64,000 nucleotides of DNA from Neocallimastix sp. 'constans' (lineage: Eukaryota). Made by a program: the position numbers and the translations under genes. Shown piece after piece: positions 1 to 64,000 of this stretch. Every line of letters starts with the position of its first letter. The first letter of the stretch is position 1. The notes below the pieces were generated by a model that worked only from the letters and a program-made list of their open reading frames with translations, had not been told where the DNA came from and ran no database searches. The stretch is from positions 682,001 through 746,000 of the forward strand of contig JBODTK010000014.1 in the NCBI GenBank assembly GCA_050613775.1, in the 5' to 3' direction.

Positions 1-849
1 ATTTATTTATTTATTTATTTTATTAAAATTATTTTAAATTATTAATTTATAAGGATGGCCATTTTTATTAATGGTTGAAGTTAATAATTTTAATTATGGT
101 ATTAATTTATTAGTACGGGTGATATTTTATATCAACCTTTAATACAATAATATAAATAAACTGTTTAATATATATATATATAATATTATGATTATTAAAT
201 ATAATACTCCATAGTCAATTAATATGAATTTATTAACAATTATTAACCCAAATATGTGGACATATAGATTATTTAATACAATCATGTGATATAAAATGGT
301 AAGGGTTTAATTTATGTAGAAAAAAAATTTTTTTGTTTTTTGAACTTTTATTTTATTTTTATTTAAATTATAATAAAATGAATTATTTTAATTCTTTTCT
401 CTTTAATTTTCATAGTAATAAGAGAAGTCTATCAATATGCTAATTTAAATTATAAAGTTATGCAAGAAGAATGCAAATAGTAATAAGTTAAGAAGCCTTA
501 TTATTTTTTTTTTCTTGTATTATTTCATTTGTACAAATTGTTATAATATACCTTTATCTAAAATTATTGTATAGCTATTCTATGCTACATTACATTATCT
601 ATGATATTACTACATTAATTTAATACGTTAAAGATGAAACTAATTTTTGAAATAATTAACATATTTTATTTTAGAAATTTCAAATTATTACAATTAGTAA
701 TATTCATAGCATATTCCATCATATCGTATTCATCATATCCTATCCTATAAAATTGAATTTATTATGAACCATTCATGTCTTTATTAAAGCAATAAATATA
801 CAGAAAAAAATTTAGTTGGCTGAGGTAACTCTTAATAAATAAAATTCAT

Positions 850-949
850 TAAAAAATATTTTTAATAACCTATATACTAATATTGTTATACTAATATTGT
901 TATACTAATATTGTTATATTAGTATATAGGTTATTAAAAATATTTTTTA
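850..949. repeat. Perfect 34-bp inverted repeat (foldback/MITE-like) around a 14-bp tandem unit
   Basis: 850-883 TAAAAAATATTTTTAATAACCTATATACTAATAT is the reverse complement of 916-949. TATACTAATATTGT is tandemly repeated about 3 times from the left arm through the spacer. Confidence 0.8.
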
Positions 950-1114
950 TCATATATAACATCATCTATGTATTTATTGTATATTTTACATATAAAACGT
1001 AAATCCTTAATAATTATATATAACAAGGTTTAAAACATTAAAAAAAAAACTTTTTATTCGTTTCTCTTTTTATATTAACAATTAATAAATAATAAAACTT
1101 TAATAGTAAAAAGA

Positions 1115-1813
1115 TGATATGAAATGAAAATAAAAACCTTAATTATTAATAAATTATTTTATTAATAATTACATAAAAATAAATCAATTAATCACTTGAT
1201 TAATTATCATATGATTTATAAAATGATCCAGAAATAACGTGATATAAGATAAATTTATGTAATATCATAAATTCTCTAAAAATACATAAAATTAATGTAA
1301 ACATAAAATTTATAACATAAATTTTATGTTATGTAAATATGTAAATAATTTATAAATTAATTAAGTTTTATTTTATTTCATTTTAATTATTTTTATTATA
1401 TTTTTATTATATTTTTATATGTTCTAATTATTATAATATTTTATTACTTATACTTTTTAATTCTTATTATTTTAAAATAGTTTATAATTAAATTCTTATT
1501 ATTTTAAAATAGTTTATAATTAAAGAGTATTATATAAAGAATACTTTTTCTTTATATTTATTCTTTGTAATTTTGCAGTTTTGCAAATTGCCATTCATGC
1601 AATTCAAATAGTTAAAATTATAATAATAAATTGCCAAAATAAAAATATTTTATTAGTAAAATTAATTTAGTAATATTTAATATGAAGTTATAAAAATTAT
1701 TAGTTATTTAAATAAATTTAAATTATAAAATAAATAAATAAATATTTAATAAATAAATAAATAAAATTATATTATATTAATAAATTTCATAAATAAATTA
1801 TATAACTTCTCCC
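1115..1813 (+). repeat. Dispersed ~700-bp non-coding repeat, inverted copy of ~33925-34600
   Basis: Colinear shared blocks ATCACTTGAT, AAATAACGTGATATAA, AAAGAATACTTTTTCTTTATATTTATTCTTTG and TATAACTTCTCCCA occur reverse-complemented at 33925-34600. Confidence 0.8.
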
Positions 1814-2425
1814 AGTAAGAGAGTGAACCAAGGTGTACTTTATCAAAGAGTTAAATAGTTAAACTTTTATATAAATTGATTATTTATAAAAAAAAAAAAA
1901 ATAGCATTACATACTTAATATAAAAGAATATTAATATTAGATATAAAAATATTTGATCTAAATATATTTATTATAATTTAAATATTCTTACATTAATAAA
2001 TTATGATATTAAATATTATTACAATTTAATATGATTAATTATTATTATTACAATTTAATATAAATTATTATTATTATTACAATTTAATATAAATTATTAT
2101 TAATTATTATTAATTATTATTTATTTATTATAATTTATTATTAATTATTATTAATTATTATTTATTTATTATAATTTATTATTAATTATTATTAATTATA
2201 ATTTATTATTATTTATTATTAATTATCTTTTATTATTATCTTTTATTATTAATTAGAATTTAAAAAAATTAAAACAAAATTTTTAATAGAATTAATTAAA
2301 TAATAATAAAAATTTAGTTTTTAATAAACACACTAATTAATCATTTGTATTTAGTTTTATTAAATAAAAAAATTTTTTTTATATATTATTTTATAACGCA
2401 TATTGTATCATATTGTATGGATAAA

Positions 2426-2594
2426 TTTTTTTTTTTTTTTTCGTTTCCAGTTGAAACTTAGGATGTACCACCCTAAGTTTCAGCTTCACTCCCTTCACGA
2501 CATGGCAGTATTGAGGCTATGATATCTTCCTATGTGAAAGTATAGGCAGATATTGTCCCTGATGGATAGCCTTTTACTGAGTATGGCCGTCCAA
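2426..2594 (-). mobile_element. Short retroposed structured element (SINE-like, or retrocopy of an ncRNA or LINE 3' end) with A16 tail
   Basis: GC-richer island. T16 at 2426-2441 is a poly(A) tail on the - strand. 12-bp TSD TGTATGGATAAA at 2414-2425 and 2595-2606. Two long hairpins. Confidence 0.85.
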
Positions 2595-3149
2595 TGTATG
2601 GATAAAGAATGTATATACATCCAGTATTTATTATATTTATTATATGTATTATATATATATTATATGTATTATATGTATTATTTACTATATTTATTATAAT
2701 TATTATATATATGTATTATATATTATATTATATATTATATATTATATATTATATATTATATATATTATATTTATTTTGTATATATTATGTAATATATAAT
2801 AAAGTTAAGTTTTATCCATTTTAACTTGTAACAAGAAATATTAAAAAAAAATTTTTTTATTATTAACCGATTTAAATTTAAATCATTATTTATTATAATT
2901 AAAGTTTGTTTAAAAAATATTAATTTTGACTCTTTTAGGAAAAAGGGATAAATAATGTTTAAGTTAAAAAAAAATTTTTTTTCTTAGTTTTGATTTTGAA
3001 TTTAATAAAAAAATTATATTCATATATATTAGCCAGTATAATATAATATAATTTAAGTATATATAATTAATAATGAGCAGATAATAGTTTTTGTAATATG
3101 TTATTATTATTATTATTTTGCTTTATTAATATATTTATTATTTCAATAA

Positions 3150-4860
3150 TTGAATAATAAATCATAAATAATAAATCATAAATCATAAATAATAAATCAT
3201 AAATAATAAATCATAAATAATAAATAATAAATAATAAATAATAAATAATAAATAATAAATAATGAATAATAAATAATAAATAATAAATAATAAATAATAA
3301 ATAATAAATAATAAATAATAAATAATAAATAATAAATAATTGAATAATAAATAATAAATAATAAATAATAAGTAATAAATAATGAATAATAAATAATAAA
3401 TAATGAATAATAAATAATAAATAATAAATAATAAATAATAAATAATAAATAATAAATAATAAATAATAAATAATAAATAATAAATAATAAATAATAAATA
3501 ATAAATAATAAATAATAAATAATAAATAATAAATAATAAATAATAAATAATAAATAATAAATAATAAATAATAAAAAAAAGAGTATTTATTAATAAATAA
3601 TAAATAATAAATAATAAAAAAAAGAGTATTTATTAATAAATAATAAATAATAAATAATAAATAATAAATAATAAATAATAAATAATAAATAATAAATAAT
3701 AAATAATAAATAATGAATAATGAATAATGAATAATAAATAATAAATAATAAATAATAAATAATAAATAATGAATAATAAATAATAAATAATAAATAATCA
3801 ATAATAAATAATTGAATATTGAATAATTGAATAATTGAATAATAAATACTAAATAACTATTAGTTAAAAGCTAAATCACTAATTATTGATCATTTAATGA
3901 TTAAGCAAAAATTAATAATCAATAATAATTAAAATAATAAAAGGGGAAGATAGCACCAAAGTTTTAACTATAGTTTTCTTTTATTTATAATTATTTAATA
4001 TTTTTTTTAATAAAAAAAATAACTAAATAACCCTCAAATTCATAATTAAAAAAAAAATTAATAATAATAATATTTTTATTTTTTTTACCACATTAAAAAA
4101 TAATATCGAAAATTTTATATTGATATAAATCTTTTATTGTTATAAAAAAAAATTTAAAACCATTATAAAATTAAATTATATTATATATCATATCATTTAT
4201 ATTTAAAGATTTGTATATTAATGAAAAAAAAGTTTTTTTTTTTAATCTATGCCTATTTATTTTAATATGATAGTATATTTTATTATTTAATTATTTATTA
4301 TTTATTATTCAATTATTTATTATTTATTATTTATTATTCAATTATTTATTATTCAATTATTTATTATTTATTATTTATTATTCAATTATTTATTATTTAT
4401 TATTTATTATTTATTATTCATTATTCATTATTTATTATTTATTATTCATTATTTATTATTTATTATTTATTATTTATTATTTATTATTTATTATTTATTT
4501 ATTTATTATTTATTATTTATTATTTATTATTTATTATTTATTATTTATTATTTATTACTTATTATTTATTATTTATTATTTATTATTTATTATTCAATTA
4601 TTTATTATTTATTATTTATTATTTATTATTTATTATTTATTATTTATTATTTATTATTTATTATTTATTATTTATTAATAAATACTCTTTTTATTATTAT
4701 TTATTATTTATTATTTATTATTTATTATTTATTATTTATTATTTATTATTTATTACTTATTATTTATTATTTATTATTTATTATTTATTATCTATTATTT
4801 ATTATTTATTATTTATTATTTATTATTTATTATTTATTATTTATTATTTATTATTTATTA
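3150..4860. repeat. (AATAAAT)n heptamer satellite arms in inverted orientation (~3150-3850 and ~4280-4860)
   Basis: AATAAAT array, ~430-bp spacer, then ATTTATT array. Both arms carry the variant AAAAAGAGTATTTATTAATAA or its reverse complement. Confidence 0.8.
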
Positions 4861-7800
4861 ATTTATTTCATAATATAAATAAAAATTAGAAATATATATG
4901 TATAAAAATATAATATATTATTATATTTATATATTAACTTGAGTATAATTTAATACATTTACTATTTATTTAATTATTTATTCAATTATTCATTGTTTAT
5001 AAAAAAAAATTAATATATATATTATCAATAATTTATTTATTTTAAATATATTTAATATTTACTATTTACTATTTAATTATTATTAGCAATAGAATATTTA
5101 CTATTTACTATTTACTATTTAATATTTACTATTTAATATAGAATATTTACTATGTAATATAGAATATTTACTATTATTTATTAATCTTGTAATATTAAAA
5201 ATATTAAATATCTTTTTTGATTATGTAAAATAAAATAAAAATTTTTTTTTTTAATAAATTCTTTTAATTAAAGATTATTATACTTTTTTTTTTTATTTTT
5301 TTTTTATCCAATTCATATATTAAAAATTAATTAAATTATTTTTTATGATTATTCTTTTTTCTTCTTTCAGATGAAAACTGGCTAAACAATATAAATCATC
5401 ATTTTCTTAAATCTTAAAAAATCTGTATTTTTTTTTTTTTTTTTTTTGTTTATATATATGTTTCATTTAATAAGTGACTCTTTTTTCTTTTTGTTTATTT
5501 TGTTTATATATATGTTTCATTTAATAAGTGACTCTTTTCTTTTTTTCTGTTTATATATATGTTTCATTTAATAATTGATATTTATATAAAATAAAATATA
5601 AATATAAATATTTATATTCTACTTTATTAATATTTCTATAGAATTATCTTAATTATATTCGTAACGAGTTTAATTATTTCTTAGTGGATTTTATAAATAT
5701 TCGTAACAAGTTTAATTATTTCTTAGTGGATTTTATTTTTTTTAAATATTAACAGAATTAGAATATAATAAAAATTTATTATTTAATATTTATTCATTTA
5801 TAATATTTATATATATATAATAGATGAGATAGATATTCAATCCTAATCATAAAAAAAAATTAGATAGTTTCTGTTAATTTAATAAAATAAAAAAAAAAGT
5901 CATAATGAATTAATCTTATGATTAAAAATAAAGAAAATTAATGAAAACAAGATTAATTAAATGAAGAAAAAAATAATAAAAAAAAAAAAAAAAAGAAAAA
6001 TAGAATGAATAAAAAGTCTCCAGAAGTCTCCAGCAATAAAAATATTTTTATAATTATTAAAAAATTAAAAAAAAAAAAAATTAATTTAGCTTTGATTTTT
6101 ATTCAAAAATTTATTAATATTGTCAGTTTTTTTTTTTTTTTTTTTTTTTTTTTATTTTATACTTTTTTTATTAATTTTTTTTCCAATACTATTATTATTA
6201 TTCTCTATTATTCTCTATTATTCTCTATTGATTATTTTTTATTATTATTGCTCATTTACTATTATTATTCTCTATTATTATTATTTACTATTATAATTAT
6301 TTACTATTATTATTATTATTTCCTTTTATGATGACTATTATTTCTTTTTTTTTTTTTTATTTTTTTGTTAAAAAAAAAAAGATCATTAAATATATAAAAA
6401 AATTAAATATATATATAAAGTTATTGTTAAGACTTTTAAATAAAATAAATTATTATTTTTTTTCATTTCTTTGTTTTATTTATATATTGTTCCTATTATT
6501 ATTGTTAATTATTATTAACTATTATTAACTATTAATTATTTACTATTATTAACTATTGTTAATTAATTATTATTAACTATTAATTAATTATTATTAACTA
6601 TTATTAACTATTGTTAATTAATTATTATTAACTATTATTAATTATTTTTTATTAACTATTATTAACTATTATTAATTATTTTTTATTACACAGAAAAATT
6701 TTACAAATTAAAAAAAAATTTTTTTAACCACATGCCGCTCGAAATTAAAATATGCAAATTTATTTAAATGATATATTCATTCATTTATTTATATTATAAT
6801 TTATTATTAGAAATAAGTAGAAACTTAATAAATTATTTAATAAATAAATAAATATAAAAAAAAGTTAATTTATTGATGCTTAGTAAAATTGAATAACTTT
6901 TACTCGGTTAATTTCATTAGTCGATTAGTCTATGTTGAAAGAGCATATATAATAATTTATTGTGCTATTAATTTATTGTACTTATATCCTTTAAATATTT
7001 TGATTATGAAGAATATTATTTAATTTTTTTTTTTTGAGATTTAATATTCAAAACGTAAACATATATTAAGAAAGGAATATTTTACATTTTAAAATAAAGA
7101 AATAAAGAAATATTCATTTATTTACTTTAGTAATCTGTTAGGACATGATATGAATTTATATCTTTGTTGTATATACTTATTTTGTTCATAATCTATAATT
7201 ATATAATAGTTAAAATCTTTCTTATCATTTATACAATTTAAATATATATATTAATTGAAAATAGTTGATAGATGAATAATCATGATATGATATATGATTA
7301 TGTACTATTATATGAAATTGGTTGATTAATCCTTTATAAGTTTTGTATTATTTTTTTATGTAGTTGTGGTAAAGTTAAATTTTTAAAATATATTTATTTA
7401 TTATAAAATATTTAAAAAAAACAAAAAAGATATGTAAAAGAAGAAGATATACTAATATTAATAGCTATAAGAATTTAAATAATGTTATATTGATTAATTA
7501 ATAATATTTTCTTTTATTATTATTATCTCTTATTATTTTACATTATACAATTATGTATAGGATTATTCTTTAATTCTTTTGCCAAATTATTATGATTATG
7601 ATTTATTTTTGTTTATTTATTAAAATTTTAATATATAGATGATATATTACAATAATATGTTTTAATTAAACTTTATTATATATTTAATTTTCATTTAAAT
7701 TTATTTTTGTACTATTTAAATAAATGAACCACTTAAACCCATTTAAGTACTTTCCAATTATAGAATTATAGGGAAAACAACACAAAAAAAAAAAACACAC

Positions 7801-8710
7801 ACACACAAAATAAAATTATTCAAATATTAATAAAATATATTTATTATGTAACGAAACCAAATATATATAAAATATAATATATATTTATTTTTAATTTAAT
7901 TTAAATATCGTTAAGCGTTTCACATCTTTTATCAAAAGAAATATAAATAAAATAAAAAAAAATTGAAATCTTTTTATTGGTTCCCTCCTCAGAATAAATT
8001 AAAAATATCAAATAAAAAAAAAAAAAAGATACACGAATAAAAATTTAAAAAAAAATAATAATTTAAAATTTTAAAAAAAAAATTTTTTTTAATAATTATA
8101 AATAAAAAAAAGTTTATATATAATAAATTAAATAATAAATAATAAATTAAATAATAAATAATAAATTAAAAATTAAATACAAAATAGAATTATAGAATAC
8201 TATTGTATATATAAATGAATAAACAACAAAATAGACATCATTCATACATAAATATATGGTTAATATATGTATAATAGAAATAGTTATATAAGGCATACCT
8301 ATTTTATATACATAGTTTTATAGGAATTAAAAAAGTTTTTATTAATAAAAGTTAAACAATTTTCAAAACATTTTTGTATATTAAATTATATTAAATAATG
8401 ATTATTATAAATAAAATAAAAAAAAAAAAAGCTATAAAAAAGGTTAATTTCCTTTTAAAATTTTAAACAAACACATTTTAAAAAAAAAATTAAAAAAAAA
8501 ATTAAAAAAAATTAAAAAAAATAAAAAAAAAAAAAAAAAAAAAAAAAAAATAAATAAAATAAAAAAAAAATTTTAACAAAAGTTAAAAAAAAAAATAAAT
8601 AAATTAAAAAAAAAATAAAAAGAAAATAATAGAATAAAAAATTTTTAATAAAGTTTAAACAAAACTAATATATATACCAAAGAATTAAATTAATAAGTTA
8701 AATTAACAAA

Positions 8711-10948
8711 ATGAGATTAAACAAAATTTTATTAGCACTTGTTGCTGCATTAGCCATTCAAACTGCTGATGCTGCTACTAAAACACTTCCAAATACTAAA
8801 ACTCTTCCAAGTACTAAAACTCTTCCAAAGACCAAGACTCTTCCAGTCACCAAGACTCTTCCAATAAGTAAGACTCTTCCAAACACTAAGGTCTCTAAGA
8901 CTCTTCCAAACACCAAGGTTTCTAAGACTCTTCCAAACACCAAGGTCTCTAAGACTCTTCCAAACACCAAGGTCTCTAAGACTCTTCCAAACACCAAGGT
9001 CTCTAAGACTCTTCCAAACACTAAGGTCTCTAAGACTCTTCCAAACACCAAGGTAAGCAAGACTCTTCCAAATACCAAGGTTTCTAAGACTCTTCCAAAC
9101 ACCAAGGTTTCTAAGACTCTTCCAAACACTAAGACTCTTCCAAAGACCAAGACTCTTCCAAACACCAAGGTTTCTAAGACTCTTCCAAAGACCAAGACTC
9201 TTCCAAACACCAAGGTAAGCAAGACTCTTCCAAATACCAAGGTTTCTAAGACTCTTCCAAACACCAAGGTTTCTAAGACTCTTCCAAACACTAAGACTCT
9301 TCCAAAGACCAAGACTCTTCCAAACACCAAGGTTTCTAAGACTCTTCCAAACACAAAGACTCTTCCAAAGACCAAGACTCTTCCAAACACCAAGGTTTCT
9401 AAGACTCTTCCAAACACTAAGACTCTTCCAAAGACCAAGACTCTTCCAAACACTAAGACTCTTCCAAATACCAAGGTTTCTAAGACTCTTCCAAACACAA
9501 AGACTCTTCCAAACACAAAGACTCTTCCAAAGACCAAGACTCTTCCAAACACCAAGGTTTCTAAGACTCTTCCAAACACTAAGACTCTTCCAAAGACCAA
9601 GACTCTTCCAAACACCAAGGTTTCTAAGACTCTTCCAAACACTAAGACTCTTCCAAAGACCAAGACTCTTCCAAACACCAAGGTTTCTAAGACTCTTCCA
9701 AACACTAAGACTCTTCCAAAGACCAAGGTTTCTAAGACTCTTCCAAACACAAAGACTCTTCCAAAGACCAAGACTCTTCCAAACACCAAGGTAAGCAAGA
9801 CACTTCCAAACACTAAGACTCTTCCAAATACCAAGGTTTCTAAGACTCTTCCAAACACCAAGACTCTTCCAGTCACCAAGACCAAGACTCTTCCAAACAC
9901 CAAGACTCTTCCAAACACTAAGGTTTCTAAGACTCTTCCAAACACCAAGACTCTTCCAAACACTAAGGTTTCTAAGACTCTTCCAAACACCAAGACTCTT
10001 CCAAACACTAAGGTTTCTAAGACTCTTCCAAACACCAAGACTCTTCCAAACACTAAGGTTTCTAAGACTCTTCCAAACACCAAGACTCTTCCAAACACTA
10101 AGGTTTCTAAGACTCTTCCAAACACCAAGACTCTTCCAAACACTAAGGTTTCTAAGACTCTTCCAAACACCAAGACTCTTCCAGTCACTAAGACCAAGAC
10201 TCTTCCAGTCACCAAGACCAAGACTCTTCCAAACACTAAGGTTTCTAAGACTCTTCCAAACACCAAGACTCTTCCAGTCACTAAGACCAAGACTCTTCCA
10301 GTCACCAAGACCAAGACTCTTCCAGTCACCAAGACCAAGACTCTTCCAGTCACTAAGACCAAGACTCTTCCAGTCACTAAGACCAAGACTCTTCCAAACA
10401 CCAAGACTCTTCCAGTCACCAAGACCAAGACTCTTCCAAACACCAAGACTCTTCCAGTCACTAAGACCAAGACTCTTCCAAACACCAAGACTCTTCCAGT
10501 CACTAAGACCAAGACTCTTCCAAACACCAAGACTCTTCCAGTCACCAAGACCAAGACTCTTCCAAACACCAAGACTCTTCCAGTCACCAAGACCAAGACT
10601 CTTCCAGTCACTAAGACCAAGACTCTTCCAGTCACCAAGACCAAGACTCTTCCAATCACTAAGACCAAGACTCTTCCAATCACTAAGACCAAGACTCTTC
10701 CAAACACCAAGACTCTTCCAAATACTACTAGAGCTCAAACAACTACTCAACCAAGACCAACTTATCAACCACAACCAGATAATGACTACTACTCTTGTGA
10801 TAAGGATGACTGGCCATGCAAACAACAAAAATCTGATGCTTGTTATGCTGAATTAAACGCTTGCTGGAGTAGACCATGGTCTGAAGCTTTACAAGTTGAA
10901 TGTTTAGCTATTAACGAAAAGTGTTCTAAGATTTGGATTTATGCCTAA
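8711..10948 (+). CDS. Secreted Lys/Thr/Pro-rich tandem-repeat (KTLP) protein with a C-terminal 6-Cys domain
   Basis: 745-aa intronless ORF. Signal peptide MRLNKILLALVAALAIQTADA; ~650 aa of KTLP(N/K/V)T, SKTLPNTKV and KTLPVTKT repeats; C-terminal CDKDDWPC...C...CW...C...C. Sharp GC rise relative to flanks. Confidence 0.9.
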   Translation: MRLNKILLALVAALAIQTADAATKTLPNTKTLPSTKTLPKTKTLPVTKTLPISKTLPNTKVSKTLPNTKVSKTLPNTKVSKTLPNTKVSKTLPNTKVSKTLPNTKVSKTLPNTKVSKTLPNTKVSKTLPNTKVSKTLPNTKTLPKTKTLPNTKVSKTLPKTKTLPNTKVSKTLPNTKVSKTLPNTKVSKTLPNTKTLPKTKTLPNTKVSKTLPNTKTLPKTKTLPNTKVSKTLPNTKTLPKTKTLPNTKTLPNTKVSKTLPNTKTLPNTKTLPKTKTLPNTKVSKTLPNTKTLPKTKTLPNTKVSKTLPNTKTLPKTKTLPNTKVSKTLPNTKTLPKTKVSKTLPNTKTLPKTKTLPNTKVSKTLPNTKTLPNTKVSKTLPNTKTLPVTKTKTLPNTKTLPNTKVSKTLPNTKTLPNTKVSKTLPNTKTLPNTKVSKTLPNTKTLPNTKVSKTLPNTKTLPNTKVSKTLPNTKTLPNTKVSKTLPNTKTLPVTKTKTLPVTKTKTLPNTKVSKTLPNTKTLPVTKTKTLPVTKTKTLPVTKTKTLPVTKTKTLPVTKTKTLPNTKTLPVTKTKTLPNTKTLPVTKTKTLPNTKTLPVTKTKTLPNTKTLPVTKTKTLPNTKTLPVTKTKTLPVTKTKTLPVTKTKTLPITKTKTLPITKTKTLPNTKTLPNTTRAQTTTQPRPTYQPQPDNDYYSCDKDDWPCKQQKSDACYAELNACWSRPWSEALQVECLAINEKCSKIWIYA

Positions 10949-12278
10949 GGAGTTTTATAGAAATGCTAATAAAGTATAATTAATATTATAAAAAAGTAGT
11001 AATATTTAATTATATTCTAGAGATTTTTTTTCTTTTTCAAAAATAAAAAATTTTTATTTATAATTTAAAATAAAAAAGGAAGGAAAAGAAAATAAAAAAA
11101 ATATTAATAGAATTCAAATATAAACTAATTCTTTCTATATAATTAATTTAATAAATAAACAATTATAAATATCAAAGGAAATTTATTAATAATATGAAAA
11201 ATTTCTGAATTTTTAAAACTTATCCAGTTTTAATTTAAATGTAAAATAAATTAGAATTTCTCAAAAATTTTAAACTAAAGCTGGAAAAAGAAAAACAAAA
11301 AATAATAAAAAAAAAAAAAAAAGAAGAGAGAAAGTAACATATATATTAAAAAGACGAATATATGTAATGATCAACTCTTTAAAAAGAATAATAATAAAAT
11401 TTTATAATAATTTTATAATATTCTTTTTTTTTTTTTTTTTTTTAAAAAATCCTATATAAAGAAGTAATATATAATCCTTATATTATAAGAAAATAAAAAT
11501 TAAACTGAAAGAATTTAAGAATAAAAAATATATAAAAAAATGAAGTAAATAAATATAAAATTTTTATATACAATAATAATAAATTTAATATTAAAAGAAT
11601 TTAATGTTTAAAAAATAATAATAATAAATGTTAAATAGTGTATTTTTTTTTATATTAAATTTAAAGTTATATTTATTATTATTATTTTATTTTTATTTTT
11701 TAATTTTTTTTCTTATAAGAATTTATTCATAGTAATTCCAATATCCATCAACCAAGAGTTGTTTTTAATATTAATATTTTTATAACGAATTAAATGTAAA
11801 TTTTTTATAAATGTATATTCAAAATAATATTATTATAAATAATAGTAATAATAATATTTTTTTTCTTTATTAAATAATTAATTTTAAAAACAAGACTTAA
11901 ATCCCAAACCAAGATTTAACAAAATAGGAAAATTAAAAATAAAAATTAAAAAGTTTAAAAATACTTAATAATAATAATAATAATAAAAAAAAAGTAAATC
12001 TTTTTTTATCGTTGAACGATAGAGAAAGAATTACTTTAACCAAAAAAAAAAAAAAAAAATAAAAAAATAAATAAAAAAAATAAAAAATAAAAAATAAAAA
12101 ATAAAAAATAAAAATAAGAATAAAAATAAAAATTAAAAACGACAAAAAAGAACAAACCAACCAACAAGAAAAAAAAAAGAAAAAAAATTATTACGTATAG
12201 GTTATAAATATTATTTTGATGGTGGTAGTAAGTTAGGTTTACTGAGAAAATGGTTATTTTAATTTCGTTTATTCAACG

Positions 12279-12325
<47 letters not shown>

Positions 12326-12388
12326 AAAAGTTTTACTGAGAAAAAAAAAAAAAAAAAATGGTTTTTTAATTTCGTTTATTCAACGTTT

Positions 12389-12433
<45 letters not shown>

Positions 12434-12437
<4 letters not shown>

Positions 12438-12900
12438 TTAGGCTCCTCTCTCTTAACATTGTGCTCTCTTTACAGAAATTTATTCCTCGGGCTAGTACTC
12501 GGCAAGGGTTACTATTCCGAAAGTATAAGCGCAAACTAACCAGGAGCGTCAACGCTGAAAATGCAGTAAGACAGGCTAGCAGGGCCAATGCTTCTGAAGG
12601 AGAAGATCATAATTTCTTTCAGATAGTCAATTCAAACCATAATCTATAAGGAGGTGAGGTTCGTTGCCTATGAACTTTTTTCTGAATTTATCTATACACT
12701 TATTTTTGATTATTACTTTTTATGTAACGTTACCATTTCATTTATTATTATGTTCAAACTGGACAAATAATATTTATTTATTTTATTAATTCTGTGTTTT
12801 TTTTTTTTTTTTTTATTTTTTTATTAAAATTAAAAATATTCATGTATTTTATATAAGAATAAGTAAATAAAGATTAAAGTTCGCAATAATTGCGGCTATT

Positions 12901-12931
<31 letters not shown>

Positions 12932-14378
12932 ACAATGAAAAGAAGAAAAAATGTAAAAATTATATCAAAAGGAACTCAACGATTAGTATTTATGCCTTAT
13001 CTCATGATCTTCAAGTATTTCCAATTGCTGGCTTTTGTGCTTCTTTTTAAATAAAATGATTTTTGTAAATGGAGAAATTCTAAATGTATTATTAAAGATC
13101 TCATAAACCTTATCCCTTCTAGGCCACGTTATTCTTGGTCGAAAAAATCACAGGTGCTCTTCAAGAAAATAAAGAAAAAGAACATCACTAAATTCAAAGA
13201 TGTTATTGAATCATATTGGTCTGATGTTGGTAAATTCCAAGGAATTAAAGGTATGAATTATGATAACTTCAAATTTATAAATACTAGAAATTTATTCAAG
13301 CTCAGCCTTGAATACCCTCATTTAAGTTTAGGTTTTAACTGCATCTTAAAATTAAGAGCTGGTTACAAAATACAAAATATAATACAACTATTGCAATTAG
13401 AAGTGGTAGAGTTTCTGACGACTGTCCTAAATTCTGCCCTTGTTGTGGAAAAGGTGAACAATCATTTTATCCATTGGATATTTGAATGCTCTATCTTTTC
13501 TTTATGTCGATGTAAATCTTTAGATTTTATCGATGATTTATTCATTATATTTGCCAATAAAGTAAGGAATCTTTCCTTACTTCCTTCTTATTCTAATATT
13601 TTAGAATATGAAAATTTCATAAACAGGTATATTTATACATTCCTTCTTGGGGGAATTTCAGCTTTAGATGAGCTACAATTCGATACTGGGGAACAGAGAC
13701 ATTTAAGTGAACAACTCCTAAAAAGTTCACAGGGGTCTACTGTTCCGTATATTGTGGGGCTTCCGGAATATCTTGCTAATACAATACCAATCATCAGTAG
13801 CTCTCTTGAGTTACTTTTTGAGAGGTTTAGCAAAAACAACATTCATTACCAAGAGTGCCGACGTCGTACCGATATGGCAAAGGAATAAATGCAGTTGGAA
13901 GTCCTGTTAATTCTCATCAATACACATTAACTAACAGCACAGTTCCGAACATAGAACCTATAGTAAGTAATTCAATTTCTGATGTTCTTTCTTGTGGTTC
14001 AAGGGAGAATTTAGTGGATACCACACTATCTATTTTAAAGATGTTACTTCTTTGTTTTATTATGTTAGATTAAACTGGTGATCATGCTACTACTCGTAGT
14101 ATACATCACTCCGAATTTTATTTAACTCTTGAACTTATTTTTATTCTTTAATACATTAAATTTTCTTTGATTAATTAAAATTTGTTATTTCTTATCTTTT
14201 TATCATTTTTTATTTTACTTAATCTTTTATATATATTTTATTTTTTTTTATCTTTTAATTATATAATGTATTTTTTTTATAATTAAATGTAATACATAAA
14301 AATATTTCAATTTATTTAATAAAGCACTGGAAGTGTATTCTCTTCTTAGTCTAAAAAAAAAAAAAAAAAAAAAAAAAA
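12434..14378 (+). mobile_element. Degenerate LINE 3' portion (element B): post-RT region, Cys/His knuckle, FLLGG motif, 3'UTR, poly(A)
   Basis: Fragments ISIYALSHDLQ, KWRNSKC, CPCCG..HWIFEC and FLLGG are homologous to the full-length element. AATAAA precedes TAGTCT-A26 (14353-14378). Interrupted by element A. Confidence 0.85.
12459..12926 (+). mobile_element. 5'-truncated LINE insertion (element A): ORF C-terminus, 3'UTR and poly(A)
   Basis: Closely similar to 36056-36514. A26 tail at 12901-12926. Candidate TSD TCTTAACA(T/A)TG at 12451-12461 and 12927-12937. Confidence 0.85.
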
Positions 14379-15874
14379 TTTACACGTTTCTTTTCAAATA
14401 AACTTATTCCTATGTCAAAGGCGTAAAAATGATAATAAAGAAACTTACCTTGCTTTTCTAGATTTGAAAAAGGCATATGATTCTGTTCCAATAAGGTAAT
14501 ATTTTATATAAATTAGATGCTTTTAGTATTAGAGGTAAATGTTATCAATTTTTAAAAAAAAATCTATATTTGACTACCAAAGCCAGTGTTAAAATTGATG
14601 ATCAATATTTGGAATCTTTTAATATTATGAAAGGAGTTTGACAAGGCTGTCCACTATCACCAATTCTTTTCAATCTATTTATTAATGACATTTTTAATGA
14701 TTTTTCAGAACTTGGAATTCCTTTAGGCAAATCTAGATGTTGTGGTGGACTCTTTGCAGATGATATTGTTCTATGCGCACCGTCAAGAACTAAGTTAAAA
14801 AAAAAAAATGCTTAAGAAGGTAAATGAATGGGCTAAATTTAATATGATGAATTTTGGAATTAACAAGTGTGCAACGATGGTGATTCGACCAGACATACCT
14901 CTTTTTCAATATAAAAAAGATCCTACTGTTTATCTTGCTGGTCAACCAATCCCAATAACTAAATTTTATACCTATTTAGGCATACCATTTGATAAAAGCT
15001 TATCGTTGAACCCTATTATTAAATTACTTAACTCTAAAGTTACTAAAGCTCTCTTTTCTGTTAGTAAATTTTCTTTCAAATTCCAAAATTCCTTTTTCCA
15101 TTTAAGAAGATTATAATTAACTCTTATGTACTTAGTAAAGTCTCTTACTTTGCACCTTTTCTACTTGGTTCAAATAAAGCGAGAACAAATAATACTCAGA
15201 AATTAATTAATAAAGGAATCAAGATGGGTTGCAGGTTTACAAAAAGCCAAATCTTTTATTAATGTATATTCTATTTCAAAAGATTTAAATATTCCTCCAT
15301 TGTCAGCTAAGTGTGCTTTGTCTCAAGTCAAATGTTTTGATAAATGGAAAGATTCAAATTGTATTATTTCCTATTTAATTAATAATATTTCAAAATATAG
15401 AAAATATACATGGACCAAAGAAAGTAGAACTCTTAAAACGTAAACTGGAGAAAAGAGATAATAATGATAATAAAATCAAGAATTTTTATTGGAAAGGGGA
15501 TATGAAAATCAATTCTATTAAAGCTGAATTTTATGATAAAAACAGATTCGAAGAAACATCAAATTTTATAAAACTTTGTTATTAATATCCTGATCTTTCA
15601 TATGATTTCTATTGGCTATTGAGAGCACGAAAGCGGATATAGATTAGATGCTAGAATTGCTAAAGCTGCAAAAATAATAGATCAAATATGTCCTAATTTT
15701 TGTCCCTGTTGTAAAAGTAATAAACAACGGATAAGGCATTGGTTAATTGATTGTCCATTTTTTCAATCATATTCGTAGTAAAGTTAGTGATAAAATTTTA
15801 TTTTTATATAATGCTTTTTAACCGTGACAACCTAACAAATGATATTGTTAATAGTAATTATGATTACAACAACA

Positions 15875-15910
<36 letters not shown>

Positions 15911-16747
15911 GTAATAATAGTAATAGTAATAATAGAAATAGTAATAATAGTAATAGTAATAATAGAAATAGTAATAATAGTAATAGTAATAATAGAAATA
16001 GTAATAATAGTAATAGTAATAATAGAAATAGTAATAATAGTAATAGTAATAATAGAAATAGTAATAATAGTAATAGTAATAATAGAAATAGTAATAATAG
16101 TAATAGTAATATTAGTTTTAGTAATATTAGTAATAGTATTATTAGTAATGTTAGTAATAGTATTGAAAATAATGTGTATGTTGATTCTAATGTGTGTGAA
16201 AAAGTGTTTAATTTCCTTCTTGGAGGTCGAAGTATTAATAACAGTACAAGGGAATGGAAGGATCTATTTAAGTGCCAGATGAAATCAGGTGCTTATTCTG
16301 ATACTCCGTTCTTAGTGGTTACTGCGGCACTTCTCTAATCGATTATACCTATTGCTATTGGCCAGCAATGGTCTTTATTCAATAGGTTCAAATCGAATCG
16401 TACTACTACCACCAAGAGCGTCAATGCTGAAGAAACAGTAAGACAGGCCAGCAGGGCTAGCGCAACCAATGAAGATCATAATTTCGTATCTTAAAATTAT
16501 GATTAACATTGTGAAGTCAAAAAATAATTATTATACTACAGTATAATAATGCCCTTGTGAAGTCTTACAGATATTAATTAAATGAAACTAGAATACATTT
16601 TACCATTATTTTATTTTATTTTGTGTTTTATTTTTGTATATTTTTTTATCTTTTTCGTTTTTTTTTTTTTATTTTATTACATGTATTTTATCAAATATTT
16701 AATTAATAAAGATGAAACAAGTTTGCTGCCGTTAAAAAAAAAAAAAA
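14379..16747 (+). mobile_element. Degenerate LINE (element C): RT core to 3' poly(A)
   Basis: LAFLDLKKAYDSVP, GV*QGCPLSPILFN, GGLFADDIVL, GINKCATM, YLGIPF, CPCC knuckle, FLLGG. AATAAA and A14 tail at 16734-16747. Many frameshifts and stops. Confidence 0.9.
15911..16110 (+). repeat. 30-bp Asn/Ser-coding minisatellite inside the LINE C ORF
   Basis: About 6 copies of AATAGAAATAGTAATAATAGTAATAGTAAT, in frame (NRNSNNSNSN). Confidence 0.9.
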
Positions 16748-17490
16748 TTATTAGAGTTATGGATTTAAATTTCGTAAATTCTTATGTGTTAGTCTCTATA
16801 AATATTACTCATGAAATCGAGAATACCTACTCTTTCAACTGTCTGTGCTATATCTCAATTACGTTGCTTTAGAAAATGGAAAAAAACTCATCATCATGTA
16901 TTATTAATCATCTCACTAATAATATTCCTACGATGTCACATTACTCATGGACTAAAGAATCAAGGACTTTGGATAAGAAATTAAATGGTTAAAAAAACAA
17001 GTGAAATAATAAAAAGTTTTATTGGGAAAGAGAGATGTCTTCAAACTCTCAAAAGCTAAAAAAAAAAAATGCAATTATTTACAAGGAGGAGAATGATTTT
17101 GGATTTATTTCGGAAATCAAAAAATTTAACATTTCAATATCCTAAGTATCAGTTGGGATTCTTTTTGGATTTCTCGAATTAGGTGTGGTTTTAAATTTGA
17201 CATTTAGTATTTTTCATTAAAAGAATAGTAGTCTCATCTCAGAAGATTGCCCTAAATGTTGGCCATGTTGTGGTGTTAGTGTACCTAGCTTTTCTCACTG
17301 GATCTTTGCCTATAAAGAATTAGGGGAACATTACAGAAATAAATTTCTACCTTTTTAGATGATCTCGTTTTTTTTGAAATTCGCAATGATAATTGAACAA
17401 AAAAAAATCCTTGGATGTTTCTTTAGGTTTAGAAAAGGATTATGATATTAATATTTAATATTTTATAATTGAGTGCTCTTCTTGGCAGGA
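16748..17490 (+). mobile_element. Degenerate LINE fragment (element D): post-RT region and knuckle, cut at the LLG motif
   Basis: NNIPTMSHYSWTKESR, RIRCGFKFD, CPKCWPCCG..FSHWIF and ALLGR match the C-terminal part of element F. Confidence 0.85.
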
Positions 17491-20169
17491 GTCCCAATGA
17501 TGAAACCTAAGCTATAGAGTTTCTGAGGGGATCAGCAAATTGTATAATAATAAAATTTTTTAATTATGTTTCAATTTACATACAATCTCAATCTTTTTAT
17601 ATAAATCATAGCTTTAGTTTTTAAAGCAATTATTCAATCAAAAGACTTTTTTACACTATACTACAAACAATATTGTTTTTGTTTTTTTCTCTTATATCTT
17701 TAAAATTTTTCTATACTATATATATATATACATTTATCATTATATATGTTATTTTATATCTCTATATAAATTTTTTACCTTAGATTGTTAATTTTTTTAT
17801 ATCCTTTTACAACATATTAACATATAAAAAAAAATTAAAATTTATTTTACATTATATTTATTAAATAAATAATTTTTCTATTAATATTGTTTTCTTAATA
17901 TATCTTAGGAAACTCAATTCATGAGAAACAATTAACTTTTATATTCAGTAAACTTAAATGTTAATATTTTATATATAATTCTTTGGTATGCAATCCTTAT
18001 ATCAATTTTCATTTGATAGAAATTTAAGTCAATTTTCTTTGGTATGAAATCCTTATATCAATTTTCATTTGATAGAAATTAAGTCAATTTTTTTCTCAAC
18101 AAACTCTAAACACGGATGCTTTTTTTTTGCTCAGTTAATACTACACCTTTCCATCATGGTTTCTACGACTTCGGGAATTATTATAACCTTATTTTTATCC
18201 ATGACCTTAATTCTTGGTCCCCTAGTAAACCAATGGTTCAAGTTATTAGTAAGATCCCTAACTACTGTGAAATTATTCCATACATAAAAAACTTTTTTTT
18301 CTCCAAGGTATAGCTCATACTTCATTGTTAGGGTTAATAAACACAAAAATGATCTCAACTTTTTCGATGTTTTAAATTTCATAGGAGAAAAAATTCCTGA
18401 AACAGCTAAAATTAACTGGTTCTTGTGTAATAAACTTAAACGAAAGAACAAGTCTATAAAAAATCTAATAACATTGATGTTGAACCTAACCCTATGGCAT
18501 AAGATTTTATTTTATCTCTTGCCATCTAAATTCAAAATTTTCTTTCTTTAATCTCTGTGAAAGTTGGAATATTAATGGTTGGAATATTGAAAAGCATGAT
18601 AGTATTTTATACCTCAACTCTATTTTTTTTTTTTAAACCTATATGTATCTGTTTTACATGAAACTGGAAAAAAGTAAAATATCTTCCAAAAGATGTTTTA
18701 TCACCACCATTAATTCCAAATTACAATTCAGTTTTTCTTAGAGCTAATCTTAAAACCCCCCGGTATGAGAGGATTCTTTTTTTGGTGTTTATTCTTCGTT
18801 TTCTTTCTTCCAAGAACCGTTTTCATACAAATATTATCATTTCAGTAAATATTACTTCTTTCTAGAATCAAAAATGTACTAATGGTAATATCTACTTCCT
18901 TCAAAGCAAAATGGAAGGAAGTAAAGACTAGTTACTTTTGATGAACTTTCTCAATGGTTACATTTTCACAATAGAAAAAATGTTCCTGCTGTCCTAGTTG
19001 GTGATTTTAACATGTCATTAAAGAAGGATCAAAACATACATTTCAAAATAATTTTCCTAATCGGTATATTGCTCCCTTATAGGGTAATCAATTTACTTAT
19101 GAAAAAGGTACTAGATCGTCTTGCATTGATCACGTCATCTATAATGAGGCTCTGGCAACTCATATTAATAAGACATCGGTTTGTACTTCATTTTATGGTA
19201 TCTCCGATCATAAACCTGTTTTACTTTCTTGCAACAAAGTTCTTTCCGATGGCTTTATAGGTCCTGCTAAATTTTCTAAATAGTCTACACATATTTGTAA
19301 AAAAAAAAAAAAAAAATTCAGATATTTTATCACATAATTATTTTTTCAATCTTAGTAAATGATTTCGATTCTCATTACAATGCACTTACGGCTGATGAAA
19401 TGGTAGAAAAATTTATCAATACAGCAAATAATATCAGGGAAAGATATTAAGGCTTTCATTCCAACAAATGTAAAAGGCTCGGCTTTTTATTGTCCCTATT
19501 ACATTAAAAAAAACTGTCTCATGAAAAGCATATTACATTTAAAAACATTTAAGCTTTTCTTTAATTGTGAAAATGTTGATAATTACCTTAAACAATTTAA
19601 TAAATATGAAAAAACTTTTGCAAATTGATCAAGAAAACAAAGAGTAAATTTCGTTCTGCTAGATATAAGGCTAATATAGTAAAAATCGGTAATTATTTTT
19701 TTGAATAAAGATTTCAAAAATGGTTGGAGGTGTTTAAAAAAAAAAAAAAATAAATAAATGGCTAAACCATCTTATTCATCCACCTCTCTTACTTGCTTTA
19801 AATATAAATTTGTTCAAGATATTATCTCTCCTACTAAGCAATTAGATAAATGGGCTGAATATTATAAAAATCTAGCTTCTGACCCTTCAGGTCACAGCCT
19901 TAATCGTAACTATTGGAATCATGCTCTACGAAATATTAGTCTTTTTAGATCCTCTGCTTGGAATATCAGCGGTTCCAATTACGATTGATGATATTAAAAA
20001 AAAAATACTATTTCATCAATGAAAAACAACAAAGTACCCGACCCTGATGATTATCCTGATTGAATTCTACAAAGCTCTATTTTGCAATGAAGAATTACTA
20101 GAAACCCATGCTTGCCGCTGGAAAGTGCCTTAAATTGATATTTAATAAAATCTAGAATGGGACCTTTCC

Positions 20170-20200
<31 letters not shown>

Positions 20201-20563
20201 AACTCAGCTTCTATTGTATCTATCCCTAAGAAAGATGACCTGCCAGATTGTAGTCACTATCGAGGTATTTCTCTCATTAATGTTTGGACTGAAGATCATT
20301 TCAAAAAATTATAACTGATAGAAATATCTACCTACGCACTTAACACACAATTTCATTAGACCTGAATAATTTGGTTTTCCCAATCGTGAAGAATGCATTT
20401 AGTTTATTCATTTCCGTTAGAGAAATTTGCCAAAGAAGAAAATTTCAAGGAAAATTCACATATCTAGCCTTTTTAAGATCTTAAAAAAAGCTTATGATTC
20501 AGTTCGTATATTTAACATCCTTACTAAATTGTATCATTAGGGAGTCCGTGGTAAATGTATTCC
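17491..20563 (+). mobile_element. Degenerate LINE 5' half (element E): 5' hairpin, 5'UTR, RRM-like N-terminus, APE, start of RT
   Basis: LIFIHDLNSW and YFIVRVN (homologous to 26703-26984); SWNINGWN, GNIY, LVGDFNM and SCIDH (APE); YRGISLIN and DLKKAYDSV (RT). Ends abruptly at the (TTA)n tract. Confidence 0.9.
17493..17529 (+). ncRNA. Kink-turn (box C/D-type) hairpin at the 5' terminus of LINE E
   Basis: CCC-AAU-GA-UG-AAAC-CUA-AGCUA-UAG-A-GUUU-CU-GA-GGG: C-stem, 3-nt bulge, tandem G.A/A.G, U.U, G-C. Contains AUGAUGA (box C) and CUGA (box D). Confidence 0.7.
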
Positions 20564-21085
<522 letters not shown>

Positions 21086-21799
21086 ATAAATCGTAAAAAA
21101 TCATTATTAATAAAAAAAAAGAATAAAATAAATTTATAAAATTATAGTTTATATATATAATAAAAATAAAATTAAAATTAAAATAAACAATAATTCTTAA
21201 TATAAAAGTTTTACATATTATATATTATATATATATATATATATTTTCATCATTTTATTTTTGTATTAATATTCCATAAAAAGTTTATTTGAATTAGAGA
21301 TATAATATATAATTATGAAATAATCAAATTTTTTTTTTTTTTTTTTTTATTAATATAAATAAATAAATTTTATTGGCTAATAATAAAATGTTATGAATAA
21401 TATGATCAGAAAAGAAAATAGTTCTAGAAAGTTAAATCATTCTAAAAGAATGTAGTACTATTTGGAATCAGATTCAAAAACTTTTCTATTATCCATAATC
21501 ATTGGTTCAGTTTCCTGTACACGTCCAGAAGCATGAACCTTAATAACATGTTCAATACCATTTTCACATAATAATTTAATTACAGTAAAATAAGTATCTA
21601 CTTATTTCTGTACTGCCTACTATCTATTCATTTATTGATAATATAAGCAATGATGAAATTCCTAAGAGTATTATTTAATATCTTTTTTTTTTTTTTTTTT
21701 TTTTTTTTAATAAGATTTTCATGAAAAATATAAACAGCACAAAAAAAGAAAATTCATTATCATTTTCCTCTTAAAAATTTATTACCTTCTACATGTATT

Positions 21800-21836
<37 letters not shown>

Positions 21837-22369
21837 AAAACCAAAGAAATAATTAAATATAATAAAGAAAGAACTAGTAAAAACAAATAAAATTTTTTTT
21901 ATTTTTAATTAAATAAATACTTTTTTTCATTAACATGAATGAAATTAAAATATAAAATTTTAATTATTATAGTAATTATGCATTAATAATTAATCTTATA
22001 TGTAAATAAATAAGTAGTAAGTAAGTAATAAATATTATATAGCAATGTGATTATTTCCATTATATACATTTTATTTTATCAATTTTTTCTAATTTTTAAA
22101 AGCTAAAACTATTTTTATAATTAGTTATAATTATTACATATTTATAATTAAAAAGATTAAAAATTTGAAAAGAATAGCTATAATAGTAGTAACTAGTAAA
22201 AATCTGTAAAGTATAATTAAAATATTAAATAATTTCTCTATCAAAAAAAAAAAAATAATCCTATTTATTACTATAATAAAAAGGATTTTTTAAGTGTTTC
22301 ATTTAAAACTTGTGATTATTAATTTAATATAAAATTTGCCATAACAGCATAATTAAGGTCTGACATCTT

Positions 22370-22759
22370 ACCAGAGATCCTTCATCATACATTTAGAATT
22401 TCTCCATTTAACAAGCCATTTGATTTGAAGTGAAGCATAAACTCAAGCAATAAGAAAAATTTTGGAGATCGCATGATAAGGCATAAGTACTAGAGTTAGT
22501 TAAGTTTCTTTCAATATAATATTTCTTATGAGATTCCTTTTCATTATTTTTAACTATGTCATTTTCTTTAATCCTTGAGGAAGGATCAATACCCCTTACT
22601 AAACTAGTAATAATAAAAAAAATTGAACTTTGTTTGTATTTAGTCATGTTTGAACCTAAAAGTAGAGCAAAATATATAGCTTTGCTAATAATATGTGATT
22701 GAATAATATATATCGCTTAAGGGGTAAAGAAATCAACCTATTGGATAAGAAAACTAGAG

Positions 22760-22762
<3 letters not shown>
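22370..22762 (-). mobile_element. Older host LINE (element G), downstream part
   Basis: FSSF/LSNRLISLPLKR, YFALLLGSN, STYALSCDLQ and KWRNSKC continue directly from the 27718-27960 piece once element F and one TSD copy are removed. Confidence 0.85.
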
Positions 22763-22798
<36 letters not shown>

Positions 22799-22896
22799 CT
22801 AGGAATAAACTTTATTTAATAATATTTTTTTTTTAAAAAAATACATGAAGTTTAAATACATGAATTTTTTTTTTTTTTTATATTAATATTAAAAAA

Positions 22897-25800
22897 CTAC
22901 GTTATGAGATTCGAGGACGAAATGGCCTCTAACTCTTCCCATTCATCGAAGATAACTCCATGTGGATGAAAATTATCATTCGAATCTGTATCAGAATTTC
23001 TTCTTTGCCTTATCGTTACGACGTCGACGCTCTTGACAACGGTAGGTCTAACACTATACAAATCGATCATGGTGTAAAAATCACCAATCACAATAGGCAT
23101 AACGTTAGTAAGGAATTCCGCAAGCCCCACAAAATATGAAATCGGGAAAGAAGACTCGTTCGAAGGTGATTGAAAAATATTATTAATAAATCGCCTTCTT
23201 TCCCCCGGAGCCGATCTTTAAGATTTCAAATACTGCATTTCCGCCAAGAAGGAGACACAGCACGTAAAAATTGATATTATCATCAAAATCTTCCTCTTTA
23301 TCATCAGGAATGTTCAATGATTTCTCATGAACAATTAGAGAAAAATTAATAAAAATTTCATCAACAAAGGGAATGAAATGTTGCCTAAATTCTTCAAATT
23401 TAGGACATAAAAGTATCCAGTGTGTAAAACTAGGTATGCTGTTACTCTCACCACAACAAGGGCAGTATGTTGGGCAATTTTCTGATACTAGATTACTTTT
23501 AACATACGTTTTTACATCAAATTTGAATCCACATTTAATTCGTCCAATCCAAAAAAAATTCAAGAGAAAATTGTGAATATTTAAGTGATAGATGTTGAAT
23601 AAATTTTTTAAAACCAAATTTAAATTTCTTGTATTTTGTAGATCTGATCGCAGGAGTGCTTGAATAATGAATATTTTCCAAGTAAAACTTCCTTATTTCT
23701 CCAGGAAGTTTATTATTGTGCTTGTGTACTGCTAAACTCCGTGCTTTTTTCGTCCATGAATAGTGAGAAAGTGTAGGTATATTTTTGACTAAATGAGAAA
23801 TAATACAAGAAGAATCTTTCCACTTTTTAAAGCATCGAATCATCGCCTTAGCACAAAAACTAGCTATAGGAGGTATAGAAAGTTCCTTAGACATATTGTA
23901 AATTGAAGTATTGGAGGTTTTATTTTTAAACCCAAAACTCCAATACAAACCTCGATTAAAAGCAGTTTGAGCTTTTTCAGTATTCTTTTTATTTGAACCA
24001 AGTAAGGGAGCATAATAAAGAACTGAACTAAGGACAAAAGAAACTAGTATACGAGTTTTAAAGTAGAAAGGAACATTCCTATTGGTTAAAAATCTAAAGA
24101 AAGAGTTAACTGTATAATTAATTTTACTATTCATCTTAGCAATAATAGGTTTTAAATCCAACGATTCATTAAAAGGTATACCAAGATATGTATATTGATT
24201 AGTGCTTGGTATATAGTTCATACCATGTCTAAATGTAGGATTTTCATAATGTCTTGAAGGTATAAAATTCTTTGGTTTAACAACTAGTGTAGCGCATTTA
24301 TTGATTCCAAAGGTCATTTCATTTTTAATACCCCAATCATGAGCAATATTCAAAAGGTTTTTAAGTGAAGATTTTGTAGGAGCTAATAATACAATATCAT
24401 CAGCAAATAATCCACCACAACACTTTTTCTTTTCAGTAATCACACCATAACTTTTACATTTATCAAAAATATCATTGACAAATATATTGAATAAAATAGG
24501 TGAGAGAGGACACCCCTGGCGAACACCACGGTGTATTGGAAATTCTTTTGAAAGTTTACCATTAAAGTTTGCACGAGCTTTCGAGGTAAGGTATAGATTA
24601 GTAATGAATTGAAGGCATTTACCACGAATACCAAGATTATTTAATTTAGTAAGTATATTGTAAATTGGAACTGAATCATAAGCTTTTTTAAGGTCAAGAA
24701 AGGCAAGAAAGGTAAATTTATCCTTAAATTTTCTTCTTTGCCAAATTTCACGAATGGATACAAATAAACTAATACATTCTTCTTTATTTCTAAAACCAAA
24801 CTGTTCTGGTCTAATTATTCCATTAGAAAAAGCATAGTCCGATATTCTTTTAGTGACAATTTTTGATAGAATTTTTAAACCTACATTGATGAGTGAAATA
24901 CCACGATAATTATTACAATCTGAAAGATCCCCTTTTTTAGGAATAGAAACAATAGAAACAGAGTTCCATTCATTAGGAAAGTCACCATCCCAAATTTTAT
25001 TAAAAAGTAATAACAGACACTTTGCACAATCGGAATAAGTAACCTCTTGATTAGAGTCATCCTGAGAAGAAGTTCTACTCTCAGAATTAAAAAATGCTTT
25101 AAAAAATTCTGTAGGTATACCATCAGGATCAGGTGCTTTGTTATTTTTCATTGAAAGAACAGTTGAATGAATTTCTGACATGGAAATAGGATGATTAATA
25201 TCCAATGATTCCTGAGGAGTAGAAGAATTATTAAGTATTCTTTTCCAATAATTTTCATTAAGACTGTGACCAGTTATATCAGAAGCAAGTTCTTCATAGT
25301 GTTCTGCAAAACGATTGAGTTGATCTTCTTGGGATACTAAAACATTACCTTCTTTATCTTTAATGTATACAGGTGATTGGGAAGGAGAGTAAGAAGGTTT
25401 AGAGATTTTCTCAAGTCCAGACCAACCACGCTGGGCATCATTTTTTAAGAAACATTCGCCGATGGAATGAATCAAATTTTTAAATCTAATATTCCTAATA
25501 TTTCTTTTAATACTAATGATATAATCAGAAAGAACTCTATATTCTTTTGAAAGATCACAAAATTCTTGAAGATTAGACAAATCATTACGAAGTTTAAAAT
25601 TTTTAATCCTTTTATAAAATAAATGTTTTTCATGTGATAATTTCTTAATATAAGTAGGACAATGGAACGCTGAACCCTGTAAATTTGTAGGAACTCTTGC
25701 ATGAATGTCATCGCCTATTTTATTTGCTGTGTCAAGAAGTTTTTTAACCATTGTATTAGAGTCTAGATTATCATTATGTTCAAATTCATCCAGTAAACAT

Positions 25801-26984
25801 GTGAATATATTATGAGAGAAGATTGCTTCACGTTTATCCCTAAAAATTCGATTAGACCACTTAATTTGTTTATCCCGAGGCGGAGTAACAAAACCATCAG
25901 GAGATATTTTTTTACAAGAACGAATAAGTGATAAATGGTCAGAGATGTCATTAAAAGAGTAGCATACAGAAGCAATATTCAGATAATTTCTTAATTTATC
26001 GTTCACTACTATAAAATCAATACAAGAATTCTTTCCACCATTAGACCAAGTAAATTGATGACCAACCATATCCATAACAAACCATTGAGGGGAAATTCTA
26101 AGAATAAGATCTTTGAGTTGTTGCTTAGTCATGTTGAAATCACCAACAATAGCCGAAGGGTTATTCTGATGGTTCTTGAGCCAATTAGCAAAATCAGTTT
26201 CTGCTTTTTCTCTAGAGTCTTTGTGTTTTTTGCTAGGAATGTAAATGTTCCCTAAAGAACATCTGACACCCCAAAAAGAGAATATATTTACTGAGAGTAT
26301 ATATCTATATTCAAAATCATCATTAGTGAATTGGCAGGAGGAGTGCACACCTATATAAAGGCCCCTCATACCAGGGATTTTTTTGTCCGCACGTCTCAGT
26401 ACTTTTCTATAATGATTAAGGAATGGATATGAGTTAGAAAAAGAGTTAAGGAATGAACTATTACCGACTTCTTGAAGACAAATACAAATAGGATTAAAGA
26501 TTGAATTAAAATTGGTAAGTCCGTCATGTTTTTCAGAATTCCAACCATTTATGTTCCAGCTAATACAGAGGTTGAAATATTGAGTATTCGAGAAAGGGTT
26601 AGCATACAGGAGGCTTTCAAAGACGGGGATTGAAGGTTCAGAATAATACCTGGTTCTATTATGATTAACACTGCTAAATGTGCGTATCCTTGAAGTAATC
26701 TTCTATTTTATTCTTTTAACAGGTAAGTGCTTAGTAATCAAATAAATAACTTTCAAATAATCCATATAATTATTATAGTTAACTCTTAGGATGAAGTAGT
26801 TTTCCATATTAATATAGTGTTTTTTAACGATTCCATGAACAACTTCATTACAATTTGATATCTTTTTGCTTAAAAATTCCCATAGTCTACTTTCAGTCCA
26901 AGATTCAAGATCATGAATGAAAATTAAAACAAATTTATCATGGTCAGGACCATAATGTCGCAGACCTCTTCGTATAGTTGACAT
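22897..26984 (-). pseudogene. Single polyprotein ORF of element F: RRM-like, APE endonuclease, reverse transcriptase, CCHC knuckle; one nonsense codon and two frameshifts
   Basis: ATG 26984. Reading past TAG 26703-26705 stays in frame through SWNINGWN and CLQEV into the 944-aa ORF (GDFN, DLKKAYDSV, GVRQGCPLSP, FADD, YLG). Frameshifts near 23610 and 23180. CPCCG-x8-HWILLC and LLLGG. Confidence 0.9.
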
Positions 26985-27679
26985 AATAAAATAAAAAACT
27001 TATCTATATTAATAAAAAGTAAATGTAATATAAAAATAAAAAAAATAAAATTAGTAAAAAATTAAAAAATAAAAAAAAAATAAAAATTTATTGCTGTTGT
27101 CTTCTCTTTCGTGTATATTGTTTGCTAAAACTTGTTTGTTTTTCTTTCTTTTTGTGTTGACTAGTTTTTAATTAATGATTTTCAATTATAAATTCCTGTT
27201 TTATGTAAAAATTTCTGTAAAATAATCATATATAATATAAAATTTAAATGTTAATGAAATAATAGTTGTGAAAAACTATAAAAAGATTCCCATCCGTTAA
27301 ATAATGTCTCAAACACAAGCTTTGGAGTGAATCAATCTCCTCCATTTCCATTTTACAATAGCTACATGAGAGTATAAATAATACTATAGAAAAAAACATA
27401 TACAAAAAAAAAAAAATGCTAGAGTAAAAATACAATAGATTCATTACAATGATAATATGTAGAAACTACATGATATTATTAATTATACAACTCCAATGTT
27501 ATTACATATCCAGTTTAAGACATTATAGAACGTCAAGTTCACTTTCTACAGTCTTCCAGTATTCCAGATTTCTCTCTTCGTACTAGAAGCCACTTTAGAA
27601 AGGATAACCATTGATTATCATCAGAATCACAGAAAGCTGTAATTAGTACACCTGATATAGGTTATTCCTTTTCCATCAA

Positions 27680-27717
27680 CCCTCCATGGACCTGGAAAAA
27701 CAGTCCACTTCATTGGG
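27680..27717 (-). ncRNA. Kink-turn (Kt-7-type) hairpin at the 5' terminus of LINE F
   Basis: CCC-AAU-GA-AG-UGGAC-UG-UUUUUC-CA-G-GUCCA-UG-GA-GGG starts immediately after the TSD: C-stem, 3-nt bulge, G.A, A.G, A.G, G.U, 5-bp stem. Confidence 0.7.
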
Positions 27718-27960
27718 GAAAACTAGAGAATCAGTATAAAAATTTCTGAAATTTAGACTCTATAAAAAGCATTAATAGATTCGAGTGACAGATTGTTACT
27801 GAAATGGATACCTAAGTACATATAAGTAGATTTTTTGGGAATGGAATACATCCTAAAATAAAACGTAAGGTCTTATAACCATGATAATGCTCAAAATTTA
27901 AAGACTTAATAACCATGGTATCACATTTATTGATAGTGAAAGACATTTCATTTTTCTTTC
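27718..27960 (-). mobile_element. Older host LINE (element G), upstream part (RT C-terminal region)
   Basis: NEMSFTINKCDTMVIK and YMYLGIHFSNNLSLES are homologous to NEMTFGINKCATLVVK and YTYLGIPFNESLDLKP of element F. Confidence 0.85.
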
Positions 27961-28830
27961 ATTAATGGTAACTCCTTGTGAATTAGCATTACCGTTGGAA
28001 TCTATATCATAATTTCCACCTAAAAGTCTATTACCTTCTACATACATTCCTTTTTTTTTTTTTTTTTACTTAAAATCAAAGAAATAATTAAATACAACAG
28101 CATTTCCTTGTACTAAAATCTCAAGCTCGTTTTAAGGAAATTTTTTAATAAAAACTAATATGATTTTATTTATTTGTTTTAATAATTTTTAATTAAATAA
28201 TAAATAAAGAATTTAAAAAAAAATAAAAAATAAAAATAAAAACAAAAAATAATAATTTATATACACAAATAATAATAAAGAATTTATACCAAAAATTTAT
28301 ATGAATTATTGGATTAATTATATTTTTATTAATATATTTAATAAATTTATTTTAAATTTTACTACAATTTGAATTCTTTATATCTCTAATATTTATGCTA
28401 GTAATATAATAATATTTATATAGCTATTTAAATATGATTTTTTTCTTTACATATGATTTTAAAATTAAAATTTTAGATATAATAAAATTCAAATATATTT
28501 CTTATTTATGACTTATTTCATAAATAATAATAATTAATATTTAAATGATTTATATAATTATTTAATTATAAAATATGTTTTGTAATTAAAATTTTAATTA
28601 ATAATATTATTAATATTTTTTTAAAAAAAATTAATTATAATAATTTTTTAAATATTTAAATATAATAAATTTTTTACAAATATTACTTTTTAATTTTTAG
28701 TAGATTTTTATATATTTTTAATTTAAATTTTAATTTTTTGAATAAATTTTGAATTTCTTATTATATAACTTTTTAATATTATAATAATACATTATGTAAT
28801 TTTAGTAGTTTTGGTGTTTTTTTTTTTTTT

Positions 28831-31800
28831 TTAGTTTTCAGAAGAGCAACTATTATATTTAAATTATATTAATAAAATTATAATGAAGATATTAAAAATA
28901 TATTAGATATTTCGTTTGTTGAACAATTAATATAAAAATAAAATTATTTATTTATTATTACAAAATTTTTGTTAATAAAATAAATTACTTACATAGATTT
29001 GAGTTCTTCTGGAACTTTGTCACATCCATCTTCAATTTTTAATTCGGAAAGATTCTTAAGATTCTTTAAAGAAGAAAGATCTTCAGCATCAATAGAACGA
29101 ACATCAATTTTTAATGATTCAAGTTCACTGAAACCAGAAATGATTTTAATATCTTCATCATCAATGGAAGTGTTTCCATATAAGACTAATGATTTTAAGG
29201 ATTCAACATTCTTGAAGGCATTTAAAGTTGAACTAACACTATTAGTGGTTATTTTCTTTAAATTCTTGAGATTCTTTAATGAAGAATAATCTAAATCGTC
29301 ATCAAAGTCACATTCATTAAATTCAATTTCTTCAAGTCCACTTAAAGAAGATAAAACATCAATTCCTCTTTGACTTAAAGAAATTCTCATTAATTTAATC
29401 TTTTCAAGAGTACCTACATTTTCAAATTCTTCTAATGAACTTTCTTCATATTCAGTATAAGCTTCACTTATAGTTTCAGTAGGAGCTGAACTAGAAGAGC
29501 AGAGAGATTTAAGTTCTTCTGGAACTATATCACATCCATCTTCAATTTTTAATTCGGAAAGATTCTTAAGATTCTTTAAAGAAGAAAGATCTTCAGCATC
29601 AATAGAACGAACATCAATTTTTAATGATTCAAGTTCACTGAAACCAGAAATGATTTCAATATCTTCATCATCAATGGAAGTGTTTCCATATAAGACTAAT
29701 GACTTTAAGGATTCAACATTCTTGAAGGCATTTAAAGTTGAACTAACACTATTAGTGGTTAATTTCTTTAAATTCTTGAGATTCTTTAATGAAGAATAAT
29801 CTAAATCGTCATCAAAGTCACATTCATTGAATTCGATTTCTTCAAGTCCACTTAAAGAAGATAAAACATCAATTCCTCTTTGACTTAAAGAAATTCTCAT
29901 TAATTTAATCTTTTCAAGAGTAGCTACATTTTCAAATTCTTCTAATGAACTTTCTTCATATTCAGCATAAGCTTCACTTATAGTTTCAGTAGGAGCTGAA
30001 CTAGAAGAGCAGAGAGATTTAAGTTCTTCTGGAACTATATCACATCCATCTTCAATTTTTAATTCGGAAAGATTCTTAAGATTCTTTAAAGAAGAAAGAT
30101 CTTCAGCATCAATAGAACGAACATCAATTTTTAATGATTCAAGTTCACTGAAACCAGAAATGATTTCAATATCTTCATCATCAATGGAAGTGTTTCCATA
30201 TAATTCTAATGATCTTAAGGATTCAACATTCTTGAAAGCATTTAAAGTTGAACTAACACTATTAGTGGTTAATTTCCTTAAATTCTTGAGATTCTTTAAT
30301 GAAGAATAATCTAAATCGTCATCAAAGTCACATTCATTAAATTCAATTTCTTCAAGTCCACTTAAAGAAGATAAAACATCAATTCCTCTTTGACTTAAAG
30401 AAATTCTCATTAATTTAATCTTTTCAAGAGTACCTACATTTTCAAATTCTTCTAATGAACTTTCTTCATATTCAGCATAAGCTTCACTTATAGTTTCAGT
30501 AGGAGCTGAACTAGAAGAGCAGAGAGATTTAAGTTCTTCTGGAACTATATCACATCCATCTTCAATTTTTAATTCGGAAAGATTCTTAAGATTCTTTAAA
30601 GAAGAAAGATCTTCAGCATCAATAGAACGAACATCAATTTTTAATGATTCAAGTTCACTGAAACCAGAAATGATTTCAACATCTTCATCATCAATGGAAG
30701 TGTTTCCATATAAGACTAATGATTTTAAGGATTCAACATTCTTGAAAGCATTTAAAGTTGAACTAACACTATTAGTGGTTATTTTCTTTAAATTCTTGAG
30801 ATTCTTTAATGAAGAATAATCTAAATCGTCATCAAAGTCACATTCATTAAATTCAATTTCTTCGAGTCCACTTAAAGAAGATAAAACATCAATTCCTCTT
30901 TGACTTAAAGAAATTCTCATTAATTTAATCTTTTTAAGAGTACCTACATTTTCAAATTCTTCTAATGAACTTTCTTCATATTCAGCATAAGCTTCACTTA
31001 TAGTTTCAGTAGGAGCTGAACTAGAAGAGCAGAGGGATTTAAGTTCTTCTGGAACTATATCACATCCATCTTCAATTTTTAATTCGGAAAGATTCTTAAG
31101 ATTCTTTAAAGAAGAAAGATCTTCAGCATCAATAGAACGAACATCAATTTTTAATGATTCAAGTTCACTGAAACCAGAAATGATTTCAACATCTTCATCA
31201 TCAATGGAAGTGTTTCCATATAAGACTAATGATTTTAAGGATTCAACATTCTTGAAAGCATTTAAAGTTGAACTAACACTATTAGTGGTTATTTTCTTTA
31301 AATTCTTGAGATTCTTTAATGAAGAATAATCTAAATCGTCATCAAAGTCACATTCATTAAATTCAATTTCTTCGAGTCCACTTAAAGAAGATAAAACATC
31401 AATTCCTCTTTGACTTAAAGAAATTCTCATTAATTTAATCTTTTCAAGAGTACCTACATTTTCAAATTCTTCTAATGAACTTTCTTCATATTCAGCATAA
31501 GCTTCACTTATAGTTTCAGTAGGAGCTGAACTAGAAGAGCAGAGGGATTTAAGTTCTTCTGGAACTATATCACATCCATCTTCAATTTTTAATTCGGAAA
31601 GATTCTTAAGATTCTTTAAAGAAGAAAGATCTTCAGCATCAATAGAACGAACATCAATTTTTAATGATTCAAGTTCACTGAAACCAGAAATGATTTCAAT
31701 ATCTTCATCATCAATGGAAGTGTTTCCATATAATTCTAATGATCTTAAGGATTCAACATTCTTGAAAGCATTTAAAGTTGAACTAACACTATTAGTGGTT

Positions 31801-32986
31801 AATTTCCTTAAATTCTTGAGATTCTTTAATGAAGAATAATCTAAATCGTCATCAAAGTCACATTCATTAAATTCAATTTCTTCGAGTCCACTTAAAGAAG
31901 ATAAAACATCAATTCCTCTTTGACTTAAAGAAATTCTCATTAATTTAATCTTTTCAAGAGTACCTACATTTTCAAATTCTTCTAATGAACTTTCTTCATA
32001 TTCAGCATAAGCTTCACTTATAGTTTCAGTAGGAGCTGAACTAGAAGAGCAGAGAGATTTAAGTTCTTCTGGAACTATATCACATCCATCTTCAATTTTT
32101 AATTCGGAAAGATTCTTAAGATTCTTTAAAGAAGAAAGATCTTCAGCATCAATAGAACGAACATCAATTTTTAATGATTCAAGTTCACTGAAACCAGAAA
32201 TGATTTCAATATCTTCATCATCAATGGAAGTGTTTCCATATAAGACTAATGATTTTAAGGATTCAACATTCTTGAAGGCATTTAAAGTTGAACTAACACT
32301 ATTAGTGGTTATTTTCTTTAAATTCTTGAGATTCTTTAATGAAGAATAATCTAAATCGTCATCAAAGTCACATTCATTAAATTCAATTTCTTCGAGTCCA
32401 CTTAAAGAAGATAAAACATCAATTCCTCTTTGACTTAAAGAAATTCTCATTAATTTAATCTTTTCAAGAGTAGTTACATTTTCAAATTCTTCTAATGAAC
32501 TTTCTTCATATTCAGCATAAGCTTCACTTATAGTTTCAGTAGGAGCTGAACTAGAAGAGCAGAGAGATTTAAGTTCTTCTGGAACTATATCACATCCATC
32601 TTCAATTTTTAATTCGGAAAGATTCTTAAGATTCTTTAAAGAAGAAAGATCTTCAGCATCAATAGAACGAACATCAATTTTTAATGATTCAAGTTCACTG
32701 AAACCAGAAATGATTTCAATATCTTCATCATCAATGGAAGTGTTTCCATATAAGACTAATGATTTTAAGGATTTAACATTCTTGAAAGCATTTAAAGTTG
32801 AACCAACACGATTAGTTGTTAATTTCTTTAAATTCTTAAGATTCTTTAATGAAGAATAATCTAAATCGTCATCAAAGTCACATTCAGTAAATTCAATTTC
32901 TTCAAGTCCACTTAAACCAGATAAAACATTAACATATTCTTGATTTAATGAAAGTCTCGTTAAATTGCTGTAAAATTTAAAAGATT

Positions 32987-33033
<47 letters not shown>

Positions 33034-33258
33034 AATTATAAGTAATTTTTAATAAAATTTGATAAAAAAAAAAATTTTAATTTAAATAATAAATATTATT
33101 AATAATAATTATTACAATTTAGTTATAATTCCATCATGGTTACAAGTTAAATTAATATCTCCTTCAAAATTTTTATTGAATTCTTTAACTTCACTGCATT
33201 GAGAAGCTAAAGCACCAAGAACAAGAAAAGAATGTACTAATCCTCTAATATATTTCAT
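28831..33258 (-). CDS. Secreted acidic leucine-rich-repeat protein; 3 exons (33258-33116, 32967-28993, 28849-28831)
   Basis: Exon 1 MKYIRGLVHSFLVLGALA.. is a signal peptide. GT-AG introns are phase-compatible. LxxLxxLxxLxL repeats. Splicing at GTAAGT (28992) gives ...ELKSICSSEN*, matching the repeat consensus ELKSLCSS. Confidence 0.88.
28993..32967 (-). repeat. ~7.8 near-identical 510-bp (170-aa) coding tandem repeats
   Basis: Same sequence recurs every 510 bp with only a few substitutions. Confidence 0.97.
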
Positions 33259-33924
33259 TATTAATATTATTATATTATTAAATTGTTATATAATTATTTA
33301 TTATTATTATAATATGTTTTTTTGTGTAAATATTTATTGAAGAAAAAAAAAAAAGATAAATAAGAGACTTTTTTATAGTCAAAAAAAATACAAAAAAAAG
33401 GAATGTTCTAATCAATAAAAAAAGAATATTCTAATCATTTAGAAATAAAAAAGAATATTCTAATCAATAAATAAAAAGATAATTTTAAATATTATTTTTT
33501 GTTAAAAAAAATTTTTTTTTAATAATTTTATTTTAATTAATTAATTAATAAATTTTATATTTAGATAATTTTTTTTTTTTTTTTTGGAATAAAAGACTAT
33601 TTAGTATATATGAATAATAAATATTTTCTAATATAATAATTTTTTTAAAAAAAAAAAAAAATTTTTTTTTCTAAATAAATTGCAATTATACAATTATATT
33701 TGTTTTAATTTCTTAATAGGTAAAAGACAATAGAAAAAAAAGATTTTTCAATTTAAAAAAATAGTGAAGTGTATTTTATTTAATTATTATTATTACTTTC
33801 TTCATTTATTTTGTGTTTTTCATCAACAAACCGTAAGTCAAAAAACGAAAATTCTATCTTTAGTATAATAAGTAATATTTAAATATTCCAATTAAATAAA
33901 ATGAAATAATATTAATAAAAATAT

Positions 33925-33969
33925 TGGGAGAAGTTATATTATTTATTTATGTAATTTATTGATATAAAT

Positions 33970-34000
<31 letters not shown>

Positions 34001-34600
34001 TTTTATAATTTAAATTTATTTAATTATATACTAAATTTTATAAATTCATATTTTAATATTATTAAAATATAAAATATAAAATAAATTTAAATAAATTTAT
34101 TTAATAACATTACTATTACAACTTCATTACATTGCATTTCATTGCGATTGCAAAGAATAAATATAAAGAAAAAGTATTCTTTCAGATAATACTATTTAAT
34201 TATAAACTATTTTAAAATAATAAAAATTAATTATTAAAAAAATATAAAAATAAAATAAGATAATTAAAATAATTAAAATAAAATAAAATAATTAAAATAA
34301 AATAAATAATTAAAATAAAATAAATAATTAAAATAAAATAAAATAAAATTTAATTAATTTATAAATTATTTACATATTTACATAAATTTATGTCATAAAT
34401 TTAAAGTTAATATAAATTTTATGTATTTTATAAATTTATAATATTACATAAATTTATTTTATATCACGTTATTTTGAATCATTTCATAAATCACATGATA
34501 AATAATCAAGTGATAATTTAATGCTTATTAATTTATTTTTATGTTATGATTTAATAAAATAATTTATTAATAATTAAAGTTTTTTTTCATTTTATATCAA
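33925..34600 (-). repeat. Dispersed repeat upstream of the LRR gene, inverted copy of 1115-1813
   Basis: Shares the same colinear blocks as 1115-1813, reverse-complemented. Confidence 0.8.
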
Positions 34601-35014
34601 TAAATATAAAATATAAAAAACTTCCTTTTTTATTTTACCAATAAAAAAGGAAGTTTAAAAATAAAAAAAAAAAATTTATTTATTTGGTAAAATTAAGAAA
34701 AAAAAGAAAATATAAAACTAATTTCATTATTAATTTAGTAAAAAAAAATTTTATCTTATTATTATTTTACTCATTATATTTTTTTTAAATATTAAGTTTT
34801 CTTTATTATTTAGCCATTTTTATAATAATAAAGAGAGAATCTTTATAATAAATTCATATGATAATGTCAATGTCTAATAATTATATATATATATGATTAA
34901 TCATTTTTTTTAATTGAATATATGTACATATAATTTTTGGATTTAAAAGGAAATACCAAAAAAAGCTTAATCATAACTTTTTTTATATTTATGGAAAATG
35001 AAAAAATTAAAAAC

Positions 35015-35083
<69 letters not shown>

Positions 35084-35276
35084 GAGTCTGAATTTTATGG
35101 TTCATAATTATATCAATTATATTAATATATATTACGAAAAGTTAATATCATTTAATTATTTAAAATTATATGTTTTTATAATATATTGTGGCTTATGTAT
35201 TATTTATATTACAATATGTTTCAAAAAATTTAAATTAAGTTTTTATATTTATTATTATTGTTGTTATTGTTGTTGT

Positions 35277-35628
35277 TGTTAGTATTATTAAACTTAGATC
35301 AGTAATATTCTTAATGAATATAGTATACATGGAAAATAAGTGTATAATCATAATACATATACATTTAAGTAATTAAGTAATCATTAAATATAGAAAATTA
35401 AATACACATAAATATAAATAAATAAATATTATAAATAAATAAGTTAAATATATAATTAAATTATGAGTGCAGTCAACACTCCCCCTCAAATGATATTTTT
35501 AGGCAAAAATGTTGTTTGTAAATTTTTGTATCTTTAGTCCATTTGAGTCTTTGATTAATATGTCCGTTTGAATATTTTCAGTGTCAATATATCTTAATTT
35601 TACTTTCTTCTTTGCAATATTGTCCCTG
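35277..35628 (-). mobile_element. Ty1/Copia remnant: RNase H C-terminus, polypurine tract and ~200-bp 3' LTR
   Basis: - strand RDNIAKKKVKLRYIDTENIQTDILIKD (Copia YIxTxxxxADILTK motif). PPT TTTGAGGGGGAG (35490-35479) is directly followed by TGTTG (35478). Candidate LTR end ...CTAACA at 35277. Confidence 0.8.
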
Positions 35629-36514
35629 TTGAAATGATAAACACTGTTATCACAGATACAAATAATGTCGAATTAAGTACAGATTCTGATAGTAGTAATG
35701 AAATTTATAATATTAATAATAACAATAGAAATAATATTGTTAATAATAATAAAATTAGTGATCGAGAAAATAGGAATATTAATATTAGTGATAGTGAAAA
35801 TAATAATATCGTTACTAATAATGTAGTGAATAGTTCAATTGGTGAAAATCGTGTTAATTTAAGTAATTATCTGAATAATGAGTGTGTATATATATATGGG
35901 TCGTGGTACGGATTATATAATTTCCTTCTTGGTGGAAGAGATGCAGACATTATTGATTAAAATAAAAAAAAAAAGGAATGGAATTGTTATGTTTAAGAAC
36001 CAAAATCATTTTTGGTAATTATATTCTAAAAACGCCATTCTTGGTGTGATCTACAGCTCTCTTTACAGAAATTTATGCCTAGGACTAGTACTTGACAAGG
36101 GTTACTATTCCCACGGTACAAGTGCAAACTAACCAGGAGCGTCAACGCTGAAAATGCTGTAAGACAAACTAGCAGGGCCAATGCCTCTATAGGAGAAGAC
36201 CATAATTTCTTTCTAGATAGTCTAATCAAACCTTAATCCATATGGATATGAGGTTCGTTTCATATGAACTTTTTTCGGAATTTATTTATACACTTTATTT
36301 CTTGAATTTTACTTTTTTATTTCCCGTTACTCTTTTAAATATTATTATGTTCTAATTAGACAAATAATATTTATTTATTTTATTAATTCTGTTTTTTTTT
36401 TTTTTATTATATTATTATTTTTTATTTAAATTAAAAATATTCAAATAATTAATAAATGAATAAATAAATAAAGATTAAAGTTCGCAATAATTGTGGCTAT
36501 AAAAAAAAAAAAAA
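35629..36514 (+). mobile_element. 5'-truncated LINE (element H), same family as element A
   Basis: Asn-rich linker, NFLLGGR and TRSVNAENAVRQ. 3'UTR ends AAGATTAAAGTTCGCAATAATTGTGGCTAT-A14, as at 12870-12926. Confidence 0.88.
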
Positions 36515-37760
36515 CTAGTCGCTTAGTCTCACCTTAACATGTTGTCCTTGTTGTTATTAGAAAAAAAAGTAATCCTTGATTGGAACCATTGGTTTTCTAA
36601 ACTCTATCTTTTCCGTGAATTTGAATTTCGAATGAAATATTATAGGGATAATTTCTATACTCATCTTGCATCTTTAATAACATATAGTCTATGGAATCAC
36701 TCTAAGTGTTCTGTAGGTAATGTCTATATTCCCATGAAGAAAAACTAATTACAAGTCCAATATGCATTCTCTGAAGTTTTCACATTGACTTCAGAATCAC
36801 ACTAATCATCCATCTATTCTTCCTGGAAAATTTAACATGAGCAACGCTGATTTTCAAGATAAATTAACCAACAGTAACCTTGATAAGTGGTTTATTCTTC
36901 CGACTAATTGTTCACCTATCTCACGGACAAGAGGTAGATATTCATCAGATATTGATCATGCTTTAGTCAACTCAAGTATGCTGGATAAAATATCAAGTGC
37001 TTATTTTATTGACTATCCTTCTGAATCTGATTCATAAACCGCTTGTAGTTTATTGCAAGAAAACTACCATAGATGAATCATTTTTGTTACCAAAAAAATT
37101 TATTAGGTGGGATAGGTATAAATGCCTTGACCTTAGGAATGAAATTTGTGATCATAATAAATTTGAGATTCTTAGTAAAGAATTAGGAAATAAAGAACTT
37201 TCAATAGATTGTGTAATTGAAAAATTCATTAACACTACTAATTCCATTGTTAAGGATTTATCAATTATATCGTCAAAAGAAATCAGAAAAGCGATGTTTA
37301 GAATGTCACGAAAAATTTATTGTCTTCAAAGTATAAAACATATTAAATACAAATAAATTAAGCGTTATGTTTCTACAAATGATTCCGATAAATTTATTAA
37401 AATTGTTGACTCGTATAATAGACTAAGTGAATTAATTCATAAAAAATGTAACGAATTTAGGAGAAAAGAAAAAAAAATATTTACATTGGATTGAAATTGA
37501 ATGTTTATTAGTTCTTAAAAATGATAGTAGGAAAACATGGAAATGGGTAAAAAAAAAAAAATGCAAAAAATATATAATCAATCTTTCACGGTCTCTCATC
37601 CTATTAAAAACAATAATAATAAATTAGTTTCTTCTACAAATGAAAAGATTAAAAGTTTAGCATTCTCATTATATATTCTTAGGGTCAGATTCTTCAGGTC
37701 ATAGTTTTTCTAAAGATTTCTGGAAAGATTCTGATGCATTAAGGAATTTGGGGAGTGTAT
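36515..37760 (+). mobile_element. Degenerate LINE fragments: short knuckle piece followed by APE C-terminus and linker
   Basis: TCCPCC..WNHWF, then CSVGNVYIP, SDIDHALVN, SDS/HKPL, IRWDR, HNKFEIL and DSSGHSFSKDFWK, homologous to elements E and F. Confidence 0.8.
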
Positions 37761-38695
37761 ATCACGGATGAAAAATCAACCATGGTTGTCAATAGATGCT
37801 CCATAATGGTGAGAACCTGGATGAAATATCTTTTTCATACTGAACAATAAATTACAAATTGATAACAATGAAAGTACTACAAACTAAAATACTGCTAATA
37901 ACTATAAAAAATAAATATTACTATAAAATGTTTAAAAAAAATAAATATATATATATATATATATAAATAAATTTTGAAAAATAAAAAAATAATTATCAGA
38001 ATATATATGTTATTTTTTTCATCTCTCTTTTTTCTTCTTTTTGCATTCTCAAAATATTTAAACAAGATAACTGACATGAGTTTAAATAATACTATAGAAA
38101 AATACATATTCAAAATAATGCTAAAGTTTAAAAATACAAAAGATTTATTATAATATATACTAATAAATAAGTAAAAAAATAATATTAAATATATATTTGT
38201 ATATTGATATATTTCAGTCATAAAAGCAACATCATCGACAAAAAAGATGAACATCCTAAATACATTAGAAATTGGAGGATCTCCACAATAAAAAGGACAA
38301 GTTATTATTCTTTTGAGAAATCCTTGTTTTTTCATTTATAATACTTTAACAATAATTTAATATATTTAATGAACTTCTACTTTGTAATATAATTTTTTTT
38401 TTTTGAAAAATATATATATATATGATATTATATTATAATTATTCAATAACAGTATAAATATAAATATAATGTTAAAATATTGTAATCAATCATTGTAAAT
38501 GTAATAAATTAATACATAAATATATATCAATAATCTAGAAATGAAAGTTATAAAATAATAATTAAATGTATATATATATATATTTCTATAAAACTTATAC
38601 ACATATTTTTAGGTGATACGAAATAAATTATGATTTATATAAAAATACGATTATGTTAAAATGATCGATTTTTTTTTTTTTTTTTTTTTATTATC

Positions 38696-38836
<141 letters not shown>

Positions 38837-38851
38837 TTAAAATATAATCTA

Positions 38852-38941
<90 letters not shown>

Positions 38942-39623
38942 AAAAAAAGGTTAGATAATTAAAATAAACAAATAAACATTTTTATTTCAAATTAACCTTT
39001 TAATTATATATTTAATTACTCCACATATAATAAAATCTTATATATATATATTTACTAGTTACATAAATTTATGAATGATAATTCAACAATTATAACAAAA
39101 TAAAATAAAAGAAAAAAGGATAAAATTACTTAATAATAATACATATATATTATAGTTAAAAGGTATTATAATAATTATTATTAATTAATAAAGTAAATAA
39201 TAAAAGCATTACTATAATTATTAGAATTATAGTAATAATTTTATTATTATAATTATTATTTTAATTTATTTACTATACAAAATATAGTAAATTTTTATTT
39301 ATTTATATTTTTATATAAAAAATATATATAATTAAAAATAATTGACTTATGTTACTAATTTAACTTTTAAAGTATTGTTATTCCTATGCAATTTTTTTTT
39401 TTTTTACTATACATATTATTGAATTATTAATTTTAATACTACTGTACTATAGAAATATTTTTAGTATATAATGACATATGAAAAATATATAATGAATGTC
39501 CTCCTATATAATTATTTAATAACAGAAAATATTTTTTTTTTTTTAAAAAGAGAAGCGGATAAAAAATAAAATTCTATTAATATAATTTAATAGATGAAAT
39601 TTAATTAATTCTATAATTATTAC

Positions 39624-39715
<92 letters not shown>

Positions 39716-39867
39716 TTTTCGTTAAATGAATCTTTTAAATAAGAAATATTTTTTATTTCTTTTTCTTTTTTTTTTTTTTTTTTTTTTTATTTTATTATTT
39801 TAAGTAATTAATCTTTAGGGTTAGTTATATTTTAAATATTATTAATATATAATATAGTTTTAATTAT

Positions 39868-39915
<48 letters not shown>

Positions 39916-40571
39916 ATTGAACAACGCTGTAGTATTGTACACTAGTTTTTAAATAATTATATTCTATATTTTAATTTTTTTTATTTTATTTTATTTTTAA
40001 TATAACTTTTATTTTTTTTTATAAGGTTTACTTATTAAATGTGAATTTTTTTTTTTTTTTTTTTTATAAATGAACATTTTAACTATATAATATTACATTT
40101 AATTTCAAAAGAAATTATATAAGCCATACTAAAATATTAAAACTTTTTTAAAAGTTTTAACGTATTTTGTAAATAATTATTATTTTAAGCTTTTAATGTT
40201 TCTCCTATAATTTAATTATATATAGATATAATATATATATTTATATTTATAAAATTTCGTTTTTTTTTTTTTTTTTTTTTTTGTATAATATATTTGTATT
40301 TATATATTTGGTAAAATTATAGACAATATTTTTTTTTATATATATTTTATTTTTTTTATAAGATCTCTTATATGATAGTATTCATTCAATTTTTGTTTCA
40401 ATAATTACAGTGTTACATCTATTTCAACAAGCCTCAGTAAGATCTTTTTGTTAATATATATATGGTAATTATCAGAAATTATTGCAAAAGGTTATATTGT
40501 AAATCGATTATTTCATTTTTTATAAAATAAATTTAATATATTATATATATATAAATTAATAATAATGAATA

Positions 40572-40670
40572 AGAAATAAGAAATAAGAAATAAGAAATAA
40601 GAAATAAGAAATAAGAAATAAGAAATAAGAAATAAGAAATAAGAAATAAGAAATAAGAAATAAGAAATAA
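40572..40670. repeat. (AAGAAAT)n heptamer microsatellite
   Basis: About 14 perfect copies. Confidence 0.9.
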
Positions 40671-43600
40671 TTGAATAATTGAATAATAAATAATAATAAA
40701 TAATAAATAATTAAAAAATAATAAATAATAAATAATAAATAAGTAGATAAATAAATAAATAATTAATTAATTAATTAAATATAATAAAATAAACTTTAAT
40801 TAAAACAAAAAATTTAAAAAAGTGAAAAAATAGTTTAAAAATAGTGTAATTAATTAATATATGATTTTATATTAAAATTATATATTATAAATATAAAGAA
40901 ATTTCAATTAAATTTTTTTTTTAAAATTTAAAAATTAAAAAAAAAAATTTTAATTATTAAATTATTATTTTTATTTTTAATTTAAATTTTTTTTTTTATT
41001 TTTTTTATTTATAATTAATAAAAATAAAAAAAAAAAATAAATTGAATTTTTTAATTATTATTATTATTATTATATTATTTGTTATTTTATTATTATACTT
41101 TCTTTTAGATAATAACATTTTAATTTAAAAAAAATAATAAAAGAGCTATGTAATTAATAATAATAATAATAAAAATAATAATCAATAAAAATTAATCTTT
41201 ATTTTTTTTATTTTTTTTGGTTAATTCATCTTTTAATATAAATAGTTTAAAAAAAAAAAAAAAAAAGCAATAAACTCTAAAAATTAATTATTATAATATT
41301 ATATAGAATTATTAAACGTTGTAGAACTATCATATACATTAGATTGATAAAATAAAGTTATGAAAAAAAAAAAAAAAAAAGTATATTATTTTGTTATTTG
41401 AATAATAATTTTTAAAAAAGTAGTTAATATAAATATATAAATAAAAAAAAAAAAAAAAAAGATTTCTTATGAAATACATAAAAATTTTTAGCTACTATTA
41501 TTTCTAAATTATATACGTAAAAAATAATTAAATATAAAAAGTCTTATGTTATTTTATGAAATGATTATAATTTTTATATTTTTATAGTTTATGGTTATTG
41601 AATATACCTTTCTAAATTTTATATATTCCATAGAGTTATTATATCAATTATAAACATTTATAGAATTTATATAGAAAATAGAGTTTAATTTAACAAAATA
41701 ATAATAATAATTATAATTATAATATTGATATAATACATAATAGTAAAAAGTTTTTTTTTTTTTTTTTAAAATAAAAAAAAAAAGCGAATTGAAATAGATA
41801 TAACAATTTGAATTTATATGAAGGTGTAATATTTAATCAATCATTATACTACTTAATATAGATTAATCATGCTAAATGTTAACCTTTTTGTCTTATTTTT
41901 TCTTTATTTATCATTATTATTTTTTCTTTTTCATCTATCTTTTTTTTTATTAAATTAGTTATAATTAAAATAAATAAGTTTTTTATTTTATATTTATTTT
42001 ATTTTTTATTTTTATTATATATATATGTATTTATTAATATTTATTTTATAAAATAAAATAAAAAAACTTAAATAGTTAAAATAATAATTAATAAGTATAT
42101 TTTTTTTTTATAAATAATTAATAAGTTAATTTAATTTATTTTATTTTATTAAATCTGTACTTATATTTATATTTCTATTATTTATTTTATTTTATTTTAT
42201 TTTTATTATATCTTAACTTTTATTTAATTTTATTCTTAATGAATATAAAGTTTTTTTTGTTTTTTTTTTAATCTTCAATTACATTCTTTTTTTTTCTATT
42301 ATATTTTCATATTTTCATATATAATATGTATTATAGAAAACAAAAAGTTTTATATAGTTTAAATAAATTATTATTATAAATTATAATTATTTAATAGTAT
42401 TGTCAATTAAAAAATAACAAACTTTAAAAAATAATTTATTAATTTATTCTGTAAAAAAAAAAATAAAAAAATAAAAAGTAAAAAATAAAATAATTAAAAA
42501 AAAAAAAAAAAAAAAAAATAACAAATTTAAATAAATTAAATAACAAATAATTTAATAAATAAATAAATAACTATAGTAATAATAAATAAATAATAAAATA
42601 AATATATAATTATATAATTAAATAGATAAATATATAATATACAATACATCAAATTTATTTTATTATTAAATAATAATCTATTTTTATTTTTAATTATTAA
42701 TTATTATTATTATTTATTAATTATAATTTATTATTTATTAATTATTGTTAATTATTAATTAATAATAATAATATTATCAGAATTATTAAAATTTTTCTTT
42801 TTCCACTACCTTTTTTTTTTATTTTTCTAATTTTATTTTTATATTAAAAAAAAAAAAAAGTGGTTGCTTAATAAATTCTTAGTATGAATATTAATATATA
42901 TATTTAGATATTTTAATAATAAGAATCTATATATGGTACACACTTATTCTTATTATGAAAGTAAAATATATATAATTAATGTTAATAAAAAAAAATAAAT
43001 AAAATCAATTTCAAATTTGATTTAGGTAATTTATATATTTTAATAGAATGAACCAAAAACTTTTTACATTATATTTTGTATGGATAAATAAAAAGGAGTA
43101 TTTAAATATATCTCTATATAAAAGTGAGGGAGGATAATATATATACATAGAATAACAAAAGATAATGAAAAAGAAAAAAAAAAAAAGTTTTTATTCATTA
43201 TAACCAAATTTTATATTTCCATATAAATTCCATAATAAAACAATTAAAAGTTTTGTTTTATATATAAGAATATTGGGAAAATAATAGAGTTAAACAACAA
43301 ATTGTGCTTTTTTTAAGGAAGAAATATATTTTATTTTTATGTTGTAAACAATATATAATTCTTTTAAAATTTAATATAAAAGTTTGTGGATATAAATATA
43401 TATATATATTTAAAATTATATATTAATATGAGATTTTAATGTTTGAATCATCAAACAATATATTAAATATTAATATAAAAATAATTATGATTATGATATA
43501 GATTTTTATATTTTTTTTAAAAAAAAATATTCGTATAAATATCTATATTTCATATCATATTAATATGTTCTATTTAATATTAATATTTTAAAAAATAAAT

Positions 43601-43893
43601 TATGGATTATTAAAAAAGAATATCATATAACAATAAAAATATATATAATTATTTTCTGTATATTCCACATATTCTATTTTACTATTATTATTGAATTAAT
43701 TATAAAATTAATAAATAGATAAATAAATAATTTTCTATATATAAGAAAAACGTGTTGAATACGCTGAATATTATATATTTTGTATTATAATTTATTATTA
43801 TTATTATACAAAATATTTTATTTCAAATAAAGCAAACGAACTATTATAACAACATCCTCTTATTTTTTATATATAATATATATTGTTTTTGAA

Positions 43894-43963
<70 letters not shown>

Positions 43964-45038
43964 AACCAATCTGTAATTTTATTTACTTTCAAATAAATAT
44001 ACATTTAATTATATTCTATTTTAGGTTCTATTGTGAAAAGAAGTTCTTTATTTATTTAGATATTTATTTAGATATTAATTAATTTAAATCTTGCAAATAA
44101 TTATAGAAAAACAAAAAAAAAAACAAAAAAAAAAACAAAAAAAAATATTATTTATTATTCAGGTATTAAACTTATATATATAGTAATAAATAAAAATTTA
44201 TTTGTAGATATATTATATTGTTTTTTTAAGAGATTAAAAAAAAAGTTTATACAGTAACAATAATATTATTTTGAAGAGTAAATAAAAGTGTAAAATAATA
44301 ATAAAAAGTAAAAAGAAAGAAAGAAAGAGGAAAAGGAAGAAAGAAAACACGAAATATCATATTTATATATATATATATATTTTTTATTTTATATCAAAAT
44401 TAATCAAATTAAATAACAGTAAAAATAAAAATATTAAACATAAAAAAAAAGAAAACCTCCCATTAACATTACATTATATGACACCTATGATTTTCATAAC
44501 CCTATTCCTTTCTTTATATTATATATTATTTTATAAAATATTTAAATTAAAATATCTTAACAAAAAAATAAAAATAAAAGTAAAACAAAACAAAATAAAG
44601 CAAACATAATATATATATATACATATATATAAACACGTCATATAAAACCCTAAAAATAATAAAAAAATATAGTAAAATAAATTTTATATTATTAGTTTCC
44701 CTATTAAAACATGAATATATATTTTGATTCTTCAAGAATTGTATCCCTTTTTTTAAAAAAATTTTTTTAAGAAAGTTTATAAAGAAGACACCTCTCAAAT
44801 ATAATAACAATAAGAAAAAAAAAAAAAAAGTGAAATAATTGTTATGGAACATCATAAAAAAAAATTTTTTTTTCTTTTAATAATCATAAACTCTAATTTT
44901 TTTATCATAAAAATTTTAATAATAAAAAAATCTTTCATATATAAAAGGATGATTATCAATTGATAAAAAAAAAACTTAAAAAATAAAAAATAACTAAATA
45001 AACTCAGTTAAGACCAGAATATATATATATAAATGATA

Positions 45039-45069
<31 letters not shown>

Positions 45070-45570
45070 CATATATATAAAATATATTTTTCTTTCCTTC
45101 CTTCAACTTTTTTTTTTTTTATACAAAAATTACTTTTTAGAGTATTATTATACGATTTTTTTTCTTTTTATTTATTTAATAAATATTAATTTTATTTTTA
45201 TTTTTTATAATTTTTATTCTTATATACCTCTGTATACATAATATTTAATATGCTTATTAGATATAGAATTATCGAAATTATTTATTTACAATAAAACGAG
45301 AAACAGAAAAGGGGAAAAATAAAACAAAATTATAATTATTTAATTTTAATAACAACATATATAATACCTATATCCTATTTATTATTAGAATACATTAAAT
45401 CAAGAGAAAATATTAAAATTACTATATCTTATACTTTACTTTTATTTATATAGTTGATCAATACCTTTTAAATATTTTTTTTTTATACAATACAATACAT
45501 ACAAAAGTTTAAAAAAAAAAAATAAATAAAATAAAATAAAATTAAAAAAAAAAAAAAAGTAATATTAATA

Positions 45571-46299
45571 ATGGAAATTAAACATAATATAAAAGATATA
45601 AATGAATTATCAAAATCAAAACTTGATAACGCAAATTGTTGTGATGACGAAGAAACATGTCCAGATGAATCAAAAAATGTTCAACTAGAGCCCTATACTT
45701 TTACTTGGTGTCCTGAAAATTGGGGATTTGTTTATAATGTCTATGTTACAGGGACATTTAGTAATTGGAAATTAAAAGATAAAATGACATATAACTATAA
45801 AACAAAATGTTTTGAATGTACTGTAATGATTAATCCAAAGGTAACTACTAAATTTAAATATGTTGTTGATGGTCGTTGGATTACAGATTCCTGTTACCCA
45901 GTAGTGGATGATGGTTCAAATAATTGTAATAATGTACTCTATGCTCAACTTTTCCCAAGTACTCATGCTAATCCTACTGTTATTATGGTAGATGTTCTTC
46001 AACAATTTGGTTTAGATGGAATTGTTCAAATTGGGTATGGTAGACCTCATACCTGGTCTTTACTGAATAAAGCAGAAGCTATTTATAAAGGTCGTTGGCC
46101 TTGCCTCTTTATTATTATTAGTAAATCTGGAACCCTTTTACCAGAATGTATTGAAAACTTTATTCTTTCTCGTTCTTCCTATCCAAAAGAAAATTTACTA
46201 ATTATGAAAACAGATGAATATCCTCCATTAATAAATTCAAAAGGTTTCCTTGCAGATTTATTTGAAGAATATTGTTTGCCACATGATAATAAAAATTAA
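45571..46299 (+). CDS. CBM48 / AMPK-beta-type glycogen-binding domain protein
   Basis: 242-aa intronless ORF. FTW...VYVTGTFSNW...KFKYVVDGRW..D..YPVVDDGSNNCNNVL is the glycogen-recognition signature. C-terminal ~115 aa not recognised. Confidence 0.9.
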   Translation: MEIKHNIKDINELSKSKLDNANCCDDEETCPDESKNVQLEPYTFTWCPENWGFVYNVYVTGTFSNWKLKDKMTYNYKTKCFECTVMINPKVTTKFKYVVDGRWITDSCYPVVDDGSNNCNNVLYAQLFPSTHANPTVIMVDVLQQFGLDGIVQIGYGRPHTWSLLNKAEAIYKGRWPCLFIIISKSGTLLPECIENFILSRSSYPKENLLIMKTDEYPPLINSKGFLADLFEEYCLPHDNKN

Positions 46300-46501
46300 A
46301 AAAAAAAAAAAAATAAAAAAAGAAAAGAAATGGAATGAAAGAATTAAAAAATAAATAAATAAAAAAAAAATAAAAAAAAAAAAAAATAAAATAAAAAATA
46401 AAAAAAAAAAAAAAAGATAAATAATAAAAAATATATTTTTTTTTAATAATATAAATAAATAAATAATATTAAGAATAAATTACATCCAAATCATTTTCAA
46501 A

Positions 46502-46535
<34 letters not shown>

Positions 46536-47054
46536 TGATGATGATAAATTTATTTAATTTTTTTTTTTTTTTGTTGTTTTTATTGTTGTTGTTGTTGTTT
46601 GTTTTGTTTTGTTTTTAATTTATTATTAATGATCACTATGAGATTTTAAAATAATATAACAATAATTATTAAAAAAAAAAAAAAAAAAAAAAAAAGTAAA
46701 AATCATTTTTTAAATTATTATCTTTAATATTATTATTTCCTTTATTTTCCAAATCAATAAATATAATTTTTTTTTACTTTTTTTATTATAATCATATAAT
46801 AATAATCATAATAATTTATAATTAATATATTCATTTTATTTATAAATTCATAAAAATCTACAATAATAATAAGGAAGAAACAAAACATTTTTATTTTATT
46901 TTATTTTTTAAAAAAAAAAAGATATAAATATATGTATAAGAAAAATTAATACTCTATTTAATGATTAACAATACTACTTACAATAACAATAATAATATCC
47001 TCTCTACTCCATAAATAATTTTACAAGCATAACTTATTTAAAATTAATAATAAC

Positions 47055-47092
<38 letters not shown>

Positions 47093-47177
47093 CTTTATAA
47101 AAATTTTTTTCTTTTTTTAGGGAGGGAATAAAATTTTTTATATATTGTATTTCATTATATATATATATACATATACA

Positions 47178-47231
<54 letters not shown>

Positions 47232-47342
47232 AATATTATAATATTTAATATAAATTTTTTTTAAAAAAAAAAAAAAATTATATATATTTAATAATATCCC
47301 TTTTTTTTATGATTATATAAAATTTATATAATTAGTTAATTA

Positions 47343-47380
<38 letters not shown>

Positions 47381-48479
47381 CATTAATAATAGTTCACTAT
47401 TAGAATTAAAATACAATAGTAGTAAAGCTATTGCAGTTGTTCTGCAATAATAAATAGTAGCATTATATATATTATAATCATTTCTTTTATTATTATTAAG
47501 AATAAAGTTTATTATATTAAAATTTAAAATTTTATGATGCTTTTATTTAGTTAAAGTTCTCAGAATATATGACTTGCATATAATAATGTGTATGATATTA
47601 CATAAAGTCTTAGAATATAAAACTTTTAATTCATGTACTACTAATAAATGGGCATCTTTAAATTAATAAAAATGAAATAAATAAAAATTAAAGATTAGAA
47701 TATCAAAAATAAAATATTAAAATTTAATATTTATTTATAATTATTTATGTATTTAATATTTAAAATTATTATTTTTTGATGTTTCAATGTATTAAATGAA
47801 TAATCCACAATTCATCATCAACAACCATCAACCATCTTCCATAATTCCAATAATTCCAATTAATATTAAAATAGTTAAAATGAATAATTTTTTTTCTATT
47901 TTTTTATTGTTTCCAAAATTAATTATTTTATTAGGTTAGGTTATTTTGTATTACTAAGGAATTTAGATGATTTAATAGGATATTATTTCATATAATTTAT
48001 TTATCAATTATTATTTTATTCATTTAGTAATCTATATATAAAAATAAAATAATTTTTTTTATTTTTTATTATTTCCAAAATTAATTATTTGTTAGAGGTT
48101 AGGTTATTTCATATTATTAAGGAATTTTAATATTTTTTTAATTAAAAAATAAATTATATTTTTTTTTCTCAGTAAATTCATAAATTATTATTTCGAAATT
48201 AAAATCATTATTATACAATATTATTGTTTCGTTATGCTAGTATTGAAACAACAATTATATTATTATATAATTAATATTATTATTTATTAGTTATTACATA
48301 TAATTTATTTATCAATTATTATTTTATTCATTTACTAATCTATATATCATTTTTTTTTATTAATAAAATTTTTAAAAATTTTAAAATTTTAATTTTCGAA
48401 CTTTAATATTATATCAAAAACAAAATTTTTTTTTTAAATTTTTAATTTTTATTATTATTTATTATATTTATTATTATTA

Positions 48480-48524
<45 letters not shown>

Positions 48525-49333
48525 CAATTTATTATTTTTATTTTATTTTATTTAAAAATAAACAAAAAGTTTACAAATATTTAATTAAAATTTTTTTTTA
48601 TTTGATAACTATAATATTATATATTATAAATTATTATATAATATCAATATTAATTTCTTATTATTATTATTTTGTTTTAGATTTTTTTTTTTTTTTTTCA
48701 TTTAAAAATAACAATATAGAGTTGAAACAAAATCAGAAGGAAAAAAGAGAAAAGTAAAAAAAGAATTACTGAAAAATATAAATAAAAGTAATAATTATAT
48801 ATATATATATTTTTTTTTTAAAAAAAAAAAAAACATGATTTGAATGTCATGAAAAAAAAAATTTATATATATATATATATAAATATTTTTTTTTTACATT
48901 TTTTATTTGTTTAAATTTTTATTTTGATAAAGTTATTAGGTGAATTAACAAATTAAAAAAATTAAAGATAAAAAAAAAAAAAAAAAAAAAAGAAAAAAAT
49001 AAAAAAATAAAAAAAAAAAATAATAATAATTATAATAATAAAATATAATTAAACTATATTTTAATATTTTTTTTTTTTGATTTGATTTATAAATTAAAAT
49101 ATTTTTTATTCATAATTAAATAAAAATTAAAAAAAAATATAATCAAAATAAATTTTTAATAAAAAAAAAAAAAATAATAATAATAAAAATTAAAAAAAAA
49201 AAAAAATTAATTTTTAAGTAATAATAATATTTGAAAAATATTATTATATATTTTTATATATGATTAAATAAAAAAAAAAAAAGAAAATAAAGACAAAAAA
49301 AAAAAAAAGAACATTATATATATTGATATCATT

Positions 49334-49347
49334 GTGAGTCACGTCAC
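49334..49347. promoter_or_regulatory. Candidate bZIP site (AP-1/Gcn4-type TGAGTCA overlapping CRE-like ACGTCA)
   Basis: GTGAGTCACGTCAC about 80-90 bp upstream of the predicted ATG at 49424, in an otherwise almost GC-free context. Confidence 0.4.
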
Positions 49348-49423
49348 TTCTTTATTTTTTTTTAAAACAGAAACGGAATAATAACAGATATAGAAAAAAA
49401 AATTATAAAAAAAATAAAAAAAG

Positions 49424-59980
<10,557 letters not shown>

Positions 59981-61250
59981 AGAGAAGAAAATTAATTAAT
60001 TAATTTTTTTTTTTGAACGAAATAAAAAAAAAAAAAAGAAGAGAAAGAAAAAAAAAGTTTGAAGAGAAAGAAACAAATATAAAAATGATGAAAAAACAAA
60101 AAAACAAAAACAAAAACAAAAAAACAAGTCTGAATAGAAAAAAAGAAAAAAATAATATATATATATATTTTAATTTTATTAATTAAAACTCATTATAATT
60201 TATGAATTTATGAATGGTATTTATATATATATATATTTATTTATATATTTATATTATATAATTCTTATATATATATAAATTCCATATAAATTATTTTGAA
60301 TGTCTTAAAGTCTTTTTTATATAATTTATTATTTTATTTTATTTTATTTTATTTCTATTTCTATTTCTATTTCTATTTTTTTTTTTTATTTGAAACTAAT
60401 CCATTAATAAATATTATATATATTTATAATTTTTTTTTTATTATTTTTTAAATAATATAATCCATCCCATATAATTAAATATACAAATTAGCACGAATTC
60501 TAACAATACTTTATTATTTTTCATTAATATAACATCATAAAATATAATTAAAATATAATTAAAAAAAAAAAAAATTAATAATACATTATTATAAAGTGAT
60601 CATAAAATAAATTATTGTCAATAAAATTAAAGTTCTTTATAAAATAATGAATTATTTTTTTTTTTTTATTTTTGTGTTATTTTATATTTTTATATTTTAA
60701 CAATATTTAATTTATTTATTTTATTTCATAATATATATAAAATTAAAATATTAATATATATACATATATATAATTTAAAATGAGAATAAAGGAATGAAGG
60801 AATGAATAAAAACTATTTTTTTTTTTTTTTTATTTTTAAATAATTAAATAATTATATATATATACATAATTATTATATATGTATATATAATTAAAATAAA
60901 TAAATAAATAAATAAAAATAAATAAATAAATAAATAAATATTTTAATTTAATTAGCCCCAAATAGATTATTCTTTTATTTTATTTTTATTTTATTTTTTT
61001 TTATTTTTTACACATATAACAAATAAACTAATAATGTTTCTGGTTTTATATTTAAAAAAATATAAAAGTAAAATAAAAAATAGATAAAAATAAAATTAAA
61101 TATAAAAAAAAATTATTATATATATATAATTTTGAAATATAAATATTTAAATATATGAAAATAATAATATTAATTTTATTTTTAAATAGTAAGAATTAAC
61201 GATATAAGAAATTAACAATATGAGAAATGTAATGGTAATAATAACAACAA

Positions 61251-61284
<34 letters not shown>

Positions 61285-61849
61285 TAAAAAAGGTAATAAA
61301 AAATTAATATAAATTTTTTTTTTTCTTGGATACTTTAATAAATAAAATAAAAATTTATATATAAAAAAGTAGATTTGAATATTTCATTAAATAGATTATA
61401 CTATACTATACTCTAATTAACAATTTGATGAATCTTTTTTTTTTTTTTTTTTTTTTTTTAAATAAGCATCAAACAATTACATATAAATAAAATATTTATT
61501 TATTTATTTATTTAATTAGAATAGATATAAAATTTTTTAATTAATATTTATTTATTTATTTAAATATAAAACATTTTAAATTATTTATTTATTTATTTAA
61601 ATATAAAACATTTTAAATTATTATATATTTATTTAATTAAATATAAAATATTTATTTATTTATTTAATTAAATATGAAATATTTATTTATTTAAATATAA
61701 AACATTATAAATTATTATTTATTTACATATACAATATTTATTTATTTATTTAAGTATAAAATATTTATTTATTTAAAGATTATTTATTTATTTAATTAAA
61801 TATAAAACATTTATTTATTTATTTAAATATAAAATATTTATTTATTTAT

Positions 61850-64000
61850 TATTTATTATTTATTATTTATTATTTATTATTTATTAATAAATACTCTTTT
61901 ATTTATTATTTATTATTTATTATTTATTATTTATTATTTATTAATAAATACTCTTTTTTTTATTATTTATTATTTATTATTTATTATTTATTATTTATTA
62001 ATAAATACTCTTTTTATTATTTATTATTTATTATTTAATTATTTATTAATGAATATTCTTTTTTTATTATTTATTATTTAATATTTAATATTTATTATTT
62101 ATTATTTATTAATAAATACTCTTTTTATTATTTATTATTTATTAATAAATACTCTTTATTATTATTTATTATTTATTATTTATTATTTATTAATAAATAC
62201 TCTTTTTATTATTTATTATTCAATTATTTATTATTTATTGTTTTATTATTGTTTTATTCTATATTTCTGTATTTCTATATTTATTTTTTTTTTTTTCCAT
62301 AATTTCTTCAGTAAATGTAACATAACCTATCATTTCACCATTTACCATTTATGGCTTATGGAAATTGAATGCATAAAAAAGGAGATTAAAATCTTGGTAA
62401 CAATTTTTTTTTTTTTTTTTCAATTTCTATTTGTATTAATCATTTATTTATTTATTTATTCATTCAATTCAATTCAATTCAATTCAATTCAATTCAATTC
62501 AATTCAATTCAATTCAATTAAAATTAAAATTAAAATTTTAAATTATTTTTAATTTTTTTTTTTATATATTTATTCTGTTCATCTTATTTATTCATTTATT
62601 TATTAACATTATTATTTATCTATACATTTATTATTAATATATTTATTATTTATTTATTTACATAATTATTTACTTATTTACATTATTTTTATTTATTCAT
62701 TCGTTCATTAATAAAACTATTTTCATGCTTTTTTTTTTTTTTAAAAAAAAAGAATAAAAAAAATTTTTTTAAAATATTAAATTATCACTTTTATATTATT
62801 CTATTATTTGAATATTATTCTATTATTTGAATATTATTCTATTATTTGAATATTATTCTATTATTTGAATATATTATTCAATTATTTAATTATTTATTAA
62901 TAAATACTCTATTAATTCTTTTTATTATTTACTATTTGAAATATAGTAAATAATTAAATAATAAATAATAAATAATAAATAATAAATAATTAAATAATAG
63001 ATAATAAAAAAATTATTTATTGAATTAATAATTAATAATTAATAATAAATAATAAAAATTTATTATTAAATAATTGAATAATAAATAATTGAATAATAAT
63101 TTAAGATGGATAGTATAAAGATGATACTTAATTATGTATTAAATATATTTTATGGAATATTAAAAATTATATTAAATAGTAATTATTAAATAGGTAATCA
63201 ATAATAATTATATATTTCAATTGAATATTTAATAAATATTTATTAATATTATCTATTCTATTAAATATTGTAAAAAAATAATATTTAACATATTATATAT
63301 AAAGCAATTGCAAATAATATAAAAGAAAGTATAAGATGTAAAATATGAACTACGGTAGATAATGACATGAATCCAAAGTTTAGTATTATTATTGTTAATA
63401 ATAAATAAAGAATTGCGAATCATTAATAATAAACAAACAGTAGACTATGATCAACACATTAAATAAATAATAAATAATTAAATAATTAAATAATTAAATA
63501 ATTAATAATCAATAATCAATAATAAATCATAAATCATAAATAATAAATAGTAGATAATAAATAATAAATAATAAATAATAAATAATAAATAATAATAAAT
63601 AATAAATAATAAAAAAAAGAGTATTTATTAATAAATAATAAATAATTGAATAATAAATAATAAATAATAAATAATAAATAATAAATAATAAATAATAAAT
63701 AATAAATAATAAATAATAAATAATTGAATAATAAATAATAAATAATAAATAATAAATAATAAATAATAAATAGTAAATAATAAATAATAAATAATAAATA
63801 ATAAATAATAAATAATAAATAATAAATAATTGAATAATAAATAATAAATAATTGAATAATAAATAATAAATAATAAATAATTGAATAATAAATAATAAAT
63901 AATAAATAATAAATAATAAATAATAAATAATAAATAATAAATAATAAATAATAAATAATAAATAATAAATAATAAATAATAAATAATTGAATAATAAATA
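61850..64000. repeat. (ATTTATT)n and (AATAAAT)n satellite arms in inverted orientation, same family as 3150-4860
   Basis: ATTTATT array with TTAATAAATACTCTTTTT variants (~61850-62240) and AATAAAT array with AAAAGAGTATTTATTAA (~63540 to window end). Confidence 0.8.

What the first reader, a model, noticed from the sequence alone, without database searches (positions are those of the whole stretch)
17493..17529. Second, divergent LINE starts with the same k-turn, as a miniature box C/D motif (natural covariation)
Seen: element E begins right where host element D is cut (after its LLG codons) with CCC AAU GA UG AAAC CUA AGCUA UAG A GUUU CU GA GGG. Compared with F, the CCC-AAU-GA / GA-GGG frame, the length (37 vs 38 nt) and a single bulged purine on the 3' strand are kept. 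The stem sequence is different (AAAC/GUUU vs UGGAC/GUCCA; U.U,G-C vs A.G,G.U) and the rest of the 5'UTRs show no visible similarity. It contains perfect box C (AUGAUGA) and box D (CUGA). Inference: structure rather than sequence is under selection, possibly snoRNA mimicry or snoRNA origin.
Basis: partly seen in the sequence, partly recalled or inferred. Interest (0 to 1): 0.88.

Follow-up and report, generated by a model that had tools for sequence, protein, structure and literature searches.

The report
Kink-turn hairpin begins fungal LINE retrotransposons
Several distantly related LINE retrotransposons of anaerobic gut fungi begin with a short hairpin that has the sequence pattern of an RNA kink-turn, likely a swappable folded cap that protects or sets the RNA's front end; it is not a true snoRNA.

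Summary
The motif is real and is a family feature. E (17493-17529) and F (27717-27680, start fixed by a target-site duplication) both parse as standard k-turns. Seven more copies lie upstream of the ORF in 5 of 45 related loci, at or next to the element start (7 hits in 22 kb of upstream sense strand, 0 antisense, shuffle mean 0.08). They form six sequence types whose stems differ yet pair, on ORFs only 37-51% identical to F's. The box C/D reading fails at family level: U.U and a perfect box C occur in E only (1 of 9). E is a decayed copy, and its first 13 nt overlap a look-alike stretch of host element D, so the perfect box C may be accidental. The hairpin seems part of a larger 5' fold with a weakly supported loop-to-downstream pseudoknot. 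Other families start with a non-kinked C-run stem and kissing loops; modules are swapped between lineages and stacked. No Rfam match. Best guess (0.45): a folded, possibly Snu13-bound 5' end that blocks exonucleases. Rivals: promoter, new ribozyme, snoRNP mimic. No function was tested.

The parts
17493..17529 (+). k-turn hairpin at the start of LINE E: C-stem 17493-17495/17527-17529, bulge 17496-17498, tandem G.A pairs, U.U, G-C, 4-bp stem, 11-12-nt loop
   Evidence: sequence; parse; 3' half in E relatives L015/L017; 5' 11 nt not seen in a second E copy
17497..17503 (+). perfect box C in this copy only; overlaps the stretch that also resembles host element D
17523..17526 (+). box D-like CUGA, E-family sequence
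16787..17492 (+). host LINE D, decayed C-terminal coding fragment ending just after the LLG codons; junction with E somewhere in 17486-17505
   Evidence: 87.6% to L004; loose ends and depth step
17530..18117 (+). rest of E's 5'UTR (approximate end), AT-rich and repeated in the sequencing runs laid
18118..20560 (+). E ORF (endonuclease and start of reverse transcriptase), frameshifted, cut by a TAT microsatellite; start approximate
   Evidence: tblastn; 84% DNA identity to L015 over 3.0 kb
27680..27717 (-). k-turn hairpin at nucleotide +1 of LINE F (-1 C:G, 3b:3n A:G, 4b:4n G:U); loop could pair with bases 5-12 nt downstream
   Evidence: same module in L002 and L045
27718..27731 (-). upstream copy of F's 13-14-nt target-site duplication, which fixes F's 5' end at the first C of the hairpin (one C ambiguous)
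22749..22762 (-). downstream copy of F's target-site duplication, after the poly(A) tail
23183..26984 (-). F's single ORF: APE endonuclease, reverse transcriptase, C-terminal Cys/His motif; interrupted in this copy
   Evidence: Pfam PF03372/PF14529/PF00078; 97% to P0001

Best explanation
The 37-nt motif is the first hairpin of LINE E and one of a set of k-turn-pattern hairpins at the start of several gut-fungal LINE lineages; it likely folds, alone or with Snu13 or another L7Ae-family protein bound, into a compact 5' module that would protect the element's RNA from 5'-to-3' exonucleases and so set where full-length copies begin. Shown: position at the element start, recurrence, retained pairing, exchange of 5' modules between lineages, and stacking of modules. 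Inferred: the kinked fold (from published sequence rules), a pseudoknot between the loop and the next 5-35 nt in some types, protein binding, and the protective role. On this view, elements nested in other LINEs are read through from upstream and trimmed back to the first module they carry, or start there and are stabilised by it.
For: F starts at the first C of the hairpin by target-site duplication. Same-module pairs diverge exactly upstream of the C-run: L013/L014, L007/L039, L002b/L045a, F/L002c. Scanner: 7 hits in 22,037 nt of upstream sense strand, 0 antisense, 4 in 140,729 nt elsewhere read on both strands; shuffle means 0.085 and 0.075, 0 of 200 reach 7. All 9 modules keep C-stem, 3-nt purine-led bulge, both GA steps and a paired 4b:4n; compensatory C-stem changes in L023 and L027. 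G.A geometry is an RNA feature, not a DNA one (established knowledge). Loop-to-downstream pairing of 6-11 bp in 7 of 9 modules, with different sequences in the same register in L045a, L027 and L023. The non-kinked class shows loop-loop pairing in 7 of 7 (p 0.013-0.075). Parallels in print: plant-virus xrRNAs are a stem plus pseudoknot with the Xrn1 stop at the base of P1 (PMC6299227, passages); a stable 5' fold limits R2 template loss (PMC11331408, abstract); C/D snoRNAs are trimmed to 4-5 nt before box C (PMC4053766, passages), and F starts 4 nt before the equivalent position.
Against: No function was tested and no RNA data were laid. The pseudoknot is weak in the k-turn class: single-module p 0.02-0.215 in 7 modules, absent in E (0.64) and L020 (0.665), and loops pair about as well with other modules' downstream regions. 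Seven of 19 loci with long upstream sequence start with a non-kinked stem only, so the k-turn is not required. A shared DNA-like motif at +270 to +385 of six distinct 5'UTRs fits an internal promoter, which would explain the precise start without trimming. The nine modules are six sequence types and may descend from swapping, so the depth of conservation is unknown. The scanner was written after the motifs were seen. Metagenome contigs are collapsed repeats: no target-site duplication was found in the 12 loci checked.
Confidence: 0.45

Rival explanations
1. The module is the start of an internal promoter region. Transcription begins at the C-run, and the k-turn serves a later step such as translation control, localisation or packaging. 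Stacked and swapped modules would be promoter capture, as recalled for mammalian L1 5'UTRs.
For: Precise starts; stacked modules in L002 (three) and L045 (two); a 105-nt module 94% identical between L007 and L039, whose ORFs are 40% identical; shared motif at +270 to +385 in six distinct UTRs. L7Ae represses translation through 5'UTR k-turns in archaea (PMC5539422, passages).
Against: Does not by itself explain why the very first bases are paired in both module classes. Pol II starts at a C-run are uncommon (recalled). E lacks the downstream motif.
Confidence: 0.22
2. The module is the 5' part of an undescribed self-cleaving ribozyme that cuts just upstream of the C-run and frees the LINE RNA from read-through transcripts, the job done by HDV-like and twister ribozymes in other non-LTR elements.
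For: Other LINE 5' ends are made this way: L1Tc cleaves at +1 (PMC3185411, passages); twister variants in Schistosoma (PMC8501958, listing). Tertiary contacts and k-turns are typical of folded functional RNAs. These LINEs often sit inside other LINEs.
Against: No Rfam ribozyme match at E <= 5. By inspection there is no room for HDV P3/L3 inside P1. No catalytic-looking residues are shared by the two classes. The two-module unit B+C occurs behind two different flanks (L002, L045), so the inner module does not always cut.
Confidence: 0.15
3. The hairpin mimics, or derives from, a box C/D snoRNA and assembles Snu13, Nop56/58 and Nop1 on the LINE RNA.
For: E has perfect boxes C and D with U.U and G-C. 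E, L020 and L027 have 3b:3n pairs that fold poorly without protein (rules). The 5' end lies 4-5 nt before box C, as in snoRNAs. A 36-nt mouse box C/D RNA is reported to guide methylation, so small size does not exclude it (bioRxiv 10.64898/2026.07.28.740266, abstract). snoRNAs can be retroposed (PMC1687206, listing).
Against: U.U and perfect box C in 1 of 9 modules. E is a decayed copy, 84% to L015, and its box C overlaps sequence shared with D. The two other CUGA modules have A, not U, at 3b. No Rfam snoRNA hit at a module. The RNA continues for kilobases past box D.
Confidence: 0.12
4. In E the motif is an accident of the junction: its 5' half is mutated D coding sequence that happens to complete a k-turn with a 5'-truncated E.
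For: L004 matches 8 of 13 nt at 17493-17505 in register. L015/L017 show that E copies can be truncated inside the hairpin.
Against: Identity to D drops from 87.6% to 62% there. E fits the pattern of the other modules at 10 of 10 positions against 7 of 10 for L004. E's loop shares five bases with L045a and L027. This would not touch the other eight modules.
Confidence: 0.06

Closest known systems
Standard k-turn (Kt-7 type; drum, RAGATH-18 and HOLDH k-turns, PMC8191799)
   Same: C-stem, 3-nt bulge, tandem G.A/A.G. F's core (-1 C:G, 3b:3n A:G, 4b:4n G:U) equals that of drum in the paper's Table 1.
   Different: Here it closes a terminal hairpin at nucleotide +1 of a eukaryotic retrotransposon. 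Folding was not measured.
Box C/D snoRNA k-turn and tiny box C/D RNAs
   Same: E alone has RUGAUGA, CUGA, U.U and G-C, and a 4-nt lead before box C.
   Different: Eight of 9 modules lack U.U and a perfect box C; no 3' end near box D; no guide target tested; no Rfam hit.
5' ribozymes of non-LTR retrotransposons (HDV-like in R2 and L1Tc; twister variants in Schistosoma)
   Same: Structured RNA that begins at or next to nucleotide +1 and travels with the element.
   Different: Different fold, no Rfam match, no P3/L3 core; cleavage not tested.
Dianthovirus-type xrRNA (PMC6299227)
   Same: Stem P1 with a pseudoknot to the 3' segment, a hairpin right after the pseudoknot in some members, and an end at the base of P1.
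   Different: No sequence relation tested; xrRNAs are viral and not described there as having a k-turn in the passages read; the pseudoknot here is weakly supported and Xrn1 resistance untested.
Mammalian L1 5'UTR monomers and promoter replacement (recalled, no call)
   Same: Swappable, stackable 5' units on a conserved ORF.
   Different: Those are DNA promoters; no k-turn is recalled there.

Membership tests
standard k-turn | canonical stem, 3-nt bulge, tandem G.A and A.G, then a non-canonical stem | tested here: met
   9 of 9 modules; own-arm pairing 7 of 7 against 13 of 40 foreign
standard k-turn | kinked fold in Mg2+ or on L7Ae-family binding | not testable with these tools
   predicted from the rules in PMC8191799 and PMC5689011: ion folding for 6 of 9, poor for E, L020, L027
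box C/D snoRNA | box C RUGAUGA and box D CUGA with U.U at 3b:3n and G-C at 4b:4n | tested here: not met
   met in E only, 1 of 9 modules; E's box C lies in the ambiguous junction
box C/D snoRNA | discrete small RNA ending 2-5 nt after box D | not testable with these tools
   no RNA data; the hairpin is the start of an element of about 5 kb
box C/D snoRNA | antisense guide to host rRNA or snRNA, or homology to a known snoRNA | tested here: inconclusive
   no Rfam hit at any module; host rRNA and snoRNAs not available
HDV-like, twister, hammerhead, pistol or hatchet ribozyme | match to the family's covariance model | tested here: not met
   Rfam at E <= 5 on window 8000-38000 and on 11 of 46 loci: two chance-level hits, neither at a module
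HDV-like, twister, hammerhead, pistol or hatchet ribozyme | site-specific self-cleavage | not testable with these tools
   needs an in vitro assay
xrRNA | pseudoknot from the P1 loop to the 3' segment | tested here: inconclusive
   6-11 bp possible in 7 of 9, p 0.02-0.215, not partner-specific, absent in E and L020
xrRNA | blocks Xrn1 at the base of P1 | not testable with these tools
   element starts coincide with the base of P1; the block itself is untested
APE-RT non-LTR retrotransposon | endonuclease plus reverse transcriptase, poly(A) tail, target-site duplication | tested here: met
   F; E is 3'-truncated and assigned by homology

The most novel reading that the evidence does not exclude
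These LINEs carry an undescribed class of 5'-terminal functional RNA, in kinked and non-kinked forms, that makes its own 5' end, either as a new self-cleaving ribozyme or as a cellular exonuclease-blocking RNA that borrows Snu13 to fold, and that moves between LINE lineages as a cassette.
Probability: 0.25. Interest if true: 0.9.

Novelty: new variant of a known kind. Interest (0 to 1): 0.64.

Why it matters
How non-LTR retrotransposons obtain and protect a defined RNA 5' end is known for few clades (promoters, HDV-like and twister ribozymes). This is a further, apparently uncatalogued solution, with natural variants short enough to test directly. If it blocks exonucleases or cleaves itself, it adds an RNA class and a compact stabilising 5' module, which matters for retrotransposon-based gene insertion where 5' stability limits efficiency (PMC11331408). 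If Snu13 binds, it links a core spliceosome and snoRNP protein to retrotransposon RNA. The six types also span ion-folding and protein-dependent k-turn cores, a natural test of the published folding rules.

Tried and rejected
No genome is held, so the genome-wide enrichment test and the comparison with host snoRNAs and U4 were not possible. No RNA holder listed. Base-level variation among E copies across the hairpin was not obtained, so the E consensus at 17493-17503 stays open. Viral contigs: 0 of 166 candidate stretches encode a relative. Prokaryote genomes: 2 of 43, one real and probably a mis-binned fungal contig (L045), one weak (L046, left out of the scan). A covariance model of the 9 modules found only those 9 below E 0.5 in 226,766 nt. 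Pair counts on the model-fitted alignment were inconclusive because about half the rows were out of register: slides of +1 and -1 scored as well; the in-register parse was used instead. No target-site duplication in 12 metagenome loci, as expected for collapsed contigs; none for E, whose 3' end and D's continuation are not in the window. SECIS was considered and dropped by inspection (5' position, short helix; definition recalled). HDV, twister, hammerhead and pistol folds were tried by eye from recalled consensus features and by Rfam, without a fit. The tree is the quick version; E's long branch comes from frameshifted segments, so L015 stands in for the E family. Earlier findings: nothing by words or by sequence.

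Full report
Setting. The window is AT-rich (GC 8-33%). Its middle part is a nest of one clade of single-ORF endonuclease plus reverse-transcriptase LINEs. Named relatives come from anaerobic gut fungi: an Orpinomyces gene model and a Neocallimastix protein in the 90% cluster of F's closest match. No genome is held.

The observation. The sequence is as stated. E and F both parse as standard k-turn hairpins. F's 5' end is fixed at the first C by a 13-14-nt target-site duplication. The claimed bulged purine is not conserved.

Does the motif belong to E? Contigs from four runs show a tenfold depth step near 17500, other D copies that continue differently after the LLG codons, and a 439-nt junction contig with no differences in three of the runs (depth is no copy number). 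L015 and L017, apparently one insertion, carry E's 5'UTR from 17518 behind another LINE, and a contig from another organism covers 17504-17625. The first 11 nt were not seen in a second E copy. D's relative L004 matches 8 of 13 nt at 17493-17505 in register, so the junction may lie anywhere in 17486-17505, perhaps formed with the help of this likeness. E origin is more likely, because the window fits the other modules at 10 of 10 positions against 7 of 10 for L004, and identity to D falls from 87.6% to 62%. The U that makes box C perfect lies in the shared six bases, so it cannot be trusted as the family state.

Recurrence. An alignment of 8 N-terminal protein stretches brought 44 metagenome loci of 255 candidates and 2 genome loci of 43; 45 were scanned, L046 being left out as a weak match. 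A k-turn scanner written after the first look found 7 hits in 22,037 nt upstream of the ORFs on the sense strand, 0 on the antisense strand, and 1 sense plus 3 antisense in the other 140,729 nt. Shuffles gave means of 0.085 and 0.075, and none of 200 reached 7. Of the 19 loci with at least 600 nt upstream, 5 have a full k-turn hairpin (L002, L020, L023, L027, L045), 2 have its 3' half, 7 start with a non-kinked module only, and 5 show no recognisable start. With E and F there are 9 modules of 6 types. Their ORFs are 51% (E family) and 37-40% (L020, L023, L027) identical to F, and kinked and non-kinked types interleave on the tree (quick tree, 24 of 26 rows, two dropped as too short).

Structure over sequence. 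All 9 keep the C-stem, a purine-led 3-nt bulge, both GA steps and a paired 4b:4n; L023 and L027 have compensatory C-stem changes. Own arms give 5 or more pairs in 7 of 7 modules tested, foreign arms in 13 of 40. A formal pair count failed through misregistration. The 3b:3n pair is U:U once (E), A:G three times, U:G three times and A:U twice. By the published rules (PMC8191799 and PMC5689011, passages) the six with 3n = G should fold in Mg2+ alone, F's core being of the best-folding kind, while E, L020 and L027 would need an L7Ae-family protein. Box C/D k-turns conserve U:U, so the family is a generic k-turn, not a box C/D motif. Size alone does not exclude a C/D role (bioRxiv 10.64898/2026.07.28.740266, abstract).

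A larger fold. In 7 of 9 modules the loop can pair 6-11 bp with a stretch 5-35 nt downstream, with different sequences in the same register in L045a, L027 and L023. Support is weak: p 0.02-0.215 per module, no partner specificity, and no such pairing in E or L020. The non-kinked modules also begin with a C-run paired to a G-run about 30-50 nt on, and their first loop pairs with the loop of a second hairpin in 7 of 7 (p 0.013-0.075; four sequence types; segments chosen by eye from predicted folds). Rfam gave nothing at any module.

Modules move. L007 and L039 share a 105-nt start at 94% on ORFs 40% identical. L045 has two stacked k-turn modules and L002 has the same two behind a non-kinked one; F has only the last. 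These contigs are collapsed repeats, so single paths should be read with care, but the two-module junction appears in two separate assemblies.

Mechanism. Shown: position, recurrence, pairing, swapping. Inferred: kinked fold, pseudoknot, protein binding, function. I favour a folded 5' end that resists 5'-to-3' exonucleases and so sets or preserves nucleotide +1 (0.45). It fits the start at the base of P1 in both classes and resembles xrRNAs (PMC6299227, abstract and passages), snoRNA trimming (PMC4053766, passages) and the R2 5' fold (PMC11331408, abstract). Rivals are an internal promoter with a later role for the k-turn (0.22), a new ribozyme by analogy with L1Tc (PMC3185411, passages) (0.15), snoRNP mimicry (0.12) and a junction accident in E (0.06).

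Novelty. Seven searches of the held library listed no paper on a k-turn at a LINE 5' end or on 5' structures of gut-fungal LINEs; only titles and abstract starts of the top rows were seen, and most subscription journals are missing. No supplements were read. Structured LINE 5' ends are a known kind; this fold appears to be a new variant. Interest 0.64: real, recurrent and cheap to test, but the snoRNA claim does not hold and the function is unproven.

Noticed in passing
L001:47-155, L002:49-135, L003:170-245, L007:152-225, L011:152-215, L013:107-172, L014, L039:359-430: Second class of LINE 5' module without a k-turn: a C-run stem and a second hairpin whose loops can kiss, in four sequence types. 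No Rfam match. May deserve study on its own.
   Followed up: partly
L002:49-430 and L045:79-310: Stacked 5' modules (three and two) of about 150-190 nt in front of an F-family ORF.
   Followed up: partly
window 27349-27312 (minus), L001:325-362, L003, L020, L023, L039, L045: Shared motif around TGATTC at +270 to +385 of six distinct 5'UTRs (of 12 examined, L045 repeating F), preceded by repeated TGTA words; possible internal promoter or protein site; absent from E, L007, L011, L013, L027.
   Followed up: partly
window 22797-22815 (minus), 14330-14355; L001, L003, L007, L011, L013, L014: Conserved 3' end just before the poly(A) tail across distant families, a likely recognition site for the reverse transcriptase.
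   Followed up: no
window 12463-12913, 16411-16485, 36056-36514: Shared 3' region among elements of the other sub-clade.
   Followed up: no
L045; proteins P0081 and P0109: These fungal LINEs appear in prokaryotic MAGs (Erysipelotrichaceae, Methanobrevibacter, Clostridia), most likely mis-binned contigs.
   Followed up: no
window 28989-33035 (minus): Open frame of 1348 codons made of about eight near-identical 510-bp units with a leucine-rich-repeat look.
   Followed up: no
window 8702-10948: 748-codon ORF, probably secreted, of short Thr/Lys/Pro-rich repeats with a Cys-rich C-terminus.
   Followed up: no
window 20565-21090: Pure TAT microsatellite of about 520 nt at the point where E is cut off.
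   Followed up: no

What the first reader, a model, noticed from the sequence alone, without database searches (positions are those of the whole stretch)
27680..27717. Kink-turn RNA hairpin forms the exact 5' end of a full-length LINE
Seen: the first bases inside the TSD of element F read CCC AAU GA AG UGGAC UG UUUUUC CA G GUCCA UG GA GGG. Established: a canonical stem, a 3-nt bulge and tandem G.A/A.G pairs define a k-turn (here with the Kt-7-like A.G third pair), the binding site of L7Ae-family proteins such as Snu13/15.5K. Inference: this LINE lineage caps its RNA with a protein-binding k-turn, which could protect the 5' end, route the RNA through snoRNP/nucleolar pathways, control translation or help 5' junction formation. 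I know of HDV-like ribozymes at LINE 5' ends but not of k-turns, though I could not search for prior reports.
Basis: partly seen in the sequence, partly recalled or inferred. Interest (0 to 1): 0.92.

Follow-up and report, generated by a model that had tools for sequence, protein, structure and literature searches.

The report
Kink-turn caps on fungal LINE RNAs
This jumping gene, likely from an anaerobic gut fungus, starts exactly at a kink-turn-type RNA hairpin that recurs in five other sequence versions at or near the start of related elements, and the hairpin likely binds a host small-nucleolar-RNA protein that would guard and set the start of the element's RNA.

Summary
Confirmed and extended. 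A full-length APE-RT LINE (minus strand, 27717 to 22763, 14-bp TSD, poly(A)) begins at the first base of a standard k-turn hairpin. A second, diverged LINE in the window has an exact box C/box D k-turn (17493-17529) at the same place. A descriptor without sequence bias gave 16 hits in 494,014 bases (window and 49 loci); 9 lie in LINE 5' UTRs, forming six families with unrelated stems, two with compensatory C-stem changes. The Kt-7-like third pair is specific to F; most families look box C/D- or U4-like (predicted protein-dependent). Other families start instead with a kissing-loop module; modules stack and swap between clades. Best reading (0.5): a host Snu13-type protein binds the hairpin and stops 5'-to-3' trimming of uncapped read-through RNA, as in snoRNAs and SPA lncRNAs, replacing the ribozymes other LINEs use. 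The 5' end lies 4-5 nt before the box-C position in 4 of 5 families. Binding, cap status and start site are untested; only F has a TSD-proven end. Five literature searches found no k-turn at a LINE 5' end.

The parts
27680..27717 (-). 5'-terminal k-turn hairpin of LINE F (3-bp C-stem, AAU bulge, G.A/A.G, 3b.3n A.G, 4b.4n G.U)
27718..27731 (.). target-site duplication, 5' copy (14 bp)
22749..22762 (.). target-site duplication, 3' copy
22763..27717 (-). full-length LINE F (4955 bp); 97% identical to L001 and L045 over the body, 88% over the first 318 nt
27668..27675 (-). strand that could pair 8 bp with the k-turn hairpin's apical loop (possible pseudoknot; weak support)
   Evidence: 75 of 1000 shuffles as good
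27576..27668 (-). kissing-loop module: stem with internal strand at 27649-27644 complementary (6 bp) to the 6-nt loop at 27585-27580; the same architecture is 5'-terminal in other families
27320..27520 (-). UGUA-rich UTR segment shared with other families (81% to L004 over 109 nt); borders approximate
26985..27717 (-). 5' UTR, 733 nt, 15 upstream AUGs, none in the last 244 nt
22897..26984 (-). single ORF in intact relatives (about 1350-1400 aa): N-terminal ferredoxin/RRM-like domain, APE endonuclease (PF03372), reverse transcriptase (PF00078), C-terminal CxxC..H..C motif; here broken by a stop at 26705-26703 and a frameshift near 23600
22763..22795 (-). poly(A) tail
17493..17529 (+). [quoted passage not shown]
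17493..20565 (+). second LINE (APE/RT about 29-33% identical to F's in the long tblastn segments), 3' part lost at a (TAT)n tract, so no TSD test is possible

Best explanation
The hairpin is a conserved k-turn pattern at the first bases of the LINE, and it likely binds the host L7Ae-family protein Snu13 (15.5K), forming a small protein cap that would stop 5'-to-3' exonucleases and so both protect and set the 5' end of a likely uncapped, read-through LINE RNA. Shown: the pattern, its place at the TSD-defined end of F, its recurrence in six families with changed stems, the alternative kissing-loop module in the same place, and stacking and swapping of these modules. From established knowledge: k-turns with these pairs are L7Ae-family sites, and box C/D RNPs set 5' ends by blocking Rat1/Xrn1. 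Inferred: the LINE is transcribed from upstream host or LINE promoters, an upstream cut or decapping opens the RNA, Rat1/Xrn1 trims to the bound hairpin, and the element's RT copies the RNA to that base, which is why full-length copies start at the C-run. The most 5' module would win, so internal modules can persist or decay.
For: (1) F starts at the hairpin's first base; in DNA run X1 depth of the family falls to 0 beyond 27728 and 6 contigs leave at 27719 into unlike flanks (agreement 0.58), and one contig joins a 126-nt 5' unit at exactly 27717. (2) 9 of 16 descriptor hits in 494,014 bases are sense-strand LINE 5'-UTR hairpins; features the descriptor did not ask for are shared: L1 purine, L2 A and 4b G in 9 of 9, L3 U in 7 of 9. 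C-stem changes are compensatory in L022 and L029; NC stems differ freely and keep pairing, with G.U pairs; the cDNA strand carries no hit in 6 of 6. (3) 4b.4n G-C in 5 of 6 families and 3b.3n U.U or A-U in 3 of 6 predict poor folding without protein (PMC5689011 discussion; PMC5061560 passages). (4) The end lies 4-5 nt before the box-C position in F, the second window LINE, unit B and L027, the distance at which mature C/D snoRNA 5' ends are trimmed (PMC4053766 passages); SPA lncRNAs use a 5' snoRNP against XRN2 on a polyadenylated RNA (PMC10557570 section 13). (5) The two copies whose L3 is A instead of U are the internal ones that have gained a new upstream k-turn unit (L001, L045): one event, but as expected if only the outer one is selected. 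(6) Two families (second window LINE, L027) have only the 34-37-nt hairpin before AT-rich sequence, too little for a ribozyme. (7) UTRs of 595-915 nt hold 2-18 upstream AUGs (F 15), unlike a capped, scanned mRNA. (8) For R2, a stable 5' fold is proposed as a cap substitute against exonucleases (PMC11331408 passages). (9) The element's own N-terminal domain is predicted ferredoxin/RRM-like, so an L7Ae-fold partner would have to come from the host.
Against: No binding, cap, start-site or trimming data: all four runs laid are contigs, which cannot show RNA ends or strand. Only F has a TSD; none was found in 9 of 9 metagenome loci tested, so the other ends are inferred from homology breakpoints and C-runs. 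The 4-5-nt spacing partly follows from any 3-4-bp C-stem, and L022 breaks it (11 nt if its C-run belongs to the element); in L029 the k-turn follows another module and the contig lacks the true end. Exact box C occurs in 1 of 6 and exact box D in 3 of 6 families, so a full snoRNP is unlikely, and whether Snu13 alone blocks Xrn1 is not known to me. F's A.G third pair favours protein-free folding. 8 of 19 loci with over 550 nt upstream begin without a k-turn. Every end starts with a C-run in both module classes, which this model does not explain. Upstream AUG counts are near chance, not enriched.
Confidence: 0.5

Rival explanations
1. The RNA is an ordinary capped Pol II transcript from an internal promoter; the k-turn next to the cap binds Snu13 or eL30 to block scanning or to hold the RNA in the nucleus or nucleolus, separating template RNA from mRNA.
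For: 5' modules swap between clades as promoters do in mammalian L1 (recalled): L004, L008 and L039 share a module at 84-94% identity though their ORFs fall in different clades. L7Ae-bound k-turns in 5' leaders regulate translation (PMC6298567, search listing only). An AUG sits in the bulge itself.
Against: All inferred ends begin with C-runs rather than a purine initiator (initiator rule recalled); two families have no conserved sequence besides the hairpin; conservation is by pairing, not by DNA sequence.
Confidence: 0.2
2. The k-turn is architectural, as in the SAM-I riboswitch: it bends the first hairpin so that its loop pairs with the strand just downstream, making a protein-free 5' pseudoknot equivalent to the kissing-loop module, an xrRNA-like block or a site for the LINE's own RRM-like domain.
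For: Loop-to-downstream pairing of 6-8 bp in F, B, L022 and L029 (37-115 of 1000 shuffles as good; 12 bp and 12 of 1000 in L001's F-like unit); the alternative module is a pseudoknot with 5-6 bp in 10 of 10 instances; F's A.G third pair allows ion-induced folding.
Against: No nearby partner in 2 of 6 families; cross-family permutation 53 of 720, not significant; most families have pairs that impair protein-free folding.
Confidence: 0.17
3. The hairpin acts at reverse transcription: it lets the RT finish, jump or form the 5' junction, and the C-run anneals or pairs during second-strand priming.
For: Universal C-run; stacked units each starting at a C-run (L001, L045; X1 joint at 27717) look like template jumps; copies truncated inside the hairpin exist (L013, L016; X3 ends at 27684, 27692, 27707).
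Against: Does not need G.A pairs, a 3-nt bulge or L3 = U; the pattern is absent on the cDNA strand; stacks also arise by nested insertion into a UTR.
Confidence: 0.07
4. The 5' end is made by self-cleavage: the kissing-loop module is an undescribed ribozyme and the k-turn is an accessory.
For: HDV-like and twister ribozymes make LINE 5' ends (PMC11331408 passages; PMC8501958 abstract); the kissing-loop module is 5'-terminal in 8 loci.
Against: No Rfam ribozyme hit at E up to 10 in 1001 bases around F or E up to 5 in 12 loci; my HDV-like descriptor hit 4 of 15 leaders only with scattered, non-terminal fits and the twister loop motif 0 of 15; in F an intact kissing-loop module lies inside the end; k-turn-only families have nothing else.
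Confidence: 0.04
5. The pattern is chance in a purine-rich leader.
For: Folding z-score -0.31; descriptor tuned after first hits.
Against: 4-21 of 5000 shuffles per family; 9 of 16 hits fall in LINE leaders; unrequested features shared.
Confidence: 0.02

Closest known systems
Self-cleaving ribozymes at non-LTR retrotransposon 5' ends (HDV-like in R2 and L1Tc; twister variants in Perere-3)
   Same: A compact structured RNA occupies the extreme 5' end next to the TSD; proposed to stand in for a cap and resist exonucleases (PMC11331408 passages; PMC8501958 abstract).
   Different: No catalytic core found; the motif is a protein-binding type of fold, 34-39 nt, and interchangeable with a second module.
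SPA lncRNAs (5' snoRNA-capped, polyadenylated)
   Same: Long polyadenylated RNA whose 5' end would be held by a C/D-type RNP against XRN2 (PMC10557570 section 13).
   Different: SPAs carry a whole snoRNA; here only a minimal k-turn hairpin without guide or C'/D', on an autonomous retrotransposon.
Box C/D snoRNA terminal k-turn and U4 snRNA 5' stem-loop (Snu13/15.5K sites)
   Same: 3-nt bulge RAU, tandem G.A/A.G, C-G at -1b.-1n in 5 of 6 families, 4b.4n G-C in 5 of 6; 5' end 4-5 nt before the box-C position in 4 of 5 terminal families.
   Different: Exact box C in 1 of 6 and box D in 3 of 6 families; boxes only 34-39 nt apart; no Rfam snoRNA or U4 match; followed by 4.9 kb of LINE.
Viral exoribonuclease-resistant RNAs (xrRNA)
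   Same: The alternative kissing-loop module is a pseudoknot at a 5' boundary.
   Different: No Rfam match; ring topology and Xrn1 resistance untested; the review read (PMC8374639, abstract and outline) treats xrRNAs as viral.
APE-RT LINEs of the L1/RTE type
   Same: APE + RT, C-terminal Cys/His motif, poly(A), variable TSD, 5' truncations; nearest solved structure is human L1 ORF2p (E 5e-33).
   Different: Single ORF with a fused N-terminal RRM-like domain; clade not determined here.

Membership tests
Standard k-turn | Watson-Crick C helix, 3-nt bulge, then G.A and A.G at 1b.1n and 2b.2n | tested here: met
   (9 hairpins; G.A/A.G required by the descriptor); definition PMC5061560
Standard k-turn | Pairing conserved while sequence changes | tested here: met
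   C-stem CCC/GGG, UCC/GGA, CCU/AGG; NC positions 4-5 paired in 9 of 9, one mismatch or bulge at 6 or 7 in L029 and L027. Counted by hand-anchored register, not R-scape; families are few and related
Standard k-turn | Kinked fold and L7Ae-family protein binding | not testable with these tools
   needs FRET, EMSA or structure
Box C/D snoRNA | [quoted passage not shown] | tested here: not met
   F has neither exactly; both exact only at 17493-17529; box D alone in L027 and L029
Box C/D snoRNA | Guide region and C'/D' between the boxes; Rfam family | tested here: not met
   whole hairpins are 34-39 nt; best Rfam E 0.71 near F and 2.6 in 12 loci, far below gathering and not on the hairpin
SPA lncRNA | Complete snoRNA at the 5' end | tested here: not met
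SPA lncRNA | Poly(A) 3' end | tested here: met
   genomic poly(A) at 22763-22795
SPA lncRNA | Uncapped 5' end protected from XRN2/Rat1 by the RNP | not testable with these tools
   contigs cannot show RNA ends
HDV-like, twister or hammerhead ribozyme at a LINE 5' end | Family fold and catalytic core | tested here: inconclusive
   no Rfam hit; HDV-like descriptor 0 fits in F, scattered fits in 4 of 15 leaders; twister loop motif 0 of 15; hammerhead words in 3 of 15 without the core geometry on inspection. Divergent variants could be missed
xrRNA (for the kissing-loop module) | Ring-like pseudoknot that blocks Xrn1 without protein | not testable with these tools
   only the 5-6-bp loop pairing was tested
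APE-type LINE | APE + RT, poly(A), TSD | tested here: met
L1 clade versus RTE or other clades | RT phylogeny with reference elements | not tested
   tree holds only this lineage; PDB holds only L1 and R2 for comparison
L7Ae fold (element-encoded binder) | L7Ae alpha-beta-alpha sandwich in the N-terminal domain | tested here: inconclusive
   model strand/helix order is beta-alpha-beta-beta-alpha-beta (pLDDT about 85 for residues 20-90); top 50 matches are ferredoxin-like, several RRMs, best Z 8.0 (rmsd 6.9, 90 aligned)

The most novel reading that the evidence does not exclude
A whole LINE lineage of anaerobic gut fungi has given up both promoter-made caps and ribozymes and instead wears interchangeable RNA caps: a minimal box C/D-like k-turn that borrows host Snu13, or a kissing-loop pseudoknot that is a cellular xrRNA; 5' ends are cut to size by host exonucleases, and the caps are captured, stacked and swapped between LINE clades as mobile modules.
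Probability: 0.35. Interest if true: 0.93.

Novelty: new variant of a known kind. Interest (0 to 1): 0.82.

Why it matters
How non-LTR retrotransposons make and keep a complete 5' end is a standing question with two known answers: an internal promoter, or a self-cleaving ribozyme. A conserved, non-catalytic k-turn at the exact end points to a third: borrowing the snoRNP assembly protein as a cap. It is directly testable with 35-nt RNAs and recombinant Snu13 and Xrn1. If true it gives a natural minimal 5' protection module for RNA templates in retrotransposon-based gene insertion, where 5' fold stability is reported to limit yield (PMC11331408 passages), and the sister kissing-loop module would be a candidate cellular xrRNA.

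Tried and rejected
No whole genome is held for this window, so copies in the same genome were seen only through contigs of four runs over 27425-27985 (141 loose ends and 3468 pieces not shown). Thermodynamic folding does not single out the hairpin. Rfam gave nothing above noise. Scans of viral contigs found no relatives; prokaryote genomes gave 1 useful contaminant contig and 4 without 5' ends or unrelated. MAFFT misaligned the hairpins by one column, so no covariance model was built and pairs were counted from the G.A anchors in a script. TSD searches in metagenome loci gave no credible duplication (31 loci; 9 loci); collapsed repeat assemblies may join flanks of different copies, and L012's flank looks like adapter sequence. 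Twister, HDV-like, hammerhead and pistol readings were tried by descriptor or by eye and dropped (motifs recalled). The idea that every k-turn loop docks downstream reached only 53 of 720 in a permutation test. In one search the L037 row was mis-indexed; one search corrects it (5 bp, 465 of 2000 shuffles). Per-instance shuffle values for the kissing loop are modest (37-564 of 2000), many loops share a palindromic core, and the 2 of 720 permutation result uses sites chosen after inspection. No L7Ae-fold match appeared among the 50 rows listed for the N-terminal domain. RNA-library contigs in X19 and X8 hold the leader but may be DNA and show no start. Earlier scan notes held nothing on this 5' end. 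Literature searches for a k-turn at a retrotransposon 5' end (listings read, plus passages of PMC10948791 and PMC5579392) found none; the library lacks most subscription papers and Repbase, and no supplements were read.

Full report
Observation. The quoted 38-mer lies on the minus strand at 27717-27680. A 14-bp word at 27718-27731 recurs at 22749-22762 directly behind a poly(A) run and nowhere else in the window, so the element spans 27717-22763 and its first base is the first C of the hairpin (1-nt ambiguity, since the TSD ends in C). It encodes an APE endonuclease and a reverse transcriptase. Intact relatives have one ORF of about 1350-1400 aa; F has a stop at codon 94 and a frameshift near the end. 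Two close proteins carry a JGI Orpsp1 label, which I recall as an Orpinomyces genome; with the very low GC this makes an anaerobic gut fungus the likely host. No genome is held.

Is it more than chance? Folding energy says nothing (z -0.31). A k-turn descriptor run over the window found, unprompted, a second hairpin at 17493-17529 with exact box C and box D, 623 nt upstream of the ORF of a second, much diverged LINE whose leader does not align with F's. I then fetched related loci: 44 from metagenomes and 5 from prokaryote assemblies. A descriptor with no preference for particular bases in the stems (written after the first hits were seen) gave 16 hits in 494,014 bases of window and 49 loci, both strands; 9 are sense-strand hairpins in LINE leaders and 7 are elsewhere. 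The nine fall into six families: F with the inner units of L001 and L045, the second window LINE, unit B of L001 and L045, L022, L027 and L029. Dinucleotide shuffles of each family's first 50 nt give the pattern in 4-21 of 5000, and the reverse strand carries it in 0 of 6.

Anatomy. Beyond what the descriptor demanded, all nine share a purine at L1, A at L2 and G at 4b; L3 is U in 7 of 9. The C-stem is CCC/GGG in 7, UCC/GGA in L022 and CCU/AGG in L029. The third pair is A.G (F), U.U, U.G (two families) or A-U (two families); 4b.4n is G-C in five families and G.U in F. This meets the sequence definition of a standard k-turn (PMC5061560, passages). It is not a snoRNA: the boxes are exact in 1 and 3 of 6 families, there is no guide, and Rfam gives nothing.

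Position. Only F has a TSD; 9 of 9 metagenome loci tested show none, so their ends are inferred from breakpoints of homology at the C-run (unit B in L001 versus L045; F versus L001/L045; L004/L008/L039; L010/L012) or from a C-run abutting unrelated sequence. In run X1 the summed depth falls from 15,473 (27691-27709) to 2,457 and to 0 beyond 27728, six contigs leave at 27719 into unlike sequence, and one contig repeats the first 126 nt joined at 27717; in RNA library X19 one contig matches 27537-27718 without a difference; X3 and X8 hold copies ending inside the hairpin. Contigs cannot show a transcription start.

A second module. Of 19 loci with over 550 nt upstream of the ORF (of 31 whose ORF start I placed), 5 hold a whole k-turn, 2 start in its 3' half, 8 start with another structure and 4 are truncated or too short. 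That structure is a C-run stem whose inner strand is complementary to the 6-nt loop of the next hairpin: 5-6 bp in 10 of 10 instances, with four different sequence pairs. Single-instance shuffle support is modest (37-564 of 2000) and the 2 of 720 permutation result is post hoc. F carries this module just inside its k-turn; L029 has its loop hairpin upstream of the k-turn; L001 stacks kissing-loop, k-turn and k-turn units; L045 stacks two k-turn units behind a different flank. On the endonuclease tree (39 rows, shorter fragments left out) both types occur in both main clades, and L004, L008 and L039 share one module at 84-94% identity across clades. The modules are therefore self-contained and exchangeable. 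Whether the k-turn's own loop docks downstream is suggestive in four families but not significant overall (53 of 720).

Mechanism. I favour a protein cap. Snu13/15.5K and its L7Ae relatives are the archetypal k-turn binders; core proteins stop Rat1/Xrn1 trimming of snoRNAs (PMC10557570 passages), leaving ends 4-5 nt before box C (PMC4053766 passages), which is the spacing in F, the second window LINE, unit B and L027 but not L022; SPA lncRNAs apply this to long polyadenylated RNAs. Such a block explains why stacked units travel together (the outer one would set the end, whereas active ribozymes would cut them apart), why the inner F-like copies lost the L3 U, and why two families need only a 34-37-nt hairpin. 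Leaders with up to 18 upstream AUGs fit an RNA that is not a scanned, capped mRNA, though the counts are near chance. The element's N-terminal domain is predicted ferredoxin/RRM-like, so an L7Ae-type binder would be the host's. Every step from binding onward is inferred. I put 0.9 on the k-turn being a selected RNA motif and 0.5 on this function; rivals are a capped transcript under translational or localisation control (0.2), a protein-free or RRM-bound pseudoknot (0.17), a role at reverse transcription (0.07), an unknown ribozyme (0.04) and chance (0.02). The universal 5' C-run remains unexplained.

Comparison and novelty. Structured 5' ends of LINEs are known as HDV-like and twister ribozymes (PMC11331408 passages; PMC8501958 abstract). 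Five full-text searches (k-turn with non-LTR retrotransposon; kink-turn with retrotransposon; snoRNA, Snu13, 15.5K with non-LTR retrotransposon; k-turn or L7Ae with retroelement terms; xrRNA with retrotransposon) listed no k-turn at a LINE 5' end; I read listings, and passages of PMC10948791 and PMC5579392, which concern repeat-derived small RNAs and Alu/SRP G.A pairs. The library is open-access only and no supplements were read. The parts are known, the combination appears not to be: a new variant of the structured LINE 5' end, and close to a new kind if the trimming model holds. Interest 0.82.

Noticed in passing
window 27576-27668 (-); L002 47-135, L004 170-236, L008 152-219, L010 107-173, L011 152-212, L012, L037 1-100, L039 359-427, L001 49-140: Kissing-loop pseudoknot module at or near LINE 5' ends, no Rfam match; candidate xrRNA-like block or undescribed ribozyme and worth its own study.
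   Followed up: partly
L001 49-429, L045 80-307; run X1 joint 27717 to 27592: 5' modules stack in tandem, each beginning at a C-run, and are swapped between LINE clades.
   Followed up: partly
window about 27320-27520 (-); L002, L004, L022, L027, L029, L037, L039: UGUA-rich UTR segment (7-15 copies of the tetramer versus 1-3 in other families) with recurrent AUG-stop words and a possible GAAUC/GAUUC pairing; the same tetramer recurs in 3' UTRs; possible protein-binding or translation element.
   Followed up: partly
window 26706-26984 (-): N-terminal domain of the single ORF folds as a ferredoxin/RRM-like domain, no Pfam hit; an ORF1-like RNA-binding domain fused to APE-RT.
   Followed up: partly
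L045 about 140-200 and L001 about 260-320: Unit B holds a three-way junction ending in GAAA plus a stem that loosely recalls a decayed type III hammerhead; core does not match.
   Followed up: no
window 12400-20565 (+) and 36050-37700 (+): Chains of truncated LINE copies, several starting right behind another copy's poly(A) tail; nested insertion looks common.
   Followed up: no
window 20565-21085: About 520-bp pure (TAT)n tract where the second LINE breaks off.
   Followed up: no
window 28989-32450 (-): Host gene with about 7-8 near-identical 510-bp repeats encoding leucine-rich repeats (PF23598).
   Followed up: partly
window 8711-10948 and 53866-55833 (+): C-rich, GC-elevated low-complexity ORFs without a Pfam family above cut-off, possibly mucin-like surface proteins.
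   Followed up: no
window 21758-21862 and 28005-28097: Two 78%-identical copies of a short exon-like segment on either side of LINE F.
   Followed up: no
L045, L047, L048: Fungal-type LINE contigs sit inside bacterial and archaeal MAGs in GTDB, most likely binning contamination.
   Followed up: no
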